Made by a program: the position numbers and the translations under genes
From: Bacilli bacterium
GTDB taxonomy: Bacteria > Bacillota_I > Bacilli_A > RFN20 > CAG-826
Length of the DNA stretch: 64,000 nt
Direction: 5' to 3'
NCBI GenBank assembly: GCA_045628045.1
Contig: JAZQOV010000011.1
Span: 73,470 to 137,469, forward strand
In this document: piece by piece, positions 1 to 64,000 of the stretch
Numbering within the stretch: position 1 is the stretch's first letter
Layout: every line of letters begins with the position of its first letter
The notes under the pieces: generated by a model
The model's database searches: none
What the model saw: the letters and a program-made list of their open reading frames with translations, nothing else
What the model was told of the DNA's origin: nothing

Positions 1-1
1 A

Positions 2-2053
2 GGTAAGCAAACTGTTACTGTTTCCTATAATGGTAATTCTACATCTTATGAAATTATCGTTAAAAGCAATGGAAAAATAATTGAAGAAAGATCCGTTTCA
101 TTAAGCATAGCAACATATGCTGCAGCTAACAGCTGGGCCAATGATACAAAATATTCAACAATTAATGCTAACTCGGATATAACATTTACAGCAGCAGGTG
201 GAGGTAATACCGGAAAATATTTTACATCCGGAAATAACTGGAGATTTTATCAAAACGAAACACCAACCCTAACAATCTCATGCCCATCTAAAGGAGTCAT
301 TAAGTCTGCTAAAATAACATATACAGTATCTAATACTGGCATTTTAACTTTTGGCTCTTCAAATATAAAATCGGATGAGACAATATCTATAAATGCACAA
401 AGTGCAGTTTTTGGTGTAGGAAATACAGGAATAGCAACTAATGGTCAAGTGCGCATTACAAATATTGATGTTCTCTACGAAATAACAATAGATGATAGTG
501 GTAAAACTTTAGAATCAATTTCTCTTTCTGGTGAATACACAACCTCATTTACTGTTGGTGATGAATTCTCCTTTGGGGGAACAGTTACCGCAACATATTC
601 TGATAATACAACTGAAGATGTAACTAGCGAAGCAACATTTAGCGGTTATGATCTTTCAACTTCTGGTGATCAAACAGTTACAGTCGCCTTTGATGACGTA
701 ACAACAACATATGGAATTATTGTAAATGAGATAGATCCAACCGCCTCATTGACTTTAAACTTTGATTTAACGAAGAATCCAGGAAATTGGCCGACAGAAA
801 ACTCAACTGCACTAACGAATTATTCATATTCTTTAAAAGGAACAGACTACACATTTAGTCTTAGGAATGTTAAATGTAATTCTGGTTATCTTATGCTTAC
901 TAAAACAGCAATTTTAGGTCTTCCAGCAATTAATGGTTATAAATTAACAACTATTGTTGCAAGCAATTCTGGTGGTTGTTCAACATCTACAAACGTTGGT
1001 GTTTCCTCATCCACAGATGTTGCAGATTATATAAGCGGTGGTGAAGCTATAAAATGGGGAACTCAAGGCTCTACATATACATATGAGTTGGCTGAAACAC
1101 AAAGCAATACCATGTACTACTTAATTGCAACGAATGCAAATGCTCAAATTGTTAATCTTGAATTAACTTACACACCTTTTGTTGAAATTAATGCAAATGA
1201 ATACTCTTTAGTAACAAATGTCAATGAATTAAGAACTGGTGATGAAATCATTTTTACCGCATATCGTAATACTAATAAAACTGCTTATACAATGAGCAGC
1301 GAATATGGCGGCCATGTTACTGCATCATCATTAACATTTGATTCTGAGAAAATGATAGCCAATGAGGATTCTATGTCTTTCATTATTGAAAGAACTGGTA
1401 ATAATTTTAGATTTAGGAATTCCTCCGGCAATTATTTATGTACAACTAAAAAAGACACTGGCGGATCAGGTTTTGAAAGTGGCACATTAACAAATAAATC
1501 ATTGTTCAATCTTTCATATGAAAATGATGTTATGAATGTTGTTGGCGTTTCAGAAAATACCGACTTCAAGGTTTTACAGTTTAACTATGCTACTGGAAGC
1601 CCACGTTTTGCGTTCTATCAAACAGCAACACAAACCCAGGTTTCTATTTACAAAAAGACAAGTCAGATTTATGCTGATTCATGGGCAAAATCCTTCTTAG
1701 AAAGCACAGATCACTGTAATGTTTCAGACTGGTCAGCATTAAAGTCTTCATACAATAATTTACAGGACATCGTAAAGGAAGAAATTTCTAGTGTCGAAGC
1801 TAATGCTTCTACTGACTATTCATTAAGAGCTCAAGCAATGGCAAGATATGATTACATGCTTGCTCGTGGTGATATTGACCAAGCAAATAATTTCATTTCT
1901 GAAAGAGGTGTAGCAGGTCATAGACCAGTTCTTATAGGTTCAATTCTTTTGGAAAATGATAATACACTTTTGATTGCAATTATCTCATTAGTTGGAGTGT
2001 CTATTATTGGTGGTTATTTCTTTGTGAAACGCCGCAAAAATGAGGAATTATAA
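2..2053 (+). CDS. Cell-surface protein with bacterial Ig-like repeats and C-terminal membrane anchor (5'-truncated by window edge)
   Basis: Frame of the 449..2053 ORF is open back to base 2. Contains an Ig-like repeat (LESISLSG...FTVGDEF...FSGYDLSTSGDQTVTV), a C-terminal hydrophobic helix and a basic tail (VKRRK). Confidence 0.75.
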   Translation, partial: GKQTVTVSYNGNSTSYEIIVKSNGKIIEERSVSLSIATYAAANSWANDTKYSTINANSDITFTAAGGGNTGKYFTSGNNWRFYQNETPTLTISCPSKGVIKSAKITYTVSNTGILTFGSSNIKSDETISINAQSAVFGVGNTGIATNGQVRITNIDVLYEITIDDSGKTLESISLSGEYTTSFTVGDEFSFGGTVTATYSDNTTEDVTSEATFSGYDLSTSGDQTVTVAFDDVTTTYGIIVNEIDPTASLTLNFDLTKNPGNWPTENSTALTNYSYSLKGTDYTFSLRNVKCNSGYLMLTKTAILGLPAINGYKLTTIVASNSGGCSTSTNVGVSSSTDVADYISGGEAIKWGTQGSTYTYELAETQSNTMYYLIATNANAQIVNLELTYTPFVEINANEYSLVTNVNELRTGDEIIFTAYRNTNKTAYTMSSEYGGHVTASSLTFDSEKMIANEDSMSFIIERTGNNFRFRNSSGNYLCTTKKDTGGSGFESGTLTNKSLFNLSYENDVMNVVGVSENTDFKVLQFNYATGSPRFAFYQTATQTQVSIYKKTSQIYADSWAKSFLESTDHCNVSDWSALKSSYNNLQDIVKEEISSVEANASTDYSLRAQAMARYDYMLARGDIDQANNFISERGVAGHRPVLIGSILLENDNTLLIAIISLVGVSIIGGYFFVKRRKNEEL

Positions 2054-2514
2054 TGAGCGAGATTAAAGTGCTTGTTAACAATTCCAAAGCAAAATTCCTC
2101 TATTTTTTAGAGGATTTTTTGGAATGTGGTATTGAACTCAAGGGTTCTGAGATTAAATCAATTAGGCAAAATGGCGCATCATTAAGAGACTCATATGTCA
2201 TCTTCAAAAATGAAGAAGCATTCATCTTAAATATGAACATTGCTCCTTATGAAAATGGTAACAATTTTAATCATGAACCAAATAGAACTCGTAAGCTTCT
2301 TCTTCATAAGAATGAAATACTTAAATTAGAGAAGAAGGCTAAAGAGAAAGTTATGACTATTGTGCCTACTAAAATTTACCTCAAAAAAGGCAAAGTTAAA
2401 GTAGAGATCGCTTTAGCGAAAGGTAAGAAATTATTTGATAAACGTGAGACCATCAAAAAGCGTGATGATGAACGCATGATGGCAAAGATGAAAAAGGGAT
2501 TCGAAAGACAATAA
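2053..2514 (+). CDS. smpB: SsrA-binding protein SmpB
   Basis: Motifs LECGIELKGSEIKSIR, RTRKLLLHK and KGKKLFDKRETIK. Confidence 0.97.
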   Translation: MSEIKVLVNNSKAKFLYFLEDFLECGIELKGSEIKSIRQNGASLRDSYVIFKNEEAFILNMNIAPYENGNNFNHEPNRTRKLLLHKNEILKLEKKAKEKVMTIVPTKIYLKKGKVKVEIALAKGKKLFDKRETIKKRDDERMMAKMKKGFERQ

Positions 2515-2621
2515 TGAATCTCTTTTTTATCACTCATTATTAATAAATTAATAACTAATTGCGCGCAAGCGGATTCACTTGCTCACGCACGTATAAATAA
2601 GTAAAATATTCCTAATTAATT

Positions 2622-5600
2622 ATGGAAAAAAAGCACAAAATATTTTCTTCGATAGGCATTTCTGCGATTGCACTTTTCTCTCTCGTTATTGCAGAACGTG
2701 GAATCGATGGATCTTTTTTGTCTGCAAAATTTCGTAATGTAAGTCAATACGGTTTATCACTTAATTCATCAAACTCATTTGCTGGTGGTAGTGGAACCAA
2801 AGTTGTTTATACAAATGGTAGCAATCCAGTTACATTTTCATACACTTCTTGTTCTTCATTAAGTGGTGGACACGTAAAAATTAATGAAAACGGAACAATT
2901 GCTAACGAAGATCATATTAGATCTATAACTGGTGTTACACCTGTTTTTACATGCTCCAGCGAAGCAACTAGTTTTGAATTTAGAGCATCATATGATAAAG
3001 AAACTTGGGGTCAATGGGGGTCTTTAGCAAGTGGTAAAACACGTCAATTTGAATCTGGACCTTATTACTTTGAATTTAAGGCTATTAATGGAGCAGTTAA
3101 TTTAACTTCTCTTAATTTTGAATATTCATGTGAAAGAAATTGGACTGTCGAACCAGAAGGTGAAGATAGTGGAACTAAAGAATTTGTGAAAGTTGCATCT
3201 GCTTTGGATGACTATGCTGGAACATATTTAATTGTTTGTGAATCAGAAGGTGTTGCATTTGATGGTTCTTTAACTAAATCTACAAGCACAGCGATTAGTG
3301 CTTCAGGAAATAAATTCGCTGTCACAATCACTGATGGAAAAATTGCCTATACAGACGATATTGCTAACAAAGTTTTTGAAATTACTGATGACGGTGAAGA
3401 CTCTAGTGGTAATATGACTTATCAAATCACATCACATTCGGGATATAAAATTACAAATACTGCTGATAGCAATTCTATGAGCGTTTTAGATGTTGATGAT
3501 GATACAGACTATTATAACTGGATTGGTTTTTGTGATAATGATGGATCAGATAATGATTTCTATATTAAGGGAAGCGGAGGATCTTATTTAAGATACAATT
3601 CATCTAATACACAGTTCAGATATTACAAATCATCAACTTACAAAGGACAAGCAGAAGTTTTCTTGTATAAATTATCAAATGGATCTGTCCCGATTGGAAT
3701 TCCAGAATATGAAGCAAAACTTCAAATAACTGATAATAATTCCGATAACTATATTTATGGTCATTCATTAAGTGAATCATTTGGAACTGAAGATTTTAAA
3801 GCATCTGTTTTAATGTCTAACGGAACTGAAACAGCCATTGATCCAAGCCAATTAACTATTGATATTGAAAAAGGTGGTGCACATTATGCATCTAATACCG
3901 CGCTTAATAGCGAAGGCACTTATAACGTTACAATTTCATATGGAGAATTAGCTCCAGTTAAATATCAAATCACAGTAAGTAAGATTGCTGTTGCATCTGT
4001 TACTTTTGATAAGAGCTCATTACGCTTGAAACCATCAGAAGATTACACACTTACTGCAACTGTATTACCAGAAACTGCATTTGACAAGTCTTTGACTTGG
4101 ACTTCTACAAATAATTCAGTTGCGACAGTTTCTACATCGGGTAAAGTTACTGCTGTAGCTGATGGAACTGCAACAATTAAGGCAACCGCAAATAATGGTA
4201 TATATGCATCTTGTGAAGTTACTGTTGCTTCAGCAGGACTTGTTGATCCAGGAATGCAAGCAGCTTATGAAGCAGCTATTGCTTTAAGCAATTCCTCCGA
4301 ATCTAACAGTTCGTATGAATTTACTGGTGTTGTAGTTGGCACAAGAACATCAGGATCAAATAAAGATGTGTATGTCCAAAGTGGCGATTATGCACTAGAC
4401 GTTTATAACAGTGGAAAAACGATGGCTTATAAAGATGAAGTCACTGTAAAATCCACATTAACAAAATATTCTGGAATTCCTGAAACAAAGACCATTAAGT
4501 CGTTCACAAATAATGGTCAATCAGTGTTGCCGCAAGCAAATGTAATTAATTCTGCATCAGATTTAGCTGATGCTAAGATTAATACATTATTAAATGCATC
4601 TGGAACAATTAAAACATTAAGTGCTTCAGGGTCGAGCATTACGGGTTCAAACGATGTTACAATTACTTTAACTACATCAAATGGCGACATTGCTGTTTTT
4701 GCAAAGAAGAATTCCTATAGCGGAATAAAGACAACTCTCCAAGGATTTAAGGTCGGAGATATCATGAATATCGAAAATGGTATTAGAGGTATTTACAATA
4801 CAACTGACCAAGTTTTACTTGTTTCAGAATCAGTTGTTACAAAAGGTACTCCAGTACACGTTGATGTTACAGGAATTACAGTTTCTCCAACAAATGTTGA
4901 TGTCAACGTTAATAGCACAACAACATTAACTGCAACAATCGCACCAGCAAACGCATCTAATAAAGGTGTTGTTTGGTCTTCAAGCAACTCAAATGTCGCG
5001 TCTGTTAATCAAAATGGTGTTGTTTCAGGTCATATTGCAGGACAGTCTGCAACTATTTACGCAAAATCAGCTGAGAATAATTCAATTTCGGCTTCATGTA
5101 CAGTTAATGTTAAAGCAATATCAGTTCAATCCGTGTCTTTAGATCAAAATACTGCAACTATAGCTATTGGTGAAGAATTGACATTAACTCATACAATCTC
5201 ACCATCTACTGCATCTAACCAAAATGTAACATGGTCAAGTAATGATCAATCTGTTGCAACTGTTAGCAATGGTGTTGTTTCGGCGTTAGCTGAAGGTGAG
5301 GCAACTATTACAGTTAAGACTGATGATGGAAATCACACAGCAAGTTGTGTTGTTACTGTTACTGAAAAATCAGCAGTAAAAGAATGGGTTTTAGTTACTA
5401 CGGCATCACAATTAATTAAAGATAACTTATATGTTATTGCTTGTAATTCTAAAGGCACAACTGCCGGAGATATTAGCAGTTCAATCATGGCTTCATTAGG
5501 TTCTACTTTTAGCAATGACAAATCAAAAATTACAACATTAAATAATGATACAGTTCAATTAAAACTTGGTGGTACTACTGATAAATGGACATTTGCCAAT

Positions 5601-8165
5601 TCAGATGGTGATTTATTAGGTGCTACTGCAGTAAAGAAACTTGCATGGGGCAGCGGCACAACAACTTGGAAGATTACATTCTCTGGAAATGATTGTAACT
5701 TAACAAATACATCATCAAGTTATGGAAGCATGTCATATAACTCAAGCAGTCCAAGATTTACTACATATAGTGCAACACAAACTGCAATTCAACTTTATAC
5801 TCTAACTGGTGGTGCAACTCCAACTCCAGAACCAACATTAGAATCAATTAAGGTTGATTCAAGTTCTCATAGAACATTCACCGTAGGTGATACTTTCGCT
5901 AAAGAAACCATTATGGCTGTTTATTCAGACGGTAATGAAGTTGATGTTACAAGCGAAGCAGCATTCTCTGGTTACAACATGAATTCTGCAGGAACTCAAA
6001 CAGTCTCAGTTTCATATGGCGGAAAATCAACTTCATATCAAATTACTGTTAATGCAAAAGTTGTAACATTAACAAGCATTACTGTTTCTGAAAATCATAG
6101 AACATTTAATGTAGGCGATACTTTCGTTGGAGAAACTGTCACTGCTTACTATAGCGACGGATCTCATAAAGAAGTAAATGCAACATTCTCTGGTTATGAC
6201 ATGAGCACTGCTGGTACATATACCGTAAGTGTTTCATACACTGAAGGTGGAATCACAAAAGACACATCTTATACAATTACAGTTAAATCTTCAGGATCTG
6301 GTGGTGGCGGAGCATCAGGAACACATACAATTTTATCTTCCGATGTGCCAACTTCATATGAAACAGATGGTGAAAAAACTGTAGATGATATCACATATGT
6401 GTTTAATCAAGTTGCTAATTCATATACACCTGGTTATATGCAATGTAAGAAGAGCGTTTCTTATATTTACAACAAAACCGCTATTGCCGGTTTAAAGTCT
6501 ATTAGTATTAATACAAGTAGCAAATCTTGGGGTGGCTCAGTTTATTATGGAACTAGTGAAGAACCATCTGCAAATAAAGCAACTTTAAGTGGTGGAAAAT
6601 ATTCCATTCCTTCTGGAAACTCATATTTTAATATTGTTACAAATGGATCAACTGGTTATATTGAATCAATTGATATTGAATACTCAACAACTCCTGTTAA
6701 TCCAACAGCTATTTCAATAAGTGGTGAAAATGAATTAACTCCAGGTTCAAGTACACAATTATCGCTTTCATTTAGCCCAAGCAACTGCAATGTTAAAGAT
6801 GTTACTTGGTCTTCAAATAATACTTCAATCACAGTTGATCAAACTGGAAAAGTTACAGTTTCAAGTACCGCTAAAGTTGGTGCTACTGCAACTATTACAG
6901 CAACTTCAAGAGAAGTTGGAACAGTAAAAGGAACATTCACTATTACTGTTGTAGATAAACCGGTTGTTCAAAAAGATGCGTGGACAATGCTCATTTATAT
7001 GTGCGGTGCTGATTTGGAGAGTGGGTATGCATCCAATAATGATGGCTGCGCAACAGATGACTTAAAAGAGATCTATTCTTTGAGGAATAGTTTGCCTGAC
7101 GATGTGAACATCGTTGTTCAAGCCGGCGGCGCTAAGGCTTGGTCATCTGAATATTCTTCCGTTATTAGCAAGGATAAAAGAAATAGATTCCACCTTACAA
7201 AATCTGGTTATGTAAAGGATTCACAAGATAGTAGAGTTAATATGGGGTCAGAATCTTCTTTGGAAGACTTTGTTGAGTGGGGTTTAGAAACTTACCCGGC
7301 CGAAAAGGTTGGATTGGTTTTCTGGGATCACGGTAGTGCTATGGGAGGTTGCTGTTTTGATGAACAATATAGCAGTGATGGACTTACTCCAGCTGAAGTA
7401 GCATCAGCAGTGCCAACAGCAATTTCAAAATCTGGATACAATCAAAATCTCGAGTTTATTGGATATGACTGCTGCTTGATGTCTATACAAGACATTGCCG
7501 GATTAAATGCTCAATATGCAAATTATATGATTGCTTCGCAAGAATCTGAATGGGGTTATGGTTGGTCATATGATAAATTTGTTGATAATTTAATGAGTAA
7601 GAAATCAACAACCACGATTCTAAAGGCTTGCGTTGATGGTTTCTCTCAAGATACAACTTCTTCCTATAATAACTGGGGTGATCCAAATGATCAAACCTTA
7701 GCGTATTACAACTTACAAAATTGGGCTGCATACGAAAATGCTTGGGAAGATTTTGCTGACTACTTAAGCACTAGCGTTATTAAATCGTCTAGCAACTGGA
7801 CTACATTTACCAAAGTGGTAAACCAAGCTCAAAAATACGGGTATGATAGTGATTCAAATTATCAAAAGTATAATGGAGGTTATTGCTATGATATTTTCGA
7901 TGTTAAGGATTTCCTTAACAAGATTAAATCTAGCAACGATTATAAGAATAATAGTTCACTAATGACCAAGGTATCTACAATTGAAACAGCATACACTGGG
8001 TTAGGTATTTATAGTAAGTGTGGGTCTGCCGCTGGTAATTCAAACGGACTATGTTTCTTCTGCCCATTATCTGGTTATAATGAGATAGATGGAGAATATG
8101 CCTCAGCAAATACAAGATTTAAAGAATGGCGATCACTTTGCGTTGAATACGGTAAATGGTATTAA
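2622..8165 (+). CDS. 1847-aa secreted/anchored protein with multiple Ig-like domains and a C-terminal clostripain-family (C11) cysteine peptidase
   Basis: N-terminal hydrophobic segment; repeated Big_2-type motifs (TWSSSN..VATV...G.V). C-terminus has WTMLIYMCGADLES, WDHG (catalytic His) and GYDCCLM (catalytic Cys), typical of C11. Confidence 0.85.
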   Translation: MEKKHKIFSSIGISAIALFSLVIAERGIDGSFLSAKFRNVSQYGLSLNSSNSFAGGSGTKVVYTNGSNPVTFSYTSCSSLSGGHVKINENGTIANEDHIRSITGVTPVFTCSSEATSFEFRASYDKETWGQWGSLASGKTRQFESGPYYFEFKAINGAVNLTSLNFEYSCERNWTVEPEGEDSGTKEFVKVASALDDYAGTYLIVCESEGVAFDGSLTKSTSTAISASGNKFAVTITDGKIAYTDDIANKVFEITDDGEDSSGNMTYQITSHSGYKITNTADSNSMSVLDVDDDTDYYNWIGFCDNDGSDNDFYIKGSGGSYLRYNSSNTQFRYYKSSTYKGQAEVFLYKLSNGSVPIGIPEYEAKLQITDNNSDNYIYGHSLSESFGTEDFKASVLMSNGTETAIDPSQLTIDIEKGGAHYASNTALNSEGTYNVTISYGELAPVKYQITVSKIAVASVTFDKSSLRLKPSEDYTLTATVLPETAFDKSLTWTSTNNSVATVSTSGKVTAVADGTATIKATANNGIYASCEVTVASAGLVDPGMQAAYEAAIALSNSSESNSSYEFTGVVVGTRTSGSNKDVYVQSGDYALDVYNSGKTMAYKDEVTVKSTLTKYSGIPETKTIKSFTNNGQSVLPQANVINSASDLADAKINTLLNASGTIKTLSASGSSITGSNDVTITLTTSNGDIAVFAKKNSYSGIKTTLQGFKVGDIMNIENGIRGIYNTTDQVLLVSESVVTKGTPVHVDVTGITVSPTNVDVNVNSTTTLTATIAPANASNKGVVWSSSNSNVASVNQNGVVSGHIAGQSATIYAKSAENNSISASCTVNVKAISVQSVSLDQNTATIAIGEELTLTHTISPSTASNQNVTWSSNDQSVATVSNGVVSALAEGEATITVKTDDGNHTASCVVTVTEKSAVKEWVLVTTASQLIKDNLYVIACNSKGTTAGDISSSIMASLGSTFSNDKSKITTLNNDTVQLKLGGTTDKWTFANSDGDLLGATAVKKLAWGSGTTTWKITFSGNDCNLTNTSSSYGSMSYNSSSPRFTTYSATQTAIQLYTLTGGATPTPEPTLESIKVDSSSHRTFTVGDTFAKETIMAVYSDGNEVDVTSEAAFSGYNMNSAGTQTVSVSYGGKSTSYQITVNAKVVTLTSITVSENHRTFNVGDTFVGETVTAYYSDGSHKEVNATFSGYDMSTAGTYTVSVSYTEGGITKDTSYTITVKSSGSGGGGASGTHTILSSDVPTSYETDGEKTVDDITYVFNQVANSYTPGYMQCKKSVSYIYNKTAIAGLKSISINTSSKSWGGSVYYGTSEEPSANKATLSGGKYSIPSGNSYFNIVTNGSTGYIESIDIEYSTTPVNPTAISISGENELTPGSSTQLSLSFSPSNCNVKDVTWSSNNTSITVDQTGKVTVSSTAKVGATATITATSREVGTVKGTFTITVVDKPVVQKDAWTMLIYMCGADLESGYASNNDGCATDDLKEIYSLRNSLPDDVNIVVQAGGAKAWSSEYSSVISKDKRNRFHLTKSGYVKDSQDSRVNMGSESSLEDFVEWGLETYPAEKVGLVFWDHGSAMGGCCFDEQYSSDGLTPAEVASAVPTAISKSGYNQNLEFIGYDCCLMSIQDIAGLNAQYANYMIASQESEWGYGWSYDKFVDNLMSKKSTTTILKACVDGFSQDTTSSYNNWGDPNDQTLAYYNLQNWAAYENAWEDFADYLSTSVIKSSSNWTTFTKVVNQAQKYGYDSDSNYQKYNGGYCYDIFDVKDFLNKIKSSNDYKNNSSLMTKVSTIETAYTGLGIYSKCGSAAGNSNGLCFFCPLSGYNEIDGEYASANTRFKEWRSLCVEYGKWY

Positions 8166-8197
8166 AAAATGCACAGGAGATAATCCTGTGCATTTTT
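8165..8197. terminator. Bidirectional intrinsic terminator
   Basis: aaaaaatgcacagga-gataa-tcctgtgcatttttt between convergent genes. Confidence 0.85.
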
Positions 8198-8216
8198 ATT
8201 AATCTAAAATAAATAT

Positions 8217-8753
8217 TTATTTTATCTTATTTAATTTTAATAATGGTTTCACTAGAAGCGGAACCACAATGATATAAAGAATTGATGTAGTAATTGTGGT
8301 AGCAGCTCTTGTGAAAATTGTTAACCACACTAAACCACTTGGGTATTCATAAATAAGAGCATCAAGCCAAATAACAAATGAATTAGATAATGTCACAACA
8401 AGGCCTGATAAGATAACAACAAAAGCCCAATAAAGTTTGTCTTTTGTGAGGTCTTTTTTCCTCATCATTAAACCCACAATAAGGGCTCTAAAAACATGAG
8501 GTAAAATCCATAATGGAGTTGTGGGAGTTAAACCATATGGACCAATGAGTTGATTGAAAAATTCCCCGGAAATCGCCACCAAAACGCCATCAATTGGGCC
8601 TCCAATGACAGATGAGAGGATGATTGCAATTCCCTTAAAAGTGATCTCTTGACCAGGGAATCTAATCGTCACAAAAGATAGTGCAATATAGAGTGCAAGT
8701 GATAACCCAAGAAAGGTTAATCTAAATACAGGTTTTTTGTTTACTAGCGTCAT
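8217..8753 (-). CDS. ECF transporter S component (folate-family-like)
   Basis: 178 aa, about 6 hydrophobic segments, LTFLGLSLAL...ITFKG...GPIDG pattern typical of S components. Confidence 0.7.
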   Translation of the reverse strand: MTLVNKKPVFRLTFLGLSLALYIALSFVTIRFPGQEITFKGIAIILSSVIGGPIDGVLVAISGEFFNQLIGPYGLTPTTPLWILPHVFRALIVGLMMRKKDLTKDKLYWAFVVILSGLVVTLSNSFVIWLDALIYEYPSGLVWLTIFTRAATTITTSILYIIVVPLLVKPLLKLNKIK

Positions 8754-8942
8754 TATTGTGCTTCTTTATTTATGTGAAAAATTATAGCAAACCCATTTAA
8801 AAATAAAAGAAGCTCAATAAGTAAGTAAACAAATTTCTAACCCGTGCGCACTTTCAAGGTTAAAGTGTGCGCGTGCGAGGCAAAAATTTTTGCTTTTTTA
8901 AGTAAAAATATTTTGTTAAACTTTGGTAGCGGAGAAAAATTT

Positions 8943-9614
8943 ATGAAAAAATTTAAAACATTATTTACTATCTTATGCCTCGGTGGTCTTTGGGGATTAC
9001 TTGAAGCTACACTTGGAACCTTACTTCATCTTCCAGTAATTCATGAAGTTGTTTTCTTTGGTTCTACAGCAGTTTTACTTCCAATTGCCTATTTAATTAC
9101 TGGCAGAGCATATAAAGTTACTGGCAGAGCCAGAGCAGCCTTATATGTTGGCTTAGTAGCAGCCGCTATTAAATCAGTAACATTTGCATTTGGACTTCCA
9201 GTTCAATATGTCATTAACCCAATGGTTTCTATTCTTTTAGAATCATCAGTTATGGCTGTTGCATTTAAAGTTAGCAAACCTGCAAATGTTTGTTCACCTA
9301 AATCATTCGTTACATTTGTTGTTGCATCTTTAGCATTTAGAGTCATTTATGTTGGCTATTCAATGGCTACAGCAGAACCATTCGGATCAGCATATTTAGT
9401 CGCTGGTTCAGTTATGTGGAATGCCATTATTGACTACGTTATTGTTGCTCTTGGAATCTCATGTATTTACGCTGTTATTTACATGCTTGTTGGAACACTC
9501 TTAACACGCAAAATATCCGTAAAATCCCTGGAAAAAGTCCAACATTTTGCCTATTCTCCAGTATTTTCTATTGTGATGATTGTAACTGCAGTTGTCGCAA
9601 CAATATTGTTATAA
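8943..9614 (+). CDS. Integral membrane protein, possibly an ECF-type substrate-binding component
   Basis: Probable start is ATG 8943 after a GCGGAG SD (the track starts at 8844). About 6 TM segments; GGLWGLLE motif. Confidence 0.55.
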   Translation: MKKFKTLFTILCLGGLWGLLEATLGTLLHLPVIHEVVFFGSTAVLLPIAYLITGRAYKVTGRARAALYVGLVAAAIKSVTFAFGLPVQYVINPMVSILLESSVMAVAFKVSKPANVCSPKSFVTFVVASLAFRVIYVGYSMATAEPFGSAYLVAGSVMWNAIIDYVIVALGISCIYAVIYMLVGTLLTRKISVKSLEKVQHFAYSPVFSIVMIVTAVVATILL

Positions 9615-9627
9615 TTTGAATTATATT

Positions 9628-9655
9628 TTGAAATTTATTTTCGCTGTGTTATATT
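9628..9655 (+). promoter_or_regulatory. SigA-type promoter, sRNA unit 1
   Basis: TTGAAA-16 nt-TATATT with extended -10 TG. Equivalent elements in unit 2 (10091-10118, TTGTAA) and unit 3 (10562-10589, TTGTTA). Confidence 0.7.
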
Positions 9656-9661
9656 ATTTGT

Positions 9662-9728
9662 GACGGGTACTGGTTTGTGCACGTAATAAAAGGATGTCAG
9701 GTTGCTGCCTGGCATCCTTTCTTCATTT
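9662..9728 (+). ncRNA. Putative antisense antitoxin sRNA 1
   Basis: Lies between the promoter and the terminator hairpin aaaggatgtcagg-ttgctg-cctggcatccttt. Its 5' part (9664-9677) is directly repeated at 9739-9752, so it is complementary to the convergent mRNA. Confidence 0.7.
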
Positions 9729-9754
9729 TAAGCAAAGGCGGGTACTGGTTTGCG

Positions 9755-9817
9755 CTAGTTGCTATTAAGCATTACGAGTAACACTAGGATAACAACTAGC
9801 ACCAGAAGGTACTCGAT
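9755..9817 (-). CDS. Putative type I toxin peptide 1 (20 aa, IEYLLVLVVILVLLVMLNSN; AUC start inferred)
   Basis: Hydrophobic frame conserved in all three units; GGAGG 9 nt upstream of ATC. Confidence 0.65.
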   Translation of the reverse strand: MEYLLVLVVILVLLVMLNSN

Positions 9818-9873
9818 AGCAAGTATCCTCCCTTCTGACCAAGCACCCGCGGTTGCCCGTAGATCTTGATCAT
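9796..9873 (-). CDS. 25-aa leader ORF 1 (MIKIYGQPRVLGQKGGYLLSSTFWC)
   Basis: GGAGG SD plus ATG; same length and stop position in all three units. Confidence 0.55.
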   Translation of the reverse strand: MIKIYGQPRVLGQKGGYLLSSTFWC

Positions 9874-9919
9874 ACCTGCCTCCATTTAAAACTATCCGAT
9901 TTTATTAATCGGCGAGCAC

Positions 9920-9954
9920 ATTATTTCACAACGTATATTCCTCTTGTCAAGAGG
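9920..9954 (-). promoter_or_regulatory. Promoter for toxin mRNA 1, with a palindrome over the -35
   Basis: TTGACA (9945-9950) with a weak -10 (TGAAAT or AATAAT); cctcttg-t-caagagg palindrome at 9940-9954. TTGACA is conserved at 10416-10421 and 10877-10882. Confidence 0.6.
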
Positions 9955-10123
9955 TCAAAAAAGTTACCTATATTAATATAGAAACTAAGATTTACTTATA
10001 ACTCTAGAACTATACTTATATTAATATTAGGTAAAAAATTTTTAATTTTTGTTTATATATTGTTTCTAGTACTGGTGAATTGTTTTTTCTTTGTAAATAG
10101 TTTTGAATGTGTTATATTATAAG

Positions 10124-10186
10124 CGATAGATACTTAGGCGCTATCAAATGAAAAGATATCAGGTTCCAGCCCGATATCTTTTTTTC
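10124..10186 (+). ncRNA. Putative antisense antitoxin sRNA 2
   Basis: Promoter upstream; 5' hairpin gatag..ctatc; terminator aaaagatatc..gatatctttttt; 10124-10137 repeated at 10197-10210. Confidence 0.7.
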
Positions 10187-10217
10187 GTTTTGAACTCGAT
10201 AGATACTTAGACGTTAG

Positions 10218-10289
10218 TTATTGCTTAGAATTATCTTGAATTATTTCAAGTAAAACAAGGACAATAACTAGCATAACCAGATACTGGAT
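10218..10289 (-). CDS. Putative toxin peptide 2 (23 aa, IQYLVMLVIVLVLLEIIQDNSKQ), frameshifted by a 13-nt insertion
   Basis: GGAGG-9 nt-ATC. Removing 10235-10247 restores a 20-aa peptide collinear with units 1 and 3. Confidence 0.55.
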   Translation of the reverse strand: MQYLVMLVIVLVLLEIIQDNSKQ

Positions 10290-10345
10290 GGCATACGCCC
10301 TCCTCTCTGACTAAGCACCCATCGAATTCTCTGGATCTTAGCCAT
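10268..10345 (-). CDS. 25-aa leader ORF 2 (MAKIQRIRWVLSQRGGRMPSSIWLC)
   Basis: GGAGGAG SD plus ATG; collinear with units 1 and 3. Confidence 0.55.
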   Translation of the reverse strand: MAKIQRIRWVLSQRGGRMPSSIWLC

Positions 10346-10594
10346 ATCTATCTCCTCCAAAACTATCCGATTCTATTAATCGGCGTGCATATTATTTCAC
10401 ACTGCATATTCCCCTTGTCAAGAGGTCAAAAAAGTTACCTATATTAATATAGAAACTAAGATTTACTTATAACTCTAGAACTATACTTATATTAATATTA
10501 GGTAAAAAATTTCTAATTTTTGTTTATGTATTGTTTCTAGTACTGGTGAATTGTTTTTTCTTTGTTAATACTTGTGAATGTGCTATATTATATT

Positions 10595-10660
10595 CGACAG
10601 GTACTTAGTAGACTAGTCAAATGAAAAGATATCAGGTTGCAGCCCGATATCTTTTTTTCA
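10595..10660 (+). ncRNA. Putative antisense antitoxin sRNA 3
   Basis: Promoter upstream; terminator aaaagatatc-aggttgcagccc-gatatctttttt; 18-nt 10598-10615 repeated exactly at 10673-10690. Confidence 0.7.
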
Positions 10661-10687
10661 TTTAGGACTCAGCAGGTACTTAGTAGA

Positions 10688-10750
10688 CTAATTATCTATC
10701 AGCATTAAAAGTAACACCAATATGATAATTAGTACAATAAGGTATTGGAT
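10688..10750 (-). CDS. Putative type I toxin peptide 3 (20 aa, IQYLIVLIIILVLLLMLIDN; AUC start inferred)
   Basis: GGAGG-9 nt-ATC; single TM-like helix. Confidence 0.65.
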   Translation of the reverse strand: MQYLIVLIIILVLLLMLIDN

Positions 10751-10806
10751 GTCATAAGACCTCCTCCCTGACTAAGCACCCTTTGAGCTCGTTGGATCTT
10801 AGCCAT
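10729..10806 (-). CDS. 25-aa leader ORF 3 (MAKIQRAQRVLSQGGGLMTSNTLLY)
   Basis: AGGAGG SD plus ATG; collinear with units 1 and 2. Confidence 0.55.
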   Translation of the reverse strand: MAKIQRAQRVLSQGGGLMTSNTLLY

Positions 10807-11089
10807 ACCTGCCTCCTGCTAAACTATCCGATTTTTAAAATCGGCGTGCATATTATTTCATAGGTTATATTCCCCTTGTCAAGAGGACTAAAAAGTTACC
10901 TTATATTAATATAACTCCATTGGATTTATTTACTAAGTAAAGATTTACTATATTAATAATAAGGTAAAAATTTAAAAAATTTGGTTCCTATTATATATTT
11001 AGTGCATAAAATCGAACTTTTTCTTTGAAAAGATTGTTTTAATGCGCTCGCTCGTGTATGATATTTATGCACATACATAGGAGAACTTA

Positions 11090-11659
11090 ATGGTTGGTAT
11101 TGTCCTTGCGGGTGGTTATTCATCCCGAGCCAAAGTTAATAAGCTCCTCCTGGAGGTAGATCGTAAACCTCTTATTCGTCATACAATTGACACTTTGAAA
11201 CCTTTCTGTAAAAAGGTTTTTGTTGTGACAGGAAAATATCATGATGAACTTAGTCAAGTTTTAGATGATGTTGAGATTGTTTGTAACAAAGATTTTGATT
11301 TAGGAATGTTTTCTAGCGTGCTTGCAGGAATTAATGCTGCTCTAGGCGAAGATGTTTTACTTATCCCAGGTGATATTTCTAATGTGGCTAAAACCACTAT
11401 TGAAGCTTTGCTTTACGGAAATAAAGACATCCGTATTCCTTCTTATGAAGGAATTACAGGACATCCTGTTTTTATTTCGAAGAAATATGTTGAACTTTTA
11501 TCTCATGAACCAGTTAGTTCCAGATTATGTGATTTTCTTAACGCGCACGAGTGTGCAAAGGAAGTTATCAGTGTAAATGACCCTTTTATCAATTTTGATA
11601 TTGATACGATTGAGGATTACAACAGATTTATTAATACAAGAAAGGAAGTTACTTTATGA
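11090..11659 (+). CDS. mocA: Molybdenum cofactor cytidylyltransferase (MocA/YgfJ family)
   Basis: VLAGGYSSR, GMFSSV, PGD, GHPV and DIDT motifs; adjacent to Mo hydroxylases. Confidence 0.85.
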   Translation: MVGIVLAGGYSSRAKVNKLLLEVDRKPLIRHTIDTLKPFCKKVFVVTGKYHDELSQVLDDVEIVCNKDFDLGMFSSVLAGINAALGEDVLLIPGDISNVAKTTIEALLYGNKDIRIPSYEGITGHPVFISKKYVELLSHEPVSSRLCDFLNAHECAKEVISVNDPFINFDIDTIEDYNRFINTRKEVTL

Positions 11660-12423
11660 AAGCAAAATCTTTCATTAGACCTTCTTCTTTAGAAGAGGCC
11701 TATAAGCTTGTTAAAGCTTCACCAAAGAACAAAATTGTCGCTGGTGGACTTTGGCTTAAAAAAGGAAACGCTGAAGCAGAAACTCTCATTGATATTTCAT
11801 CTCTTGGCCTAGACAAAATCTTAGACAAAAAAGAATACGTTGAAGTTGGCGCAATGGTTTCCCAAAGAGAACTTGAAAAATCTTCACTTGTTCCTGAAGT
11901 AATTAGAGAAGCAACTGCATTAGTTATGGGACCAGCATTCCGTAATATCGCGTCAGTTGGAGGATCAGTTTATGGAAAATATGGTTTTTCTGACATTGTC
12001 ACAGCATTACTTGTATACAAAGTAGAACTCGTTTTCTACCCAGAAGCAGTAATCACACTTGATGAATACGTCAAAAAACCTGGATTTTATGATGGAATTT
12101 TAACTCACATAAGAATTTACAAAGATAATCGCAAGGCTTTCTTTAAGAAAGTTGAAATTACTGCACTTGATTATCCAATTCTTAACGTTGCAGTTTCCGA
12201 AGGAAAAGAATGCAAAATTGTTATTGGTTCACGCCCACTTGTTGCATGCGTTTGCGAGCAAGCAAGCGCACTTGCTAGCAAAGGTGAAAAGGATTTTGAA
12301 AAGATCGCTGCTTTAGCAGTTGAAGAAACAAAATTCGGTGATTCAATCGCCACCAAAGGTGAATATAGAAAACAACTTGCACTCACTTATGTAAGACGTG
12401 GTCTTGAGGAGGTTAACAAATAA
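11656..12423 (+). CDS. Molybdenum hydroxylase FAD-binding subunit (YgfM-like)
   Basis: RPSSLEEAY, AGGLWL and FRNIASVGG motifs. Confidence 0.85.
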   Translation: MKAKSFIRPSSLEEAYKLVKASPKNKIVAGGLWLKKGNAEAETLIDISSLGLDKILDKKEYVEVGAMVSQRELEKSSLVPEVIREATALVMGPAFRNIASVGGSVYGKYGFSDIVTALLVYKVELVFYPEAVITLDEYVKKPGFYDGILTHIRIYKDNRKAFFKKVEITALDYPILNVAVSEGKECKIVIGSRPLVACVCEQASALASKGEKDFEKIAALAVEETKFGDSIATKGEYRKQLALTYVRRGLEEVNK

Positions 12424-12875
12424 TGTTAGTCAAATTCAATCTCAACGGACTTGATATCGAAGTCAATGTAAAACCAGGCGAGTATCTTTTAGATACACTT
12501 AGAGCTTATGGTGTTAAATCAGTCAAAAAAGGCTGTGATGGTTCCGCATGCGGAGTCTGTACAGTTCTTCTTGATGATAAACCAGTTTTATCTTGCTCAG
12601 TTTTAACTGCAAAAGTTGAAGGTCACAAAGTGACCACAGTTGAAGCAATTCAAGATGAAGCTGCTAAATTATCCGAATGCTTCTCTCGTGAAGGTGCAGA
12701 TCAGTGCGGCTTCTGTAATGCAGCATTCGCACTTATGGTGCACGCACTCAAAAAAGAAAATCCACATCCAACAGATGAGGAAATCAAAGATTATATGGTC
12801 GGAAACCTTTGCAGATGCACAGGTTATCAATCTCAACAAAAAGCAATTAAAGCTTATTTAGGAGGTAAGAAATAA
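12423..12875 (+). CDS. Molybdenum hydroxylase 2x[2Fe-2S] subunit
   Basis: GCDGSACGVC, QCGFC and NLCRCTGY. Confidence 0.92.
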   Translation: MLVKFNLNGLDIEVNVKPGEYLLDTLRAYGVKSVKKGCDGSACGVCTVLLDDKPVLSCSVLTAKVEGHKVTTVEAIQDEAAKLSECFSREGADQCGFCNAAFALMVHALKKENPHPTDEEIKDYMVGNLCRCTGYQSQQKAIKAYLGGKK

Positions 12876-15190
12876 TGAAAAAGAATTTCAAAGTTGTAAA
12901 CAACTTAACTCCTAGTGTTGATGGAAAAGGTCTTATGCAAGGTCGTGCTGTTTACACAGACGACATTGCTCCTCAAGGTGCTTTAATTGTTAAAATTTTA
13001 AGATCACCACATGCTTTCGCAAGAATTAAATCAATTGACGTTAGTGAAGCTGAAAAACTTCCTGGCGTTGCATGTATTTTAACCAAGGATAACGTCCCAC
13101 ACGTTTCATTTACACGTGCAGGACAAGGTTATCCTGAACCATCACCATACGATAAATTCATCTTGGATGAATATGTTCGTTATGTTGGTGATGAAGTTGC
13201 TGCAGTTGCAGCAGTTGATGAAGAAACTGCTTTAGCAGCAATGAAGCTCATCAAAGTTGATTATGAGGTTTTAAAACCAGTCCTCAACTTTGAAGAAGCT
13301 TTTGAAAACGAATCAGTTATCCACCCAGAAGATGGAATCCATGACATGTTCCCAATTGGTTTTGAACCAAAGAAGAATGTTGCAGCATCTTATGAGATGG
13401 AAGTTGGCAACGTCGAAGAAGAATTAAAGAAATCTGAAGTTGTTGTCGAAGACACATTCTATTCACAAGCACAAGCTCACGCTATGATCGAGCCACACAC
13501 TTGTAATGCACGCTTAGACGAGCACAATAGACTTGTTGTTTATTCCACAACTCAAACTCCATATCATATGCGTAGAATCATCTGCAAGACCTTAGGTCTT
13601 CCAGTTGATAGAGTTAGAGTCATTAAACCAAGAGTTGGTGGTGGCTTTGGTGGAAAACAAGCTTTCCATGGTGAAATGTTTGTCTCCCTTGTTACTTTAA
13701 GAACAAATAAACCTGCAAAATGTGTTTATACTCGTGAAGAAGTATTTGGTTGTTCTTATACGAGACACCCAATGAGAATCTCACTTAGAGTTGGTGCAAA
13801 TAAAGATGGTGTTATTAACGCAATCGATTGCCGCACTCTTTCAGATACAGGTGCTTATGGTGAACACGCTTTAACAGTCTTTATGATTGTTGGTTCTAAA
13901 GTTTTGCCACTTTATAACAAAGTTAAAGCTGTTAAATTCGGTGGAAGAGTTGTTTACACGAACCATGTATCTGCGGGCGCATATCGTGGTTATGGTGCTA
14001 TTCAAGGTAACTACGCAGTTGAATCCATCATTGATGAACTTGCGGAAAAGCTTCATATGGATCCAATTAAGCTTCGTGAAATTAACTCCATGAAGGAAAA
14101 AGAAACTTCCCCAATCTTTAAGATTATGGGTGAAGGTACCGAAGGTACAGAAATGATTATGGAAAGCTGCAAGCTTCCATATTGTATTAAACGTGGTCGT
14201 GAACTTATGGATTGGGACAAGAAATACCCAGTTAAGAAAGTTGGAGATCACAAAATTAGATCAGTTGGTTGCGCAATTGCCATGCAAGGTTCAGGAATTC
14301 CATTCTTAGATATGGGTTCTTGTACAATTAAACTTAATGATGGTGGCTCATACATGGTCACCGTTGGTGCTACTGATATTGGACAAGGCTCTGATACAGT
14401 TATTTCTCAAATTGTTGCAGAAGCTCTTCAAACAACAATGGACAAAGTCATTATCTATTCATCTGATACAGACTTAACTCCATACGATTGTGGTGCTTAC
14501 GCTTCTTCAACAACCTATGTTTCTGGTAACGCAGCATATAATGCTGCTTGCAAGATGAGAGAAAGACTTCTTAAAGAAGCTGCAGTTGAACTCAAAGTAA
14601 AACCAGATGAGGTTGAATTTGATGGAACAACATTTAAAGCTGGCAAGAAGTCAATCTCACTTGTTGATTTATCAACAGGAAGACTTTATAACAACAATAC
14701 ACATCAAATTGCTGTTACAGAATCTTATCATGGTCATGTTTCTCCACCTCCATTTATGGCAGCATTTGGAGAATTCGAATTTGACACAGAAACTTACGAA
14801 TACAAGATGATTAAGTACGTTACAGTTACTGACTGTGGTACAACAATTAACCCAGCATTGGCCAAAGGCCAAGTTGAAGGTGGTATTATCCAAGGTTATG
14901 GCATGGCTTCAAGTGAAGCGGTGCTTTATAGCTCAAATGGAAAACTACTTTCAAATACTTTTGATACTTATCACATTCCAACTGTCAAAGAAGTTGGTGA
15001 GCTTGTTACTGAATTTGCTGATTCATATGAACCAACAGGTCCATTTGGCGCAAAATCAGTTGGTGAAATTGGTATTGATACACCTCCAGCAGTACTCTGC
15101 AATGCAGTTTACAATGCTTTCGGTGTAAGAATTCATCATTTACCAATCACACCAGAAAAAATCTTTGAAACAATGAAGGCTAAAAAATAA
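12875..15190 (+). CDS. Molybdenum hydroxylase Moco-binding subunit (XdhD-like)
   Basis: GGGFGGK, AYRGYG, GQVEGG and KSVGE motifs. Confidence 0.9.
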   Translation: MKKNFKVVNNLTPSVDGKGLMQGRAVYTDDIAPQGALIVKILRSPHAFARIKSIDVSEAEKLPGVACILTKDNVPHVSFTRAGQGYPEPSPYDKFILDEYVRYVGDEVAAVAAVDEETALAAMKLIKVDYEVLKPVLNFEEAFENESVIHPEDGIHDMFPIGFEPKKNVAASYEMEVGNVEEELKKSEVVVEDTFYSQAQAHAMIEPHTCNARLDEHNRLVVYSTTQTPYHMRRIICKTLGLPVDRVRVIKPRVGGGFGGKQAFHGEMFVSLVTLRTNKPAKCVYTREEVFGCSYTRHPMRISLRVGANKDGVINAIDCRTLSDTGAYGEHALTVFMIVGSKVLPLYNKVKAVKFGGRVVYTNHVSAGAYRGYGAIQGNYAVESIIDELAEKLHMDPIKLREINSMKEKETSPIFKIMGEGTEGTEMIMESCKLPYCIKRGRELMDWDKKYPVKKVGDHKIRSVGCAIAMQGSGIPFLDMGSCTIKLNDGGSYMVTVGATDIGQGSDTVISQIVAEALQTTMDKVIIYSSDTDLTPYDCGAYASSTTYVSGNAAYNAACKMRERLLKEAAVELKVKPDEVEFDGTTFKAGKKSISLVDLSTGRLYNNNTHQIAVTESYHGHVSPPPFMAAFGEFEFDTETYEYKMIKYVTVTDCGTTINPALAKGQVEGGIIQGYGMASSEAVLYSSNGKLLSNTFDTYHIPTVKEVGELVTEFADSYEPTGPFGAKSVGEIGIDTPPAVLCNAVYNAFGVRIHHLPITPEKIFETMKAKK

Positions 15191-16494
15191 TGAACGATTT
15201 ACTTGTCAAAAACGGTTTAGTATTCCTAAAAGGAAAATGGGTTAAGACCAACTTAGCCGTTTTAGGCGAGAAAATTGTTTATATTGGTGAAAAAGAACAA
15301 GAAGCAACAGAAGTTATTGATGCTGAAGGACTAAAAGTCCTTCCAGGATTAATTGATCCTCATATTCATTTTGAACTTAATTGCGGAAGAGTTACTTCTT
15401 GTGATGATTTCTATTCAGGTTCTATTGCCGCTGCTTATGGTGGAGTTACAACTTATGTTGATTTCCTTGATCCTACAAGTAACGCTGAGGAACTTGAAAA
15501 GTCTTATTATGAACGTATTGCTTTGGCAAAGAAGTCAGTTGTTGACTATCACATGCACGCTTGCATAAAAATGCCAAACGGTGATTTAGAGGAATACGTT
15601 AAGACCGTTGTAAAACTCGGAATGCGCACAATTAAGTTGTTTACAACTTATAGTGACACAGGACGTAGAACTTATGACAAAGACATTATTGAATTACTTA
15701 AATTAAGTAAAAAATATAATGTTATGATTTGTGCTCATATTGAAAATGATGACTTAATTGACCTTAGAGAAGGTTATACCTTCAAGGATCTTCCAGTTTC
15801 TCGTCCAAGTATCTCTGAGACTAGCGAAGCTCTTAAACTTGCTAAGATTGTCCGTGAAACTGGTGGTAATTTCTACATGGTTCACTGCTCTAGTGGCGAA
15901 ACTCTTAAGGCGCTCAAAGAGCAATTTAGTGATATTTTAGGTAAAAACTTCTTTGTGGAAAGTTGTCCTCAATATTTTGTATTTAATAATTCAGTTCTTG
16001 AGGAAGATAATGGCAAGTTATTTACATTTGCTCCACCTCTAAGAAGTGAAAGAGAAAGACAGCTACTTGTTGCTAACTATAAAGACATTATTTCTATTGG
16101 CACAGACCATTGTGCATTTATGAAAAAAGAGAAGGATTTCCCACGTCTAATGGGCTTCCCACTTGGCGTTGGTGGAATCGAACATAGTTTCTCAATTATG
16201 TATAAAAGATTTGGTGAAGAAATCATCGATAAAATGTCAAAAAACACGGGAATTCTCCAGGATTTTCCAACTAAAGGAGAACTTGAAGTTGGTAAAGATG
16301 CAGACATTTCTATCTTTAAAGAAGTGCCAGATTTTATTGAAAAAGAAAACCATGGAACTTGTGATTATTCGATATATGATGGAGTCCTTGGTTCAGGTGA
16401 ATTTGTACACGTAATTAATCGTGGAAAATTTGTTATCAAAAACAGAAAACTTATTCCACATGTTGGAAAAGAAATTGTTTGTGGGGTGAAATAA
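15190..16494 (+). CDS. Cyclic amidohydrolase (dihydropyrimidinase/hydantoinase, HyuA-like)
   Basis: PGLIDPHIH, AAAYGGVTT, PPLR and GTDHC motifs. Confidence 0.85.
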   Translation: MNDLLVKNGLVFLKGKWVKTNLAVLGEKIVYIGEKEQEATEVIDAEGLKVLPGLIDPHIHFELNCGRVTSCDDFYSGSIAAAYGGVTTYVDFLDPTSNAEELEKSYYERIALAKKSVVDYHMHACIKMPNGDLEEYVKTVVKLGMRTIKLFTTYSDTGRRTYDKDIIELLKLSKKYNVMICAHIENDDLIDLREGYTFKDLPVSRPSISETSEALKLAKIVRETGGNFYMVHCSSGETLKALKEQFSDILGKNFFVESCPQYFVFNNSVLEEDNGKLFTFAPPLRSERERQLLVANYKDIISIGTDHCAFMKKEKDFPRLMGFPLGVGGIEHSFSIMYKRFGEEIIDKMSKNTGILQDFPTKGELEVGKDADISIFKEVPDFIEKENHGTCDYSIYDGVLGSGEFVHVINRGKFVIKNRKLIPHVGKEIVCGVK

Positions 16495-16495
16495 T

Positions 16496-17788
16496 ATGAA
16501 CGCTATTATTAACGCTAGAATTTATGACTATGTAACCTACATTGAAAACGGGTATCTTATTTACGACGATAAGATTGTTGAAGTGGGAGACATGAAAAAC
16601 TTCAAAAATAAAGGATTCGACAAAATCGAAGACTATGAAGGTGATTTACTCATGCCTACATTTGTTTGTGCACACTCTCACATATATTCGATTTTTGCTC
16701 GTGGCTTATCTCTTCCATTTAATCCACAAAATTTCCAAGATATTTTGAATCAAATGTGGTGGAAGATTGATGCAGAGCTTGTTAACAAAGAAACTTATTA
16801 TTCAGGAATTGCAGCAGGTAGTGAATTCCTTCTTAACGGAGTTACATCTGTAATTGACCATCATGCATCTGGTGAAATCACAGGTTCTTTGAAAGAACTT
16901 AGAAAAGCTTTTGTGGGTCCACTTAAAATGCGTGGTATTTTCTGTTTTGAAACTTCAGATCGTTATGATGTGAAGAAATGTTTAAAAGAAAACGCTAGCT
17001 TCGCTAAAAAATATCCTGGTGAAGGATTATTTGGCATGCACGCTTCAATGTCTATTTCAGATAAAACACTTAAAGGCATTGCTAAAGCTCAAAACGGTGT
17101 TCCTTTACACGTGCATTGTGCTGAAAGCGAAATGGATGAAGCTGATAGCCTTGCAAAATATAAAAAGAATATTATTAAAAGATTTGATGATGCTGGAATA
17201 CTAATTCCAAATTCACTCGTCGTTCATGGTGTTCATCTAAAAGATGAAGAACTTGAAATAATCGCTAAAAATAAATGTTATATGGTTGTTAATACAACCT
17301 CAAATATGAACAATGCAGTTGGTTTACCATTTGTTAAAAACTACATTGATCATAATATTCCAGTTATGGTTGGAAACGATGGCCTTAATTCAAATATGGC
17401 CAGCGAATATATGAATGTTTTGTTCTCAGGACATTTAAGAGTTGGTTCTCCAACTGCATTAGGTGTTGGTGATATTCAAAACATGATTAGAAATTCTTAC
17501 AAATACGTCGGTGAAAGACTCGGCGTAAAACTTGGTGAATTTAAGAAGGGTTACGAAGCAGATTTCATGAGAGTTCATTATCGTCCATTCACAAAAATGG
17601 ATGAGACAAATGCACTCGGTCATATCGTGTTTGGACTCTTCCCAAATTTCAAACCAAGAGACGTTTATACTTACGGTAAAAAACGAGTAAATAACTACAA
17701 AATCGCCAGTAAATCCCTGGTAAATCAGGTTATTGAGGCCAGAAAATATGCTGACGAATTATGGGCCAAAGTTAAAGGAGGAAAATAA
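16496..17788 (+). CDS. ssnA: SsnA-like amidohydrolase/deaminase
   Basis: AHSHIYSIFARG, NGVTSVIDHHAS, GMHAS, HVHCAE and SNMNNAVG. Confidence 0.8.
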   Translation: MNAIINARIYDYVTYIENGYLIYDDKIVEVGDMKNFKNKGFDKIEDYEGDLLMPTFVCAHSHIYSIFARGLSLPFNPQNFQDILNQMWWKIDAELVNKETYYSGIAAGSEFLLNGVTSVIDHHASGEITGSLKELRKAFVGPLKMRGIFCFETSDRYDVKKCLKENASFAKKYPGEGLFGMHASMSISDKTLKGIAKAQNGVPLHVHCAESEMDEADSLAKYKKNIIKRFDDAGILIPNSLVVHGVHLKDEELEIIAKNKCYMVVNTTSNMNNAVGLPFVKNYIDHNIPVMVGNDGLNSNMASEYMNVLFSGHLRVGSPTALGVGDIQNMIRNSYKYVGERLGVKLGEFKKGYEADFMRVHYRPFTKMDETNALGHIVFGLFPNFKPRDVYTYGKKRVNNYKIASKSLVNQVIEARKYADELWAKVKGGK

Positions 17789-17790
17789 CT

Positions 17791-18888
17791 ATGGACATTT
17801 CTACAAAGTTTGACGGATTAGTACTTGATAATCCACTTATGCCAGCAGCAGGACCAGTCGTTGGTGATGCTGAAAAAATGTTATGGCTTGAGAAGGTTGC
17901 AGGTTGTGGTGCAATTGTTGCAAAAACAATCTCAACAAAAGATGCTCACATTCCACATCCATGTATTTATGGTGATCGTGATTACATCATGAATTGTGAA
18001 TTATGGACTGAACACACAAAAGAAAAATGGATTAACGAGTTTTTACCTTTTTATAAGAAAAATTCTATTGGTAAGCCACTTATTATTTCAGTTGGTTATA
18101 CCAAAGAAGATATGGAAGTGCTCATTCCTTTACTTGATAAGTTTGCAGATGCATTCGAAGTTTCAACTCATTACGTTGGAAATGATTTAAATCAACTTGC
18201 TGAAACAGTTTCGACCATTAGAAGACTTACAAAGAAGCCTTTTTATATGAAAATATCAGCTCATATGCCAGATCCTGAAGGATTTGCCCATACAATTAAA
18301 GAAAATGGTGCAAACGGTGTTGTTGCAGTTAACTCACTTGGACCATCAATGAAAATTGATATCGAAAAACGTGAAATTATTTATGGAAACGCTAAAGGTT
18401 TTGCTTGGACAAGCGGACCATATATTAAAAATATTGCTTTAGCAACAGTTTATACAATTAAGAAAGCTGAACCATCATTAACAGTTATTGGTGTTGGTGG
18501 TATTGCTACAGCAAGTGATGTTATTGAATTCTTACTTGCAGGCGCTAGCGCAGTTCAAATGCTTTCAGCAGCAATGCTTCGTGGTAAAGAACTCTATGCA
18601 AAAATTATTGCTGACCTCCCAGCAGCTTTAGAAAAGTATGGATTCAAATCAGTTGAAGATGTTATTAAGACAGGCTTACATCAAGAACTTCGCTACGAAA
18701 TGGGCGATGCTCCAACAGTTGATGCTACAAAATGTAGCAAATGTGGAACTTGTGCAAGAATCTGTCCATATTTTGCTATTGAAATGGATGGAACTCCAAA
18801 ATTCAATTCTGAAAAATGTTTTAGATGTGGACTTTGTGTTTCAAAATGTCCAGTCAAGGCACTTACATATCATAAAGGAGCTAAGTAA
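17791..18888 (+). CDS. Dihydroorotate/dihydropyrimidine dehydrogenase-like FMN enzyme with C-terminal 2x[4Fe-4S] (PreA-like)
   Basis: NPLMPAAGP, KTIS, IGVGGI and AGASAVQ; two CxxCxxCxxxCP motifs. Confidence 0.8.
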   Translation: MDISTKFDGLVLDNPLMPAAGPVVGDAEKMLWLEKVAGCGAIVAKTISTKDAHIPHPCIYGDRDYIMNCELWTEHTKEKWINEFLPFYKKNSIGKPLIISVGYTKEDMEVLIPLLDKFADAFEVSTHYVGNDLNQLAETVSTIRRLTKKPFYMKISAHMPDPEGFAHTIKENGANGVVAVNSLGPSMKIDIEKREIIYGNAKGFAWTSGPYIKNIALATVYTIKKAEPSLTVIGVGGIATASDVIEFLLAGASAVQMLSAAMLRGKELYAKIIADLPAALEKYGFKSVEDVIKTGLHQELRYEMGDAPTVDATKCSKCGTCARICPYFAIEMDGTPKFNSEKCFRCGLCVSKCPVKALTYHKGAK

Positions 18889-20984
18889 TGGAGAAATTTA
18901 AAACCTCCACAGCAAAGGTTGATTTTCCTGAAAAAGTTCGTGGCGAAGCAAAGTTCACAGATGATATTAGCTTCCCTGGTATGCTTTTCGCGAAAACTGT
19001 AAGATCAACAGTTGCCCGTGGAAAAATTAGAAAGATTACATTACCAAAAATGCCAGAAGGTTATCACTGGTTTTGTGCTGACGATATAAGAGGCGAAAAC
19101 GTCGTAAATATTATCTTTTCAGACTGGCCAGTTTTTGCTGCAGGGAGAGTTAATTTTATTGGCGAATCTATCGGCATTTTTGTTGGAAAAGACAAGGGAA
19201 TTCTCGATGATTTAGCAGAAAAAATACAAATTGAGTATGAAGAAGAAACCCCTGTTTTTGAGATGAAAGAAAGCTACATTCACAAGGCCTTCAAAAAGGG
19301 TGATTACGAGGCAGCAAAAAGAAGAGCTGTGAAGATAATCAAACACACTTATGAAACCGGCTATCAAGAACAAGCTTATTTAGAAAACCAAGGCATCATT
19401 GCATACTTTGATGAAAACGATAAACTCACTTTAACAGGTTCAATGCAATGTCCTTTCTATATTAAACGTGCAGTCATGAGATCATGCGCGCTTAAGGATG
19501 ACGAAGTAAGAGTTATTCAACCTGCAGTTGGTGGAGCCTTTGGTGGAAAAGAACATTATCCATCAATGATTGGCTCTCAAGTTGCAGTTGCTGCTTTAGC
19601 ACTTCATAAACCAGTAAAGATGTGTTTCGAACGTGCGGAAGATACAACTTTCACAACAAAACGCCATCCTTCACATAGTGAATACGAAGCATTAGTTGAT
19701 GAAAATAACAATATTTTAGGTTTGAAGATTAGAGTTGGACTTAATGGTGGAGCTTATAAAGGATGCTCTGGTGTTGTTCTTTCTCGTGCTTTAATTGCAT
19801 CTTCAAATGCATATGTATTTGAAAACCTTGATGTTGTTGGAGATGTTTATATGACAAACACAACTCCAACAGCCGCATTTAGAGGCTTTGGATCTCCTCA
19901 AACAATATTCGCAATGGAGATGTTTATTCATCACGTTGCGAAAGAACTTGGAGTCGATCCACTTGAACTTAGATTTAAGTACCTTGCAAAGCAAGGTGAT
20001 GTTACTGCAAACTCAGGCCATTTCCATGATCCTATTGTTTTAAAAGAACTCATGGAAAAGGCAATGAAGATGTCAGATTATAAACGCAAATTAGCGAAGT
20101 ATTCTAAACCAGGATGCAACAAAGGAATTGGCATGTCTATCTTCCTTCATGGTTGTGGTTTTACTGGTTCTGGAGAAACAGATATTATTCATGGTAAAGT
20201 CAAACTTGTTAAGGACGAAAATGACCATGTTTATTGCTATGCAGCGCCTGTTGATTTTGGTCAAGGAAATCGCACTACTTTGAAGAAAATAGTGTCAAAT
20301 ACCCTAGGAATTCCTGAAGATTCTGTATCTTTTGAGGCTCCTGACACAGACCATACTCCAGACTCTGGACCAACTGCTGCTTCACGTACAATCATCATCG
20401 TTGGTTTCTTATTTGAGAAGTGTGCAAAACACTTAAAAGAAATTTGGAAATCTGGTGAAAGACAAGAATACGTTGAACCTTACGTTGGACCAGAATACAT
20501 TCACTGGGATGAAGATACAATGCAAGGTGATGCTTATCCAGGTTATTCTTGGGGCGTTAACGTTGTTGAAGTTGAATTTAATCCAGTTACATATCAAATT
20601 TCAGTCTTAAATACTTGGTCAACATATGATGTTGGTCGTGTTGTAGACGAAAGAATTGCTGTAGGTCAAGCTGATGGTGGTTTACTCCAAGGTTTAGGCT
20701 ATGGCTATTTAGAAGAAATGAAATGTGTTGACGGAAGAATGAGAAACAGAAACCTTTCCGATTACATTATTCCAACATTTAAAGATGCTCCTCATATGGA
20801 AACTGCATTCATTGATAATCCATTTATTTATGGTGCAAACGGAGCAAAGGGAATGGGAGAACTTACTCTTGTTGGTGGTGCTCCTGCAGTGTGTCTTGCA
20901 ATTGAGAACGCAATTGGCAAAAAAATCACGAAAATCCCAGCAAATCCTGAATATCTTATGGAGGTTATGAAACATGAAAATTAG
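18888..20984 (+). CDS. Second molybdenum hydroxylase Moco-binding subunit (xanthine dehydrogenase family)
   Basis: GGAFGGK, AFRGFG and KGMGE. Confidence 0.9.
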   Translation: MEKFKTSTAKVDFPEKVRGEAKFTDDISFPGMLFAKTVRSTVARGKIRKITLPKMPEGYHWFCADDIRGENVVNIIFSDWPVFAAGRVNFIGESIGIFVGKDKGILDDLAEKIQIEYEEETPVFEMKESYIHKAFKKGDYEAAKRRAVKIIKHTYETGYQEQAYLENQGIIAYFDENDKLTLTGSMQCPFYIKRAVMRSCALKDDEVRVIQPAVGGAFGGKEHYPSMIGSQVAVAALALHKPVKMCFERAEDTTFTTKRHPSHSEYEALVDENNNILGLKIRVGLNGGAYKGCSGVVLSRALIASSNAYVFENLDVVGDVYMTNTTPTAAFRGFGSPQTIFAMEMFIHHVAKELGVDPLELRFKYLAKQGDVTANSGHFHDPIVLKELMEKAMKMSDYKRKLAKYSKPGCNKGIGMSIFLHGCGFTGSGETDIIHGKVKLVKDENDHVYCYAAPVDFGQGNRTTLKKIVSNTLGIPEDSVSFEAPDTDHTPDSGPTAASRTIIIVGFLFEKCAKHLKEIWKSGERQEYVEPYVGPEYIHWDEDTMQGDAYPGYSWGVNVVEVEFNPVTYQISVLNTWSTYDVGRVVDERIAVGQADGGLLQGLGYGYLEEMKCVDGRMRNRNLSDYIIPTFKDAPHMETAFIDNPFIYGANGAKGMGELTLVGGAPAVCLAIENAIGKKITKIPANPEYLMEVMKHEN

Positions 20985-21444
20985 TTTTAAAATGAACGGA
21001 AAACCTGTTTCTTTAGAGTTAGATCCATCCATGAGAATGCTTGATGTTATTAGAGATGTTCTTCATCTTAATGGCACCAAGGAAGGATGTGGTGAAGGTT
21101 CATGTGGTGCATGTGTTGTTTTAATGGATGGAAAATCTATTAACTCATGCTTACTTCCTGTTGCAAACGCAATCGGACATGAATTTGTCACAATCGAAGG
21201 TTTAAAAGAAACCAAAGAATTTGATGTGCTTCAAAAAGCATTCGCTGAAATGGGCGGTTCACAATGTGGTTTCTGCACTCCAGGAATGATTATTGCAGCT
21301 TATTCTCTTCTTAAACATAATCCTCATCCTACTGAAGATGAAGTTAGAGAAGGAATGGCTGGTAACCTTTGTAGATGCACTGGTTATCAAGCAATTGTCC
21401 AAGCTGTTTTAAAAGCAAGTAAGAAAGGAGCTCATTTATGGTAG
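20974..21444 (+). CDS. Second 2x[2Fe-2S] subunit
   Basis: GTKEGCGEGSCGAC, QCGFCTPG and NLCRCTGY. Confidence 0.92.
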   Translation: MKISFKMNGKPVSLELDPSMRMLDVIRDVLHLNGTKEGCGEGSCGACVVLMDGKSINSCLLPVANAIGHEFVTIEGLKETKEFDVLQKAFAEMGGSQCGFCTPGMIIAAYSLLKHNPHPTEDEVREGMAGNLCRCTGYQAIVQAVLKASKKGAHLW

Positions 21445-22292
21445 AAAAATACATTGTTTCTAGCAAAAAAGAGGCTTTAGAAGTCCTTTCTAAGCATGAT
21501 TGCTATGTTTTGGCAGGTGGAAGTGACCTTATGGTCATGAAGAGAAATACTGCAGGGCAACTTCCTAAATTTGATAAAGACGTTTTATATCTTTCACACG
21601 TGGATGAATTAAAAGGTATTTACGTGGACGAAGAAGGTTGCCATATCAAAGCTATGACAACTCTTGATGAAGTAGAACATAATAAATATGTTCCTTCACT
21701 TCTTCGTAAGGCAGTTTCAGAAGTTGCTTCTACAAATATTCGTCACTTTGCTACTTTAGTAGGTAACCTCGCAAATGCATCTCCAGCCGGAGACACAATT
21801 GTTGTGGATATTTTACTTGGTGCAAAAGTTAAACTTGAATCAGTAAATGGCACACGAATTGTAGACGCTGAAAAGTTTGTTTTGGGTGTCAGAAAAATTG
21901 ATCGCAAACCTGAAGAATTAATCACCGAAATTATCTTCCCAGAAGTTAAATACACTGGTGATATGTGGTACAAAGTTGGCTCAAGAAAAGCTGAGTCCAT
22001 TTCTAAAGTAATGGTGGCTGGATTCTACAAAATATCCGGGAAAACCATAGGAAATTTCGCTTTATCCTTCGGTTCTGTAAGTATTAAAGCAGTACGTTCT
22101 CACGAGATTGAAAACGAAATTATTGGCTTAACACTTAAAGAACTCGAAAGTCGTAAAGATGAGTTTGTTAAAAAATACGGTAAGTTTGTAACTCCGATTG
22201 ATGATCAACGTTCAACCGCTGAATATCGTCGTAAAGTTGCAGAAAATATTGTTGCCGAATTTTTAAATAAAATAGTGAAAGGAGGAAAGTAA
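21438..22292 (+). CDS. Second FAD-binding subunit
   Basis: AGGSDL, ATLVGNLANASPAGD and PIDDQRSTAEYR. Confidence 0.9.
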   Translation: MVEKYIVSSKKEALEVLSKHDCYVLAGGSDLMVMKRNTAGQLPKFDKDVLYLSHVDELKGIYVDEEGCHIKAMTTLDEVEHNKYVPSLLRKAVSEVASTNIRHFATLVGNLANASPAGDTIVVDILLGAKVKLESVNGTRIVDAEKFVLGVRKIDRKPEELITEIIFPEVKYTGDMWYKVGSRKAESISKVMVAGFYKISGKTIGNFALSFGSVSIKAVRSHEIENEIIGLTLKELESRKDEFVKKYGKFVTPIDDQRSTAEYRRKVAENIVAEFLNKIVKGGK

Positions 22293-23536
22293 TGAGTTAC
22301 ATAAAAGGATATCGTTGTACTATTTGTGGTGCCGAATTTAAAGTTGGTGAAGTAGGTTTAACCTGCCCACACTGTGGAGAAAAAGGCATTCTTGATGTTG
22401 TTTATGATTACGATGCGCTTAAAAAAGTACTAACCAAAGAATATTTTTCTAACAACCGTAATTACTCTATGTGGCGCTATACGCCAATTATGGGCATTAA
22501 AGAAGACCACATTGACGAAATGCTAAGAGTTGGATGGACTCCACTTTATCACGCAAGAAATCTTGGTAAAGAACTTGGTGTCGCAAAACTCTATGTTAAA
22601 GATGATGGCTTAAATCCAAGTGGATCAAGCAAAGATAGAGCTTCTGGTGTTGCTGTTTTAAAAGCAATTGAAGCAGGAGCAAAAACTATTGCCTGTTCAT
22701 CAACTGGAAATGCCGCATCAAGCTGTGCTTGCCAAGCCGCTCACATGGGACTTAAAGCAGTTATTTTTGTTCCAAAAAGAGCTCCAATTGGTAAAGCAAC
22801 ACAAATTTGTTTATACGGTGCAACTTTAATAAAAGTTGATGGCGACTATAAAGCCGCATTCAAACTTTCAAAAGCTGCTATCGATAAATATGGTTGGTAT
22901 AACCGTAATGCCGCTATTAACCCATTCATGGTTGAAGGTAAGAAAACAGTTTCTTTAGAAATTGCTGAACAACTTAACTGGGAACCTACTGATTGGGTCG
23001 CTGTATCTGTTGGTGACGGATGCACCGTTGGCGGAGTTTACAAAGGATTCATGGAACTTCACAAACTTGGTTTAATCAAGAGAATTCCTAGAATTCTTGG
23101 TGTTCAATCTACCGGATGTTGTCCATTTGTTATTTCAAGTGAAACAGGTGAACCACTCAAGGAAGCAGAAGAAAACACCCTCGCTGATTCTATAGCTGTT
23201 GGCATCCCAAGAAACCCTATTAAAGCACTTAATGCAATTAAATTCAGTAATGGTGCTTGGATTTCTGTGCCAGATAGTGATATCATTAACGCTATGGGAT
23301 TACTTGGCAGAACCGAAGGTATCTTCGGTGAACCTGCCGGAGTTGCCGCTATTGCCGGCATCAAAAAGGCTGTTAAAGAAGGAATCATTAAACCTACCGA
23401 AACGGTCACAACAATCGTTACTGGTAATGGTTTAAAAGACCCAGTAAACGGTCAAAAGGCTGTATCCATGCCTGAACCTATGGCTCCAAGCCTAGAAGAA
23501 TTGGATAAATATTTAAGACAAAAAGGAGCAATTTAA
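22292..23536 (+). CDS. Threonine synthase-like PLP enzyme (fold type II) with N-terminal zinc ribbon
   Basis: CxxC..CPxC, NPSGSSKDR, SSTGNAA and TGNGLKD. Confidence 0.85.
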   Translation: MSYIKGYRCTICGAEFKVGEVGLTCPHCGEKGILDVVYDYDALKKVLTKEYFSNNRNYSMWRYTPIMGIKEDHIDEMLRVGWTPLYHARNLGKELGVAKLYVKDDGLNPSGSSKDRASGVAVLKAIEAGAKTIACSSTGNAASSCACQAAHMGLKAVIFVPKRAPIGKATQICLYGATLIKVDGDYKAAFKLSKAAIDKYGWYNRNAAINPFMVEGKKTVSLEIAEQLNWEPTDWVAVSVGDGCTVGGVYKGFMELHKLGLIKRIPRILGVQSTGCCPFVISSETGEPLKEAEENTLADSIAVGIPRNPIKALNAIKFSNGAWISVPDSDIINAMGLLGRTEGIFGEPAGVAAIAGIKKAVKEGIIKPTETVTTIVTGNGLKDPVNGQKAVSMPEPMAPSLEELDKYLRQKGAI

Positions 23537-24907
23537 ATGTCGAAAATTCCATTTGGTCCAACATACGATGAAATGTTAAATCCATCTCATCAGGACCCAA
23601 AAGTAAGAGCCGCAGCGCTCAAAGCTATCAAGGAAAATGAACTTGATCCGGTTAACCTTTTTAACATTACTTGGAAGAATGCTAAAGACGAGGTTAATAA
23701 AATTGTACTTCCAAAGGAACTTACAGGTGTAGACGCAAACATCGTTGTCTTACTTGGTAAGTATTTCCCATCTGGCTCACACAAAGTCGGTCCAGCATAT
23801 TCAACACTCATGGAAGGATGTGTTGATAATGAAATTATCCCAGGAAAACACACAATCCTTGGACCATCAACTGGTAACTTTGGTATCGGTACTGCCTACA
23901 TTACAAACTTAATGGGCTACAAAGGTATCGTTATTATGCCAGACAACATGTCAAAAGAAAGATATGAACGTATTAGGAAATACGGTGCAGAACTTGATTT
24001 GACACCAGGTTCAGAATCAGACGTTATTCTTACACTTGAAAGAACATACGAACTTAAGAAGAACCCAATGAATAGAACATTAGCTCAATTTGAGCTACTT
24101 CCAAACTACCGTTTCCACAGACACGTCACTGGCGGATCATGTGTTGAAGCAGTTAAAGGTATTGGTAATGGCCGTATTGCATGTTTCTGTTCAGCACCAG
24201 GTTCAGCTGGTACTCTTGCAGCTGGTGACCACATTAAAAAGGTCTTCCCAGAATGTAAGATTGCTGCACTTGAACCACATGAATGTTCAACACTCACCAA
24301 TGGTGGTTTAGGACAACACAGAATTGAAGGTATTGGCGATAAGATGATTACTCTTATTCACAATGCTCTTACAACTGACTTCATTACTCAAATTATTGAT
24401 GAAGACTGTGTCCGTGGTCTTGCAGTTATCCATGAAGGTACAGAAATCCTTAAAAAACATGGTGTTCCAGCAAAAGTTGCAGAATCAATGGTAGACCTCT
24501 TTGGTGTCTCCGGAATTTGTAACATTCTTGGTGCAATTAAGATGGCAAAATATCTCAAACTTGGTCCAAACGACAATGTCGTTACAATCGCAACCGACTC
24601 ATTTGATAGATATCCATCAGTTATCAAAAACTTACATGATAGAGAACTCGAAGTTACTGATCACGTTTTAGAAAGATGGTTTAACGACGTATTTGCAGGT
24701 GCAGATACTTCTTACATCCTTGATACACGTGGAGAAGCAGCAAAAGAAGTACTCTTCAAACAAAAAGAATCAGATTGGCTTAAATTTGGTTACAAGAAAG
24801 CCTACCTTGATTCAATGAGAAAACCAGAATTCTGGGAAAACGAATATAACAAGGTTTTCGAATACGATAAGAAGATTCTTGCAATGCGTGGAAAGGAAAT
24901 CAAATAA
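23537..24907 (+). CDS. PLP-dependent fold type II enzyme (cysteine synthase-like), function uncertain
   Basis: [20 protein letters not shown] and HRIEGIG. Confidence 0.75.
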
Positions 24908-26121
24908 TGAAAGTTTCATACGAAGAAATCCTCAAGAAAGCCGAATCTTATAAGGCTGATATGACCAAATTCCTTCGTGACATGGTTAAGATTCCATCTG
25001 AATCATGTGGCGAAAAGGAAGTTGTTCTCCGCATTAAAGAAGAAATGTTAAAGGTTGGATTCGACAAAGTCGAAATCGACCCAATGGGAAACGTTTTAGG
25101 CTATATTGGCCATGGCAAACACCTCATTGCAATGGACGCACATATCGATACAGTCGGTATTGGCGAAATCAAAAACTGGAAGTTCGATCCATATGAAGGC
25201 TTCGAAGACGAAACTTACATTGGCGGACGTGGAACAAGTGACCAAGAAGGCGGTATGGCCTCCATGGTTTACGCAGGCAAAATCATTAAAGATTTAGGCC
25301 TTGAAGATGATTACACTCTTCTTGTAACAGGTACTGTTCAAGAAGAAGACTGTGATGGTCTTTGCTGGAAATACATTATTGAACAAGATAAGATTAAACC
25401 AGAATTCGTTGTTTCAACTGAACCAACAAGCTGCCAAATCTATCGTGGTCATCGTGGACGTATGGAAATCAAAGTCAACGTCCGTGGTATTTCCTGTCAC
25501 GGTTCTGCACCAGAACGTGGTGACAATGCTATTTACAAAATGGCAGACATTATTAAACAAGTTAAGGAACTTAATGAAACAGGACTTGCCTATGATCCAT
25601 TCTTAGGAAAAGGTACTGTTACAATTTCCCAAATTTTCCACAAATCACCAAGCCGCTGTGCAGTTGCTGATGGTTGCTGGATTTCACTTGATAGACGTTT
25701 AACAGTTGGTGAAAACGATAAGACATCAATTGCCGAAATTGAAAATTTACCAGCAGTTAAAGCTGCTAAAGCAGAAGTCACAATGTACGATTATGAACGC
25801 CCAGCTTATACTGGACTCGTTTATAAACAAGAATGTTACTTCCCAACCTGGGTTATTCCAGAGGAATCAATCTATGTTCAATCAATGAAACAAGGTTATG
25901 AAGGATTATTCGGAAAAGCTCCAGTTATTGATAAGTGGACATTCTCAACCAATGGCGTTTCTATTTGCGGACGCTTTGGTATTCCATGCTTAGGCTTTGG
26001 CCCAGGCGATGAAAAAGAAGCTCATGCACCAAATGAAAAGACAAGAAAACAAGATCTTGTCATTTGTGCAGCTTTATACGCAACTATTCCAGGATTATAT
26101 CTTGAAAATTTAAAGAAATAA
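24907..26121 (+). CDS. ygeY: YgeY-family M20 hydrolase
   Basis: [32 protein letters not shown] and AHAPNE. Confidence 0.9.
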
Positions 26122-26133
26122 GGAGAAAAAACC

Positions 26134-27144
26134 ATGGAAAAAATCGAACCAAGATTCGCTGGTCGTCACTTAATTACCTTAGAAGATTTTACTAAGGAAG
26201 AAATTGACTACATCTTAAAAGTATCCCACCAAATGAAGGATGCTTTCTACGCCAACGAACCAATGCCTTTCTTAGAAGGCAAAACAGGTTTCTTGATGTT
26301 CTTTGAACAATCAACACGTACAAGAAACTCATTTGAATCAGGTATGGCACAACTTGGTGGCCATGCTACATTCCTTGATACATCAATGATGCAAATTGCA
26401 CATGGTGAATCAGCAAAAGATACTGCAGTTATTCTTTCTTCATTTGGTCATATGATCGCTTGTAGATATTGTAACTGGGGACTTGGTAACAAATACATTC
26501 GTGAAATGGCCAAGTATTCAACAGTTCCAATCATTAACTTACAATGTGACCTTTATCACCCAATGCAAGCACTTGCAGACTTAATGACAATCGAAGATGA
26601 ATTTGGAAAAACCAAGAACTTAAAGGTCTCTGTTATTTGGGCTATGGCTACAACACACAAGAAACCAATTTCAGTTCCTGTTTCACAAGTCTTACTCTTC
26701 CCACGTTATGGTATTGATGTTACACTTGCATATCCTGAAGGATATGATTTACCAGACTGGGTCATCGAAAAAGCTTGTAAAAATGCCGCAGAAAATGGTG
26801 GTTCATTAACCATTACTCACGACATGGATGCAGCTTATAAAGATGCTGACGTTGTCTTCCCAAAGAACTGGGGTAGTTGGGTCACCAACCAATCAACCAC
26901 AGTTGTTGATGATGCACTTCTTGCCCTCAAGGCATGGAAATGTACACCAGATAAGATGGCACTTGCTCACAAAGGCTGCCGTTACATGCATGCACTTCCA
27001 GCAGACCGTGTAAACGAAGTTGTTGATGAGGTTATTGATGGACCACAATCAGTTGTCTATCAAGAAGCCGAGAACAGAATCCACACTGCTAAAGCAGTTA
27101 TGGCATTATTTGTTCACGACAAAAAACCATCAGACAGACGTTAA
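26134..27144 (+). CDS. Carbamoyltransferase (YgeW-like)
   Basis: QSTRT, HPMQ, KPISVP and MHALPA; follows ygeY. Confidence 0.8.
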   Translation: MEKIEPRFAGRHLITLEDFTKEEIDYILKVSHQMKDAFYANEPMPFLEGKTGFLMFFEQSTRTRNSFESGMAQLGGHATFLDTSMMQIAHGESAKDTAVILSSFGHMIACRYCNWGLGNKYIREMAKYSTVPIINLQCDLYHPMQALADLMTIEDEFGKTKNLKVSVIWAMATTHKKPISVPVSQVLLFPRYGIDVTLAYPEGYDLPDWVIEKACKNAAENGGSLTITHDMDAAYKDADVVFPKNWGSWVTNQSTTVVDDALLALKAWKCTPDKMALAHKGCRYMHALPADRVNEVVDEVIDGPQSVVYQEAENRIHTAKAVMALFVHDKKPSDRR

Positions 27145-27166
27145 TTTGCTCCAAACAATATAAACT

Positions 27167-27194
27167 AGAGGGATCATTAAGGTCCCTCTTTTTT
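27167..27194 (+). terminator. Intrinsic terminator ending the Mo-hydroxylase operon
   Basis: agagggatc-attaa-ggtccctct followed by a T tract. Confidence 0.85.
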
Positions 27195-27227
27195 ATTACT
27201 TGTATAGTGTGATATAATGATTTCGTT

Positions 27228-28451
27228 ATGAAATCTTTAAGATATTTATACCGAATTGGCTATGGCCCATCAAGTTCACACTCAATTGGACCTTATAGAA
27301 TTGCGAAATATGTTTTGAAAAAATATCCAGACGCAATTCATTTTGACGTTACACTTTATGGCTCTTTAGCACTCACTGGTAGAGGTCACTTAACCGATAA
27401 AACAATCTTAAAGACTTTAGCTCCAATTCCTACAAATATAATCTTTGATTATAAGAGTAAAGTTGAACATCCTAATACAATGAAAATCGATGTTTATTTA
27501 CCAAATGGAAAATCAGAGACTGTTAAAGCTGTTTCCGTTGGCGGAGGAACAATCCACATTGATGGAGAAGTTGATGAATATGAAAAGGATGTTTATCCAG
27601 AGAAAAACTTTGGTGAAATTCGTGCTCTTTGTTTAAAAAACAATTGGGATTTAGCAGATTATGTTCGTCATTATGAAGGCGAAGAAATTTTTGAATATTT
27701 AAAAGAAGTCTATCAAGTAATGATGGATTCCATAGATCGTGGTTTAAAAGCTGAAGGTGAACTTCCAGGTAAACTCCATGTTCAAAGAAGAGCACCTTTA
27801 TTCACAAAATCAAAATACGAAAATGAATCAGAAACAGGGAATTCATTTAGAAGCATTTTAGCTTATGCATTCGCCGTAGGCGAAGAAAATGCTTCTGGTG
27901 GAAAAGTTGTTACTGCTCCTACCTGTGGTAGCGCAGCAACAATGCCTGCAGTGCTTAAGTTCTACCAAAGAAAATACAATAAGCCACTTGAAACAGTGTT
28001 AAATGCTTTAGCAGTTGGTGGTGTTATTGGCAACGTAATTAAGACAAATGCATCAATTTCTGGTGCAGAAGCTGGTTGCCAAGCTGAAATTGGTTCAGCA
28101 TGTTCAATGGCAGCAGCTGCTTATGCTTATCTAAAACAATTAGATTTAGATGGTGTTGAATGTGCAGCCGAAGTTGCGATGGAACACTCTATTGGATCTA
28201 CTTGTGATCCTGTTGGAGGTTACGTCCAAATTCCATGTATTGAAAGAAATGCTGTTGCAGCAATTCGTGCTGTTACTTCTGCTAGATTAGCAGAATACGC
28301 ACATGATACAGACCAAGTTTGGTTTGATGAAATAGTTGCAACAATGTATAAAACCGGAAAAGATATGAGACGCGGGTATCGAGAAACCGCAAAAGGTGGT
28401 TTAGCAAAAGAAATGTATAGCCACAGAAAAGGAGGTCTATATGGAAATTAA
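27228..28451 (+). CDS. sdaA: Fe-S L-serine ammonia-lyase, single chain
   Basis: GPSSSH, GSLALTGRGH, TAPTCGS, GCQAEIG and TCDPVGGYVQIPCIERN. Confidence 0.92.
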   Translation: MKSLRYLYRIGYGPSSSHSIGPYRIAKYVLKKYPDAIHFDVTLYGSLALTGRGHLTDKTILKTLAPIPTNIIFDYKSKVEHPNTMKIDVYLPNGKSETVKAVSVGGGTIHIDGEVDEYEKDVYPEKNFGEIRALCLKNNWDLADYVRHYEGEEIFEYLKEVYQVMMDSIDRGLKAEGELPGKLHVQRRAPLFTKSKYENESETGNSFRSILAYAFAVGEENASGGKVVTAPTCGSAATMPAVLKFYQRKYNKPLETVLNALAVGGVIGNVIKTNASISGAEAGCQAEIGSACSMAAAAYAYLKQLDLDGVECAAEVAMEHSIGSTCDPVGGYVQIPCIERNAVAAIRAVTSARLAEYAHDTDQVWFDEIVATMYKTGKDMRRGYRETAKGGLAKEMYSHRKGGLYGN

Positions 28452-29772
28452 GTTTTTTAACTCCTTATCCAATAAGAATGAGGTTTTTAAACCTATTAAG
28501 GAAAAAGAAGTCTCAATTTATTGTTGTGGTCCAACTGTTTATGGAGATGCTCACGTTGGAAATATTCGTCCTGTAATTGTTTTTGATACATTACGTCGTT
28601 TTTTAGCTTACGTTGGTTATGATGTTAAGTTAGTGTCTAACTTTACTGATGTTGATGATAAAATCATCAATAAAGCCCAAAGTGAAGGTGTTGATGAGAA
28701 AGTTATTAGTGAACGTTATATAAAAGCTTATCAAGAAGTTTTATCAAAGTTAAATGTTGAAGCTCATTACAAAAATCCGCGTGTTACTGAATACATGGAT
28801 CAAATCATCAAATATATTGATGAACTTGTTAAGATGGGCGCTGCATATGAAGTTGATGGCGATGTATTTTTTAGAATAAGTTCTATTAAAGATTATGGAG
28901 AACTTTCAAACGCGAAAATTGATGATTTAGTGGTTGGAGCTCGCATTGAAGAAAATTCAAAGAAAGAGTCACCACTAGATTTCTGTTTGTGGAAGAAAAC
29001 TGATGTTGGAATTAAGTGGGATTCCCCTTGGGGAAAAGGCCGTCCAGGATGGCACACAGAATGCTGTGTTATGATTAATTCCATTTTTGGTGGAAATATT
29101 GATATTCATGGTGGTGGATTTGATCTTAAATTCCCACATCATGAAAATGAAATTGCTCAAGCAAAAGCACATGATAAAAACAAAATTGCAAATTATTGGA
29201 TGCACAATGGATTTGTTAATTTTGGAAATGAAAAAATGTCAAAATCACTTGGCAACGTTGTTTTAGCAAAAGATGCAATCGCAAAATACGGTGGAAATGT
29301 AATGAGACTTCTCATTCTTTCAACCCATTATCGTGCTCCAGTTTCCTTTACTGAAGAAACAGTAACAAGTACAGTGAATGAACTTAATAAAGTTCAAAAA
29401 GCATACAATCAATTAGCAGTTGCTATTCAAGTTAACCACGGAAATATGAATGCAAATAACAAAGATATGACTGCATTTATTGAAGCAATGGCGGATGATT
29501 TAAATACATCAAATGCAATTGCAGCAATGTTCCAAAAAGTTAAAGAAGCAAACGTTGAACTTAGGAAAAATCCTTTAAATCTACCAGAAATTGAAGGTAT
29601 TTTTGCGTCACTTAGTGACATGTTAAAAGTGTTCGGTATTAAGTTTGATGCTCCAGTTTTAACTCCAGAACTTGAAAAAACTTATAAAGAATATCTTAAT
29701 TTGAAGGCAGAAAAGAAGTTTGAAGAATCTGACAAATTACGTGATATTTTGATAGTAAATAATATTATTTAA
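28441..29772 (+). CDS. cysS: Cysteine--tRNA ligase
   Basis: CGPTVY, HVGN, GRPGWHTEC and KMSKS. Confidence 0.97.
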   Translation: MEIKFFNSLSNKNEVFKPIKEKEVSIYCCGPTVYGDAHVGNIRPVIVFDTLRRFLAYVGYDVKLVSNFTDVDDKIINKAQSEGVDEKVISERYIKAYQEVLSKLNVEAHYKNPRVTEYMDQIIKYIDELVKMGAAYEVDGDVFFRISSIKDYGELSNAKIDDLVVGARIEENSKKESPLDFCLWKKTDVGIKWDSPWGKGRPGWHTECCVMINSIFGGNIDIHGGGFDLKFPHHENEIAQAKAHDKNKIANYWMHNGFVNFGNEKMSKSLGNVVLAKDAIAKYGGNVMRLLILSTHYRAPVSFTEETVTSTVNELNKVQKAYNQLAVAIQVNHGNMNANNKDMTAFIEAMADDLNTSNAIAAMFQKVKEANVELRKNPLNLPEIEGIFASLSDMLKVFGIKFDAPVLTPELEKTYKEYLNLKAEKKFEESDKLRDILIVNNII

Positions 29773-29779
29773 AAGTGTT

Positions 29780-30520
29780 ATGAAAAACGGGAATCAAAGT
29801 TCAAAAAATAGTTTAAACTATATTTATGGGAGGTTATCTTCATTAAATTGTTTAAGCGTTAGCAAAGTAAAATCTGTTTATTTACAGAATAATTTTTCTG
29901 ATTCCAATATTTTGGCACTTATTTCCAAAAAAGGAATTAAACCAATTTATGTTGATGTTAATACATTAAACAAAATGACAAATAATGGGAATCATCAAGG
30001 AATTATTGTTGAGACATTTCCTCATGAATATTGTTCTGTAGATGAAATTATTAATAACCCTAAAAATAAAGAACAACCACTTATTCTTTTATTAGATGAA
30101 ATAGAAGATCCACAAAACTTTGGTGCAATTCTTCGTTCTGCAGACGCATTTGGTGTGGACGGAATTATTGTTAAAAATAAAAATCAAGTTCCATTAAACT
30201 GGACAGTTGCCAAAGTTTCAACTGGAGCAATTGAATACGTTAAAGTAGCTCAAGTATCTAATTTAAGTAATGTTATTAGAACATTAAAAGATAACGGTTA
30301 TTGGATTTATGCTGCTGATGGTTCTGCCGATACTTCATATGAAAAAGTGAACTATTCAGGCAAAGTAGCGCTTATCGTTGGTTCAGAAGGAAGAGGAATT
30401 TCAGAGCTAGTTATGAAAAATTCCGATTTCATTATCAAAATTCCAATGGTAGGACACGTGAACTCCTTAAATGTTTCAGTTTCAACTGGAATATTACTTT
30501 CTAGAATAAGAAATAAATAG
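29780..30520 (+). CDS. rlmB: 23S rRNA Gm2251 methyltransferase (SPOUT)
   Basis: NHQG, DPQNFGAILRSA, GSEGRG and SLNVSV; cysS synteny. Confidence 0.92.
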   Translation: MKNGNQSSKNSLNYIYGRLSSLNCLSVSKVKSVYLQNNFSDSNILALISKKGIKPIYVDVNTLNKMTNNGNHQGIIVETFPHEYCSVDEIINNPKNKEQPLILLLDEIEDPQNFGAILRSADAFGVDGIIVKNKNQVPLNWTVAKVSTGAIEYVKVAQVSNLSNVIRTLKDNGYWIYAADGSADTSYEKVNYSGKVALIVGSEGRGISELVMKNSDFIIKIPMVGHVNSLNVSVSTGILLSRIRNK

Positions 30521-30555
30521 ACTCTTTGCGAAAGCCCCTTTAGGAAGGAGGCTTT

Positions 30556-31164
30556 ATGGCTTTCCCCAATCTGGAGGCTCTTTTTTACATGGCTTCAAAG
30601 GGAGACAAAGAAGCATTTATTTTGTTGCACGAGGAGTACGTTAAAAAAGCACTTTTGATTATTCAAGATGCAACACATAACATGTCAAAATCCTTGGAAA
30701 TTCGTGTAGATTTTGATGATTTGATCGAAGATTCATTCATTAAAATTAATAATGATTATGATCCTCATAGAGGTTCATATACGTGGTTTATGAGACGTTA
30801 TTTAAGTTACAAAATATTGGACAGAATTAAAAATGCAAATACGTCAGGAAATTTTGAGGTTGATTCATTAGATGATGTCGATGAGACTGGAAAATCACAC
30901 GTTGAAAGTTTGGAAGATGTTGAACAATTACCAATAGGCACTCAAATTGCGATGAGTAATTTTAAATATCAAATTTCATCTCCTAAAGCCAGGCAAACAA
31001 GAAATGAGAAAGCACGTCAAAGAATCTTGCTTCTAAGATACGCTGGTTTTTCAGATCGAGAGATTTGCAAAGAGTTAAAAATGACTTTGGGTGTGTTTCG
31101 AGGTTTGATTAGAAAGATGGAAGAAGACGAGGAATTACTGAACTTTAAATTGGATTTGAAATAA
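30556..31164 (+). CDS. Divergent sigma-70 family alternative sigma factor (SigH/ComX-like position)
   Basis: GDKEAF..L region, YDPHRGSY, C-terminal HTH (GFSDREICKEL); lies between rlmB and rpmG. Confidence 0.65.
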   Translation: MAFPNLEALFYMASKGDKEAFILLHEEYVKKALLIIQDATHNMSKSLEIRVDFDDLIEDSFIKINNDYDPHRGSYTWFMRRYLSYKILDRIKNANTSGNFEVDSLDDVDETGKSHVESLEDVEQLPIGTQIAMSNFKYQISSPKARQTRNEKARQRILLLRYAGFSDREICKELKMTLGVFRGLIRKMEEDEELLNFKLDLK

Positions 31165-31197
31165 AGAAATGTTATTATAATAACACGAGGTATTTCT

Positions 31198-32022
31198 ATG
31201 TCAGAATGTAATCACGATTGCGCATCATGTTCTCAAGGCGATTGCGCATCACGAAAAATCGAGAAATTAAAACCAAACGAGAACACCACAATTAAGCATT
31301 GTTTTGCAGTCATTTCAGGCAAAGGTGGAGTTGGCAAGAGTCTTGTCACCTCTCTTTTAGCATCCGAAATGAACAAAAGAGGACACAGCGTTGCAATTAT
31401 CGACGCTGATGTAACTGGTCCTTCTATTCCACAAGCCTTTGGCTTAAAAGGAAAAATGGCCACTTCAGATGAAACTTGTATTTATCCAGTTTTATCAAAA
31501 CGCGGCGTTAAAATCATGTCTGCAAACTTACTAATGCCAGATGATGAATCACCAATTATTTGGAGAGGCCCAATGATTGCAGGATTTGTTAATCAACTTT
31601 ACACAGATGTTTGCTATGGCGATGTTGATTATATGTTTGTTGATATGCCTCCAGGAACAGGAGACGTTCCTTTAACAATTTTTCAACAATATCCAATTGA
31701 CGGAATTATCATTGTTACTTCACCTCAAGAATTAGTGTCAATGGTGGTCGCAAAATCAATTAATATGGCCAAAATGATGTATATCAACACCGTTGGAATT
31801 GTTGAAAATATGTCTTACATCAAATGCCCAAATTGTAATGAAAAAGTGCGTATTTTTGGGGATGAATCATCCAAAAAACGCATTGAAAAATCAGGCATAA
31901 AAGTTGTTGCAGAACTTGGTATTGATCCTGAAATCGCTAAGCTCGTTGATAAGGGCGAAATTGAGGAATATAAAACCTCAGATTTTGATGAATTAGTGTC
32001 ATTACTTGAACAATATAAGTAA
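31198..32022 (+). CDS. Mrp/ApbC/NBP35 Fe-S cluster carrier ATPase
   Basis: SGKGGVGKS, DADVTGPS, WRGP, DMPPGTGD and ENMSY..CPNC. Confidence 0.92.
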   Translation: MSECNHDCASCSQGDCASRKIEKLKPNENTTIKHCFAVISGKGGVGKSLVTSLLASEMNKRGHSVAIIDADVTGPSIPQAFGLKGKMATSDETCIYPVLSKRGVKIMSANLLMPDDESPIIWRGPMIAGFVNQLYTDVCYGDVDYMFVDMPPGTGDVPLTIFQQYPIDGIIIVTSPQELVSMVVAKSINMAKMMYINTVGIVENMSYIKCPNCNEKVRIFGDESSKKRIEKSGIKVVAELGIDPEIAKLVDKGEIEEYKTSDFDELVSLLEQYK

Positions 32023-32030
32023 GTCAAATA

Positions 32031-32059
32031 TTGACTTTAAACAATTGACCCTGTATGAT
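32031..32059 (+). promoter_or_regulatory. SigA promoter for rpmG-secE-nusG
   Basis: TTGACT-17 nt-TATGAT. Confidence 0.7.
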
Positions 32060-32093
32060 ATTGTGCAAAGATGTTGAATAGGATAACGTCAAA

Positions 32094-32240
32094 ATGAGAA
32101 AGAAAGTTATTTTAATTTGCCCTGAATGTCTTAGTAGAAATTACACTACTTCAAAGAAGGAAGGCGCAACAGAACGTCTTGAATTAATGAAATATTGCCC
32201 TCATTGTAATAAGCAAACTTTGCACAAAGAGAGCAAGTAG
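32094..32240 (+). CDS. rpmG: 50S ribosomal protein L33 (zinc-binding type); missing from the ORF track
   Basis: Translated by hand: [48 protein letters not shown]. Confidence 0.95.
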
Positions 32241-32246
32241 GAGGAA

Positions 32247-32453
32247 ATGACCATGGGTGTAAAAAAATATACAAAAGAAGTCATTAAAGAAGGCAAAAGA
32301 GTACGCTGGCCTAAGAGAGATGTTTTCTTAGTAGCTTTAGTTACAACAATTGTAATCTGCGTCTTCTGCGCTTTAGTCCTTAGAATAGAAGATTTAGTTT
32401 CTGGAGAACTCATTAAAGCATTGAAAGATGTCTTTAAAGACCTCAAGAAATAA
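32247..32453 (+). CDS. secE: Preprotein translocase SecE
   Basis: EGKRVRWP plus a TM helix; lies between rpmG and nusG. Confidence 0.9.
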   Translation: MTMGVKKYTKEVIKEGKRVRWPKRDVFLVALVTTIVICVFCALVLRIEDLVSGELIKALKDVFKDLKK

Positions 32454-33043
32454 TGGAGGATAAGAAAATGGCAGAATTAGGCGAAAAACACTGGTATATT
32501 GTCACAACTTATTCCCAACACGAAAGAAAAGTTGCAGACAACTTACTTAAAAGAATTGAGACACTTGGACTTGGTGATTTTATCACCAATGTTTTAGTCG
32601 CTGAACAAGAAGTTGTTATGATGGATAGAGAAACCGGTTTGCCACTTGTTGATAAGTCCGGAAAAACAAGAACAAAGATGAAAAATCTCTACCCAGGAAA
32701 CATCTTTGTTGAGATGATTATGACCGATAAAGTCTGGTATTATGTAAGAAATACTCCAGGAGTTACTGGTATTGCTGGATCTGCTGGTGGTGGTCAAAAA
32801 CCAACCCCAGTTACAAAGGAAGAAATCGAGCCAGTTCTCAAACGTATGGGCGTCGTTGATCAATCAATGTACGAACATTATAACGTTGGTGATGCGGTCA
32901 GAGTTATCAGCGGTCCACTTGAAGGTACCGAAGGTAAAATCGTTTCTATCAACAAAGAAACAGGTGCTTGCAAAGTTGAAACAGTCTTCTTTGGTAGAAG
33001 CACAATGGTCGATGTAGATTTCTCAGAAATTGAGAGATTGTAA
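32453..33043 (+). CDS. nusG: Transcription termination/antitermination factor NusG
   Basis: WYIVTTYS, VRNTPGVTG, KOW motif GDAVRVISGP and FGR. Confidence 0.95.
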   Translation: MEDKKMAELGEKHWYIVTTYSQHERKVADNLLKRIETLGLGDFITNVLVAEQEVVMMDRETGLPLVDKSGKTRTKMKNLYPGNIFVEMIMTDKVWYYVRNTPGVTGIAGSAGGGQKPTPVTKEEIEPVLKRMGVVDQSMYEHYNVGDAVRVISGPLEGTEGKIVSINKETGACKVETVFFGRSTMVDVDFSEIERL

Positions 33044-33170
33044 TCACCGATAATTAACATTTGGTTTTTACTACTTTGAACTTTTTATATTAAAAATTAT
33101 AAAAATATATAGATTATTTAAATAAAGTAGTGTAAAATAAAGAAAATTTCCAAAGGAGGAAATTAAAACA

Positions 33171-34355
33171 ATGAAAAAAATAGGAAAACTTATTTATTGT
33201 GCATTAGGTGCTGCATTAGTCCTTACTGGATGTGGCAAGAAAGATAGCAAAGGCGAAAAAAAATTCGGTGTTAAATCTGAAGAATCTTACTATTATGTTT
33301 ATTCAACTCTAGCTTGTGAGCAACATAACATTATTTCAACGGATACTTCTGGTTTAAATGATCAATATCGTACGGAGTATGAGTATGATAAAAATCATAA
33401 TGTAGTTAAAGAAAAATACTTGGAATATTCAACTGAAATTTTCGATTATTATGTGTATTCTGAGGGATTATTCGAATATGACGAAAAAGGAAATATGACT
33501 TGCGAAGAATATTTCGACTATGATTTAGAAGGCGAAGTTACTGGCCGCTGCAAATATGTTTATTCAAAATTCGATGACCATGGTTATTATCAAGAATATA
33601 GATATTACGAATATTCAAGCGACGACAAATTCACAAAACCTTATCTTAGTAGTTACAATGAATACAGTTTTGAATACGATGAAAATGGTAATATGACCAA
33701 AGAAACATATATAAATAGATATGGTGACACTTACATTTCTCTTTACACTTACGATGAATTGGGTAGAGAACTTACCTATATGTACTCTGGTAATATCGAA
33801 AACTTCCACGATGGTTATTCATTCTATGAAAAAACCGTTTATACTTATTTTGAAGGAAGCGATTCAAACGAATATAAAACTTGCACTTATTACTACTTTG
33901 AAAATGGCGTTTGGGTTGAAAGTATTAGATATGAAGCTGAAATGGATGAAGAAGGCTATATTTACAAAGAATCATCAATTTATGGCGATGTAGTGACTTA
34001 TTATTGGGAAGTTGAAAAAGTTTCTGACACAGAAATTGTTGAAAAAGCATATGAATTAGACAGCTATGACGCAGAAACAAAAGAAGCAACATACATTCTT
34101 GATTATAAGAACGAAGTCGAATATCGAAATCACGAAGAATTACTTAACGATGGCGATGTAGTTAGCAGAACATATAAAGAATATTATGAAGGCGGAGAAA
34201 GAATTAGTTATATGTTCAAATTTGATTGTTCTTATGACGAAAACGGAAATTACCTCGGCCGCGAAAGACTTTACTACACAGGTTCAGATTCTACATACAA
34301 TGATTTATCATTAATTGCCGTCTATTATGAATCTTTAGAATATATCGAATTTTAG
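33171..34355 (+). CDS. Tyr/Glu-rich lipoprotein with YD-like repeats
   Basis: Lipobox LTGC; recurrent EYD(E/K)xGN and YTYDELGR. Confidence 0.7.
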   Translation: MKKIGKLIYCALGAALVLTGCGKKDSKGEKKFGVKSEESYYYVYSTLACEQHNIISTDTSGLNDQYRTEYEYDKNHNVVKEKYLEYSTEIFDYYVYSEGLFEYDEKGNMTCEEYFDYDLEGEVTGRCKYVYSKFDDHGYYQEYRYYEYSSDDKFTKPYLSSYNEYSFEYDENGNMTKETYINRYGDTYISLYTYDELGRELTYMYSGNIENFHDGYSFYEKTVYTYFEGSDSNEYKTCTYYYFENGVWVESIRYEAEMDEEGYIYKESSIYGDVVTYYWEVEKVSDTEIVEKAYELDSYDAETKEATYILDYKNEVEYRNHEELLNDGDVVSRTYKEYYEGGERISYMFKFDCSYDENGNYLGRERLYYTGSDSTYNDLSLIAVYYESLEYIEF

Positions 34356-34369
34356 TAAATTAGAAAATA

Positions 34370-34398
34370 AAAGAAGCGTTTAGGCGCTTCTTTTTTTA
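34370..34398 (+). terminator. Intrinsic terminator
   Basis: aaagaagcg..cgcttcttt followed by a T tract. Confidence 0.8.
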
Positions 34399-34445
34399 TT
34401 GAAAAAGAAAATAACTTTGTTAATATATAATAGAAGGAGTTTAAT

Positions 34446-35561
34446 ATGAAAATTAAAAATTTTTTATTAGCGCTTGGTTCCATATCTTTGTTAGTTTCTT
34501 GTAAAAATAAAGAACCAAAGAAAATTTATTTAGTTTCATTTGATAGATATCAACAAGTTGGTCATGAAGGAGAACTTGTTAATTCTGATCGTACTGAATA
34601 CAGTTATGATGAAAGAGGCAATTGTATTGAAGAAAAACAAATTGCCTTAATTCATAATGAATTAGCTGAAAGTGAAGAAGAAGCTATAAAAGAAGTTGTT
34701 GTTGCTCTTTCTAAGAGTACTTATGATGAAAACAACAATGAAATTGCTTATGATTCAGCTCAATTCCATACAAGCAGCGGAGAGCAATATTATAGATATG
34801 GTCTTGAATGGGAAATGGATGAAGATGGTAATTTACTTAAAGAAACCACTCTTTATTATGTAGCTCCATATGAAGAACCTGATGAAATCTATGAAACTGT
34901 CTATTATTATAATAATAGTGGCGTTCGTATTAAAGCGATAAGCTCTTATAATGGCGAACCATATGAACAAACCGATTACACCTATAATAGAGATGGTTTA
35001 CTTGCTGCTAAGTACATTGGCAATATTTATGAAGGCGAATTATATCCTTCTAGAAAATATGGCTATCTTTATTATGAAGGAACCAATCTTTATAAATACA
35101 CCTTTGCTTACACTTATAGTGGTGATGATTACAGTGTTGTTTCAAAAGACTATTTTGAATATGACGAAAATGGTTTCCAAACATTGTATGAAACATACGA
35201 AGGTGACGAACTCGTTGGTTCTTTAGAAACCGTATTCACATCAGAAGTTTCTTATAAACAAATTGTTAAGATGGAACGACCAGACACTCCATTTGGTGTA
35301 ATTAGTACCACTGAATTTACATTCAAAAATCATAAAGCAATGTTAAATGATGACAGAGAACAACTTGTTTCCACAGTTGAATTGGATTTTGATGGTTATT
35401 ATTCATTTACACTTCCATATTCAAAAATTGTATATAACTATAGTTACAATAATGGAGAATGTGTTGAAAGAACAATTGAATCAACATATTACAATTATGG
35501 CACTGAGGAAGAAAATAGTTACTACCTCACTAAAGAAGTCTATCATTACGCCGAATTATAA
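34446..35561 (+). CDS. Second Tyr/Glu-rich YD-like repeat lipoprotein
   Basis: Lipobox LVSC; YSYDERGN, YDENNN and EYDENG. Confidence 0.7.
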   Translation: MKIKNFLLALGSISLLVSCKNKEPKKIYLVSFDRYQQVGHEGELVNSDRTEYSYDERGNCIEEKQIALIHNELAESEEEAIKEVVVALSKSTYDENNNEIAYDSAQFHTSSGEQYYRYGLEWEMDEDGNLLKETTLYYVAPYEEPDEIYETVYYYNNSGVRIKAISSYNGEPYEQTDYTYNRDGLLAAKYIGNIYEGELYPSRKYGYLYYEGTNLYKYTFAYTYSGDDYSVVSKDYFEYDENGFQTLYETYEGDELVGSLETVFTSEVSYKQIVKMERPDTPFGVISTTEFTFKNHKAMLNDDREQLVSTVELDFDGYYSFTLPYSKIVYNYSYNNGECVERTIESTYYNYGTEEENSYYLTKEVYHYAEL

Positions 35562-35578
35562 TTCTTTGAATTATTATG

Positions 35579-35604
35579 AAAATCGCCTTAATTGGCGATT
35601 TTTT
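35579..35604 (+). terminator. Intrinsic terminator
   Basis: aaaatcgcc-ttaatt-ggcgatttttt. Confidence 0.8.
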
Positions 35605-35664
35605 CTTGTCGGACATTCTAAATATAGATTTACTATATAATTTTTTCTAATTAATATATATAGT

Positions 35665-36426
35665 ATGTACCCAGAATTATTTAGGATTAGAGATTTCACT
35701 ATATCGAGTTACAGCATTTGCTTGATTCTAGGAATTGTTTTAGCTTTTATTATTGCTCTAGTTTATATAAAAAAACGTGGAATAAATAAGGCTGGTTTTA
35801 TAGATATTGGAATTTGCAGTTGTTTTTCAATTGTTTTTGGCCTAATTTTTTCAATTCTTTTTGAAAATCTTTATGAATTTATCGAAAAAGGCAAATCTTA
35901 TACCTGGACATGGGGTATGACATTTTTTGGCGGATTATTTGGTGGTATAATAGGCTTCATTGTCATATATCTTTTTTTAAAACAGGATAAAAATTTTAAC
36001 ATCTTAGAAATATTAAAGGTGGCTCCAGTTTCTATTAGCGCTGCTCATGCACTTGGAAGAATTGGATGTTTTTTAGCTGGCTGTTGTTATGGAAAGCCAA
36101 CAGATTCATGGATTGGTTTGCCTTGTTCACATGCTAATCCAGGACTTAATGTTATTCCGGTTCAATTAATTGAAGCTTTCTTTTTAGCAACTATCTCATT
36201 AATCATGGGGATACTTCTTTTTAAGAAAAATTTTTCATATAATTTTGTTTTTTATATGGCAACATATTCGGTATTTAGATTTATTATCGAGTTTTTTAGA
36301 GATGATCCTAGAGGTGTGTTTGGGGTTCTTTCTCCATCTCAAATATGGAGCATTTTAATGTTTTTTGGAGCGCCAGCAGTTTTTTTCCTATTAAGGAAAT
36401 TTGAAAACAATCATGAGTCGAAATAA
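35665..36426 (+). CDS. lgt: Prolipoprotein diacylglyceryl transferase family
   Basis: GMTFFGGL, GRIGCFLAGCCYG, PVQLIE and RFIIEFFRDD. Confidence 0.88.
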   Translation: MYPELFRIRDFTISSYSICLILGIVLAFIIALVYIKKRGINKAGFIDIGICSCFSIVFGLIFSILFENLYEFIEKGKSYTWTWGMTFFGGLFGGIIGFIVIYLFLKQDKNFNILEILKVAPVSISAAHALGRIGCFLAGCCYGKPTDSWIGLPCSHANPGLNVIPVQLIEAFFLATISLIMGILLFKKNFSYNFVFYMATYSVFRFIIEFFRDDPRGVFGVLSPSQIWSILMFFGAPAVFFLLRKFENNHESK

Positions 36427-37138
36427 TTTATCTGATTTTTTACTTATACTATTTTTATCAATTGCTTTAGGCTGTTTGCCTATTAATTTAATTACTAGCA
36501 ATGAAATACTTATAGTTTCATTTCAAATAGTGCTGCAAATAGGTTATTTTTTGTTTATTTTCTTTTACACTCCTAAAAAAACAATGCTTAAGATGAAACA
36601 AAGCCGAATCAATATAAAATACACCTTGCTTTTGATTCCTGTACTTATTATATGTTTTTCTAATTTATTTTATGGTTTATTTTGTGGCGAAAGCTTTGTG
36701 GTTGAATTTAACACTTTTACTCTTTTAAGAATTTTTCTAACGATATTTATTGCTATAAATGAGGAATTGCTTTATAGACTAATTCTTATATCTAATTTAG
36801 AAAAAGGTAATAAGTTTCGAAAAATAATTGTTAGCTCGTTAGTCTTTTCGATAGTTCATTTGACTATTTTCTTTTCCAGTTTTAATTTAGTTGATTTAAT
36901 CGTTCCGTGCTATACATTTTTCTTAGGTATAATTTTAGGGGCAACATATTTTTTAACAAATTCAATAATTCCTTGCATAACAATTCATTTTCTTTTTAAT
37001 TTGTTCAATAGCATTATTTTCCAGATAAGTATTAAAGACTTTGTTAGCTATATTATTATTAGTATTCTAGTAGGGCTTATTTCTTTTCTTTATTTATTTC
37101 TTGTTGTGTTTTTTAAGAATAAAAAAAGAAAACAATAA
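36413..37138 (+). CDS. CPBP (CAAX/Abi) intramembrane protease
   Basis: EELLYR, FSIVH and IHFLFN motifs; ATG at 36413 preferred over the track's TTG. Confidence 0.85.
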   Translation: MSRNNLSDFLLILFLSIALGCLPINLITSNEILIVSFQIVLQIGYFLFIFFYTPKKTMLKMKQSRINIKYTLLLIPVLIICFSNLFYGLFCGESFVVEFNTFTLLRIFLTIFIAINEELLYRLILISNLEKGNKFRKIIVSSLVFSIVHLTIFFSSFNLVDLIVPCYTFFLGIILGATYFLTNSIIPCITIHFLFNLFNSIIFQISIKDFVSYIIISILVGLISFLYLFLVVFFKNKKRKQ

Positions 37139-37233
37139 TAAAATCAATCGGAAGTTTAATTTCAAATAGATACCAATGATTTATTTTAAATAAAAATTTA
37201 AATGGTATAATAATATTTGAAGGTGTAAATAAC

Positions 37234-39063
37234 ATGTATAAACTTGGAATGATGACCGAATATGTTTCAAGATTCGGTGACACTAATTTTTGTTTAGACA
37301 CAATTAAAAAACTTGGTTTTGATTGCGCTGATTTAACATTATATGGTTGTAAGCAATGGAACAAATTGCTACCAGAATTTTTAGATAAAAACTACAAAGA
37401 AAACATTTTAAAAATAAAGGAACACGCAAAGAAAATTGGTTTTCAAATTTTGCAAGCCCACGCCCCATTTCATGTTTATAAAGAAGGCGATGATGAGTAT
37501 AACAAAAATATGTTTTTTCAATTAGAAAGAAGCATTGAAATTTGCGGCCTTCTTAATATACCAAAATTAGTTATTCATCCATGGAATGATTGGACCATAG
37601 AAGAAAATAAAGCTTTTTATGAAAAATTGCTTCCTTTGGCTGAAAAAAATAATGTAATTATATGTTCTGAAAACATGTGGAATTGTACACGCGTTAATGG
37701 CGTTTTTAAGGCTTTGCCGTGCGCTTGCTCATTAACAGGGAACTTCAAGGAACAAATAGATGCAGTTAATAGTCCCTATTTAAAAGCATGTGTTGATGTT
37801 GGACATGCTCAAATGTTTTCGTATTTGGGCGTGAAACCTGAAACAATGATTGAAGAAATGGGTAATCGTGTTAGTTGTTTGCATCTACATGATAATAATT
37901 CAATAGAGGATGAACATAAAATTCCTTATACTGGCGATATTAATTGGGAACATGTTATTAAGTCACTGAGAAAAATTAATTATAAGGGTGATTTAATCAT
38001 TGAAACATGTTTGCCTGAACAATATGATACCTTTGAGAAAAGCTGCGAATATTGGAAGAAACAACTACTCGCCGGCATGAAGCTAAAACGCGCCATTATG
38101 GATGGACAATACCATTTAATGGAAAATGAAAACGGTTTGAAGTTAACCACAACAAATTTGGGTGCGTCATTGTATGAAATCATTTTTAATGATGAAGTAA
38201 TGACCTTTAACGTTGAAAATAAAGATGAGTTTTTTAGAGACAAATTATTTTTTGGAAAAACAATTGGAAGATTTGCTAATCGTATTCCGGGGAATGAAAT
38301 TGTTGTTGAAGGTCATTCCTATTTGTTAGAGGATAACGGAAATGGCAATGTACTTCATGGTGGTCAGTCCGGTATCTCAACAAAAGTTTTTGATACAATC
38401 GCATTTAATGAAGATAAGGGAGATTATTACGAAACAAAATATACTTATATTTCACCAGAGTTAGAAAGCGGTTTTCCAGGCGAATTAAAATTTGATGTTA
38501 CTTATAAACTTTTTAAAAAGGAAAATCGAATTGATTTGATTTTTACTGGGGAAACTAGATATCATCCAACTCCATTTTCTCCCACAAATCACGCGTATTT
38601 TTGCTTAGGCGATGATTCTAACCTTAATCTAGAATTAAAAATCAACGCTTCAAATTTTTTATTAACCCAATCTTCAAATTTACTTCCTATAGAAAAGTCA
38701 AAAGTTTATCCTTGTTTAGATTTTAGGAATTATAAAGTTATTAACGATAGTATTAACGATCCATTTTTAGTTAATCATATTTCAAATGGTTATGACCATT
38801 ATTTTTATTTTGATAATGTTGATTCTAGAATTATTCAAGTTTCTTTAAGAAATAACAAATATCAATTAGATATCAAAACCGATTACGAAGGATTGCAAAT
38901 TTATAGTGATAACTATGAAAGTAATTTAAAATCCAAAACAACAAACAAAACAATACATCGCGGACTAGCACTTGAACCTGGTATGAATTTAACTGATTTA
39001 CATTTCTTATATCCAGGTGATAAAAAGGAAAATATAATAACTTATTTATTTAAAAGAAGATAA
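37234..39063 (+). CDS. Fusion of a TIM-barrel sugar isomerase/epimerase and an aldose 1-epimerase (GalM-like)
   Basis: N-half: ENM, DVGH, LHLHDN, E. C-half: GRFANRI, LHGG, GFPG, TNHAYF, GYDH, LQIYS. Confidence 0.85.
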   Translation: MYKLGMMTEYVSRFGDTNFCLDTIKKLGFDCADLTLYGCKQWNKLLPEFLDKNYKENILKIKEHAKKIGFQILQAHAPFHVYKEGDDEYNKNMFFQLERSIEICGLLNIPKLVIHPWNDWTIEENKAFYEKLLPLAEKNNVIICSENMWNCTRVNGVFKALPCACSLTGNFKEQIDAVNSPYLKACVDVGHAQMFSYLGVKPETMIEEMGNRVSCLHLHDNNSIEDEHKIPYTGDINWEHVIKSLRKINYKGDLIIETCLPEQYDTFEKSCEYWKKQLLAGMKLKRAIMDGQYHLMENENGLKLTTTNLGASLYEIIFNDEVMTFNVENKDEFFRDKLFFGKTIGRFANRIPGNEIVVEGHSYLLEDNGNGNVLHGGQSGISTKVFDTIAFNEDKGDYYETKYTYISPELESGFPGELKFDVTYKLFKKENRIDLIFTGETRYHPTPFSPTNHAYFCLGDDSNLNLELKINASNFLLTQSSNLLPIEKSKVYPCLDFRNYKVINDSINDPFLVNHISNGYDHYFYFDNVDSRIIQVSLRNNKYQLDIKTDYEGLQIYSDNYESNLKSKTTNKTIHRGLALEPGMNLTDLHFLYPGDKKENIITYLFKRR

Positions 39064-39077
39064 TTGGAGACAACATT

Positions 39078-39959
39078 ATGGGAAAGATTTACATTTTGGG
39101 CTCAATTAATACCGATTTAGTTATTGGCACTTCTATAATGCCTAATGAAGGAGAAACAATAACGGGAAAAGATTTTTTCTCTGCTCATGGAGGCAAAGGA
39201 GCCAATCAGGCAGTGGCCGCTGCAAGACTTGGTGGGAATGTTAAGTTTTGTGGTAAAGTAGGTGATGATGTCTTTGGAGACGATGCTTATAATTCTTTAA
39301 AAAACGAAAGAATTGATGTATCTTGCGTAAAAAAAGTTAAAGGAGTTGCAACAGGAACAGCGATTATTATTGTTTCTAATGGAGACAATAGAATAATCTT
39401 AGATCCGGGCGCAAATGCGAAAGTAAGCAAGACTGACGTTGATGAGTTTCTTTCCGACGCAAAAGAAGGCGATATATTTTTAACTCAATTAGAGATTCCA
39501 ATAAGTATTGTTGGCTATGCATTAGAAAAAGCAAAAAACAAAAAAATGTTTGTTGTCTTAAACCCGGCTCCTGCAAATAAGGAAGTAATAAAATATTTAA
39601 AATATTGTGATTTAATAACTCCAAATGAAGGCGAATCAAATCTTCTGGGAGGTGTTGAGAAATTGCTAAAAGAAATTCCAAATGTACTTGTAACATTGGG
39701 CGGCAAGGGCTTCGCAATATATGAAGAAAATAAATGCAAAAAATACCCATGTATGAAAATTAAACCAGTTGATACAACAGCGGCCGGAGACACTCTTTGC
39801 GGTGGACTTGTTGCTATGTATTCTTTAGGAAAATCATTGGAAATTTCCGCAAAATTTGGCTCAAAAGCGGCTTCAATTGCATGCACAAGACCAGGAGCTC
39901 AACCATCAATTCCTTTCCTCAATGAGGTATCCATTAATATAGATGAATTCACTAAGTAA
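39078..39959 (+). CDS. rbsK: Ribokinase
   Basis: GSINTD, GGKGANQAVAAARLG, PNEGE and DTTAAGD. Confidence 0.9.
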   Translation: MGKIYILGSINTDLVIGTSIMPNEGETITGKDFFSAHGGKGANQAVAAARLGGNVKFCGKVGDDVFGDDAYNSLKNERIDVSCVKKVKGVATGTAIIIVSNGDNRIILDPGANAKVSKTDVDEFLSDAKEGDIFLTQLEIPISIVGYALEKAKNKKMFVVLNPAPANKEVIKYLKYCDLITPNEGESNLLGGVEKLLKEIPNVLVTLGGKGFAIYEENKCKKYPCMKIKPVDTTAAGDTLCGGLVAMYSLGKSLEISAKFGSKAASIACTRPGAQPSIPFLNEVSINIDEFTK

Positions 39960-42546
39960 GCAAATTTTAAAAAGTAAATTATTTGAGCAAAATAAAAGAA
40001 TTGGAGTTGAACCTTTTCGTAGTTACTATATTCCTTTTTCTATTAATCAAAAATTTGATTTTGACTGTGGGATAATAAAAAGAGAATCAAGCGATCTTTT
40101 CCTTTCGCTTGATGGGGAATGGGATTTCGAAGATTACCCTTCAATACAATCTATGGGTTCGTTAGATTGTAATCTTAATAAAAAAATAAAAGTCCCTTCT
40201 TGTGTTCAAATAGAGGGATTTGATTCTAATCAATATGTAAATTATAAATACAATTTTTCCTATAATCCCCCATTCATTGATAAAGATATACCGACCTTTC
40301 ATTATCGTAAAAAAATTAATTTAAATAGAAATGGAAAAATTCCCTTCCTTTGTTTTGATGGAGTCGATTGTTCTTTTTATTTGTTTATTAACGGAAAATT
40401 TGTTGGTTATTCACAAATTTCCCATTCTTTAAGTGAATTTAATATCAGTACATTTGTTAAGGACGGAGAAAATGTTTTTGATGTAATTGTATTAAAATGG
40501 TGTGCTTCTTCATATATTGAAGATCAGGATAAATTTAGATTTTCAGGTATTTTTAGGAGCGTTTATATTTTGCTTAGAGAAGAAAAACACATTGAAGATT
40601 TTAAAATTATTACATCTTTTGAAGGAAAAAATGGAATTTTAACTATTAAAAATTTACGAGGCTCACCTTTTAATGTTTTCTTTAATCATCAAATCAAGAC
40701 CGTAAAATCACAAAGCGAAGTTAGTTTTTACATTCCAAATGTTAAAAGATGGAGTCCTAAGAAACCGTATTTATATGATGTTATTCTTTCGACTACTTCA
40801 GAAAAAATACTTCAACGCGTTGGATTTAGAAGTGTAAAGATTGAAAATGGTATATTTTTAATTAATGATAATCATCAAAAATTATATGGAATTAATAGAC
40901 ACGAATTTAGTCCAGAAACCGGATCAACCATAACTAGAGAATTTACATTTAACGATCTCCTTCTTATGAAGGAATTAAATATTAACGCTATTAGAACATC
41001 ACATTATCCAGATATGCCAGAATTTTACGAACTTTGTAATTATCTTGGATTTTATGTTGTTGATGAAGCGGATATTGAATCACATGGCGCAGCAATCTCT
41101 GATGGAGGATATAAGATCGAACCTTGGGAGAAACTTGCTAATAGTGGAATTTATGATGATGCAGTTTTAGATAGAGAAAAATCATTGTATGAAAGAGACA
41201 AAAATCATTGTTGCGTTATTATTTGGTCTTTAGGAAACGAAAGCTCATATGGGAAAATGTTTTATGATGGAGCTGACCACATTCATATGAATGATGACAG
41301 ACCTATACATTATGAAGGATTATGGAATATTGCCGACAAATCAATCGATGGCGATTATTATACAAATAGGATTGACATTGTATCAAGAATGTACCCGCCA
41401 TATGAATGGCTTGAACATGGCTATTTAGACGACATAAATGAAAAAAGACCATTACTTTTGTGCGAATATTCACACGCCATGGGGAATAGTTGTGGTGATT
41501 TAGCTGATTATTGGAGAATTATTAATTCTAACGATCGTTTCATTGGAGCTTTTATTTGGGAATGGAATGACCATGCCATTAATTGTGATGGAAAATTACT
41601 TTACGGCGGTGATTTTAAAGAAGAAAATCACGACAGTAATTTTTGTATTGATGGGATAGTTACTCCTTATCGAAAATTTAAATCCTCTACCTTAGAAATG
41701 AAAGCCGTTTATTCTGGCAATTTAGAGCCAAAAAAAGAAGTTAATAAATGCAAAAAATTAAGAGAAATTCCTTGTAATTCCCCAATAAAAATTAAGATTG
41801 ACGAAGAAAAAGGTTCTTTGCTTGCAATTTATAAAAATGATAAAAATATTCTCGAATCTCCAATTGAAATTTCATATTTAAGAGCATATTTAGATAACGA
41901 AATGCATACTAAGTGGAAATTGGAAGAGTTAGAGAAACTAAACTTAAAAATTTATAAAAGAGAAGTTAAAGAAAACGAAATGACCTTTTATGGAAATTTA
42001 ATTGGTGAAAATGAATATAAGTATTTTGATTATTGTATAAAGTATAAAGTCTTCAATAATGCAGTCGATATTATTTTGAGTTACGCCATAAATAGTGAAG
42101 TAAATTTTATTCCTAGATTTGGCGTGAAATTTGCTATCAATAAAATTTATCAAAATTTCACGTATTTTGGATATGGACCAGATGAATCATATATCGATAA
42201 AAGAGTTCATTCTAAAATAAGGAAGTTTAAAACCAATGTTAAGAGTAATTATTTTGATTATATTAAGCCTCAAGAAACAGGAAGCCACTATTATTCAAGT
42301 TATATTAAATTTGATAATTTAAAAATTATAGCTGAAAAACCTTTTAGCTTTAGTGTTTTGCCTTATTCTTTTGAACAAATTATTTGCAGCAAACATTATT
42401 TTGAATTACCAAAACAAGATAAAACATATATAAATTTGGACATATTTATGAGTGGTGTTGGTTCAAATTCTTGTGGTCCTGAATTAAAGAAAGAATATTC
42501 ATTACCTCATTCTGGGTCAAATATGTTTAGAATCGTTATAAAATGA
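39943..42546 (+). CDS. GH2 beta-galactosidase (LacZ-like)
   Basis: GINRHE, RTSHYP, WSLGNE, CEYSHAMGN and PQETG. Confidence 0.92.
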   Translation: MNSLSKQILKSKLFEQNKRIGVEPFRSYYIPFSINQKFDFDCGIIKRESSDLFLSLDGEWDFEDYPSIQSMGSLDCNLNKKIKVPSCVQIEGFDSNQYVNYKYNFSYNPPFIDKDIPTFHYRKKINLNRNGKIPFLCFDGVDCSFYLFINGKFVGYSQISHSLSEFNISTFVKDGENVFDVIVLKWCASSYIEDQDKFRFSGIFRSVYILLREEKHIEDFKIITSFEGKNGILTIKNLRGSPFNVFFNHQIKTVKSQSEVSFYIPNVKRWSPKKPYLYDVILSTTSEKILQRVGFRSVKIENGIFLINDNHQKLYGINRHEFSPETGSTITREFTFNDLLLMKELNINAIRTSHYPDMPEFYELCNYLGFYVVDEADIESHGAAISDGGYKIEPWEKLANSGIYDDAVLDREKSLYERDKNHCCVIIWSLGNESSYGKMFYDGADHIHMNDDRPIHYEGLWNIADKSIDGDYYTNRIDIVSRMYPPYEWLEHGYLDDINEKRPLLLCEYSHAMGNSCGDLADYWRIINSNDRFIGAFIWEWNDHAINCDGKLLYGGDFKEENHDSNFCIDGIVTPYRKFKSSTLEMKAVYSGNLEPKKEVNKCKKLREIPCNSPIKIKIDEEKGSLLAIYKNDKNILESPIEISYLRAYLDNEMHTKWKLEELEKLNLKIYKREVKENEMTFYGNLIGENEYKYFDYCIKYKVFNNAVDIILSYAINSEVNFIPRFGVKFAINKIYQNFTYFGYGPDESYIDKRVHSKIRKFKTNVKSNYFDYIKPQETGSHYYSSYIKFDNLKIIAEKPFSFSVLPYSFEQIICSKHYFELPKQDKTYINLDIFMSGVGSNSCGPELKKEYSLPHSGSNMFRIVIK

Positions 42547-43169
42547 GAAAAGCAATTAATAAGAAATGTGGAAAATTTAAATATAAATTTTTCTACCCTA
42601 AAAATTACAATAAGAAACAACGTTATCCCGTTGTATTCTTTACTCATGGTCATGGTGGTGTTAATAAGAGCTTCGACTCATTCTTAGAAGACACGAATTT
42701 TATAAAATTATTAAATCTTGGATATTCATCATTGGATAATTGTATTGTGGTATGTCCTCATTGCACCACAGATACATATTTTGATAATTTTGTAGACCTA
42801 ATTAAGCTAGCAAACAGAATTTATAATAGAAAAGACGTTGATAAAGCAAATTTTAATGGTTTAGGCATTTCTATGGGCGGATATACTATGTACCAATTAA
42901 TGATGTCAACAAACTCATTATGGCATAAATCATTAATTTTATGTGCAGGTGGTTTATATTGGAACGCAGTAAAAATTAAAGATATCCCATTAAAAATAAT
43001 TCATGGAACAAACGATCAAACAATTTATATTGAAGAAGCTATTAGGATGAAAGAAAAACTAGATTCTTATAATTCTCATGTCGAATTAATTAAACTAGAT
43101 GGATTTGGTCATAATGTCTGGGACGAGACTTGGACCCACGAGGAATATTTTGGTTGGTTAATTAGTTAA
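42543..43169 (+). CDS. Alpha/beta-hydrolase (esterase)
   Basis: YPVVFFTHGHG, GISMGG, HGTND and GHNVW. Confidence 0.8.
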   Translation: MRKAINKKCGKFKYKFFYPKNYNKKQRYPVVFFTHGHGGVNKSFDSFLEDTNFIKLLNLGYSSLDNCIVVCPHCTTDTYFDNFVDLIKLANRIYNRKDVDKANFNGLGISMGGYTMYQLMMSTNSLWHKSLILCAGGLYWNAVKIKDIPLKIIHGTNDQTIYIEEAIRMKEKLDSYNSHVELIKLDGFGHNVWDETWTHEEYFGWLIS

Positions 43170-44231
43170 TTTTTCATCAAAAATTTCCAAAGCCTTTATT
43201 AAGTTATGGCCTAGTAAATTTAGGCCATTAATAGAATAAGGCTTTTTGTTTTCACCAAAATAAGGAATTTCTAAAATTAAACCGAGTTTTACATTTTGTT
43301 TTGTGAAAAACGAACGTCCATTTGCAGAAGGCAAGTTCCAAGATTTCAAATATTCAATATTGTGCTGCTGAGAGTATGGAATCTCGCAATTATTCTCTGT
43401 TTTCTCAAGTATCTTTGAAAAAATATGCTGATTCTTAGTTAATTTTTCATCCCCTTCTATAATGGATAAAAAATCGTGAATTGTGCCCCATTTGCCAGGA
43501 CAATGTAAATCAAGAAAATATGCTAAGTTATTTGTGTATGTACTTTTTATATATCTAATTGATGAATAAATAGGCTCGTCAATATAGTCTCTATTGTGAT
43601 CATGCGGAGCTCTTGATTTTCCTTGATCTCCGTCCTCAACTCCATCTAAATCAACAAACGGAATTATTGAAATTAAGTACTTTTCTTTTAATTTCGAATT
43701 TTTAAGTTCCTCGATTGCTCCTTCTAGAACATAGGAAGCAGATGCTTCACAAGCGTGATGTCTGCAAGTTAACGATAAAATTTTTCCTTTTGGATTTCCG
43801 AATGTATAAACGTATTGGTTTCTGTTTTTTAAAGTATTTTCTGGCATTTGTTTCTTTGATAAAAAATTAATATTTTTTAGAAACAAATCAAAATTTGTAG
43901 AGGTATACGGATAAGAAAAAGCAAAATATTTTTCATCCCCTTCTTTTAAGTAATACTTAAATGTGGCCCCATCAATATAAACGTTATCTTCGAAGTAATA
44001 ATGAATTCCGTCATCAGAAATCGCTGGTCCGAATTTTGATATTACATCTCTATTGCAAAAATGGAAGGTGTAGAGGCCGGTTTTGCATGCCTTTACTTTA
44101 AAAGAAAAATAAAACCACCATTCTGTTGTATCTCTAATTTCTTGTTCTAAAAATACATCGAAATTTTCAATACTTAATATATTTATATTACCACCAGGTA
44201 TTTTATTAGTAATAATTATATTGTTTTTCAT
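43158..44231 (-). CDS. M14-family zinc carboxypeptidase-like protein
   Basis: RHHACE, DGVEDG, DHNRDY and LDLH. Confidence 0.82.
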   Translation of the reverse strand: MKNNIIITNKIPGGNINILSIENFDVFLEQEIRDTTEWWFYFSFKVKACKTGLYTFHFCNRDVISKFGPAISDDGIHYYFEDNVYIDGATFKYYLKEGDEKYFAFSYPYTSTNFDLFLKNINFLSKKQMPENTLKNRNQYVYTFGNPKGKILSLTCRHHACEASASYVLEGAIEELKNSKLKEKYLISIIPFVDLDGVEDGDQGKSRAPHDHNRDYIDEPIYSSIRYIKSTYTNNLAYFLDLHCPGKWGTIHDFLSIIEGDEKLTKNQHIFSKILEKTENNCEIPYSQQHNIEYLKSWNLPSANGRSFFTKQNVKLGLILEIPYFGENKKPYSINGLNLLGHNLIKALEIFDEKLTN

Positions 44232-44412
44232 GAATAAAATTATATCATTTTTTATTAAATTTAAATATAAAAGAAAATGTATGCAACTATAATAAATATT
44301 TTATTCTTTATTCTATATAACAAAAAACGGGCTATTTAGGAGAGCGCTTGCACAAACTATAGACATATGCGTGCCTATGTATGAAAATTTCGTAGAGGAG
44401 AAATTGAAAAAA

Positions 44413-45077
44413 ATGAAAAATAAGTTGTTTCTAATTTCTTTAATGGCTGGTTCTCTTTCATTGGGTCTTAGCATTTCTAGTTTAACCAATACTCGTGAAG
44501 TCAATGCCGAAGATAATAATACATCTTTGGGCTTAGGTGCGGCCATGTTAGCTTATATTGAAAACGATGGTGGAGCCATCACGTCAAATTCCATGTTTGA
44601 CTACACAATTGCCGTTGGTTCATTGTCCTCTGGAGTAGGGTCTACTTTAGGCTCATATCCTGCTTCCTATGTTGTAAGAGGCGGAAATAAGGAACTGGGC
44701 GCCGCAACTGCAGATGATTTAAATTATCATACTGACTGGGCTCTAGGTCGTATGCATTCTCAAAATGATAGCCGAATTCAATGGGTTATCACTGCAAAAG
44801 TCCCTGTGACTGTTTCTGTAACAGTTGCTAAAATTTTGTCTTACCCAACAACTTCTGAACTTAAATATTATGTATTTGATGGTGCGATTCCGAATGAAGC
44901 GTATTGTTCAAATCAGTTAAAACAAAAACATGTTTTATCTTCTACAATGGATGATGCTTCTTCATTGAACTATTCAACAACTTTGTCTATTGGTCAAAAG
45001 TTTGTTGTTGAATGGGGCTATCAATGGAACGGCAAGAGAAACATCAACATTAAGAGTAGTGGATCTGAAATGTTTAC
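44413..45077 (+). repeat. Dispersed direct repeat, second copy at 48452-49116 (offset 4039)
   Basis: Long identical runs, e.g. gttgtaagaggcggaaataaggaactggg at 44671 and ~48710. Confidence 0.9.
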
Positions 45078-46521
45078 CTTAGGTGTTGCAAGATCTGCGT
45101 CCAAATCTTTAAGTTACTATAACAAAATGGTTACAGAGGTTTCAAATAACGAAGGAAACGATATAGAAAACACAAGTTTGCTTCCTATGAAGTCTTATGG
45201 TTTTTATCATGGTTCAGTAACTGATTCAAATATTAATAAATTTGAAACTGTTTCTAACAATTCCTTAAAAACCACAACAGCAACACAAGCTCTTAACTGG
45301 AATGCTAAAGTTGATGCCGGAGATAATTTAGTTATTAAATTTGTTGCTTCTGAAAAATTGTTATTAAATATTACAAGACCAGTAATAGGAACTGATTTTT
45401 TAAATAGTACGTTTATTAACTATTGGCACAATAACGAGTTGGAAAAAACTATTTCATTTGAAGGAAATGTTACCGATCCATCCTTGTTTAATTACTCTCA
45501 TGTTTTAGAGGCTAATGATGTATTTTATTACGAATTTGGTTCAACAATAGGAAGTGATAGATGCATGCAAATGACAAGCGGTGGCGATATTAATGAAATG
45601 TTACCTAAATTTGAGGCTTTAGGGTTTGCATATGCAGAAACTGCACCTCATACTTCACATACATTAACCAAAGTTAATGGTCAATCAGCAACATGTGAAA
45701 ATGACGGTTATTTAGATTATTATGAATGCGATGTTTGCGATGCTTTATTTGAAGATAGTGAAGGAACATCTCCAATTGTAGATTTAGCTGCTTGGAAACT
45801 TGGAGATGGAAAAGAAGAAAAAACCGGACATACTTGGGTTTTGCAAGAAGGCTTAAAAGAAACTTGTGAAACCGATGGCTATAAAGATTACTATAAGTGT
45901 TCTATTTGCGACATGTATGCTGAGGACAGTGCGGGTGTCACCAAGATTCAAAATCTTGATGAGTGGAAAGCTGGCGATGGGAAAATTTCAAAGCATGCTC
46001 ACACGATGACTCATCACACTGCTGTTGCACCAACTTGTACAGAAGACGGAACAGTTGAATATTGGAGTTGCTCAGAATGTGGCAAAAACTATGCTGACGA
46101 GGCAGGAACAAGTACTCTCGAATCTATTAGTGTTCCAGCAATTGGTCATTCATATACCTTTGTTGAGGAGGTAGCAGCCACTCAAGAATCTACAGGCGTT
46201 AAAGCACATTATGTTTGCTCTGCATGTGGAGATTTGTTTATAGATGGACCTGGCAATTATATCAAAGTCACTTTAGGCGACTTGGAGATACCAAGATTGT
46301 CAGTTAACGATACAAATGATGAAAAAGATGAAAATATAGTTAATACTGTTATTAACAATGTTAAGGATTTTGCACACAATGCTGTTGATTTTGCTAAAGA
46401 TAAATATAGTAAATTAAAAGATTTAGCAGGATGCGAAGGCTCTTTGATAGCATGTTCAGGAATTATTAGTGCTTTTGCTTTGTGTGGTGCAATCGGATTG
46501 ATTATCCGTAAAAGAAAATAA
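44413..46521 (+). CDS. Secreted/anchored surface protein with Cys/His-rich repeats
   Basis: Likely start is ATG 44413, matching the 48452 paralog. Signal peptide ending VNA-E; four repeats of the TCxxxG...Y.C..C type; C-terminal TM and RKRK. Confidence 0.7.
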   Translation: MKNKLFLISLMAGSLSLGLSISSLTNTREVNAEDNNTSLGLGAAMLAYIENDGGAITSNSMFDYTIAVGSLSSGVGSTLGSYPASYVVRGGNKELGAATADDLNYHTDWALGRMHSQNDSRIQWVITAKVPVTVSVTVAKILSYPTTSELKYYVFDGAIPNEAYCSNQLKQKHVLSSTMDDASSLNYSTTLSIGQKFVVEWGYQWNGKRNINIKSSGSEMFTLGVARSASKSLSYYNKMVTEVSNNEGNDIENTSLLPMKSYGFYHGSVTDSNINKFETVSNNSLKTTTATQALNWNAKVDAGDNLVIKFVASEKLLLNITRPVIGTDFLNSTFINYWHNNELEKTISFEGNVTDPSLFNYSHVLEANDVFYYEFGSTIGSDRCMQMTSGGDINEMLPKFEALGFAYAETAPHTSHTLTKVNGQSATCENDGYLDYYECDVCDALFEDSEGTSPIVDLAAWKLGDGKEEKTGHTWVLQEGLKETCETDGYKDYYKCSICDMYAEDSAGVTKIQNLDEWKAGDGKISKHAHTMTHHTAVAPTCTEDGTVEYWSCSECGKNYADEAGTSTLESISVPAIGHSYTFVEEVAATQESTGVKAHYVCSACGDLFIDGPGNYIKVTLGDLEIPRLSVNDTNDEKDENIVNTVINNVKDFAHNAVDFAKDKYSKLKDLAGCEGSLIACSGIISAFALCGAIGLIIRKRK

Positions 46522-46540
46522 AAAAAGTGAGGAGAAAAAA

Positions 46541-48160
46541 ATGAGAAAATTAAGAAAAATTAGTGTTCTAGTTTTGGGGGCTGCTATGGTTGGTGGCCTT
46601 GCCGGCGCCTTTGCTGGTAAGAAAATTCAAACTGTAAAAGCTGAAGATTCTTGGACTTTACAGGTTGCATATGTCGATGTTTTAAAAAATTACATCGAGG
46701 GTGCGAAATTAGGTGATGATTCTTATACCGATACATCAGGAAGATTTAAGGCCGGAGTTCGTTATGGAAACTTGTATGAAGGAAAATTAGAAAAGTTCTC
46801 AAATTGTGCAGGTTTTAAAAGTTCTGGCAATCCTCAGTTCTATTATGATGGAACTAGCGCCGCTACCTGTACAGGTTCATGGATGAATAACTGGCAATGT
46901 AATCCAAAAGATTCAAATGATTGTATTCTTTTCTTTGAGGCAGTAAGCCCAATTTCTCTTAGTGTTCCAGAAACAGATCTTGGCGGAACTGTACAACATG
47001 CTCAATCATATTTTATAAAAAGAAATGGTGATAATAATTTCTATTGTGTTAATTATAAGATTCCAAGTTACAAAGTCTTGGTTCAAGAAAAGATTGTTTT
47101 AAATGAAGGTGACACTTTCTATTGGTGCGTTTCAGCCGGGTCCGACAATTCTGTTATAAATTCAAAATTACCAAAATTCGATTTGTCGAACGATGTTTCA
47201 ATTTCTTCAATGAGTGTTGATTTCAAGTCATTCAAAAATCAATATGCAAAAATTGCAAGTGCTCATCCAGGCGCAAAGATTCTTTCTTCAAATGCCCTAT
47301 ACGTGATTGGTATAAAGTACGGAACAGCCTGGAATAACGCTCTTAATGAATTTGAAAATATTTCTTCTGACGGCATTTTCTCAAGAAGTGGAAGTGAATC
47401 TTCCGGCACAAGAATTAGTGCAGCTGGAACATTATACACAAATAATAATATTGGAATTGCATTAACCATTAAACCTTATATTGATTTAGTTTATTCATCA
47501 GATTATTTAGCTTTTGGTGGTGCTCCACAATCATGTAATATTGCGTATGCAATTACAGATGTAAATGGATATTATTACACACTTAAGAATGTTCAATTAA
47601 CTAAGGATTCTTCTACTTCAGCAACTAACTATGCTTCTGTCAGTGGTATCGAACCTCTTGTGCTAAAAGCTGGCGAAACATTAACTTGGGAATTTAGATT
47701 AACATGGAAAGATGGTTGGGATCATAATATTCAAACACCATTACCATGTTTCCATTTGTCAGTTGCTTCAGAAGAAAGTTATGAAGGCTTAGCAAATAGA
47801 TTTGTATTTATGTATATGAAGTTTGGAACTGTAGGTTCTGACGTGAGTGGTGAAGGCAAATGTGTTAGCGAAGGCTGGTATACAACTGCTAAAGCAGAAT
47901 ATGAAAAATTAGCTAATGGAACAAAAACAGAATTTGCTAAAAATGCTGCTGCTGTTGCTCGTTTAAAAGCATGGGCTGCTGCTAATGGAGAAGAATTTAA
48001 TCCTACTGATGGATCATTCGTTTCGCAAGCAAGGTTTGTTTTACGCGATTCAGAGCCAAGAAACAACTCCTCAGTTCTAATTATCTCTATTGTTTCAGTC
48101 TTATCAATTTCTATTCTCGGATTCTTACTTATTCTTAAGAAGAGAAAACTAACTAAATAA
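46541..48160 (+). CDS. Secreted protein with C-terminal helical domain and membrane anchor
   Basis: Signal peptide (VKA-E); C-terminal TM and KKRK. Confidence 0.65.
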   Translation: MRKLRKISVLVLGAAMVGGLAGAFAGKKIQTVKAEDSWTLQVAYVDVLKNYIEGAKLGDDSYTDTSGRFKAGVRYGNLYEGKLEKFSNCAGFKSSGNPQFYYDGTSAATCTGSWMNNWQCNPKDSNDCILFFEAVSPISLSVPETDLGGTVQHAQSYFIKRNGDNNFYCVNYKIPSYKVLVQEKIVLNEGDTFYWCVSAGSDNSVINSKLPKFDLSNDVSISSMSVDFKSFKNQYAKIASAHPGAKILSSNALYVIGIKYGTAWNNALNEFENISSDGIFSRSGSESSGTRISAAGTLYTNNNIGIALTIKPYIDLVYSSDYLAFGGAPQSCNIAYAITDVNGYYYTLKNVQLTKDSSTSATNYASVSGIEPLVLKAGETLTWEFRLTWKDGWDHNIQTPLPCFHLSVASEESYEGLANRFVFMYMKFGTVGSDVSGEGKCVSEGWYTTAKAEYEKLANGTKTEFAKNAAAVARLKAWAAANGEEFNPTDGSFVSQARFVLRDSEPRNNSSVLIISIVSVLSISILGFLLILKKRKLTK

Positions 48161-48241
48161 AACATAGTTTCAATGGTTCTATAAAATTTAAGAGAAGTTG
48201 AATAGTGATTTCTTAAAATCTTAGTAGAATCACCTAAAATT

Positions 48242-48276
48242 AAAGGCGGACATATCATGCCCGCCTTTTTGTTTTT
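48242..48276 (+). terminator. Intrinsic terminator
   Basis: aaaggcgg..ccgccttttt. Confidence 0.7.
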
Positions 48277-48451
48277 GATAAGCGATTTTTTAAACTATCA
48301 ACTAGTGTTGATAATAAGTCTTCCTTTAAAAAACAAATTTAATTTTTAAAAAGTATATAGCAAAAACCGGACCATTTAACTTAATGCTTATTAAATCATT
48401 GCATTTAAGTCATTTATAAAAGAAAATTTTGTTAAGAAAGGAAAACTTAAA

Positions 48452-51202
48452 ATGAAAAATAAATTATTTTTGATTTTTTCAATGGCTGGTTCTCTTTCAT
48501 TAAGTCTAGGCGCCTCAGGTTTAACTAAAACCAGAGAAGTTAATGCCGAAGATAACACTACATCCTTGGGCTTGGGAGCGGCCATGTTAGGTTATATTAA
48601 TAATGGTGGTAATGCTGTTACATCAAATACTGCGTTTGACTACACAATTGCGGTTGGATCTTTGTCCTCTGGAACAGGATCTACTCTAGGTTCATATCCT
48701 GCTGCCCATGTTGTAAGAGGCGGAAATAAGGAACTGGGTGCCGCAACTGCAGATGATTTAAATTATCATACTGACTGGGCTCTAGGTCGTATGCATTCTC
48801 AAAATGATAGCCGAATTCAATGGGTTATCACCGCAAAAGCCTCCGTGGCTGTTTCTGTAACGGTTGCTAAAATTTTGTCTTACCCAACAAATTCTGAACT
48901 TAAATATTATGTATTTGATGGTGCGATTCCGAATGAAGCGTATTGTTCAAATCAGTTAAAACAGAAAAATGTTTTATCTTCCACAATGGATGATGCTTCT
49001 TCATTGAACTATTCAACAACTTTGTCTATTGGTCAAAAGTTTGTTGTTGAATGGGGCTATCAATGGAGCGGCAAGAGAAACATCAACATTAAGAGTAGCG
49101 GAGCAGAGATGTTTACTTTAACTATCGAACCGTCTGCTGCTAGTTCAACGAATTATTTAAATAAAATGATTGAAAAAGTCTCTAATAATGGCGGCGATGA
49201 TGTTTCGGAGACAATTTCGTATCCTATTAAATCCTATGGTATTTATCATGGCGATGTTTCGAAGGGAACAATTTCAAAATTCACCTCAGTTGCTTCAAAT
49301 AACATGAGTAGCGGCGATGGAACGACAAATGTACAAAATTGGAGAGTAACTTTTGCTGCAAATGATAATTTTATTATCAAAATTGTCGCTAATGAGAAAA
49401 TGCTTTTAACTATTTCAAGATCTGTCCTTGGTACCGAATGGTTGGATGGTACAACATTTATTAAATATTGGCATAACAACGAATTAGAAAGTAAAGTTTC
49501 TTCATCAAACGGATTAAAAGACACAAGTTTATTTTCGTTCAGCCATGTCTTAAATGAAAATGATGTTTTCTATTATGAACTTGGTTCTACTGGTGATGGA
49601 CGAAATATTTCAATGCAAAGCGGCGGTGATATTAATACAAGTTTACCTATTTTTGCTGCTAATGGATTCGCATTTTCTAGTGAAGATTTACATCCATCTC
49701 ATACTTTGACTAAAGTAGATGGAAAGCCATCCACTTGTGAAGAAAATGGTTATAAAGATTATTATAAATGTTTTATTTGCGATGCTTTATTCGAAGATGA
49801 AAATGGTTTATCTAAGATTACTGATTTTGAAACATGGAAAACTACAGATGGCCAAACAGAAAAAAGACACAATTTAATTCATCACCCTGCGGTTGCAGCG
49901 ACAGCTACATCAGATGGAAATATTGAATATTGGGAATGTGAAACATGTGGTACATTTTTCTCCGATTCTTCCGGTGAAAATGCGATTACCGATGTTATAA
50001 TACCTGCTAATGATGCTGTTACTATCGCATATTCTTCTTATTTAAGCAAAGCTTTAACAGCAAAGAAAGGTGGCGGCAATGCAGTTGCTGAGTATGATAA
50101 TGTAGATATCGCATTCAATCATGGTTCACCAAAAAATTATTCACTTGTAACTGAAAATAACGATACTTGTTTATATACATCAGGTTCTCTTGGACTTGCC
50201 TATTATTGGGGCTGGCAAATTAGATTCCATGGTACTGATGATGCTGTTATCAAATATACAGCTAAAAAAGATATTAAGCTTGATATTGGATATATCGCGT
50301 CAAATAAAGAGAGCGGAATTACAAACTGGGTTGGCAATAGTTCAATTAGATTCTATGCCGAATCAGTAAATGGCACTTTAGAATTGCTTAAAACAAGCAA
50401 AATTACTTTAAATAATACTGGTGAAACAGGCGACTATGATATTTCAGTGCACCTCGCAACAGGTGAGTCTTTATTAATTGATTTATCCACCATTGATGAT
50501 GAAGTTAATAAAACTATTAGTTACATTCCAGCAGTCACCACCTCTCAAAGTAAATATGACAGTAGTAAAAAAATTGATTTTGATAGCATTGAAGAATTGA
50601 ATATGTATAAGAACACTAAATCATCAGGTCTTTATTGGTATTTCAGTGCATCAAATGGCGCTTACAATATTACGCAAAGCAACATGCTTCTTGAACATTT
50701 TACTTATTGTCAAGACGTTTATGTTAAAGCAACTATTGCAATTCAAAATGCTAAATCTAAATCAGATGTAGATGCAGTTGTGAATAAATGCAAGACTGAT
50801 TTAAAGAATGTGTCTGATGCAGCAAAGTTTGTCTTTAACTATTTACACATGCGTGATTACGATATTGATTGGAATGATAGTGAAGGCACGAATGCATGTT
50901 TAGATTATTATGGTTCTGCAAAAGAAGCATTTAATAGTTTAACTAAAGGAGCAGCAGAAGTATTCTGTAAAGATTCACATTTTAGAGAAGCTTATGATCG
51001 TTTGTCAAAATGGGCATTGGCTAATGAAAATGTTATTTCTTCAGATTATTCTATTATTTCATCTTCAAGAATATTAAGAGATGAAGATATTATTAATGGC
51101 GAAGCTATTATAATAGTTTCTACTGTATTAAGTGTGTCTGTCTTATTAGGTTTAATTGTTTTAAAACGAAATATTTGTAGGAGAAATAAAAATGAAAAAT
51201 AA
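48452..51202 (+). CDS. Surface protein, paralog of 44413 with a different C-terminal half
   Basis: N-terminal ~220 aa near-identical to the 44413 protein; two Cys repeats; C-terminal TM. Confidence 0.7.
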   Translation: MKNKLFLIFSMAGSLSLSLGASGLTKTREVNAEDNTTSLGLGAAMLGYINNGGNAVTSNTAFDYTIAVGSLSSGTGSTLGSYPAAHVVRGGNKELGAATADDLNYHTDWALGRMHSQNDSRIQWVITAKASVAVSVTVAKILSYPTNSELKYYVFDGAIPNEAYCSNQLKQKNVLSSTMDDASSLNYSTTLSIGQKFVVEWGYQWSGKRNINIKSSGAEMFTLTIEPSAASSTNYLNKMIEKVSNNGGDDVSETISYPIKSYGIYHGDVSKGTISKFTSVASNNMSSGDGTTNVQNWRVTFAANDNFIIKIVANEKMLLTISRSVLGTEWLDGTTFIKYWHNNELESKVSSSNGLKDTSLFSFSHVLNENDVFYYELGSTGDGRNISMQSGGDINTSLPIFAANGFAFSSEDLHPSHTLTKVDGKPSTCEENGYKDYYKCFICDALFEDENGLSKITDFETWKTTDGQTEKRHNLIHHPAVAATATSDGNIEYWECETCGTFFSDSSGENAITDVIIPANDAVTIAYSSYLSKALTAKKGGGNAVAEYDNVDIAFNHGSPKNYSLVTENNDTCLYTSGSLGLAYYWGWQIRFHGTDDAVIKYTAKKDIKLDIGYIASNKESGITNWVGNSSIRFYAESVNGTLELLKTSKITLNNTGETGDYDISVHLATGESLLIDLSTIDDEVNKTISYIPAVTTSQSKYDSSKKIDFDSIEELNMYKNTKSSGLYWYFSASNGAYNITQSNMLLEHFTYCQDVYVKATIAIQNAKSKSDVDAVVNKCKTDLKNVSDAAKFVFNYLHMRDYDIDWNDSEGTNACLDYYGSAKEAFNSLTKGAAEVFCKDSHFREAYDRLSKWALANENVISSDYSIISSSRILRDEDIINGEAIIIVSTVLSVSVLLGLIVLKRNICRRNKNEK

Positions 51203-52508
51203 TAAATTGTTTTATTTAGTTCTTCCCTTGGTTTTAGGCATGACATCATGTGGCATGAAAAAAACTGATGCAACTTTTAATCCGGATAAAGTAACTGAAC
51301 TCTCGTTTAACGTTGATAAGAACAAACTATATGGTGTTTGTGATTTATCATTTGAAGAATATGACTGGAGAGCACAAGGTTCCAAGATTGATTATCATCA
51401 ATCTCATTTACTTATGAAAAATTTGGGTGCTAATACAGTAAGATTTTGGACTCAATTTTATTATTTTATGGAATCTCCAACCTCTTTAAAAGACCCAACG
51501 AAATATAGAGAATTAAGAGAAATGTATGAAGATTTAATTGAAGTAAATCCAAATGTTACTGTAATTGGTATGTCACACACTAGCTATGTTACAAGTGAAC
51601 AAGGAGCTGCATCTACAAATATTTCTTCTAGCAGCAAACCAAGAAGAGATTTGACTCCTAATTCTGCTTATATGAAATGGCTTCAAAATTATGAACAAAC
51701 CTGGTATTCTCTTGTACGAATTTTTCCTGAAATAGAATATTGGGAAATTGATAACGAAATTAATAATAACGATTTTATGAAACCTCTTGATGGCGGTAAA
51801 GACTTTACCACATCTGAAAAAGCAAAAATTGCTGCAGATATGCTTTTCTTTGGTTCTAGAGGAATTCATAGAGCAAATATAAATGCTAAAACAATTAGTG
51901 GCGGAATCATTGTTTTTAATGAAAATGAAACAATTGATTTTGTTAATGAATTGTATAATGAAATTGCCAGGAATACTTGGGGCACAACAAAATCAAAAGA
52001 TTTCTTTCAAATTTTTGGTATGCACCCATACATTAACACCAACACATGTGTCTTTACTAAGAAGGTTTTTACAGATCGTATGAATGCCATATATGAGGTT
52101 GTGAAAGCTCGCGAAGGAAAAGATAAAATTGTATATTGCACTGAAGTAGGTTTTAATGACTGCTATCTTAATCCAAATACCAAACAAAGACTTGGACAAG
52201 AAGGCAGTGCAAGCATGATAAAGGACATGTTTGAAGCAGCACTAGAATTGCCATATGTTGAAACTCTTTGTTACTACAAAATGTATGATGTTGAAAATGT
52301 TGAAAATCCTGGAGATGGATTAAATCGATACGGTTTATTTGTTGATCCAATTAATAAACGCCAATATAATGCGGTTTGCGATGGTGGAAACCAAAATTCT
52401 TATATCGCCCCTTCACTTGCTTCTCCTAAACCAGGAGCAACTATCTTCCAACAATTAACTGGTGGATCTGGCGACTTATACGCTTATGCAAATGCATTAA
52501 AGTATTAG
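51192..52508 (+). CDS. Lipoprotein glycoside hydrolase, clan GH-A-like
   Basis: Lipobox MTSC; WEIDNE (acid/base), HPY and CTEVG (nucleophile). Confidence 0.72.
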   Translation: MKNNKLFYLVLPLVLGMTSCGMKKTDATFNPDKVTELSFNVDKNKLYGVCDLSFEEYDWRAQGSKIDYHQSHLLMKNLGANTVRFWTQFYYFMESPTSLKDPTKYRELREMYEDLIEVNPNVTVIGMSHTSYVTSEQGAASTNISSSSKPRRDLTPNSAYMKWLQNYEQTWYSLVRIFPEIEYWEIDNEINNNDFMKPLDGGKDFTTSEKAKIAADMLFFGSRGIHRANINAKTISGGIIVFNENETIDFVNELYNEIARNTWGTTKSKDFFQIFGMHPYINTNTCVFTKKVFTDRMNAIYEVVKAREGKDKIVYCTEVGFNDCYLNPNTKQRLGQEGSASMIKDMFEAALELPYVETLCYYKMYDVENVENPGDGLNRYGLFVDPINKRQYNAVCDGGNQNSYIAPSLASPKPGATIFQQLTGGSGDLYAYANALKY

Positions 52509-52522
52509 TAAAATTTTACATT

Positions 52523-52552
52523 AAAAAAACAGCATCGAATCGATGCTGTTTT
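52523..52552. terminator. Bidirectional terminator
   Basis: aaaacagcatcga-a-tcgatgctgtttt between convergent genes. Confidence 0.85.
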
Positions 52553-53534
52553 ATTGACATAAAAATTTAAATAATAAGAATAATAATGGTATAGAGATGA
52601 CAGAAATAATATTGCTTAATAAAATCGCGCTACTAGCTAGTTTTGAATCTTTATTATATTGAATTGTTAACATTGAACCGGCTGTTGCGCACGGCATAGA
52701 AAGTGTGAAAAATAACACATATTTTATTGTATTATCAATAGGGAATAACACGACGAGCAATGTTATTGCCGGCATTAAAACGAGTTTTAATCCACTTATT
52801 ATATAGGCAGATTTATTGTAGAAAATTTCTTTTAAATTTGATTCAGCAATTTTCATTCCAATTATCATCATCGAAATTGGTGTAACTAAATTACCAATTG
52901 ATTCAATTACTCCAATAATTTGATCAACTAAGAGCTTGCAATTTTCATTACTTATTTGAAGTTCTTTAAATGGCACTTTAACTGTTAAGAATATTACTAG
53001 AGAAAAAACAATTGAAATAATAACAGGATTGAGAGCTATTTTTTTAAAAGAAATTTGTGACTTATCACCTGTGATGATATAAACACCGATTGTCCATAAT
53101 AAAATATAAAATACAACAATAATAATTGATGAATACACCATAATTTCCCCAAATTGTTCAGTATTCCCAAATATAGAAGTTAGGAAAGGAATTCCCATAT
53201 ATGCACAATTTGAAAATGTTGAGCATAATGCAATAACTCTATTTGTGTCTTTTCTTGGTTTAAAAATTAAAATAACAATAAAGAAAAACAATAAATGTAT
53301 TAATAAAGCTAATCCGGCGGTTATTAAGATGTTTAATCCAATTTGCTTTGTAAATGTACACTTCTGAAAACCTAAGAACATTAAGGCCGTTGTGCATACA
53401 TATAATACGATTGTCGATAAATCTTTAGATATTTTAGGAGAAACCAGTTTTGATTTAACAATGATAAATCCAGGCACCATTAAAAGAAGCAAACTTATTA
53501 CAGAAAATAGAACCCTTAAAAAACTAATATCCAT
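52551..53534 (-). CDS. AEC (auxin efflux carrier)-family transporter
   Basis: FSNCAYMGIP, NPVI, TPISMMIIG and MPCA; about 10 TM segments. Confidence 0.85.
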   Translation of the reverse strand: MDISFLRVLFSVISLLLLMVPGFIIVKSKLVSPKISKDLSTIVLYVCTTALMFLGFQKCTFTKQIGLNILITAGLALLIHLLFFFIVILIFKPRKDTNRVIALCSTFSNCAYMGIPFLTSIFGNTEQFGEIMVYSSIIIVVFYILLWTIGVYIITGDKSQISFKKIALNPVIISIVFSLVIFLTVKVPFKELQISNENCKLLVDQIIGVIESIGNLVTPISMMIIGMKIAESNLKEIFYNKSAYIISGLKLVLMPAITLLVVLFPIDNTIKYVLFFTLSMPCATAGSMLTIQYNKDSKLASSAILLSNIISVISIPLLFLLFKFLCQ

Positions 53535-53573
53535 ACAATAATTATAATAAAAAGAAAGATGTTTACTACTTTT

Positions 53574-54419
53574 TTATGATTTTGTTTTTGCTGTTCTTTT
53601 CGGAAGAATTGATTCTTCAATATAAGAAATATTTTCACGTGCTTTTTGCGAATTTGTAACTATATATGAATAAAAAGTATCAAATATTGCAAGTTGACTA
53701 TATCTTGAAGAAAGACCAAGAATTCTATAGTTAATTTCTTCCGATTTAGTTATTAGTGATACGTCAGCTAAACGAGCCACTGGAGAATTTTTATCAGAAC
53801 TTATAATCAATATTTTCGCTCCATTTTCTTTAGCTATTTTTAAACTTTCAATAATGTCAGTTGTATAACCACTGTGAGATACAGCAATATACAAATCATT
53901 TTTTGTGGCTTTGCAAGCAGAAATTATCTGAAAATACGAATCACTTATAGGCTGAGCATCAAGACCAACTCTAAGAAGCTTATGGCATATATCTTGTCCT
54001 ATTACGGAGGAATTACCAACGCCGAAACAATAGATTTTACGCGCGGCCATAATTAAATCATAACCCTTTTTAAATTCCTCCTCTGTTATTGAGTCTTGCG
54101 TTAACATTATTGAAGAATATATTTCTTCACTTATCTTATGGAAGATATTTTTAAATGTGTCATTTTCATTAATACTTTTTTGGACAACATGGTCTTCCTC
54201 TTTTGCTATTAATAATTTTAAATCTTGGTAACCATTGCAACCGATCTTTTTTGCAAAACGGTTAATTGTTGGTGCACTTATTCCAGTTATTTGTGCTAAT
54301 TCCGATATATTGTATGGGACAAGAAGATTTTCATTATTTAAAAAATAATCGGCTAACAATTTTTCTGTTTTACTTAATTTTTTGTATGTTGATTTGATAT
54401 TAATTATTAATTTTCCCAT
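53574..54419 (-). CDS. MurR/RpiR-family transcriptional regulator
   Basis: LSKTEKLLADY, SAPTINRFAKKIG HTH; SIS domain FGVGNS and SHSG. Start at 54419 follows an SD. Confidence 0.92.
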   Translation of the reverse strand: MGKLIINIKSTYKKLSKTEKLLADYFLNNENLLVPYNISELAQITGISAPTINRFAKKIGCNGYQDLKLLIAKEEDHVVQKSINENDTFKNIFHKISEEIYSSIMLTQDSITEEEFKKGYDLIMAARKIYCFGVGNSSVIGQDICHKLLRVGLDAQPISDSYFQIISACKATKNDLYIAVSHSGYTTDIIESLKIAKENGAKILIISSDKNSPVARLADVSLITKSEEINYRILGLSSRYSQLAIFDTFYSYIVTNSQKARENISYIEESILPKRTAKTKS

Positions 54420-54461
54420 TTTGAAGTCCCTCTTATACATTCTACAATAACGACACAAAAA

Positions 54462-54476
54462 TGAAAATAATTTTCA
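54462..54476. promoter_or_regulatory. Candidate RpiR operator
   Basis: Palindrome TGAAAA-taa-TTTTCA in the divergent intergenic region. Confidence 0.5.
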
Positions 54477-54576
54477 CATCTTATGAAAAAAACAATAAAA
54501 ATTTTAAAATATTTGGAAAAAACTTTTATTAACTAAATATTCATATATTATATATAGTGGAAAAAAGGAGAATTAT

Positions 54577-55995
54577 ATGAATGATTTCTTATTAACTCAA
54601 ATAATGACCGAATTAGAGGATGCTGTCGGTAAGGAAAATTGTTCTACAAAATTAATCGATAAAGTTACTCACAGTGTTGACTATTTCTGGTTGTCTAGAA
54701 TGTGGGCAGATAGAGGCAAAATGATGCCACAAGCAGATTTTGTTGTTTCACCAAAGGATGCCCAAGAAACATCTAAAGTTTTAAAAATAGCTAATTATTA
54801 TAAAATCCCAGTAACAACTTGGGGCGGCGGAGGCGGTACTCAAGGTGGCGCCATTCCTGTTTGTGGAGGAATTATCCTAGACACAAAACGCATGAACCAA
54901 ATTGGCGAAGTTAATGAAAAAGGCATGTATATAGAAGTTGGCGCTGGCGCTATCTATAAGCACGTTGAATGGGCAGCAAATGAAAAAGGCTATTCGACAA
55001 TGCATTATCCTTCATCACTTACTTGTTCAACAGTTGGTGGCTTTTTAGCTCATAGAGGTATTGGTGTTGTTTCAACAAAATATGGAAAGATTGATGATAT
55101 GGTCCTTCAAATGGAAGTTGTTCTTCCAAATGGTGATATTATTCATACATCCTCTGCGCCAAAACATGCCGCAGGTCCAGATTTAAACCAAATTTTTATT
55201 GGTTCTGAAGGAACACTTGGAATTATTACAAAAGCACAAATGAGAATTTATGTTCAACCAGAAGTACGTAAATTTAGAGGCTTTTTGTTTAAAGATATGT
55301 CTTCAGCATTTGTTGCTTCTAGAGAAATTTTGCAAAAATTTAAACCTTCTTGTATGAGACTTTATGACGAAGCAGAAACAGCTTCTTTAATTAAGAAGAT
55401 AGTTGGTGTTACAAGGCCAGGTGCTTTTATGAATATAGCAATTGAAGGCGTTAAAGAATTAGTAGAAGTTGAAGAAAAAATTCTTCTTGAAACCTTTGCT
55501 AAATATGGAGCAGAAGATTTAGGAAGTGAATATGGTGAGAAATGGTGGGATGAAAAAATTACATTCTTCTATCCAGGACACATGATGGATTTGCCGCAAT
55601 GCTTTGGAACAATGGATACAATTGCGCCATTTGATAAAATTGAAGAAATTTATTGGGCAATGAAGAAGGCAATTGAGGAAAAATTCCCTCAAGCTAGATT
55701 TATCGCGCATTTTTCACACTGGTATGAATGGGGAGCAATGGTTTATGACAGATTTATAGTTGATAATCCTCCACAAGATCCAGTTGAAGCAATGAGACTT
55801 CATAATGAAATTTGGACAACCGGTGTAAGAACTGCTCTTGCACATGGTGGTGTAGTTAATGATCACCATGGTGTCGGTATTAAACTTGGAAGACTTATGA
55901 AAGAGCAATACGGGCCTGCAATGCAAGTTTTTGAAGGACTTAAGGAATCACTTGATCCAAATCATATAATGAACCCATTTAAATTAGGTTTATAA
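54577..55995 (+). CDS. FAD-linked oxidoreductase (GlcD/alkyl-DHAP synthase family)
   Basis: WGGGGGTQGG, STVGG, GSEGTLGIIT, HHGVG and LDPNHIMNP. Confidence 0.88.
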   Translation: MNDFLLTQIMTELEDAVGKENCSTKLIDKVTHSVDYFWLSRMWADRGKMMPQADFVVSPKDAQETSKVLKIANYYKIPVTTWGGGGGTQGGAIPVCGGIILDTKRMNQIGEVNEKGMYIEVGAGAIYKHVEWAANEKGYSTMHYPSSLTCSTVGGFLAHRGIGVVSTKYGKIDDMVLQMEVVLPNGDIIHTSSAPKHAAGPDLNQIFIGSEGTLGIITKAQMRIYVQPEVRKFRGFLFKDMSSAFVASREILQKFKPSCMRLYDEAETASLIKKIVGVTRPGAFMNIAIEGVKELVEVEEKILLETFAKYGAEDLGSEYGEKWWDEKITFFYPGHMMDLPQCFGTMDTIAPFDKIEEIYWAMKKAIEEKFPQARFIAHFSHWYEWGAMVYDRFIVDNPPQDPVEAMRLHNEIWTTGVRTALAHGGVVNDHHGVGIKLGRLMKEQYGPAMQVFEGLKESLDPNHIMNPFKLGL

Positions 55996-56006
55996 GGAGA
56001 GCAAAC

Positions 56007-57080
56007 ATGGATATTTCAAATAAATCAAAAGGTATTGTTGATGCTTGTCGTTTCTGTTGGATGTGTAGACACGTTTGTCCAATCGGAAATGCTACAGGTT
56101 TAGAAAGAAACACTGCTAGAGCCAGAGCTCTTGGATGTTCGCTTGTCACTCGTAAAGCGTGTGATTTAAGTGATGTAAGCACAAACATTTATGAATGTAT
56201 GATGTGTGGTGCTTGTACAAATAATTGCAAAACAGGTTGGGATCCAAAAGTATTTATTGAAGAATTTAGAACCCAATTAGCAATTAACCAAAAAACCCCT
56301 GATTATATAGAAAAATTAATAGAAAAAACATTAGATAAAGGTAATCCTTTTGGAACTTTACCTAAGGAAGTTAAACCATTTCTTAACAAAACTTCTGATA
56401 CGGTTTTAGTGGTCGGACAAGATGCACTTTATAATCTTCCTGAACTTGTTAAGGATAGTTATACATTACTTGAGAAAGCTGGTATTAAAGTTCAAATAGA
56501 TGAAGAAACTTCCAACACAGGTTTTGCTCTTTATTTCTTGACTGGAAAAACTGAAGAAACAAGAAAACAAATGGAAAAATGGGCTAGAAGTGTTGAAAAT
56601 AAAAAACTAATCATTTTCTATGATCCTCAGGATTTAGCTCTAGTTTCACATAAATATGCTGAATGGAATATTTCGGTGAAACCAAAATTAATATCATTTA
56701 ACGATTTCCTGCTTTCACTTATTAAAGAAGGCAACTTGAAGGTTAAAAAATCAAACAACGAGTATACAGCACATGATAATTTCGCATATTCACGTGAACT
56801 TAAGAACAATTTAATTTATAATTTAATTGATCTTGTTGGCAAAAATAAAGAAATTTTACTCAAAAAAGAAGAAACCAATGCTGCTGGTCATCTCATCATG
56901 TCACTTTATATGGGCGATGTTATTGATCTTGTTGCAAAAAATAGACTTGTTGAGGCTACACGTCAGGATGTTAAAACATTTGTTACCGAATCGCCAAGTG
57001 AATATTATTTCTTAAAGAAACATTCAAAAACTATAAAAGTAATTTCGGTTGAGCAATTAATTCTCGAAAACTTGAGGTAA
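56007..57080 (+). CDS. Fe-S oxidoreductase (GlpC/GlcF-like)
   Basis: CRFCWMCRHVCP and CMMCGACTNNC. Confidence 0.8.
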   Translation: MDISNKSKGIVDACRFCWMCRHVCPIGNATGLERNTARARALGCSLVTRKACDLSDVSTNIYECMMCGACTNNCKTGWDPKVFIEEFRTQLAINQKTPDYIEKLIEKTLDKGNPFGTLPKEVKPFLNKTSDTVLVVGQDALYNLPELVKDSYTLLEKAGIKVQIDEETSNTGFALYFLTGKTEETRKQMEKWARSVENKKLIIFYDPQDLALVSHKYAEWNISVKPKLISFNDFLLSLIKEGNLKVKKSNNEYTAHDNFAYSRELKNNLIYNLIDLVGKNKEILLKKEETNAAGHLIMSLYMGDVIDLVAKNRLVEATRQDVKTFVTESPSEYYFLKKHSKTIKVISVEQLILENLR

Positions 57081-57085
57081 TAACT

Positions 57086-57874
57086 ATGAATTTAAAAAAG
57101 ACTTACGTTGAAGAATATGGTTATAAAAGAATTATAACAGATCGAAATTCTCCAATGACTTATTTGGAATTAGATTTTTTGAAACTCAAGGCAGGTGATT
57201 CTTTCGAAATCAATGAGAAAAATAAAGAATTTGCCTTAATGATTTTATACGGAAAAATTGCAGTAAAAGGTAATGATTTTGCCTTTCCTTGTTGTGGAAA
57301 ACGCAAAAATGTTTTTGATGGTCCAGCAGAATGCGTTTATGTTGGAAAAGATGAGACTTTTGTTATTACTGCATTAGATGAGGATGCCAAAATCGCTGTT
57401 TGTAAAGCCCCTGCAGAAAAATCTTTTCCAGCAAGATATGTCAAAGCTGATGAAATTCAATTAAAATCACTTGGCAAAGGTACATATCGTAGGGAAGCGG
57501 CCTTTAATCTTCCTGCAGAAGTTGAGGCAAATCTTCTTTATATTGGAGAATTTTGGGTTGAAGATGGCTATTGGGCTTCATATCCACCTCATAAACACGA
57601 TATTGACGATGGAACCGAATCAGCATTAGATGAAATTTACTATTTTGAATTTGATAAGCCAGAAGGATTTGGTTTTCAAAGCGTATACAGCAAAGATAGA
57701 AATCTCGATGTAACATACAGAGTTAAAAATGGAGATATGGTAGAAGTGCCTTTTGGCTATCATCCCTTTACCGTTGCTCCAGGTTATAAAAATTATTGTT
57801 TGTGGATTATGGGTGGAAAAAAGAGAGGAATTTTCTGTTCAAGTGATCCAGATCATTCTTGGCAGAATAAATAG
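57086..57874 (+). CDS. 5-deoxy-glucuronate isomerase (IolB) family
   Basis: WASYPPHKHD, EIYYF, GFGFQ and GYHP. Confidence 0.88.
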   Translation: MNLKKTYVEEYGYKRIITDRNSPMTYLELDFLKLKAGDSFEINEKNKEFALMILYGKIAVKGNDFAFPCCGKRKNVFDGPAECVYVGKDETFVITALDEDAKIAVCKAPAEKSFPARYVKADEIQLKSLGKGTYRREAAFNLPAEVEANLLYIGEFWVEDGYWASYPPHKHDIDDGTESALDEIYYFEFDKPEGFGFQSVYSKDRNLDVTYRVKNGDMVEVPFGYHPFTVAPGYKNYCLWIMGGKKRGIFCSSDPDHSWQNK

Positions 57875-57876
57875 AA

Positions 57877-59337
57877 ATGTTAGTTTTAGGAATTGATTTT
57901 GGAGGAGGCAGCTGTAAAGCCACTCTCCTTAATGAAAATGGCAGGGTTCTTGCTACAGCATCTAATGAATATTCTACTAAATATGGTGCTGATGGTTTAG
58001 CAACTCAAAATCCGCTCGATTGGTATTTTTCAGCTTGCCAAAATATTAAATCAATTCTTGGGCAAGGTTTTAATGCAAAAGACATAAATACAATTTGTTT
58101 TAGCGCTGCGACTCACACAGCCGTACTTCTAGATGAAAATAATCAAATTGTCTGTGATTCAATCTATTGGACTGATACAAGATGTCAAAAAGAAAAACGA
58201 TTTCTTTTAGAAAACTACAAGGATGTCATTTTCAAAAAAACAAAACATATTCCAGATACAATTTGGACTCTTCCTGAGTTAATGTATTTATTCAAAAATA
58301 ATAAAGAAGTTTTTAATAAAACAAAAAAAGTTGTTTTTGAAAAAGATTTTGTACGTTCAAAATTTACCGATGATTTTGTGACCGATTATATTGAAGCCGA
58401 GGGTTCAATGCTATTTGACTTTGATAAAAATGAATGGGACGAAGAGTTACTAAGCTTATGTGGTCTTAAAAAAGAAAACATGCCAAAAGTCGTTAAACCA
58501 ATGGATATTGTTGGTGTAGTAAGTTTAAAAGCTGCACAAGACACCGGGCTTAAAGAAGGAACAAAAGTAATTTGCGGTTCAACAGACACCGCAATGGAAG
58601 TTTTTGCAAATGGCGCCATTAATGAAGGAGACATGACAATCAAATTTGCAACAGCTGGAAGAGTTTGTGTTGTATCAAGCGTAATATCTCCTGATCAAAA
58701 TATTATAAATTATTCTCATCTTAAAGAAGGTTTATTTTATCCAGGAAGCGCAACAAAATCTTGCGCAGCTTCAATTACTTGGTTTAGAAATGCCTTTGGA
58801 CGAAATTACGATTATTTGTCAGAAATATCCAAAAAAGCACCAATTGGTTCGGAAGGATTGATCTTTCATCCTTACTTAACTGGTGAATTAACTCCACTTG
58901 CTAATCCAAATATTAGAGGAAATTTCTTTGGTGTTTCTTCATGCCATAAAGAAGAACATTTTATTCGATCGGTAGTTGAAGGAATTTCTTTTAGCATTTA
59001 CGATTGTCTTATTTATTTAGAAGAACACGGAATTAAAGTTGGAAAGACCGCATATTTTTTAGGCGGTGTATCGAAAAATAAATTTTGGATGCAAATAATT
59101 TCCGATGTTTTAGGTGTGAAATTAATTACTACCGAAGCTAACGATTCAAGTTTTGGTGGAGCAATGTGCGCAGGAATTTCTGCAGGCCTATTCAAGAGTT
59201 TTGATGATGCCATTAAAAAATGCCAAGTTACTACTGGAGAAATTTATCCTGATTTGGCTAATCATGAGTTTTATAAGAAAATATTTGAAAAATATAAGAA
59301 AATCTCATTGATTTTGGATGAAATAAGTAATGAATAA
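57877..59337 (+). CDS. FGGY-family carbohydrate kinase (xylulokinase-like)
   Basis: LGIDFG, WTDTR, PYLTGE and RSVVEG. Confidence 0.88.
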   Translation: MLVLGIDFGGGSCKATLLNENGRVLATASNEYSTKYGADGLATQNPLDWYFSACQNIKSILGQGFNAKDINTICFSAATHTAVLLDENNQIVCDSIYWTDTRCQKEKRFLLENYKDVIFKKTKHIPDTIWTLPELMYLFKNNKEVFNKTKKVVFEKDFVRSKFTDDFVTDYIEAEGSMLFDFDKNEWDEELLSLCGLKKENMPKVVKPMDIVGVVSLKAAQDTGLKEGTKVICGSTDTAMEVFANGAINEGDMTIKFATAGRVCVVSSVISPDQNIINYSHLKEGLFYPGSATKSCAASITWFRNAFGRNYDYLSEISKKAPIGSEGLIFHPYLTGELTPLANPNIRGNFFGVSSCHKEEHFIRSVVEGISFSIYDCLIYLEEHGIKVGKTAYFLGGVSKNKFWMQIISDVLGVKLITTEANDSSFGGAMCAGISAGLFKSFDDAIKKCQVTTGEIYPDLANHEFYKKIFEKYKKISLILDEISNE

Positions 59338-60679
59338 AATCCTTGTATTAATTAAGGCGAATAATGAAATTTCACCATTTGATGAAGCTGCTTTAGAAAT
59401 TGCTTTACGAATGGAAAATTCTTTTGTCGAAGTATTAAGCATGGGACCATTAAGTTCATTAAGCAGAATCGAAAGTCTAACTAGACTTGGAGTAAAAGCA
59501 ACTCTTGTAAGCGATGTTGCATATATTGGAAGCGACACAATTGCGACTTCAAAAATATTAGCTAAAGCTATTAAACTAATTAAGCCCGATATGATTTTTG
59601 CAGGGAAAAACTCCTTAGATGGAGATACAGGACAAGTTCCCGCAATGCTATCTGAACTTCTTGGGTTTGATTTTGTTAGCCCGATTATGGAAGTTTTATC
59701 TGATAAATTTATTCTTAGGGACGGAAAAGAAGGAATATTTAGAAAAAATACTATTTATGCATTTGAACGAGTTGCATCGTTAAGGTTTCCAAGAATTGCT
59801 TCATCAATTAAAGAAGTTAAAATTATTAACAATAATGATCTTGGTTTAGCTAATAATGAAATAGGATTTAATGGATCACCTACATGTGTATTAAAAACAT
59901 ATCAATCGAATTCCAATAGAAGATTTGTTAAATGGATAAACAAAGAGGATTTCTTTAAATTATTAAAAGACAATTCAATTAAAAATACAGAACAAATAGA
60001 CGAAGAAATTAAGAAAGCAAAATTAATTTATTATGTTGGAAATATTAAAAATATAGCGGAAAAATATGGTATTTTGGCTAAAGAATTAAAAATTAAAGAA
60101 CTTAACGACTTTATTAATTCGATTCCAAAAGATGCAAAAATAATCCTTTTTGAATCAAATGTTAAATTGAAAGAATTTGCAAGTCGAATCGCTATTAGGC
60201 TTGGTTATGGATTGACTGCTGATTGTACATCATTCAAAAATGAAAATAATAGATTTATAATGACAAGACCAGCGATGGCAGGGAACATAATGGCAGAAAT
60301 AATATCTAAAAGTCCTATTTCTCTAGCTACGGTTAGCAAAAAAGAAAAATCATCTAGCATCATATTTGGTATAGGAAAAGGTGCAGTTCCTTATTTAGAC
60401 CAGATTAAACAATTAGCTCTTAAATATGGAGCTGAAATAGTAACAACTCGAGACGTGGTTGATGCTCAAATTCTTCCTTATCCTTATCAAGTTGGTTTAA
60501 CAGGAAGAATTGTCGCGCCAAAAATTTATGTTTCATTCGGTATTTCTGGAGCAATTCAACATATTGTTGGCATTGAATCCTCTGATACTATAATTTCAAT
60601 AAATACAAATAATAAAGCGCCTATATTTGATTATTCAGATTATGGCCTACACTTAGATATAAAGGAGATGCTATGTTAG
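59330..60679 (+). CDS. Fused electron transfer flavoprotein beta/alpha
   Basis: N-part GSDTIATS, DGDTGQV and GSPT (EtfB); C-part GLTADC, QVGLTG and GISGAIQH (EtfA). Confidence 0.85.
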   Translation: MNKILVLIKANNEISPFDEAALEIALRMENSFVEVLSMGPLSSLSRIESLTRLGVKATLVSDVAYIGSDTIATSKILAKAIKLIKPDMIFAGKNSLDGDTGQVPAMLSELLGFDFVSPIMEVLSDKFILRDGKEGIFRKNTIYAFERVASLRFPRIASSIKEVKIINNNDLGLANNEIGFNGSPTCVLKTYQSNSNRRFVKWINKEDFFKLLKDNSIKNTEQIDEEIKKAKLIYYVGNIKNIAEKYGILAKELKIKELNDFINSIPKDAKIILFESNVKLKEFASRIAIRLGYGLTADCTSFKNENNRFIMTRPAMAGNIMAEIISKSPISLATVSKKEKSSSIIFGIGKGAVPYLDQIKQLALKYGAEIVTTRDVVDAQILPYPYQVGLTGRIVAPKIYVSFGISGAIQHIVGIESSDTIISINTNNKAPIFDYSDYGLHLDIKEMLC

Positions 60680-61500
60680 TAAATTTACAAACCATTCTTA
60701 AAAAAGCAAAAGAAAATAAATACTGTGTACCAGCTTTTAACGTATACAATATGGAAACAGTAATGGGAGTCATTCAAGCGGCTGAGGAAGCAAATTCACC
60801 TGTAATCATGCAAGTGTATTCGCGTCTAACAACAAGCGGAAATTTTGAATATCTTGCTCCAATTATGATTCATGCTGCTCATATTGCAAAAGTTCCAGTT
60901 TGCATTCATCTTGATCACGGCGCAGGTTTTATTCCTGCTGCAATTGCTTTGAAAAACGGATGTAGTGGAATAATGGTTGATTTTTCGCTCGAATCTCTTG
61001 AAGAAAACATAGAAAAAACAAAAAAAGTTGTCGATATAATGAATGAAGTCAATGTTGGTGTTGAAGGTGAACTCGGGCACATTGGCAAAACAAGCGAAGA
61101 TATTTCCGCTAATTTTACTGAAGTAAAAGATGCTATAAAATATGTAAAAGAAACAGGAGTTACTGCTTTAGCTATTATGGTTGGAACTGCTCATGGAAGA
61201 TATAAACAAACACCAGTACTTGGGATTGAGAGAATCAAAGAAATTGCTGATTCAGTTCCGGCGTATTTAGTTCTACACGGCGGGTCTGGAGTACCAGAAG
61301 ACCAAATCAAGAAAGCAATAGCCGCCGGTATTTGCAAAATGAATTTTTCGACTGATTTATGTTATTCTTTTATTGAATCCGTTCAAAAACAAGATAAAAC
61401 TAAAGTCGCTATAGATTTAATTATGAAAGAACCGATAGAAGCAGTTAAAAACTTTGCTTTATCAAAAATAGATGTTCTAGGGAGCAGAAACAAAGCATGA
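60673..61500 (+). CDS. Class II fructose/tagatose-bisphosphate aldolase family
   Basis: PAFNV, HLDHG, EGELG, GTAHG and VLHGGSG. Confidence 0.92.
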   Translation: MLVNLQTILKKAKENKYCVPAFNVYNMETVMGVIQAAEEANSPVIMQVYSRLTTSGNFEYLAPIMIHAAHIAKVPVCIHLDHGAGFIPAAIALKNGCSGIMVDFSLESLEENIEKTKKVVDIMNEVNVGVEGELGHIGKTSEDISANFTEVKDAIKYVKETGVTALAIMVGTAHGRYKQTPVLGIERIKEIADSVPAYLVLHGGSGVPEDQIKKAIAAGICKMNFSTDLCYSFIESVQKQDKTKVAIDLIMKEPIEAVKNFALSKIDVLGSRNKA

Positions 61501-62390
61501 AAGTAGTTGGCATCGGCGCGTGTGTTCTTGACACTTATATTGTTACAGATTCTTATCCTATTGAAGATTCTAAACAGAAAGCTTTACATTCTTTTAAAAT
61601 GGGCGGTGGTCCCACCAGCAATGCTTTGGTGACGATTGCTAAGCTTGGTGGTGAAGCCTCCTTTTTAGGCGCATTATCAAGTGATGATGATGGCAAAAAA
61701 CTCATCGAAGAATTTAAAAAATATAATGTTGGAACGCAAAATATTAAAATTTTAGATGAATTTTCTTCTTTTACTTCCTACATATTGGTCAACTCAAAAG
61801 ATGCCACAAGAACAGTTGTTTTTGATAAAGGAAATATTCCTGATGAAGCAGGTTTTGTAAATTTAGATGCAATTAGAGAAGCTGACGTACTGCATTTAGA
61901 TGGAAATAATCTTAATCAAGCTCTTGAGGCTAGCAAATATGCTAAAAAATGTGGCGTTCTTGTTTCTTTAGATGCTGGCAGTGTTTATCCTAATATTGAA
62001 TTATTGTTGCCATATGTTGATATATTAATTACATCAGCAGATTTTGCTGTCAAATTTACAAACACCGATGATTTAGAAGTTGCAATAGAAAAATTAAATG
62101 AAAGGTATCATCCATTAGTTTTAGCAGTTACCGATGGTAAAAATGGTGGTCTTTATTTTAAAGACGGAAAAATTGAAAAATATGAAGCTTATTTTGTTGA
62201 TGCCGTTGACACAAATGGGTCGGGTGATACATTTCATGGTGGATTTATATACGCTTTTTTGAAAACACGTGATATAACATATTCATTAAAGTTTGCTGCA
62301 GCACTTGTTGCGATTCGTTGCAAGACATTTGGTGTGAGAAACGCTTTGCCAACTTATGATGAAGTTATTAATTTTATTAAGGAGAATTAA
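61497..62390 (+). CDS. PfkB-family sugar kinase
   Basis: GGGPTSNA and DTNGSGDTFHGG. Confidence 0.9.
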   Translation: MKVVGIGACVLDTYIVTDSYPIEDSKQKALHSFKMGGGPTSNALVTIAKLGGEASFLGALSSDDDGKKLIEEFKKYNVGTQNIKILDEFSSFTSYILVNSKDATRTVVFDKGNIPDEAGFVNLDAIREADVLHLDGNNLNQALEASKYAKKCGVLVSLDAGSVYPNIELLLPYVDILITSADFAVKFTNTDDLEVAIEKLNERYHPLVLAVTDGKNGGLYFKDGKIEKYEAYFVDAVDTNGSGDTFHGGFIYAFLKTRDITYSLKFAAALVAIRCKTFGVRNALPTYDEVINFIKEN

Positions 62391-62393
62391 TTT

Positions 62394-63794
62394 ATGTTGA
62401 ATTATAAACTAAAAATTGGTTTATGCCCAATTAGGAGATGGATTAAAGAACCTCCAAAACGATATGGTATTTTTCAAAGTGATTATGCAGTTGACAACAA
62501 AAAAATGGCTGTAGATTACATAAAAGCACATTTCACTGATAACGATACTTCTTTTATAGATTTGGACTGGCTCAATGAAGAGGGCGTTTTATGTTTAGAA
62601 GATGATTGCCAAAAAGTTGCAGATTTCTTTAAAAAAGAAAAAATTGATGCATTAATGATTATTAATTGTAACTTTGGTATGGAAAACTGTGCAGGATTAG
62701 TTGCTAGAGAACTTGGAGTCCCTGTTCTCCTTTGGGGACCAAGAGATAGAAACTTTTCAAATGATATCAGATATACAGATACTCAATGTGGGCTATTTGC
62801 GATGTCAAAACAATTAAAAAGAAATAACATTCCTTTTTCTTATATTGAGAATTGCGATATTGAAAGTAATATTTTTACTAAAGGCTTTAACTCTTTTTTA
62901 TCTGTTGCTTGCATGGTTAGAAACTTTAAAAACCTTAAAATTTTACAAGTTGGCACAAGAATAAAACCATTTAAGTCTATTATGTATAATGAATTAGAAC
63001 TTTGCGAAAAATTTGGTACAGATATTAGAATTTTTAATTTAGCAGAGGCTCTTCAATCATTGCAAAAAATCTGGGATACAAGACAAAAGGATCTAGATAA
63101 ATATTTAGTCGAACTTAAAAAAACTTTTGATGTAGGCAGTCTTGACGATACTTACTTAAAGAAAATGCTTGCTATTGTTTATTATTATGAAGATCTTGCT
63201 AAGGAAAATGATTGTAACATTATTTCTAGTGAATGCTGGACAGGCATTAATTTAGGTTGGGGCGCAAATCCTTGTCTTGCTATGTGCTTACTAGCAGATA
63301 AAGACATTTATGTTACTTGTGAATGGGACATTCATATGACAATAACCAATGTATTACTATTATCCGCAACAAGAGGAAAAGGCAAACCTATTCAAGGGGA
63401 ATTTACTTGTCGCAACCCTAAAAATGATAATAGTGAATTATTGTGGCATTGCGGTCCGTTCCCACTTAAGTATAAAGATCCAAGCGTTAAACTGGTTTTG
63501 TATAATACAAAACCATCGTTTAAACTAATGGATGGAACTTACACAATTGCGAGATTTCAAGCTGATCATGGAAAGTATTATTTACTCAATGGATGTATTG
63601 AAACTTGTGATGGCCCGAAAACATTTGGAACTTATATGTGGGTAAAATTCAAAAATTTACCAAATGTTGAAAGAAAGATTATCGAAGGCCCTTATATTCA
63701 TCACATGTCTGAAATTCCTGGAGATTATACAAAAGAGCTAAAAGAATTTTGTAAATATGTTGATGTTATTCCTGATCCGATTGAGGAAAATTGA
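62394..63794 (+). CDS. L-fucose/L-arabinose isomerase-family protein
   Basis: NFGME, DTQCG, ECW, CEWD, WHCGPFP and GPYIHH. Confidence 0.8.
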   Translation: MLNYKLKIGLCPIRRWIKEPPKRYGIFQSDYAVDNKKMAVDYIKAHFTDNDTSFIDLDWLNEEGVLCLEDDCQKVADFFKKEKIDALMIINCNFGMENCAGLVARELGVPVLLWGPRDRNFSNDIRYTDTQCGLFAMSKQLKRNNIPFSYIENCDIESNIFTKGFNSFLSVACMVRNFKNLKILQVGTRIKPFKSIMYNELELCEKFGTDIRIFNLAEALQSLQKIWDTRQKDLDKYLVELKKTFDVGSLDDTYLKKMLAIVYYYEDLAKENDCNIISSECWTGINLGWGANPCLAMCLLADKDIYVTCEWDIHMTITNVLLLSATRGKGKPIQGEFTCRNPKNDNSELLWHCGPFPLKYKDPSVKLVLYNTKPSFKLMDGTYTIARFQADHGKYYLLNGCIETCDGPKTFGTYMWVKFKNLPNVERKIIEGPYIHHMSEIPGDYTKELKEFCKYVDVIPDPIEEN

Positions 63795-63912
63795 ACTACC
63801 CCCACTTAAACATTTAAAATGTTTTGAAGATGGGGGATTCCTACTCAAGAATCCTCAGGGATTCAGTATCGATAGGCTAACCCCGTAGTTCCTACGGTTT
63901 GGTGGACTACCA
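63771..63912 (-). ncRNA. Putative omegaRNA/reRNA scaffold plus flanking guide
   Basis: Hairpins ccgtag-gaa-ctacgg, gaatcc..ggattc and ccccc..ggggg downstream of tnpB; the guide would be the adjacent host sequence. Confidence 0.6.
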
Positions 63913-64000
63913 CTATTGTTTTTGAAGTACTAATCTAATTCCTTCTTTTTTGATATTGATTGCAGCATTAATGTCTCTATCATGCACTTTACCACAGATA
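63791..64000 (-). mobile_element. Right end of an IS200/IS605-family element (continues beyond the window)
   Basis: tnpB 3' end, then hairpins, ending ...gggggtagTTCAA on the - strand. Confidence 0.85.
63913..63999 (-). CDS. tnpB: TnpB C-terminus (partial)
   Basis: ICGKVHDRDINAAINIKKEG matches the zinc-ribbon/RuvC-III DRDxNAAxN motif. Confidence 0.88.
   Translation of the reverse strand: MCGKVHDRDINAAINIKKEGIRLVLQKQ

Follow-up and report, generated by a model that had tools for sequence, protein, structure and literature searches.

The window, a stretch of 64,000 nucleotides from contig JAZQOV010000011.1 of a Bacilli bacterium (GCA_045628045.1; GTDB lineage RFN20, CAG-826), contains a gap between the end of a membrane-protein gene at 9614 and the start of a MobA-like gene (Pfam NTP_transf_3) at 11090. 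The gap is filled by three tandem units of about 465 bp, as a preliminary description of this ORF-free region had stated; their starts are 462 and 473 bp apart and their mean column identity is 83%. In each unit, a predicted RNA of 65-67 nt on the plus strand opposes a predicted mRNA of about 230-240 nt on the minus strand, with one hairpin terminator between them (Table 1). The minus strand begins with a 5' hairpin; SD1 and a leader ORF of 25 codons come next, followed by SD2 and a hydrophobic frame, which has 20 codons in unit 1, 23 in unit 2 and 20 in unit 3 (translations IEYLLVLVVILVLLVMLNSN, IQYLVMLVIVLVLLEIIQDNSKQ and IQYLIVLIIILVLLLMLIDN).

The plus-strand promoters, a TTG box followed after 16 nt by TATATT with a TG extension, were found in all three units, and so were the predicted short RNA of about 65 nt with its two-sided terminator and the minus-strand succession of hairpin, SD, leader ORF and second SD; here the preliminary description held throughout. 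The terminator hairpins have about -15 kcal/mol and A- and T-runs on either side; the consensus terminator scan itself listed the unit 1 terminator alone. For the mRNA promoters the earlier account stands in part. TTGACA boxes exist on the minus strand at 9950, 10421 and 10882, but the best -10 element seen by inspection, TG-n-AATAAT, follows at a spacer of 19 bp, and none of these promoters appeared in the promoter-scan output. The predicted mRNAs fold far more stably than shuffled sequences (z of -6.1, -6.1 and -5.9; 0 of 200 shuffles as stable in each unit). An inverted repeat of about 70 bp, which had been overlooked, lies upstream of the mRNA promoter in every unit.

Table 1. Predicted features of the three units, in window positions
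Feature	Position	Strand	Remarks
Unit 1 sRNA promoter	9628..9655	+	TTGAAA-16-TATATT, TG extension
Unit 1 predicted antitoxin sRNA, ~66 nt	9662..9727	+	5' repeat copy 9664-9680; putative ends
Unit 1 two-way terminator hairpin, common to both RNAs	9689..9720	.	terminator scan, fold
Unit 1 element E, 3' UTR	9730..9754	-	second repeat copy 9739-9755; predicted target of the sRNA and switch acting at long range
Unit 1 hydrophobic peptide ORF	9755..9817	-	20 codons, AUC start likely
Unit 1 leader ORF, 25 aa	9796..9873	-	SD1 9880-9883; holds helix partners B, C and SD2 (9827-9831)
Unit 1 mRNA 5' hairpin	9896..9912	-	
Unit 1 mRNA promoter	9920..9950	-	TTGACA; TG-n-AATAAT 19 bp on; atypical, putative
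Unit 1 upstream inverted repeat	9964..10034	.	arms 9964-9980, 10017-10034
Unit 2 sRNA promoter	10091..10118	+	promoter scan
Unit 2 predicted sRNA, ~65 nt	10125..10189	+	repeat copy 10125-10137
Unit 2 two-way terminator	10151..10182	.	
Unit 2 element E	10192..10217	-	repeat copy 10198-10210
Unit 2 hydrophobic peptide ORF	10218..10289	-	23 codons, AUC start likely
Unit 2 leader ORF, 25 aa	10268..10345	-	
Unit 2 mRNA 5' hairpin and promoter	10367..10421	-	hairpin 10367-10383; TTGACA 10416-10421
Unit 2 upstream inverted repeat	10435..10505	.	
Unit 3 sRNA promoter	10562..10589	+	promoter scan
Unit 3 predicted sRNA, ~67 nt	10596..10662	+	repeat copy 10598-10615
Unit 3 two-way terminator	10624..10655	.	
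Unit 3 element E	10665..10687	-	repeat copy 10673-10690
Unit 3 hydrophobic peptide ORF	10688..10750	-	20 codons, AUC start likely
Unit 3 leader ORF, 25 aa	10729..10806	-	
Unit 3 mRNA 5' hairpin and promoter	10828..10882	-	hairpin 10828-10844; TTGACA 10877-10882
Unit 3 upstream inverted repeat	10896..10967	.	

The family was followed with sequence-only searches, and 54 modules were analysed, which come from gut Bacilli with small genomes, from a sample centred on Erysipelotrichales and from phage contigs. The genome of the window itself has five full modules. When relatives were searched with model R1, 7 of 61 genomes (self included) matched at E<=0.001; on inspection, four genomes of the genus had full modules, and the matches in the other three, G047, G053 and G059, were not full modules. 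The distribution in the genus is patchy, with full modules in 4 of 37 genomes. The order sample gave 7 matching genomes out of 151 including G000, with eight real modules in four genomes (the matches in G132 and G163 were rejected as full modules), and in the class sample model R2 matched 6 of the 150 genomes scored, again including G000, of which G216 was rejected. Among Erysipelotrichales (NCBI), the order of the uncultured Coprobacillus, 18 of 151 genomes matched at E<=1e-5. Pattern searches returned loci with the right layout in 4 of 5 genome cases, 3 of 7 metagenome cases and 35 of 35 viral cases; L050 and four of the seven metagenome loci were not full modules, and L158, which was masked and fitted poorly, was rejected as well. 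A module of the AUC subfamily to which the window's units belong is also present in Candidatus Fiminaster equi, of Bacilli incertae sedis (L051), and puts the host among the gut Bacilli with small genomes. The 35 viral loci are near-identical copies of one subfamily, and in the one provirus examined it is flanked by an ORF of 165 aa and the gene for a terminase small subunit. With the window-specific pattern no viral contig was found, and the INPHARED phages and PLSDB plasmids gave no DNA match.

At the position of the array, both flanking genes are present in G017 and G033 with less than 200 bp between them, and no module match was seen there in any of the 19 loci fetched from relatives. Metagenome contigs of 80% likeness skip single units: they join across unit 1 from 9590 to 10084 (X9) or from 9568 to 10084 (X1), or across unit 3 from 10536 to 11049 (X1 and X9). 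Since relatives have empty sites and contigs skip unit 1 or unit 3, the array is, on this comparison of sequences, a variable insertion. Elsewhere one copy adjoins HipA-like and HTH genes, and one copy with a nonsense codon adjoins a transposase-like ORF. The patchy occurrence, the empty sites, the unit-skipping contigs, the HipA-like neighbour, the nonsense copy and the viral loci make up a spread like that of toxin-antitoxin (TA) modules.

In the hydrophobic frame the codon 9 nt past the GGAGG of SD2 is ATC, and no ATG, GTG or TTG is found there. The hydrophobic ORF of about 20 aa that had been placed after the second SD is thus present as a frame of 20, 23 or 20 aa, but without a canonical start at SD2. 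An ATG or TTG just past SD2 was rejected as the start of the peptide because it belongs to the leader frame and yields 8 codons. When the start position was compared in 24 modules, the codon was ATG in 7, GTG in 5, ATC in 4, ATA in 3, TTG in 3, and ATT and CTG in one each, and relatives have ATG, GTG or TTG at the exact position of the window's ATC. All 24 codons are of the type ATN or NTG, one change from ATG, compared with 144 of 308 internal L/I/V/M/F codons, and in 5 of the 24 modules an in-frame stop stands immediately upstream. For these two reasons the AUC position is very likely the peptide start. Nine of the 15 modules from the window's genus have a start codon of the form AUH or CUG, as against none of the 30 modules of a second set. 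The known non-AUG starts of type I toxins are GUG. A review, in the part available, mentions non-AUG starts in type I toxins and leaves the codons unnamed (PMC8167048). Units 1 and 2 also have a GTG or ATG 15 nt downstream, beside the leader stop, which could be the real start in these two units; unit 3 has none. The preliminary description had noticed neither the AUC start nor the role of the 3' element that is described below.

In the collections searched, the peptides resembled no known family. Eight family peptides were looked up in a collection of 15 billion proteins, and none was present. A Pfam/NCBIfam search with six ORFs of the window gave a single match, to ComGC at E=0.77, and no family; a Pfam scan of the aligned peptides, 17 of 22 being long enough, gave three weak matches, each with one member; and the PDB had no match for the family peptides.

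In all three units a direct repeat has one copy at the 5' end of the sRNA and the other directly past the peptide stop, in the element E. The 5' arm of the sRNA can form 17-20 bp with E. Each predicted sRNA stops at the terminator, with some 28 nt left between it and the ORF, and has no cis overlap with the ORF; its overlap with the mRNA at the terminator, about 40 bp, is fully complementary by construction. The computed energies of the window sRNAs with their own mRNAs are -30, -27 and -25 kcal/mol, against -8 to -16 kcal/mol across units. By this calculation the three pairs are orthogonal, each sRNA being predicted to fit its own mRNA only. The same was seen in the first pairing set of 24 modules, from which 3 near-duplicates were removed to leave 21: the sRNA paired with its own E at a mean of -21.8 kcal/mol and with non-cognate E at -9.0 kcal/mol, and the own partner was the best in 18 of 21 modules, with G87, whose sRNA is probably mis-delimited, counted as a miss. 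With the leader start, the sRNA reached -9.6 against -7.9 kcal/mol for non-cognate pairs, and 19 of 21 modules were not above shuffles.

Within the mRNA, E also has partners near the 5' end. Its pairing with the leader interior C had -22.9 against -11.6 kcal/mol for non-cognate pairs, with a shuffle p<=0.01 in 20 of 21 modules, and its pairing with the SD1 region had -14.7 against -9.5 kcal/mol, with 9 of 21 modules beyond shuffles. The alternative pairing of C with the leader start B was weaker (-8.7 against -5.4 kcal/mol; 7 of 21), and it is weak outside the window's genus (own partner the best in 3 of 21). The SD2 hairpin had little cognate specificity (-7.2 against -6.3 kcal/mol). In alignment A2, 87% of the cells of the C:E helix were paired, compared with 33-49% in slid controls, and 6 of its 12 pairs had changed on both sides, which 0 of 500 shuffles reached, the helix having been derived from the same sequences on which it was counted and the kin not being independent. 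Single positions of E covary with partners in C, in the SD1 region and in B.

The second set was collected with a sequence-only model and comprises 30 modules, 22 of them non-redundant. The anchors and four of the -10 positions were placed manually; 4 near-duplicates, a masked locus and a locus used in training were left out. In this set E paired with C at -15.4 against -8.7 kcal/mol, with p<=0.01 in 13 of 22 modules and a failed shuffle test in 9. Of the 22 sRNAs, 15 (13 strongly) had E as their best target and 7 the start codon of the peptide; six of the latter seven modules lack SD2. One phage form has in addition a stretch matching the leader start. Since the best targets are E or the peptide start, the sRNAs appear to aim at sites that are critical for translation.

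The leader ORFs of the window encode 25 aa, have their own SD1 and end 22 nt inside the peptide ORF. Across the module set, the leader ends between -37 and +72 nt from the peptide start and in all three frames, so the coupling is probably not uniform in the family. As the leader peptides vary in length, frame and sequence, we rejected the idea that their product has a function. To open the leader start in units 1-3, the computed cost is 9.0-13.1 kcal/mol before E exists and 6.4-8.7 kcal/mol in the full mRNA, where the C:E fold accounts for the lower value; opening the peptide's own start region costs 10.3-12.2 kcal/mol. When E was blocked, the cost at the leader start went up in 16 of 24 modules and did not in 8. 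Cofolding with the cognate sRNA raised this cost from 5.6 to 9.8 in unit 2 and from 6.8 to 11.2 in unit 3. In unit 1 it was lowered from 7.5 to 4.2, which contradicts the switch proposed below.

The units have a predicted short mRNA with a frame for a small hydrophobic peptide, though with a non-canonical start, and a computed cognate pairing. Taken together, the anatomy, the cognate-specific pairing and the spread give good support, at the level of sequence, to a type I TA-like family with a par-like convergent layout, and with high probability each unit is a type I TA module. We infer the transcription, the coupling, the toxicity and the addiction of the modules. For the working of the module we propose, with somewhat better than even confidence, a module of an undescribed type I TA family, in which a leader-coupled peptide of about 20 residues would be silenced remotely by the sRNA acting on E in the 3' UTR. 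Once E is transcribed, the mRNA would adopt one of two exclusive folds, a closed one with E on SD1 and B paired to C, or an open one with E on C and the leader start free; E is thus predicted to be the pivot between the two, and the leader a mok-like coupling device. Ribosomes translating the leader would unfold SD2, and the peptide would begin at the weak AUC, by analogy with hok/mok and ldrD/ldrX. The sRNA would be a decoy whose 5' arm captures E and takes it away, and therefore the open fold is predicted not to form; the duplex over the common terminator may add decay by RNase III. With a stable mRNA and a labile sRNA, each unit would be an addiction module, and the three would have separate specificities.

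The sRNA may instead act mainly through decay, with RNase III cutting the duplexes at E and at the terminator, as in txpA/RatA, and the long-range helices only stabilising and silencing the mRNA. The fully complementary terminator overlap, to which the pairing with E adds its 17-20 bp, and the cofold of unit 1, which opposes a switch, fit this explanation, and antitoxins of Firmicutes that pair at the 3' end are described to work via RNase III (PMC8167048, in part). It offers, however, no reason for the covariation of E with two mutually exclusive partners at the 5' end, and it does not account for the sister subfamily whose sRNA is aimed at the start codon while E:C is kept. We consider it unlikely as the main mode of action. 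Lower still is the probability of a lock of the hok/AapA type, where the full-length mRNA would be held closed by E on SD1 and activated by 3' trimming, C:E being incidental. Such 5'-3' locks freed by trimming are known, among them that of AapA (PMC6733600, in the part available), and E is paired with SD1 in the minimum-energy folds of units 1 and 3. But without E the leader start is harder to open, as the costs above show, removal of E would delete the only strong target of the sRNA, and the pairing of E with C is better conserved than its pairing with SD1; we regard this lock as very improbable.

A different question is whether the peptide is a toxin at all. The RNA control could be real and the peptide a non-lethal regulator in the membrane, which might act on a transporter or on the entry of phages, for instance. 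The family peptides match no toxin family, and those of the window lack the basic C-terminal tail which, in the part of the literature source available, is given as common among type I toxins (PMC8309996). The same source describes that IbsC also lacks a basic tail and that 15 of its residues suffice. Moreover, the layered silencing, the unit-specific sRNAs, the unrelated neighbours, the change in copy number and the prophage location suit addiction modules, which makes a regulator distinctly improbable. Our proposal of a leader-coupled toxin silenced remotely can be widened to a joint claim, to which we give rather less than an even chance. It would comprise a type I TA widespread in gut Bacilli and phages, with a processing-free two-state mRNA switch on a 3'-UTR element, a purely remote antitoxin that captures this element, leader-coupled AUC, AUU and AUA starts, an antitoxin re-aimed during evolution (to the 3' UTR, the start codon or the leader) via short duplications, and spare antitoxin cassettes that accumulate to give immunity.

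The closest layout is that of par (Fst/RNAII of E. faecalis pAD1, with its relatives SprA1/SprA2 and Lpt), which, in the parts of the sources available, likewise has a convergent short sRNA and an mRNA of about 230 nt, a common two-way terminator, a second pairing region made by a repeat, and an sRNA that stays off the ORF (PMC7472228; PMC8594479). The likeness to par that had been proposed is therefore borne out for the convergent promoters, atypical as the mRNA promoter is, the bidirectional terminator and the direct repeat. It fails for the position of the repeat: DRa and DRb of par lie at the toxin translation start (PMC7472228, in part), whereas the window's repeat lies past the stop codon, and a repeat-made pairing at the start was found only in the sister subfamily (7 of 22). 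The leader ORF with its own SD is a feature of the window units and not of par. Fst and Ldr peptides are described with a P/D/S/TXXXG motif, a Trp and a charged tail (PMC7472228, in part), which the window peptides of 20-23 aa lack, and the Fst profile PF13955 matched nothing in the genome at E<=10. With Ibs/Sib the units have in common tandem copies and a peptide that is very short, about 19-20 aa, and rich in L, I and V; the host range differs. The proposed link to Ibs was not upheld. A six-frame search of the genome with the Ibs profile PF13956 gave no match at E<=10 (of 14 control genomes, one had a match over the cut-off). Sib, according to the available part of PMC8594479, covers the Ibs ORF from end to end, whereas the window sRNA does not. 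Of a type I TA family with Fst and Ibs features, the type I TA-like character remains, and the peptides are neither Ibs nor Fst.

As in hok/mok/Sok and ldrD/ldrX/RdlD, the leader ORF overlaps the toxin start and there is 5'-3' long-range pairing (PMC8167048, in part). The hok and ldr antitoxins, however, are described as lying 5' of the ORF and blocking the leader directly, whereas the window sRNA lies 3' of the ORF, and the window mRNA, by prediction, would not be activated by trimming at its 3' end. Leader ORFs in T1TAdb are reported, in the part of PMC8594479 available, just for the Hok and Ldr families, both Gram-negative. The remote inhibition proposed here resembles that of bsrG/SR4 of B. 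subtilis, where an antitoxin binding at the 3' end refolds the SD region and inhibits translation (PMC3834814, in part). SR4-type antitoxins overlap the ORF in cis (PMC8594479, in part), whereas the window overlap is the terminator only, and the window target is a repeat-made site predicted to switch a leader ORF. For timP/TimR of enterobacteria a processing-free switch is described in which a long-range interaction activates the mRNA and an alternative fold locks it; this switch resides in a 5' UTR with a pseudoknot (PMC13000454, in part); the pivot of the window would be a 3'-UTR element in a par-like locus. The C. difficile modules are convergent pairs that overlap, and the available part of PMC5961336 gives no indication that they are wired like those of the window. 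Compared with TxpA/RatA, BsrG/SR4 and SprG/SprF, the window sRNA has no cis overlap on the ORF and no RNA-model match: the RatA model of Rfam scored 24.2 bits against a gathering score of 49 (E=2.5, on the wrong strand). No Rfam family reached the gathering score in the window, where just RatA and BSnc120 appeared at chance level at E<=10, and no family lay over the module in 20 related loci.

The preliminary description did not recognise this combination, and we also found no described family in Rfam, Pfam or the literature. The searchable files of the Fozo 2010 supplements had no match to MEYL or MDYL, and the candidate table there gives accessions, not sequences. Since T1TAdb, subscription journals and bioRxiv supplements were outside the search, the term undescribed is provisional, as is the view of a new family with a new wiring inside type I TA. 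Type I TA families are few and narrow in distribution, in large part because gene callers miss toxins of 19-23 codons. The modules extend the reach of type I TA to small-genome gut Bacilli, Erysipelotrichales-type genomes and phages, and they unite the Gram-positive par layout with the coupling through a leader ORF known from hok/ldr, two designs hitherto listed separately. Should the switch be correct, the antitoxin would govern translation via a 3'-UTR element only, and the modules would offer sRNA/mRNA pairs that are orthogonal by nature. With sister subfamilies that aim their sRNAs at different sites, the family has a built-in test.

Upstream of the mRNA promoter, each of the three units in the window carries an AT-rich inverted repeat that ends about 80 bp before SD1 (coordinates in the table). 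An inverted repeat was also found at the equivalent position in modules of three compared genomes, G017, G008 and G033. In seven modules of relatives it consists of arms of 18-19 bp around a spacer of 31 bp, and its symmetry is retained despite the varying sequence. Among the modules compared, the repeat was not found in those beyond the window's genus. It is possibly an operator or a cruciform.

Features of the window and of related loci
Feature	Position or loci	Located in
AT-rich inverted repeat, unit 1	9964-10034	window
AT-rich inverted repeat, unit 2	10435-10505	window
AT-rich inverted repeat, unit 3	10896-10967	window
Sister subfamily members	L143-L146, L151, L159-L162, L165-L169	
Disrupted module copy	1070-1321	L003
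Extra cassette	L008 (62768-62897)	G000:C11
Extra cassettes	L028 and L032	G033:C37

In the sister subfamily, the predicted sRNA is very short and repeats the start-codon region of the peptide. SD2 is missing from most of these modules, and the predicted C:E helix between the leader interior and the repeat copy behind the peptide stop codon is retained.

Different modules occupy one site in three relatives (L005, L017 and L021), directly upstream of a ribosomal protein gene that is presumably rpsF-like. This occupancy suggests that module cassettes were swapped there. In the disrupted copy, the peptide frame is broken by a stop at codon 3 and the promoter is replaced by the end of a transposase-like ORF, which we take to be IS605/TnpB-like.

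About 100 bp behind some modules, extra cassettes were found that comprise a terminator, a repeat and a -10 box (L008, L028, L032), with the mRNA promoter and an intact ORF missing. From this composition, they probably represent surplus antitoxins whose 5' arms have drifted.

At L029 (G059:C25), an SD and the start of a MEYL-type hydrophobic ORF were seen, and a clear terminator/repeat layout was missing from the inspected locus. In L053, the module of G099 is preceded at a distance of about 60 bp by an Rfam DUF3800-I RNA match (1245-1377, minus strand) with a tRNA gene nearby. The window also holds an anaerobic purine/urate breakdown operon (11090-18888), which runs from the MobA-like gene and the molybdopterin dehydrogenase FAD subunit onward, and encodes a secreted-looking protein of 1847 aa (2622-8165) with repeated Ig-like stretches and a presumably clostripain-like C-terminal part.

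What the first reader, a model, noticed from the sequence alone, without database searches (positions are those of the whole stretch)
9664..10810. Copy-specific switch element with three alternative partners that covary
Seen: the mRNA element just after each toxin stop is ACCAGUACCCGC, CUAAGUAUCUAUCG or ACUAAGUACCUGC. It can pair with (a) a segment upstream of the second SD: GCGGGUGCUUGGU (9838-9850), CGAUGGGUGCUUAG (10311-10324) or GGGUGCUUAGU (10771-10781), using G-U wobbles; (b) the leader start region: GGCAGGUA (one mismatch), GAUAGAUA or GCAGGUA; and (c) the 5' end of its own sRNA, with perfect 14, 14 and 18 nt complementarity. The partners change together between copies. Inference: a multi-state RNA switch with insulated sRNA-mRNA specificity. 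The sRNA could repress or, by freeing (b), even activate translation.
Basis: partly seen in the sequence, partly recalled or inferred. Interest (0 to 1): 0.8.

Follow-up and report, generated by a model that had tools for sequence, protein, structure and literature searches.

The report
Two-state toxin mRNA switch family
Three tandem copies of a small module, with relatives in many uncultured gut Bacilli and a gut phage, encode a short hydrophobic, likely toxic peptide whose messenger RNA is predicted to flip between a closed and an open fold, and a copy-specific small RNA would lock it shut, which makes this a likely new family of RNA-controlled toxin-antitoxin systems.

Summary
Observation confirmed. 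All motifs lie where stated, and the sRNA/element repeats are 14, 14 and 18 nt. The pairings hold in 54 non-identical units: post-stop element X pairs with partner a in 53, with b in 41 and with the sRNA 5' end in 50, against 3 for a control, with compensatory changes. Best model: a type I toxin-antitoxin module. OFF fold = X:b plus P2; ON fold = X:a, which frees the leader start; leader ribosomes would then license peptide translation. The sRNA binds a toehold open only in the OFF fold and prevents ON. 5'-end binding is copy-specific, but the terminators of copies 2 and 3 are near-identical. Repression is favoured, activation not excluded. No Rfam, Pfam or NCBIfam family matches; it is neither par/Fst nor hok/Sok. 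Toxicity and expression are untested.

The parts
9628..9657 (+). copy 1 sRNA promoter (sigma-70 type, predicted)
   Evidence: 10 of 12 consensus matches; same position in all copies
9663..9728 (+). copy 1 predicted sRNA antitoxin; 5' 14-nt repeat (DR2, 9664-9677) complementary to X1; ends approximate
9687..9722 (.). copy 1 bidirectional intrinsic terminator shared by mRNA and sRNA
   Evidence: U tracts on both strands
9733..9752 (-). copy 1 switch element X (core 9738-9749)
9755..9817 (-). copy 1 hydrophobic 20-codon ORF, inferred ATC start (putative toxin)
9827..9831 (-). copy 1 SD2, 9 nt before the ATC, inside a predicted hairpin (-11.7 kcal/mol)
9837..9871 (-). copy 1 hairpin P2 (a' paired with a; a = 9838-9850)
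   Evidence: -15.4 kcal/mol
9796..9873 (-). copy 1 leader ORF (25 codons, overlaps the peptide ORF out of frame)
9871..9883 (-). copy 1 SD1, spacer and leader AUG (partner b)
9896..9912 (-). copy 1 5' hairpin of the mRNA
9920..9950 (-). copy 1 predicted mRNA promoter (-35 consensus, 19-nt spacer, extended -10)
   Evidence: read from sequence, not listed by the scan
10091..10120 (+). copy 2 sRNA promoter (predicted)
10124..10190 (+). copy 2 predicted sRNA; 14-nt repeat 10124-10137
10151..10182 (.). copy 2 bidirectional terminator
10192..10212 (-). copy 2 switch element X (core 10197-10210); 19-bp helix with a
10218..10289 (-). copy 2 hydrophobic 23-codon ORF, inferred ATC start
10299..10303 (-). 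copy 2 SD2 in a predicted hairpin
10309..10343 (-). copy 2 hairpin P2 (a = 10311-10324)
10268..10345 (-). copy 2 leader ORF (25 codons)
10343..10355 (-). copy 2 SD1, spacer and AUG (partner b)
10391..10421 (-). copy 2 predicted mRNA promoter; 5' hairpin at 10367-10383
10562..10591 (+). copy 3 sRNA promoter (predicted)
10597..10663 (+). copy 3 predicted sRNA; 18-nt repeat 10598-10615
10624..10655 (.). copy 3 bidirectional terminator
10666..10690 (-). copy 3 switch element X (core 10672-10684)
10688..10750 (-). copy 3 hydrophobic 20-codon ORF, inferred ATC start
10760..10764 (-). copy 3 SD2 in a predicted hairpin
10770..10804 (-). copy 3 hairpin P2 (a = 10771-10781)
10729..10806 (-). copy 3 leader ORF (25 codons)
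10804..10816 (-). copy 3 SD1, spacer and AUG (partner b)
10852..10882 (-). copy 3 predicted mRNA promoter; 5' hairpin at 10828-10844

Best explanation
Each of the three units is likely a type I toxin-antitoxin module in which an element just after the peptide's stop codon is predicted to toggle the mRNA between a closed and an open fold, and a convergent small RNA would bind that element and keep the mRNA shut. Steps: (1) While the mRNA is being made, hairpin P2 forms just behind the leader AUG and a second hairpin covers the peptide's SD (predicted; covariation shown for P2). (2) When element X emerges it pairs with SD1-AUG (b), giving the OFF fold X:b plus P2 (predicted; covariation shown). 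(3) X can instead invade P2 and pair with a over 17-20 bp, giving the ON fold, which frees the leader start (predicted; covariation shown). (4) A ribosome translating the leader would unzip X:a and the SD2 hairpin and so license initiation at the peptide's weak start, ATC in these copies (inferred from selection on the leader frame and by analogy with mok/hok). (5) The sRNA's 5' end, a duplicated copy of X read on the other strand, would bind the part of X left single-stranded in the OFF fold, probably helped by terminator loop kissing as in par. X is then unavailable for a, P2 stays closed, and the peptide is not made (inferred). (6) The peptide is likely a membrane toxin (inferred from hydrophobicity and layout; untested).
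For: Complementarity in 53, 41 and 50 of 54 units, control 3 of 54. Compensatory changes. Of 92 short MEYL-type ORFs, all 37 with a strong terminator plus direct repeat also carry SD1-start 45-70 nt upstream, against 4 of the other 55. The leader frame is open to 30 nt before the peptide start in 53 of 54 units, against 10 and 26 in the other frames, and it stops at -30 to -12 (at SD2) in 40 of 54. Opening the leader start costs 5.4 (ON) against 19.6 (OFF) kcal/mol on average, and less than opening the peptide start in 51 of 54. The column of the ATC holds ATG, GTG, TTG, CTG, ATT and ATA in homologues; one strain contig has ATT at copy 1. Peptide codons give pN/pS 0.41. A 5-7 nt toehold is open in OFF and buried in ON, and cognate binding is 2.7-7 kcal/mol stronger to OFF. 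Tandem arrays, variable copy number and phage carriage fit this class.
Against: Toxicity, sRNA existence and coupling are not shown. The direction of the sRNA effect depends on the model: the footprint is more closed in 29 and more open in 18 of 54 units, and SD1-AUG alone is more open in 36. P2 was significant in only 18 of 54 units by a duplex test, though 98.7% paired in the 7 close units. X:b is weak in some lineages (L003, L006, L018). The ON/OFF gap exceeds 4 kcal/mol in 23 of 54. The low openness of the +1 frame partly follows from ATG followed by A. Units are related, so counts overstate independence.
Confidence: 0.62

Rival explanations
1. Read-through model (hok-like maturation): a longer mRNA runs past the terminator, so the second repeat copy (DR2) pairs with b and shuts SD1 while X pairs with a. 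Termination or 3' trimming at the hairpin removes DR2 and gives the active form. The sRNA is then a plain antisense to the 3' end.
For: RNAalifold on an alignment that includes DR2 predicts b:DR2 and X:a together. b:DR2 is stronger than b:X in 9 of 48 units, including L003 and L006. All 21 isolated X/DR2 mismatches are transitions, and 8 of them are not wobble-tolerated in an sRNA:X duplex.
Against: b:X is stronger than b:DR2 in 39 of 48 units (means -15.3 and -11.2), a:X stronger than a:DR2 in 44 of 48, and U tracts in the mRNA direction are as long as in the sRNA direction. DR2 abuts a convergent -10 box.
Confidence: 0.13
2. The sRNA is an activator: by taking X away from b it frees SD1, and the leader ribosome melts P2, so peptide synthesis needs the sRNA.
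For: SD1-to-AUG is more open with sRNA bound in 36 of 54 units, and the whole footprint in 18 of 54. The sRNA prefers the OFF fold.
Against: The whole footprint is more closed in 3 of 3 window copies (by 3.7, 5.9 and 3.8 kcal/mol). The sRNA-bound fold is more closed than ON in 50 of 54. This model leaves the conserved 17-20 bp X:a helix without a purpose. Antitoxins with this layout repress (PMC7472228, passages).
Confidence: 0.1
3. The sRNA acts mainly by forming a long duplex over the shared terminator and triggering RNase III decay, as RatA and SR4 do. The X pairings only stabilise the mRNA or keep it quiet.
For: About 45 nt of perfect cis overlap; terminator duplex energies -70 to -82 kcal/mol. 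Weak Rfam RatA match, 24.2 bits against gathering 49.
Against: It does not explain the copy-specific 5' repeat kept in 50 of 54 units. Copies 2 and 3 would cross-react (-62.7 against -70). Both terminator hairpins would have to melt.
Confidence: 0.1
4. The peptide is a non-toxic small membrane regulator, or the ATC copies are decaying and no longer translated.
For: No family match. Near-cognate starts are concentrated in one clade (7 of the 8 such units). One relative (L002, first unit) is 5'-truncated and has a premature stop.
Against: Frame, length and hydrophobicity are kept with pN/pS 0.41. The regulatory pairings covary in the ATC clade.
Confidence: 0.05

Closest known systems
par (RNA I/RNA II, Fst) of Enterococcus faecalis pAD1 (PMC7472228, passages read)
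   Same: Convergent promoters, shared bidirectional terminator, a DNA direct repeat read in opposite directions that gives a second, copy-specific pairing site, and no cross-protection between paralogues.
   Different: In par the repeats cover the toxin SD and start codon. Here one repeat lies after the stop codon and would act at a distance through a fold switch. There is a leader ORF here. The peptide lacks the P/D/S/TxxxG motif (1 of 54).
hok/mok/Sok of plasmid R1 (PMC9841398 and PMC4147584, passages read) and ldr/rdl with ldrX
   Same: Toxin translation depends on an upstream leader ORF whose SD is gated by alternative long-range pairings, with a metastable hairpin during transcription. 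mok must be translated up to the hok SD, and here the leader stays open up to SD2 in 53 of 54 units.
   Different: Sok is antisense to the 5' leader; this sRNA is convergent and binds after the stop codon. hok needs 3' trimming to switch, whereas here both folds are predicted on one transcript. The peptide is about 20 aa, not 52. Different phylum.
bsrG/SR4 and txpA/RatA of Bacillus subtilis (PMC3834814, abstract and outline; PMC4147584, passage)
   Same: A convergent antitoxin binds the 3' part of the toxin mRNA. SR4 binding refolds the mRNA and lengthens the helix over the SD. MEYL-type peptides in Clostridia sit in a layout of this kind and score weakly with Rfam BsrG (5 of 20 loci, 19.5-24.7 bits, gathering 55).
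   Different: Those antitoxins overlap their target in cis over 100 nt or more, and I saw no leader ORF or duplicated target in the passages read. No Rfam gathering match here.

Membership tests
type I toxin-antitoxin (class) | short ORF for a small hydrophobic peptide on a 150-400 nt structured mRNA | tested here: met
   20-23 codons, GRAVY 1.1-2.5, mRNA about 230-245 nt; size ranges from PMC8594479 (parts 1-2 of 6 read)
type I toxin-antitoxin (class) | antisense RNA gene of 60-200 nt with promoter, terminator and complementarity to the mRNA | tested here: met
   (predicted from sequence)
type I toxin-antitoxin (class) | both RNAs expressed | tested here: inconclusive
   no RNA run available to test
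type I toxin-antitoxin (class) | peptide toxic and neutralised by the sRNA | not testable with these tools
   needs experiment
par/Fst | convergent genes with a shared bidirectional terminator | tested here: met
par/Fst | direct repeats DRa/DRb overlapping the toxin translation start | tested here: not met
   the repeat lies 3' of the stop codon
par/Fst | peptide with P/D/S/TxxxG motif, matching the Pfam Fst family | tested here: not met
   1 of 54 has the motif; no Pfam Fst hit among 13 members scanned
hok/Sok | leader ORF required for toxin translation | tested here: inconclusive
   leader present and under selection; requirement untested
hok/Sok | antitoxin antisense to the 5' leader; Hok/Gef-family peptide | tested here: not met
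   the sRNA is convergent and targets the 3' UTR; no Pfam hit
TxpA/RatA, BsrG/SR4 | Rfam RatA or BsrG match at gathering score; long cis overlap covering the target | tested here: not met
   RatA 24.2 against 49 bits; no gathering hit in 20 homologous loci; overlap limited to the terminator

The most novel reading that the evidence does not exclude
A new toxin-antitoxin family with a processing-free, bistable 3'-UTR switch that gates a leader ribosome about 130 nt away, in which the small RNA, born from a duplication of the switch element, acts as a licence (activator) and not as an antitoxin, and the peptide starts at near-cognate codons reachable only by coupling.
Probability: 0.12. Interest if true: 0.85.

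Novelty: new variant of a known kind. Interest (0 to 1): 0.66.

Why it matters
It would add a widespread type I toxin-antitoxin family from uncultured gut Bacilli and their phages that no library searched here describes, with a regulatory design not seen in the papers read: par-like repeat targeting, hok-like leader coupling, and a 3'-UTR element with two rival partners tuned to similar energies. Natural tandem copies with different X sequences give a ready-made orthogonal set for testing how antisense specificity diversifies, and a compact two-state riboregulator scaffold. Cultured carriers exist (Anaeroplasma bactoclasticum ATCC 27112, locus L157). The ATC/ATA/ATT/CTG starts also explain why gene callers miss these peptides.

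Tried and rejected
No RNA holder was listed for the stretch, so expression was not tested; four DNA runs were laid as contigs. Exact DNA patterns in metagenome and viral contigs found nothing real: none, one chance hit in an unrelated protein gene (L016, dropped), none. tblastn of the copy 1 peptide in plasmids and blastn of the array in phage records gave no match. The protein-homologue search and the back-translation search could not take a 20-residue query, so the large protein databases are unsearched. Rfam gave no gathering-score match in the window or in 40 homologous loci. Pfam, NCBIfam and PHROGs gave only weak composition-type matches (best: Syndecan E 0.0067, phrog_21118 E 0.0042; 13 of 18 members scanned). 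A conserved leader peptide was rejected: frame 0/1/2 in 9/20/25 of 54 units and stop from -40 to +65. A fixed frameshift from leader into peptide was rejected for the same reason. Internal starts (GTG or ATG at codon 6 in copies 1 and 2) were rejected because copy 3 has none and homologues start at the ATC column. Most weak hits (E above 1e-4) were read by eye, where looked at, as generic terminators. Literature searches found no description of this module. 'MEYL' did not occur in 8 supplementary files of PMC2887945; file 3 was not searched, and the table rows shown list identifiers rather than sequences, so this is weak. The T1TAdb database itself could not be searched.

Full report
Anatomy. 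Between an upstream membrane-protein gene (ends 9614) and a MobA-like NTP-transferase gene (starts 11090) lie three units of about 465 bp (82% column identity). On the minus strand each unit reads: promoter, 5' hairpin, SD1-AUG, hairpin P2, SD2 in a hairpin, a hydrophobic ORF of 20-23 codons, element X, a terminator with U tracts on both strands, a second copy of X (DR2) and a convergent promoter. The plus strand therefore predicts an sRNA of about 65 nt that begins in DR2 and ends at the shared terminator.

Relatives. The same genome holds two more units and an orphan sRNA copy. DNA and profile searches found clear units in 3 of 36 other genomes of the genus. A profile of the peptide hit 15 of 301 genomes of the order and 14 of 400 of the class; I read these loci by eye, and some were chance hits or other layouts. 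Of 92 short ORFs with enough flank, 37 had a strong terminator plus direct repeat, and all 37 had an SD-start 45-70 nt upstream, against 4 of the other 55. Named carriers of the full layout include Anaeroplasmataceae, Acholeplasmatales, Erysipelotrichaceae/Coprobacillaceae and unclassified Bacilli. Of 43 IMG/VR loci, 35 carry one peptide; the one unit folded (L245) has the full layout. The statistics below use 54 non-identical units: 18 from the first searches plus 38 (one added by hand for a bulged terminator), minus 2 duplicates. One truncated unit was dropped, and units seen only were not included. These units are related, and the start codons of the set are biased by the pattern.

The pairings are real. 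Cognate duplexes beat dinucleotide shuffles for X:a in 53, X:b in 41 and X:sRNA in 50 of 54 units; a control stretch did so in 3. X sequences differ completely between distant units while their partners follow. In seven close units, X:a shows two-sided changes at 10 of 20 pairs, X:b at 4 of 9 and P2 at 5 of 11, above all 500 shuffles and all slid controls. X:b is weak in some lineages, and P2 passed the duplex test in only 18 of 54.

First, partner a also pairs with a', the bases right behind the leader AUG (P2, -10 to -15 kcal/mol). This gives two exclusive folds: OFF (X:b plus P2) and ON (X:a). The minimum-energy fold is OFF for copies 1 and 3 and ON for copy 2; the gap is 4 kcal/mol or less in 31 of 54 units. 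Opening the leader's ribosome site costs on average 19.6 kcal/mol in OFF and 5.4 in ON, lower in ON for 54 of 54. The peptide's own site stays closed in every state, most of all in ON. Second, the leader ORF is under selection to be translated but not for its product: it is open to 30 nt before the peptide start in 53 of 54 units (other frames 10 and 26), stops at SD2 in 40, and has no fixed frame or length. This matches the finding that mok needs to be translated only up to the hok SD (PMC9841398, passages). Third, the peptide ORF has no canonical start in copies 1-3. ATC stands 9 nt after SD2, in the column where homologues have ATG (27), GTG (14), TTG (5), ATC (4), ATA (2), ATT (1) or CTG (1), and a strain contig has ATT at copy 1. 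The ORF shows pN/pS 0.41 among six close units. An ATT start is reported for E. faecalis ebpA (PMC4447247, search listing only), and non-AUG starts are a known damper of type I toxins (PMC8167048, passages).

The sRNA. In OFF, 5-7 nt at the 5' side of X are unpaired; in ON they are buried. Net binding of the sRNA 5' end is -9.3, -10.6 and -9.9 kcal/mol for cognate pairs and +6.3 to +12.9 for the six non-cognate pairs. The terminator arm is not insulated between copies 2 and 3. X and the terminator lie in the same order on both RNAs, so a full terminator duplex and the X duplex cannot both form in a one-to-one complex (geometric inference); loop kissing plus X pairing can, as described for par (PMC7472228, passages). 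With the sRNA site blocked, P2 re-forms and the leader footprint is more closed than in the free mRNA in all three window copies and in 29 of 54 units, but more open in 18; SD1-to-AUG alone is more open in 36. Repression by blocking the ON fold is thus the better reading, and activation remains possible. A read-through form in which DR2 pairs with b was suggested by RNAalifold, but b:X is the stronger duplex in 39 of 48 units (6 units without a detected -10 box left out).

Comparison. It works like a blend of par/Fst (repeat-derived target, shared terminator), hok/mok (leader coupling, rival long-range folds) and bsrG/SR4 (3' binding that closes the 5' end). It fails membership of each: the repeat lies after the stop codon, the PxxxG-type motif is in 1 of 54 peptides, and no Rfam gathering match or meaningful Pfam, NCBIfam or PHROG match was found. 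Similar MEYL-type peptides in Clostridia sit in a simpler layout, with 5'-3' end pairing and a cis-antisense RNA, that scores weakly with Rfam BsrG; the switch family may have arisen from such a layout by duplication of X (inference). [quoted passage not shown] Eight literature searches did not find this module; the library lacks most subscription papers, and one supplement of PMC2887945 could not be searched.

Verdict. It is a new variant of a known kind: a likely new type I toxin-antitoxin family with an unusual switch. Function, expression and the direction of control rest on prediction. Interest 0.66.

Noticed in passing
window about 9960-10035, 10430-10505, 10896-10967; L006, L010, L049, L059, L062, L063, L065: An AT-rich inverted repeat sits just upstream of the mRNA -35 box. 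In seven units of the genus it has 18-19 bp arms and a 31-bp spacer, in three different sequence types, above all 20 shuffles. It may be an operator or cruciform; it is not evident in most distant units.
   Followed up: partly
window 9820-9822, 10292-10294, 10753-10755 (minus strand): In the clade with near-cognate peptide starts, a canonical start codon in the leader frame lies 5 nt upstream of the ATC and 4 nt after SD2; possibly a decoy start.
   Followed up: partly
G000:C11:62770-63200 (L014) and G000:C2:55410-55710 (L015): Two more units in the same genome, with GTG and ATA starts. In L014 the leader is in frame with the peptide, and an orphan second sRNA copy follows.
   Followed up: yes
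run X4, record 17, laid on window 9550-11050: A 22.7-kb contig joins 9933 to 10866, so that strain carries one unit at this locus, not three.
   Followed up: partly
L084, L095 (G160); L085, L096, L104 (G303): Variant layouts with SD1-AUG and a MEYL/MQYL-type ORF, in which the leader-complementary element lies beyond the hairpin and no direct repeat is evident.
   Followed up: no
L127, L132-L134, L160, L163, L179, L183, L187, L190, L207, L209 and others: A large set of MEYL-type peptides in Clostridia with 5'-3' end pairing and a hairpin right after the stop; a probable unannotated type I toxin family with weak BsrG Rfam scores.
   Followed up: partly
L002:1-1140 and L008:1650 onward (G008:C2): An insertion carrying a long ORF (TnpB-like by eye, not tested) splits one unit in its 5' hairpin, and that unit's peptide ORF has a premature stop.
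   Followed up: no
window 11090-15190: MobA-like NTP transferase followed by ORFs that look like xanthine-dehydrogenase subunits; earlier notes describe such operons as anaerobic purine breakdown.
   Followed up: no

Follow-up and report, generated by a model that had tools for sequence, protein, structure and literature searches.

Can a peptide gene of about 20 codons begin at ATC, and what would such a gene be for? The question is raised by three tandem units of approximately 465 bp each in the genome of an uncultured gut bacterium (CAG-826), each with a peptide frame on the minus strand; positions given below refer to the window, i.e. the whole stretch of 64,000 nucleotides that was analyzed. 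The first-pass annotation had placed hidden hydrophobic frames here, and their coordinates and translations all proved correct: copy 3 occupies 10750-10688 (-) and encodes 20 aa (IQYLIVLIIILVLLLMLIDN, then stop), copy 2 occupies 10289-10218 (-) and encodes 23 aa (IQYLVMLVIVLVLLEIIQDNSKQ, then stop), and copy 1 occupies 9817-9755 (-) and encodes 20 aa (IEYLLVLVVILVLLVMLNSN, then stop). Each unit has the same predicted layout, with a promoter, an SD-led leader ORF, a strong SD (SD2) hidden in a hairpin and then the peptide; the predicted promoter-to-terminator distance is about 230 nt per unit. The features are as follows.

10852..10882, minus strand: copy 3, predicted sense promoter, TTGACA (10882-10877), 19 nt, TG-extended AATAAT; a consensus match only, with the same arrangement in copies 2 and 1
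10828..10845, minus strand: copy 3, predicted 5′ hairpin of the mRNA
10729..10816, minus strand: copy 3, SD1 (10816-10812) and 25-codon leader ORF (10806-10729), passing through SD2 to a stop 19 nt into the peptide ORF, whose frame differs
10766..10791, minus strand: copy 3, element B, with two predicted alternative partners, DR1 and the leader start (a local hairpin)
10753..10764, minus strand: copy 3, SD2 (GGAGG 10764-10760, within 10-11 bp that match the 16S tail) plus the out-of-frame ATG (10755-10753)
10688..10750, minus strand: copy 3, peptide ORF, 20 aa, probable start ATC
10673..10690, minus strand: copy 3, DR1, 18 nt identical to DR2, from the stop codon on
10621..10660, no strand assigned: copy 3, predicted bidirectional terminator, a hairpin with U-runs on both strands
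10596..10662, plus strand: copy 3, predicted antisense RNA of ~65 nt with approximate ends, containing the DR2 complement (10615-10598) and the terminator hairpin
10562..10589, plus strand: copy 3, predicted antisense promoter, TTGTTA, 16 nt, TG-extended TATATT
10367..10421, minus strand: copy 2, predicted sense promoter (TTGACA 10421-10416; TG/-10 10399-10391) and 5′ hairpin (10384-10367)
10268..10358, minus strand: copy 2, SD1 and 25-codon leader ORF (10345-10268), containing B (10330-10308), SD2 (10303-10299) and out-of-frame ATG (10294-10292)
10218..10289, minus strand: copy 2, peptide ORF, 23 aa, probable start ATC
10124..10210, minus strand: copy 2, DR1 (10210-10197), hairpin (10187-10148) and DR2 (10137-10124); 14-nt exact copy-specific repeat
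10091..10189, plus strand: copy 2, predicted antisense promoter (10091-10118) and antisense RNA (~10125-10189)
9896..9950, minus strand: copy 1, predicted sense promoter (TTGACA 9950-9945; TG/-10 9928-9920) and 5′ hairpin (9913-9896)
9796..9883, minus strand: copy 1, SD1 and 25-codon leader ORF (9873-9796), containing B (9859-9837), SD2 (9831-9827) and out-of-frame TTG (9822-9820)
9755..9817, minus strand: copy 1, peptide ORF, 20 aa, probable start ATC
9664..9752, minus strand: copy 1, DR1 (9752-9739), hairpin (9725-9686) and DR2 (9677-9664); 14-nt exact copy-specific repeat
9628..9728, plus strand: copy 1, predicted antisense promoter (9628-9655) and antisense RNA (~9662-9728), with a scored intrinsic terminator (9689-9720) at its end

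Coding constraint acts on the hydrophobic frame, as the first-pass annotation had proposed. The mean pairwise difference between copies 1-3 is 0.40, 0.04 and 0.52 at codon positions 1, 2 and 3, respectively. Within codons 4-14 each pair shows 9-11 nucleotide differences, yet 11/11 codons stay hydrophobic (P = 0.004-0.013 per pair compared with random changes, the pairs not being independent). Among 12 intact units of the same genus, pN/pS of the peptide frame is 0.50 and no unit (0/12) has a stop in it, compared with 12/12 and 5/12 for the other two frames. The thirteenth unit, a broken ATA copy in genome G008 in which codon 3 is a stop and a TnpB element separates the promoter from the leader, was excluded from the structure and pN/pS counts (12/13 units used).

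Analysis of the distribution of the units revealed their presence in 4 of the 37 genomes of the genus, as tandem and scattered paralogs in unrelated neighbourhoods. For the homolog set, 7 of the 33 rows of one search and weak rows of others were dropped by eye as off-frame or ordinary-gene matches, and in one of the searches inspection was mostly confined to rows with E up to 0.005. A pattern search across the order (401 genomes) added one match, by chance; pattern scans gave 1 match in metagenomes and 18 and 5 in viral contigs, and those inspected (19/19 and 5/5) were chance matches. Blastn against plasmids and phages returned nothing. Querying a protein database with one natural in-frame leader-peptide ORF of 51 aa identified two close relatives, and a protein atlas search with a 39-aa ORF of this kind gave no usable match. 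The family is without a Pfam, NCBIfam, PHROG or Rfam match: the three protein collections returned generic single-helix matches with E of at least 0.046 (11/15 members scanned, the rest being shorter than 20 aa), and Rfam had no match in the window at gathering scores. At E≤10, Rfam matches in the window were limited to RatA (RF01776; 9645-9734, E 2.4, 24 bits compared with a cut-off of 49) and BSnc120 (E 2.9).

In all three copies GGAGG ends 9 nt before ATC (10764-10760, 10303-10299 and 9831-9827). No ATG, GTG or TTG stands at the frame start or in-frame upstream within the open frame (0/3 copies), and the first ones downstream are codons 11, 6 and 6. The start column of the 13 same-genus units reads ATC (four units), ATA (three), TTG (two), ATT, CTG, ATG and GTG, thus covering all seven table-11 starts with no other codon (13/13). 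Among 14 downstream columns, used as a control, the best has 10/13 codons in this set, and 44% of the 152 I/L/V/M codons in downstream columns fall in it. Since the 13 units represent approximately seven independent lineages, the nominal probabilities (0.003; permutation p ~5e-5) are overstated. An in-frame stop directly precedes the start codon in 3/13 same-genus units, and in other genera ATG occupies the column in 13/13 accepted units (14 homologs with ATG overall). In E. coli initiation measurements these seven codons form the top two tiers, according to the part of the source available (10.1101/063800). They are ATG and its hydrophobic single-base neighbours, and a drifting internal Met would initially give a similar set; what carries the start argument is that stops and the SD are present and that two-step codons are absent. 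The peptide very probably starts at ATC, as had been suggested. The first-pass annotation expected homologs to keep both the frame and the ATC: the frame is kept, and the ATC itself is not, the column switching among start codons. Such swapping strengthens the start reading, and conservation of ATC as such was too strict a demand; as judged from these sequences, the conserved feature is a start codon, not AUC. ATA, 8 nt after GGAGG, also seems to be the start codon of infC in the same genome.

Pairing with SD2 in the RNA may be a further reason why the ATC is kept. In sequencing contigs from 6 of 7 DNA runs on the units, no change at the copy 1 ATC occurred among the filtered variants listed. 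As hints only, one variant retains the -5 ATG, and a consensus of two contigs (agreement 0.83) reads ATT at that place before ATC. Among the sequencing runs listed as containing these units, none was an RNA run. An altered genetic code was rejected, as TAA, TAG and TGA all end long ORFs (623, 119 and 98 of 840).

If the ATH copies were inactivated toxins that have lost their AUG, their frames would be decaying. The G008 copy, with its codon-3 stop and TnpB insertion, has this appearance, and near-cognate initiation in E. coli is just 1-2% of AUG in the accessible text of 10.1101/063800. Against this, the six intact units of the ATH clade still differ by 0.34/0.08/0.52 at the three codon positions, show start-codon changes within ATC, ATA and ATT alone, and retain pairing with the cognate antisense RNA, which makes such decay very unlikely.

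The first-pass annotation had also allowed for a -1 shift into the hydrophobic frame. Such a frameshift, whether out of the leader or after a start at the -5 ATG, would produce a fusion peptide. The leader lies at -1 relative to the peptide in 8/12 units, and the distance of SD2 might stimulate a -1 shift, by analogy with dnaX. However, no slippery run or codons are conserved, the leader occurs in all three frames across homologs (+1 in three units and in-frame in one), a stop directly precedes the start in 3/13 units, and 14 homologs have ATG in the same column. This route is hence extremely improbable, and initiation at ATC is the reading retained here.

Initiation at AUC would be reduced to a few per cent of the AUG level, an effect size borrowed from E. 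coli and S. aureus. The codon would still be readable because SD2 forms 10-11 bp with the tail of the 16S rRNA, at the spacing usual for this genome: the predicted duplex has -15.6 to -17.5 kcal/mol in 11/13 units, and among 127 GGAGG-led genes of the genome spacing is 7-9 nt in 91, 9 nt in 30 and 4 nt in 4. Folding places SD2 inside a hairpin in 13/13 units (-8 to -15 kcal/mol), and the modelled opening cost of the site in full folds, calculated without a shuffle control, is 13-22 kcal/mol.

The ATG, ATG or TTG found 4 nt after GGAGG lies in the leader frame and meets a stop after 8 codons in 3/3 copies, exactly as first described. NTG at -5 is present in 8/9 units with a near-cognate start and in 0/4 units starting with ATG, GTG or TTG; seven of the eight carriers belong to one clade. 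This out-of-frame ATG might drain some initiation, a role we regard as doubtful. It is conserved in one clade, but mostly at a spacing that is rare in this genome.

The 25-codon leader ORFs of the three copies (10806-10729, 10345-10268 and 9873-9796, minus strand) raise the question of whether the peptide depends on their translation. In 26/26 units the peptide start is preceded, at a distance of 40-90 nt, by an SD-led leader start, compared with 17/404 control genes. The leader reaches the peptide start in 11/12 intact same-genus units and ends before SD2 in one; its stop is at +19 in only 6/12 units. A role for the leader peptide as the product is not supported, since frame and length vary (8-40 aa across units) and the conserved part is a covarying hairpin. 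Coupling to the leader, another proposal of the first-pass annotation, is graded likely on the basis of the leader starts and the SD2 hairpin predicted in 13/13 units. It is reasonably probable that SD2 and ATC are folded shut and that synthesis of the peptide would require a ribosome from SD1 to translate the leader and thereby open the fold, in a mok/hok-like manner. In the folding model a ribosome parked at the leader stop lowers peptide start-site opening only from 12.8 to 11.1 kcal/mol; folding therefore lends termination-reinitiation no support, and the opening of SD2 by a terminating ribosome was set aside.

These two observations, the unconstrained frame and length of the leader together with the one leader ending before SD2, and the small effect of the parked ribosome, would also suit a leader-independent ATC start. 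The upstream SD-ATG would then serve for standby or as a decoy, with the antisense RNA doing no more than triggering decay of the 3′ overlap, as RatA does on txpA; the below-cut-off RatA match at 9645-9734 points the same way. Retention of the upstream SD and start codon in 26/26 units, at -45 to -81, argues against independence, and decay of the overlap alone would not need the specific DR1 match outside the overlap, which the antisense RNA nevertheless keeps. We therefore regard this arrangement as unlikely and favour leader-dependent translation.

The antisense RNA and its repeat pairing come in addition to what the first-pass annotation had found. A convergent antisense RNA of ~65 nt (56-66 nt over the units) is predicted to share the bidirectional terminator with the mRNA, from a predicted sigma-70-like promoter 24-32 nt past the hairpin in 12/12 units. 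It would end ~25-30 nt past the peptide stop, i.e. outside the ORF. DR1, at or just after the stop codon, shows copy-specific complementarity with the antisense 5′ end: the calculated duplex has -24.3 for cognate and -10.9 for non-cognate pairs, and the cognate pair is best in 10/12 units and in 5/5 paralogs of this genome among themselves. Cognate B:DR1 duplexes are likewise favoured (-25.4 versus -14.6; best in 9/12 units). Repression by the antisense RNA in some form is quite probable. Pairing of the antisense RNA with the 5′ region lies within ~1.7 sd of shuffles in 12/12 units and is weaker than the shuffle mean in six; an Fst-like block of the start is not supported, as this pairing is not clearly above shuffles and DR1 lies at the stop.

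An allosteric switch may operate, at slightly below even chance: DR1 would normally pair with B so that the leader start stays open, and when the antisense RNA takes DR1, B would refold and shut the leader. In the folding model the leader start costs 7.2 kcal/mol to open and 12.0 kcal/mol once DR1 is masked, compared with 7.4 for a mask of similar length in the ORF. Alternatively or additionally, the antisense:mRNA duplex would be degraded. More tentatively, read-through mRNA carrying DR2 might pair back with SD1 and so be stored in an inactive state; SD1:DR2 specificity is weak, the cognate pair being best in 5/12 units and the real tail giving 11.3 versus 9.5 kcal/mol for shuffled ones.

Several traits by which type I toxin-antitoxin loci are recognized occur here: a small hydrophobic protein (~20-60 aa) on a 150-400-nt mRNA, a cis antisense RNA gene with its own promoter and terminator (predicted from sequence), and a toxin ribosome-binding site sequestered in structure (predicted from folding). 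The peptides have 18-23 aa (20-23 aa in the three window copies) and a GRAVY of 1.1-2.6 across family units. The product is likely a toxic membrane peptide, toxicity being predicted from size, hydropathy and locus design. The same genes and ATC start could instead serve a non-toxic small membrane protein under antisense control (e.g. a transporter regulator or a phage-exclusion peptide), with which the lack of a toxin family match agrees. We consider this improbable in view of the layered repression, copy-specific antisense pairing, paralogs both in tandem and at unrelated sites, and patchy distribution (4/37 genomes), all of which are usual in type I toxin loci, as far as the consulted parts of the reviews describe them (PMC8594479, PMC4147584). 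A toxin-type locus with damped output, as first proposed, is the best reading: each unit is probably an unannotated type I toxin-antitoxin module, in which an ATC-started peptide would be damped by the RBS hairpin, the weak start and the predicted antisense RNA.

According to the available text of the sources (PMC8167048, PMC3543317, PMC8594479, PMC6562991), Fst/RNAII (par of pAD1), Fst-Sm/srSm and SprA1/SprA1AS share with the predicted layout of the present units a convergent mRNA and antisense RNA with a common bidirectional terminator, an antisense RNA 3′ of the ORF without ORF overlap, and an interaction mediated by a direct repeat outside the overlap; fst itself starts with a weak GUG. 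In contrast to Fst and SprA1, the mRNA repeat lies here at or just after the stop instead of over the translation start, a leader ORF is present, the start is often ATH or CTG, and the peptide has 18-23 aa. PF13955 (Fst) had no match in the genome at E≤10, a blunt test as its controls scored only below the cut-off, and the Fst motif APUU(A/V)GUU, as given in the part of PMC3543317 available, is absent from the peptide alignment.

The hok/mok/Sok and ldrD/ldrX/RdlD systems are similar in having a leader ORF over the toxin start, a structured toxin start and 5′-3′ pairing of the mRNA, in the excerpts consulted (PMC8167048, PMC4147584). Unlike Sok and Rdl, encoded opposite the 5′ leader, the predicted antisense RNA comes from a gene located 3′ of the ORF and would have to act remotely; further differences are a shorter peptide without a Pfam match and a host of Gram-positive lineage. 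No Pfam or Rfam match pointed to a Hok or Ldr peptide or to Sok/Rdl RNA.

A 3′ convergent antisense RNA and a very strong SD are also found in TxpA/RatA, YonT and BsrG/SR4 of Bacillus; yonT starts with GUG, as stated in the available text of PMC6562991. The antisense RNAs of TxpA/RatA and BsrG/SR4 overlap the ORF, in the portion of PMC8594479 consulted, whereas the one predicted here does not. The sole match of PF16935 (Hol_Tox) was elsewhere and below the cut-off.

The Ibs peptides of E. coli have 18-20 aa. Ibs/Sib resembles the present units in its hydrophobic peptide of that size and its repeated loci (the Pfam model has length 19), but Sib spans the whole ORF, according to the part of PMC8594479 available, and the predicted antisense RNA does not. 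PF13956 (Ibs) gave no match, with an E. coli control scoring over the cut-off.

Bacterial AUA and AUU starts (infC, pcnB, S. aureus cvfC1, ccpN and citZ, E. faecalis ebpA) are alike in placing a near-cognate start behind an extended SD. The accessible text reports that such a start lowers output to ~10% in S. aureus (PMC13009471), and ebpA is treated in the abstract of PMC4447247. None of these genes is a type I toxin, whereas here all seven start codons occur in 13 units of one genus.

Taken as a whole, the units might represent an undescribed type I family of CAG-826 Bacilli, a composite we hold tentatively, in which the start codon would be a tunable dial over seven codons, translation would depend on the leader, an allosteric antitoxin would shut the leader start ~120 nt away via the post-stop repeat, and the out-of-frame AUG would be a further sink. 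If true, control of an upstream leader by a post-stop repeat would combine the hok/mok and Fst/RNAII designs, so far described separately. Nine of the 13 same-genus units would escape gene callers or be read as the leader peptide, and since type I toxin searches and gene callers assume ATG, GTG or TTG, there may be more hidden toxin families than the catalogues show. One 20-codon gene with ATG, GTG, TTG, CTG, ATT, ATC or ATA forms a natural series, which lets the trade-off between start codon, SD strength and hairpin stability be tested directly; as infC of this genome appears ATA-started, it is also testable whether toxin output follows IF3 proofreading.

The region 9620–10960 of the window carries three units in tandem, each about 465 bp long, on the minus strand (repeat spacings 461–473), flanked by an ECF-type transporter gene and an unassigned membrane-protein gene on one side and by a molybdopterin-enzyme/amidohydrolase cluster on the other. 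Each unit consists of a predicted promoter, a leader ORF with its own Shine-Dalgarno sequence (SD1), a second such sequence (SD2) in front of a hydrophobic peptide ORF, two direct repeats (DR1 and DR2) separated by a hairpin, and a predicted antisense promoter. The peptide ORFs, all with ATC as the very probable start, are:

10750–10688, minus strand: copy 3
10289–10218, minus strand: copy 2
9817–9755, minus strand: copy 1

Divergent from copy 3, and beginning directly upstream of it, is the cluster at 11090–17788 (+), which encodes a MobA-like nucleotidyltransferase, xanthine-dehydrogenase-type FAD, 2Fe-2S (identified by eye) and molybdopterin subunits and two amidohydrolases, and is likely to serve purine or pyrimidine catabolism. 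The end of a multi-pass membrane ORF without a Pfam match (8844–9614, +; true start probably an internal ATG near 8943) adjoins the antisense promoter of copy 1. The predicted sense promoters combine a perfect −35 box with a 19-nt spacer. An AT-rich block upstream of each (9960–10030, 10430–10500 and 10895–10960), which recurs in related loci, contains palindromic TATATTAATAT(A) boxes and may bind a regulator.

The first-pass annotation had described the three hydrophobic frames, an ATC placed 9 nt 3′ of GGAGG in all copies, and an ATG, ATG or TTG 4 nt after GGAGG that shares its frame with a 25-codon leader, whose stop comes 8 codons later; all of this proved exact on recheck. Its proposal of coding selection was borne out as well. 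Differences among the three copies are distributed over the codon positions as 0.40/0.04/0.52, and 11 of 11 core codons stay hydrophobic despite 9–11 changes per pair. The 12 intact homologous units have a pN/pS of 0.50 and contain no stops. Judged from these sequence comparisons, coding constraint acts on the hydrophobic frames.

DNA, profile and peptide searches of 37 genomes of the genus revealed 13 units in four of them: five in the window's genome (G000; 1.07 Mb, 96% complete), two in G017, three in G008 and three in G033. The G000 units outside the window are:

C2:55421–55676 (L129, L150), minus strand: unit with an ATA start, immediately preceded by an in-frame TAG
C11:62914–63096 (L098), minus strand: unit in which the leader continues in frame into a GTG-led peptide

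The former sits between a YebC-like gene and rplM-rpsI and the latter comes after thyA-folA (neighbours identified by eye, for the former from translations). Scanning named genomes for the conserved 5′ hairpin yielded five loci, in records of Bacilli bacterium or Candidatus Fiminaster equi, which assigns the genus to Ca. Fiminaster (family CAG-826, order RFN20; PMC8957277). The peptide profile matched 33 times over 401 family genomes: 13 matches were the same-genus units, seven were excluded as off-frame matches in ordinary genes, and 13, three of them already in the profile used, were short MEYL/MQYL/MAYL peptides from five genomes of three other genera:

G303: L117, L133, L141, L149, L153, L154
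G492: L134, L143, L147
G297: L131, L144
G288: L132
G253: L138

These peptides are ATG-led and accompanied by leaders. Most of the other-genus units have a long complement to the leader 33–69 nt past the stop, a 3′ layout unlike that of the window's units.

At one site, divergent from an rpsF-like gene, a unit is shared by three genomes (L013, L014, L046), with differing start codons (ATT, ATG, CTG) and differing repeats. In G017 the unit at this site shares its upstream region with the others, but its body is nearly identical to the second G017 unit, which suggests replacement or gene conversion. One G008 unit (C2; L016:61–1458, L008:1497–1740) is interrupted by an IS605-type TnpB element, which separates SD1 from the promoter/5′ hairpin. 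The peptide frame of this unit is also broken by a stop at codon 3, and the neighbourhood contains an HTH gene and a YhcG fragment.

The proposal that AUC starts the peptide is supported by a start-only column, preceding stops and SD spacing. In the gap-free alignment of the 13 same-genus peptides, the first column holds ATC (four units), ATA (three), TTG (two), ATT, CTG, ATG and GTG, i.e. 13 of 13 codons are table-11 starts and each of the seven possible ones occurs, although this set is ATG plus its hydrophobic single-base neighbours. The best of 14 downstream control columns reached 10/13. In these columns 44% of the I/L/V/M codons belong to the set; the 13 units represent about seven lineages, and seven independent draws would give a probability of about 0.003. 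All ATH (ATA/ATC/ATT) starts but one fall in a single supported clade (96/98), and ATG occupies the column in all 13 accepted other-genus units. Since an in-frame TAG or TGA directly precedes the start codon in three units, an upstream start or upstream shift is excluded. The GTG unit has an in-frame ATG 9 nt upstream as an alternative start. Spacings of 7–9 nt occur in 91 of 127 GGAGG-led genes of the window's genome, and SD2 matches the 16S tail of its genome over 10–11 bp in 11/13 units; AUA and AUU starts of S. aureus likewise have an extended SD match, as described in part of PMC13009471. In E. coli, data in 10.1101/063800 put initiation at the seven codons at 10–100% and 1–2% of AUG. ATC(C) is predicted to pair with the SD in several copies, so structure may help to hold this codon. 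Taken on the sequence, ATC is very probably the start of the peptide. Elsewhere in the genome, infC (G000:C6:130984, +; L151; IF3_C match) has no SD-led start of the canonical kind, its apparent start being an ATA 8 nt downstream of GGAGG; a 229-codon ORF (G000:C2:1275, +) with ATT 10 nt after GGAGG has a candidate near-cognate start.

The out-of-frame NTG had been proposed as a decoy start. Eight units (ATG in six, TTG, GTG) all carry T at −4 and G at −3, while the rest of the spacer varies; the triplet is present in 8/9 near-cognate units and in 0/4 with ATG, GTG or TTG starts, seven of its eight bearers forming one clade. The conserved triplet is a real feature. A role as decoy seems rather doubtful: such a 4-nt gap is unfavourable in this genome (4/127 GGAGG-led genes), although in copy 3 a second GGAGG register places the out-of-frame ATG at 7 nt.

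An SD-led ATG or GTG lies 40–90 nt upstream of the peptide in 26/26 units, compared to 17/404 ordinary genes. Among the 12 intact same-genus units the leader reads in the −1 frame of the peptide in eight, in the +1 frame in three and in the peptide's own frame in one, leader length ranges from 8 to 40 aa, the stop is at +19 in six, and the conserved part is a covarying hairpin. As far as sequence conservation tells, it is ribosome loading that is kept, and not the leader peptide or frame relation; a programmed −1 shift into the hydrophobic frame, the other suggested route, is therefore ruled out. Coupling to the leader was probably the right suggestion, given the conserved SD-led leader start and the predicted hairpin that encloses SD2 and the peptide start in 13/13 units. 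Opening them costs 13–22 kcal/mol in full folds. In the folding model, masking a ribosome footprint at the leader stop lowers the cost from 12.8 to just 11.1 kcal/mol, which disfavours neat reinitiation; unfolding of the hairpin by a passing ribosome is possible. Both coupling models are treated in sections of the review PMC12548453.

Behind the stop codon, DR1, a hairpin with U-runs on both strands, DR2 and a convergent σ70-like promoter follow in this order in 12/12 units, predicting an antisense RNA of 56–66 nt with two hairpins. The repeat (14–18 nt exact in the window) varies between units and is kept inside each unit. Duplex energies computed all-against-all for the 12 units were −24.3 (cognate) versus −10.9 kcal/mol (non-cognate) for the antisense 5′ end with DR1, the cognate being best in 10/12 and the exceptions being two near-identical units. 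For DR1 with element B, a leader segment predicted to pair with either the leader start or DR1, they came to −25.4 versus −14.6 kcal/mol (cognate best in 9/12); this pairing is more stable on the sense strand in 9/12. The permutation p for cognate preference is about 5e-5, with kin among the units not independent. In the folding model, the leader start cost 7.2 kcal/mol to open on average, and 12.0 kcal/mol once DR1 was masked to mimic binding of the antisense RNA (control mask 7.4); the effect was clearly above the control in 9/12 units, above it by less than 1 kcal/mol in copy 1 and not above it in two. SD1:DR2 pairing in read-through mRNA is less well supported (cognate best in 5/12; 11.3 versus 9.5 for shuffled tails), and pairing of the antisense RNA with the 5′ region was not clearly above shuffles.

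From the sequence facts and covariation we infer translation, coupling, a switch and toxicity, and consider it reasonably likely that each unit is a type I toxin-antitoxin module. The fold would close the peptide start and ribosomes arriving via the leader would open it, AUC behind a very strong SD then admitting a small initiating fraction. The antisense RNA would take DR1 away from element B, which would refold over the leader start; the duplex with the mRNA may also be degraded.

No family in Pfam, NCBIfam, PHROG or Rfam matches the units. Weak starts described for type I toxins in parts of the literature are GUG in yonT and fst (PMC6562991), and PMC8167048 mentions non-canonical starts in general terms; no AUC, AUA, AUU or CUG start was found in the literature searched, which covered few subscription papers; relatives may be listed in T1TAdb or in the supplement of Fozo et al. 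2010. The 3′ half resembles Fst/RNAII and SprA1/SprA1AS as outlined in PMC8594479 and PMC3543317: the terminator is shared, the RNA lies outside the ORF and pairing runs through the repeat. The mRNA repeat is, however, at the stop here and at the start there, and the peptide does not resemble Fst. The 5′ half has the architecture of hok/mok, although here the antisense RNA is not opposite the leader; a leader with a hidden toxin start follows the logic of mok/hok and ldrX/ldrD (passages of PMC8167048 and PMC4147584). The units are a real feature and probably a variant of already known type I toxin-antitoxin designs.

Follow-up and report, generated by a model that had tools for sequence, protein, structure and literature searches.

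A candidate type I toxin-antitoxin family in gut Bacilli with a conserved leader start site and a predicted antisense RNA at the 3′ end

In a Bacilli bacterium (RFN20; CAG-826; assembly GCA_045628045.1), positions 73,470-137,469 of contig JAZQOV010000011.1, a stretch of 64,000 nt hereafter called the window, contain three ~465-bp tandem repeats with 71-85% identity between units. All three copies carry a mok-like leader ORF, with its own Shine-Dalgarno sequence, that overlaps the start of a small hydrophobic ORF, which raises the question of whether translation of the leader licenses translation of the hydrophobic peptide and, if so, what controls access to the leader.

Three tandem units and their hydrophobic ORFs

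Each unit comprises, in order, a Shine-Dalgarno sequence (SD1) with the ATG of the leader, a second one (SD2), a hydrophobic ORF, a direct repeat (DR1), a terminator hairpin and a second repeat copy (DR2), and ends beyond the latter with a promoter-like site on the opposite strand; the identical order of elements was found in dozens of homologues. Two general features of type I systems were present, a small hydrophobic ORF under coding constraint and a predicted complementary antisense gene. Each unit probably represents a type I toxin-antitoxin module composed of a candidate membrane toxin and a predicted antisense RNA.

The hydrophobic ORFs, all on the minus strand, are IQYLIVLIIILVLLLMLIDN in unit 1 (10688-10750; SD2 GGAGG at 10760-10764; GRAVY 2.6), the candidate toxin, IQYLVMLVIVLVLLEIIQDNSKQ in unit 2 (10218-10289; SD2 at 10299-10303) and IEYLLVLVVILVLLVMLNSN in unit 3 (9755-9817; SD2 at 9827-9831). 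They encode peptides of 20-23 aa with GRAVY values of 1.25-2.6, and peptide size in the family is 18-27 aa. Identity between toxin ORFs was 0.74-0.95 at codon position 2 vs 0.21-0.63 at position 3. Candidate promoters of the toxin mRNAs were placed on the minus strand at 10852-10882 in unit 1 (TTGACA at 10882-10877 and TG-A-AATAAT at 10860-10852, read by eye where a consensus scan made no call), and putatively at 10391-10421 in unit 2 and 9920-9950 in unit 3, with 5′ hairpins at 10828-10844, 10367-10383 and 9896-9912, respectively. Upstream of these promoters lie AT-rich inverted repeats with no strand assigned (10896-10967, adjoining the -35 box, in unit 1; 10435-10505 in unit 2; 9964-10034 in unit 3). 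The sequence CCTCTTGAC was considered as an anti-SD2 element and rejected, as it shares nucleotides with the -35 box and is absent from the G017/G008 homologues.

No ATG, GTG or TTG start codon is found behind SD2 in the hydrophobic frames of the window, and the (A/T)TG located 4 nt after SD2 was discarded as the toxin start, as it falls in the leader frame. The window ORFs likely start at an AUC codon, 9 nt after SD2 in each unit. This spacing is within the mode of the source genome (7-9 nt, 109/157), where spacings of 4 nt are rare (4/157). Among 31 homologues from 13 genomes, which are related by descent so that counts over them overstate independence, the codon aligned with AUC is ATG, GTG or TTG in 23 and differs from these by one mismatch in the remaining 8; it is canonical in 17/17 loci of the blind scan described below, and an in-frame stop lies immediately upstream of it in 8/31 homologues. 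The median strength of SD2 was -16.0 kcal/mol at non-canonical starts vs -11.7 at canonical ones, which agrees with S. aureus data (PMC13009471). The infC gene of the source genome has an apparent ATA start too.

The lack of a canonical start in the window frames, together with the two homologues in which leader and toxin are in frame, could also suggest that the hydrophobic segment is reached from the leader by frameshifting, giving a fused ~38-aa protein like that of these homologues. We regard this as highly improbable: the required shift varies among copies (+1 and +2), a TAG directly precedes the start of one ATA copy, a start or near-start codon occupies the aligned position in every case, and visual inspection from the preceding in-frame stop to the ATC revealed no slippery heptamer.

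Members of this widespread family are distributed patchily (4/37 genomes of the genus), homologues also occur on phage contigs and in cultured lineages (Thomasclavelia, Coprobacillaceae, Anaeroplasma), and there are extra antisense-only copies. Before counting, we removed the profile matches L035, L036, L046 and L092 (unrelated genes or lacking the module), L044, L079, L087 and L088 (partial or antisense-only) and a G008 copy with an early stop. In the window, Rfam gave no match at the gathering score, with sub-threshold matches by E-value only, and Pfam and NCBIfam returned nothing common to more than 1 of the 24 members scanned. A search of the ESM Atlas with the natural 37-aa in-frame form gave a best value of 0.83 in unnamed clusters, which is a lead only. 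Blastn searches of annotated phages with a homologue carried by a phage, and of plasmids with unit 2, returned no match; the exact clade pattern had 0 viral matches, and its single metagenome match, inside an unrelated GC-rich gene, was due to chance. A literature search, with most subscription papers outside its scope, found neither this family described nor any type I system that combines leader gating with a 3′ antitoxin; 8 files of the Fozo 2010 supplements (PMC2887945), whose rows are GI numbers, not sequences, contained no MEYL string, a weak negative. Annotation easily misses such a family, with ORFs of 18-27 aa, some of them devoid of a canonical start, and no Pfam, NCBIfam or Rfam match.

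These database results, and the absence of the Fst PXXXG(C) motif from the peptides, are also what would be expected if the same regulation acted on a small membrane protein with a regulatory role, controlled by the antisense RNA, rather than on a toxin. This is rather improbable given the multi-layer repression, the locus-specific tails, the tandem arrays, the patchy distribution, the phage contigs and the antisense-only copies, all of which typify addiction modules. The size and hydrophobicity of the peptides also resemble those of Ibs-type toxins (19 aa; PMC8309996).

The conserved part of the leader

The three leaders are MAKIQRAQRVLSQGGGLMTSNTLLY in unit 1 (10729-10806; SD1 GGAGG at 10812-10816), MAKIQRIRWVLSQRGGRMPSSIWLC in unit 2 (10268-10345; SD1 GGAGGAGA at 10351-10358) and MIKIYGQPRVLGQKGGYLLSSTFWC in unit 3 (9796-9873; SD1 GGAGG at 9879-9883). 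All are minus-strand ORFs behind a GGAG(G/A) Shine-Dalgarno sequence. As the preliminary description had reported, they have exactly 25 codons, run through a second Shine-Dalgarno sequence (GGAGG) and stop 22 nt into the hydrophobic ORF, a position that holds only if the latter starts at ATC. The hydrophobic ORFs are in the +2 frame relative to the leaders. Because the three leader ORFs are paralogous, their agreement does not amount to three independent events.

That description had further taken the length and the stop position as the conserved signal, which the homologues contradict. Leaders range from 8 to 40 codons; they reach the toxin start in 14/31 homologues (12 overlap the toxin and 2 are in frame with it) and stop upstream of it in the other 17, so that neither length nor stop is what is conserved, and 25 codons with a stop at +22 occur in only 6/31. 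When the toxin was recoded synonymously, the stop landed at +22 in 11-25% of the trials for each of the six copies with 56-nt spacing. The exact length and the +22 stop are no more than chance plus descent. The stop at +22 is formed by a CTAG whose partner in the predicted fold is the stop region of the toxin itself; a covarying RNA helix best accounts for this stop, which would be its by-product. On the homologue counts, the recoding trials and the CTAG pairing, we reject the 25-codon length or the +22 stop as the selected feature.

What the homologues do share is the start of the leader. A leader Shine-Dalgarno sequence with ATG or GTG is located 42-70 nt upstream of the toxin in 31/31. Searching 30-90 nt upstream for a strong Shine-Dalgarno sequence with a start codon at -7 kcal/mol, a threshold picked after the data had been seen, gave 31/31 homologues, themselves collected by profile searches that included SD1, vs 29/329 control genes of their own genomes; at -9 kcal/mol, the counts were 24/31 and 9/329. 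A scan blind to the Shine-Dalgarno sequence, the start codon and the leader recovered the leader site in 16 of 17 structurally accepted loci vs 27 of 108 rejected matches, and in 3/3 later matches; five pattern matches with too little upstream DNA were left out. Based on these comparisons, the initiation site is supported as the feature of the leader that is conserved family-wide. No codon-position signature was detected in the leader, while that of the toxin was strong; the leader peptide itself is likely without function.

The variability of leader length, frame and peptide sequence would also fit a standby site, in which SD1 and the ATG load ribosomes, 30S binding matters and leader elongation is incidental; such sites are known in type I systems (PMC11228461). 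We consider this quite unlikely. An ATG at SD-compatible spacing is present in 30/31 homologues, and no leader (0/31) stops before codon 8, while per-locus shuffles keep codons 2-8 stop-free in 43-79% of cases. In addition, holding a ribosome at the leader start raised the modelled cost of opening the toxin start from a median of 14.3 to 16.4 kcal/mol.

A predicted two-state fold and the antisense RNA

For the folding analysis, the mRNA ends were assumed to lie 42 nt before the leader ATG and 7 nt after the terminator. G116d and G069b, whose terminators were mis-called, were excluded from the fold and pairing counts, G116d being kept among the 30 rows of the repeat comparison. Over 41 loci, the predicted median opening energy was 14.3 kcal/mol for the toxin start vs 8.7 for the leader start, and the toxin start was predicted to be closed in both nascent and full-length mRNA. 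Two states were obtained by disallowing pairings, which builds in part of the contrast in leader opening between them. In state A, the predicted partner of the 3′ UTR is SD1 with the leader start, leaving the leader shut at ~20 kcal/mol to open; in state B, the 3′ UTR would pair with the leader middle, leaving the leader open at ~5 kcal/mol. The toxin start is predicted to remain closed in both (medians of 12 kcal/mol in A and 16.5 in B).

In unit 1, the 3′ UTR switch element (10664-10690, minus strand, containing DR1 at 10673-10690) has SD1 and the leader start (10806-10817) and the leader middle (10771-10788, minus strand) as predicted alternative partners, the leader middle being the predicted 3′ arm of a leader hairpin in state A. 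The corresponding minus-strand elements of unit 2 are located at 10187-10216 (DR1 at 10197-10216), with predicted partners at 10344-10363 in state A and in the leader-middle segment, 10311-10329, in state B; those of unit 3 are located at 9725-9755 (DR1 at 9739-9755), with predicted partners at 9872-9892 and 9838-9858, respectively.

When the 3′ UTR of each locus was paired with the regions of all 30 loci, its best partner was its own SD1 region in 20/30 and its own leader middle in 18/30. Both folds gained at least 5 kcal/mol in 26/30 real loci, vs 0/90 controls with shuffled UTRs and 1/30 with swapped UTRs, and in 24/30 loci the two states were within 5 kcal/mol of one another. Based on this modelling, we propose a 3′ UTR switch that would determine whether the leader start is open or shut, with the toxin start remaining closed throughout. 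The pairing of the SD2 hairpin was not locus-specific family-wide (own partner best in 3/30; median z of -0.3 vs shuffles).

Each module also contains a convergent antisense gene of ~65 nt; the terminator that it shares with the toxin mRNA is flanked by the locus-specific direct repeats. In unit 1, the terminator-like hairpin is bidirectional, with no strand assigned and A/U runs on both sides (10624-10655), and the predicted plus-strand antisense RNA (~67 nt, 10596-10662), whose 5′ tail is DR2 (10598-10615) followed by the terminator, lies behind a plus-strand promoter-like TTGTTA-16-TG-n-TATATT (10562-10589). In unit 2, the bidirectional hairpin (likewise strandless), the predicted plus-strand RNA, DR2 and the promoter-like site are found at 10151-10182, 10125-10190, 10124-10143 and 10091-10118, and in unit 3 at 9689-9720, 9662-9728, 9664-9680 and 9628-9655 (TTGAAA-16-TG-n-TATATT, plus strand). 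At least 5/6 matches to the antisense -10 box were found in 29/30 loci. DR1 is located at or after the toxin stop codon, and the cognate DR1/DR2 score was the best in 28/30 loci.

The best of 30 targets for the antisense tail was its own 3′ UTR in 27/30 loci, and all five tails compared within their own genome preferred their own UTR; leader start and toxin start each ranked first in 1/30. These ranks contradict an antitoxin that binds the leader or toxin start as Sok or RNA II does. The tails predict specific recognition; the terminators of units 1 and 2 are nearly identical, and a degree of cross-talk is predicted for them. Of 41 loci, 18 showed an increase of at least 1 kcal/mol in leader-start opening on modelled antitoxin binding and 16 a decrease, a mixed sign that argues against allosteric shut-off as a general rule. 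Within the window clade, the modelled cost rose from ~6 to 11-16 kcal/mol in units 1 and 2, G017a, G017b, G008a and G008c.

We assign a probability of about 0.6 to the reading that these are type I modules in which the toxin would be translated only after translation of the leader, with the two-state fold of the 3′ tail setting access to the leader. In state B, a ribosome would initiate at the leader, strip the 3′ UTR helix and melt the SD2 hairpin, either by reading through it (window copies) or by terminating alongside it (17/31 homologues), which would let a 30S subunit initiate the toxin. In the window clade, a weak AUC, AUA, AUU or CUG start behind an extended Shine-Dalgarno sequence would lower output further. 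By pairing across the terminator, the antisense RNA would capture DR1 and abolish state B, whereupon the leader hairpin would re-form; the resulting long duplex would be cleavable by RNase III, which the source genome encodes.

The preliminary claim that the leader licenses the toxin in a mok/hok-like manner is thus retained in part: the conserved leader start, the closed toxin start and the predicted switch acting on the leader start favor it, whereas the 3′ location of the antisense RNA and the preference of its tail for the 3′ UTR depart from the mok/hok layout. The same holds for the proposal that the leader ribosome melts the hairpins hiding SD2. A terminating leader ribosome lowered the modelled toxin-start opening energy in 15/16 loci with an upstream stop, G033c being the one with no gain, and some of these leaders end 21-37 nt short of the toxin start; in the window copies, however, a ribosome modelled at codon 8 failed to open SD2.

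The opposite role for the leader, that of a decoy, appears unlikely. Ribosomes on the strong leader site would cover SD2 and block the weak toxin start, and the antisense RNA, by freeing SD1 from the 3′ UTR, would turn the decoy on and silence the toxin. The toxin start is indeed more open in state A, with the leader shut, than in state B, but even there it costs ~12 kcal/mol and is thus already shut without a decoy. The 16/41 loci in which modelled antitoxin binding lowers leader-start opening fit the decoy, while the rise in the window clade opposes it. All eight non-canonical toxin starts are overlapped by a leader that reads through, and an inhibitory uORF, rbfL, is described for S. aureus (PMC13009471); in two homologues, on the other hand, the leader is in frame, and its translation makes the hydrophobic peptide.

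Leader-dependent translation may form part of a more specific scheme, which we put forward tentatively and with some doubt. The toxin mRNA would be a bistable switch operating without processing, whose 3′ UTR acts as a lock on the leader SD and as a key to the 3′ arm of the leader hairpin; the antitoxin would take this element away from ~120 nt downstream, touching neither ribosome-binding site, and the AUC/AUA/AUU/CUG starts would be an added brake. Among type I systems with a 3′ antitoxin, it would be the first to be gated by a leader ORF, with members in gut Bacilli/Mollicutes-related lineages and their phages.

Found on gut phage contigs and in gut lineages with reduced genomes, the family would combine a leader ORF with an antitoxin of the 3′ repeat type and a two-state fold, predicted and co-varying. 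Paired mutations could address how 3′-acting antitoxins stop distant 5′ translation and by what route a closed toxin mRNA becomes active, and the natural series of leaders that end before, overlap or are in frame with toxins having canonical or AUH starts offers a ready comparison of coupling modes.

Comparison with known type I systems

Ibs/Sib systems of E. coli occur as tandem intergenic copies, as do the units described here. The Ibs peptide is likewise small (~19 aa) and almost wholly hydrophobic (PMC8309996). Unlike the antisense RNA here, Sib covers the whole ibs ORF (PMC8594479), and no Pfam Ibs match was found for the window peptides or the 24 members.

In bsrG/SR4 and txpA/RatA of Bacillus subtilis, the antitoxin pairs at the 3′ end of the toxin mRNA, as proposed here. 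SR4 promotes decay and tightens SD pairing at a distance (PMC3834814). These antitoxins share a cis overlap with the toxin ORF (PMC8594479), whereas the overlap here consists of the terminator only, plus a dispersed repeat. The Rfam RatA model, whose cut-off is 49 bits, reached 24 bits, on the strand of the mRNA.

The par/Fst-RNA II system of Enterococcus pAD1 (PMC7472228) shares with the modules convergent promoters (the toxin promoter being read by eye here), a bidirectional terminator common to both RNAs, crossed direct repeats providing a second region of pairing for the antisense RNA, and a toxin SD within a local hairpin. The par repeats target the toxin initiation site, whereas the target repeat here lies behind the toxin stop codon. 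Fst peptides are longer and carry a PXXXG(C) motif that is absent from our 28-member alignment, and neither the window peptides nor the 24 members matched Fst in Pfam.

The closest functional parallels are hok/Sok-mok of plasmid R1 and ldrD/RdlD-ldrX (PMC9841398, PMC8167048). In both, as here, a small hydrophobic ORF has a closed start, an upstream leader in a shifted frame is thought to matter through its translation and not its product, and a 3′ element shuts the leader SD (predicted here, with the own SD1 ranking first in 20/30 loci). The mok start precedes hok by 19 codons, and the leaders here precede the toxin by 14-23 codons. Stops in mok ahead of the hok start abolish hok (PMC9841398); unlike that finding, 17/31 leaders here end upstream of the toxin, which counts against the licensing model, as does the dispensability of the putative timP uORF (PMC11228461). 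Expression of hok depends on processing at the 3′ end and on translation of mok as far as the hok SD, while the 3′ end here is a terminator hairpin and the 3′ element has two predicted partners. Sok and RdlD are located on the 5′ side of the toxin ORF and target the initiation region of the leader, whereas the antisense RNA here is convergent at the 3′ end. Hok has ~50-52 aa, compared with peptides of 18-27 aa without a Pfam match here, and no Hok-family match was obtained among the 24 members (Pfam, NCBIfam) or for the window peptides (Pfam). Although it belongs to neither the Hok nor the Fst family, the family described here appears to work like mok/hok.

The tandem modules and their relatives

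Three tandem units of about 465 bp, 71-85% identical to one another, occupy positions 9615-11010 of the minus strand, flanked by a membrane-protein gene, which gave no match in a Pfam search, and a MobA-like/molybdopterin-dehydrogenase cluster. Each unit contains a 25-codon leader ORF with a GGAG-led ATG (10806-10729, 10345-10268 and 9873-9796, minus strand) that crosses a second Shine-Dalgarno sequence, GGAGG (SD2; SD1 being that of the leader), and stops 22 nt inside the hydrophobic frame of the candidate toxin, counted from its inferred ATC start (the +22 stop); the preliminary description was thus right for these copies. Downstream of the hydrophobic ORF, two copies of a direct repeat (first DR1, then DR2) enclose a hairpin flanked by A/U runs, and past DR2 the plus strand carries a promoter-like TG-n-TATATT site. 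This order predicts an antisense RNA of about 65 nt with a 5′ tail complementary to the DR1 of the toxin mRNA 3′ UTR. The three mRNA regions fold far more strongly than shuffled sequences (z -5.1 to -6.8), and Rfam, Pfam and NCBIfam searches assigned the module to no family.

In the adjoining cluster (11090-15190), a MobA-like NTP transferase precedes FAD-binding, small and large subunits, the first two genes being assigned by Pfam and the others by eye; its xanthine-dehydrogenase-type molybdoenzyme look is unexpected for a 1.07-Mb genome. An AT-rich inverted repeat (9964-10034, 10435-10505 and 10896-10967) lies directly upstream of the -35 box and stops roughly 90 nt short of the leader ATG; its arms are about 16-19 bp long and separated by about 31-39 nt. 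It occurs in most same-genus copies, including L013, L049, L052, L053, L054 and L055; none was seen in the other families of the module. Arm sequence varies between copies while symmetry is retained, and the element could be an operator, a cruciform or a recombination site. The candidate toxin -35 box, TTGACA, lies within a near-perfect palindrome, CCTCTTG-A-CAAG(A/G)GG (9941-9955 and 10412-10426). The spacer separating this box from the best -10 is unusually long, and the palindrome is not retained in the copies of genomes G017 and G008.

With BLAST and two sequence-profile rounds, 13 genomes yielded 31 intact loci, the window's own genome contributing five. The spread is patchy: the module occurs in at least 4 of 37 genus genomes and, under strict filters, in at least 7 of 151 order genomes, both lower bounds. 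A pattern scan based only on toxin codons and terminator arms returned 157 matches, 125 of them distinct and scorable; filtering that took no account of SD, start or leader (the blind scan) accepted 17, three being already known loci. Accepted loci came from records including Anaeroplasma, Acholeplasmatales, Coprobacillaceae and uncultured Bacillales/Bacilli; more members, from Thomasclavelia and phage contigs, were rejected by the G+C or repeat filter, and a phylum-level search added three, all in one genome. Twenty of the 80 viral loci examined have an MEYLVM start. Modules on viral contigs include L179, L183, L190, L193, L198, L206 and L224, and the six read besides L224 each have an overlapping +1 leader. 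In three genomes, diverged modules (L013, L049, L053) share a site beside an apparent rpsF leader region, which suggests a reused insertion spot or replacement in place. A copy in genome G008 (L003:1095-1345, contig C2), near-identical to an intact G017 copy, has its toxin frame stopped at codon 3 and its promoter region swapped for unrelated DNA, with leader and antisense gene intact.

Start codons and the conserved leader

Behind SD2 the hydrophobic frame of the window units contains no ATG, GTG or TTG; it reads I-Q/E-Y-L..., with ATC 9 nt past GGAGG. An (A/T)TG 4 nt after SD2 was rejected as toxin start, as it belongs to the leader frame. In the same genome, GGAGG-to-start spacing peaks at 7-9 nt (109/157) and is 4 nt in 4/157. 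The aligned start position holds ATG, GTG or TTG in 23 of the 31 loci, ATC (4), ATA (2), ATT or CTG in the other eight, and a canonical codon in 17/17 blind-scan loci; an in-frame stop immediately precedes it in 8/31, so those ORFs cannot be longer. Non-canonical starts follow a stronger SD2 (median -16.0, n=8, mostly one clade) than canonical ones do (-11.7, n=33), which matches the extended SDs and about 10% output reported for Staphylococcus aureus AUA/AUU starts (PMC13009471). We infer that the window ORFs initiate at AUC. Elsewhere, infC (L297, G000:C6) has GGAGG, 8 nt and then ATA, with no canonical in-frame start, and likely starts at AUA.

Leader length and stop position, previously proposed as conserved, proved to be the wrong features: length ranges from 8 to 40 codons, and 25 codons with the +22 stop occur in only 6/31 loci. 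Random synonymous recoding of the toxin produced this stop in 11-25% of trials (six copies with 56-nt spacing). It is a TA(G/A) within toxin codons 7-8 (CTA-G/A), at a site that forms a 12-bp helix with the stop region of the toxin itself; in an alignment of 11 related sequences, 89% of cells are paired, 7 pairs changed on both sides, and the covariation score was matched in 0/500 shuffles. One close homologue has CTG there, keeping the pair as G-U and losing the stop, which gives 33 codons. From the helix and this homologue, the +22 stop is best explained as a side effect of RNA structure.

All 31 loci have a strong SD with a start codon (30 ATG, 1 GTG) at 42-70 nt before the toxin start. With thresholds picked after the data, this anti-SD-based rule held for 31/31 loci versus 29/329 control genes at -7 kcal/mol, and for 24/31 versus 9/329 at -9 kcal/mol; the controls came from the loci's own genomes and had long stretches of non-coding DNA upstream. 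Leaders were present in 16/17 blind-scan loci versus 27/108 rejected matches, which include some true members. That SD1 and its ATG form merely a standby site appears improbable; no leader stops before codon 8 (0/31), the per-locus shuffle probability of being stop-free being 0.43-0.79 for these non-independent loci. The leader lacks the codon-position signature present in the toxin ORF, so its peptide is unlikely to matter, and its conserved residues coincide with RNA pairing elements and SD2. Of the 31 leaders, 17 end 7-37 nt short of the toxin start, 12 overlap it (8 in +2, 4 in +1) and two share the toxin frame; that the hydrophobic segment is reached by frameshift fusion with the leader is very improbable. 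The two in-frame loci (L041:1607-1720, L034:1463-1573) could yield a long form of 37-38 aa as well as a short one of 18-23 aa, as described for SprG1.

The predicted mRNA switch and predicted antisense RNA

Pairing of the 3′ UTR was modelled in 30 non-redundant loci with guessed mRNA ends, states being defined by folding constraints. SD1-region and leader-middle sequences vary among loci, yet own-locus pairing ranks best: the 3′ UTR ranks its own SD1/start region first of 30 in 20 loci and its own leader middle in 18. Opening the leader start costs a median of 20.1 kcal/mol when the UTR pairs with SD1/leader start (state A) and 5.0 kcal/mol when it pairs with the leader middle (state B). The states differ by a median of -1.5 kcal/mol (within 5 in 24/30 loci), and both are more stable than the no-UTR state by 5 kcal/mol or more in 26/30 real, 0/90 shuffled and 1/30 swapped UTRs. 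Neither state opens the toxin start (12.0 in A, 16.5 in B). The predicted switch would thus act on the leader start, which is the main indirect argument for leader translation as the regulated step. In the model, opening the toxin start costs less in 15/16 loci when a ribosome terminates on a leader that stops upstream; in the window copies, the leader ribosome must, and does, run through SD2. Counting against the switch reading, the SD2 hairpin lacks locus specificity across the family (own partner first in only 3/30), the mRNA ends are guesses and the two states follow from the constraints. Leader licensing was partly supported, the features first taken as conserved being the wrong ones: we give a probability of about 0.6 to leader translation licensing the candidate toxin. 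An inhibitory decoy leader is unlikely, though somewhat less so than a standby site.

DR1 and DR2 are alike within and unlike between loci (own pair best in 28/30), and the top-ranked partner of the antisense tail is the 3′ UTR of the same locus in 27/30, versus 1/30 each for the leader start and the toxin start of that locus. Cognate specificity holds for every one of the five own-genome tails; as complete molecules, the antisense RNAs of units 1 and 2 could pair across units via near-identical terminators. In 24/30 loci, abolishing UTR pairing makes opening of the leader start costlier than in state B by 2 kcal/mol or more. Modelled antitoxin binding, relative to the unconstrained full-length mRNA, moved leader-start opening up in 18/41 and down in 16/41; given this mixed effect, duplex decay may be more general, and RNase III is encoded in the genome. 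Directly behind complete modules, L044 (G000:C11:62768-62897) and L087 (G033:C37:64245-64364) are extra terminator-repeat-promoter copies without a toxin ORF, possibly orphan or second antitoxin genes.

Relation to known systems

We consider the modules a candidate type I toxin-antitoxin family, leader-gated and with a predicted bistable mRNA; no description of it was found in the part of the literature covered. A non-toxic hydrophobic peptide is about as improbable as the standby site, and Ibs offers a precedent for 19-aa toxins (PMC8309996). Among known systems, ldrX plays the role of mok for ldrD (PMC8167048), SR4, acting from the 3′ end, affects both decay and SD pairing (PMC3834814), and a Hok survey describes mok ORFs as hard to call (bioRxiv 10.1101/2025.08.07.668861). 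In hok, mok has to be translated as far as the hok SD but no further, and a fold-back of the 3′ end shuts the mok SD (PMC9841398). The mok/hok-like arrangement first proposed holds for the way the modules would work, with a leader and a 3′ fold-back, but they fail hok membership. Their layout resembles par/Fst, where the promoters converge, the terminator is shared and direct repeats are present (PMC7472228), but they fail par/Fst membership as well, and the par repeats cover the toxin start.
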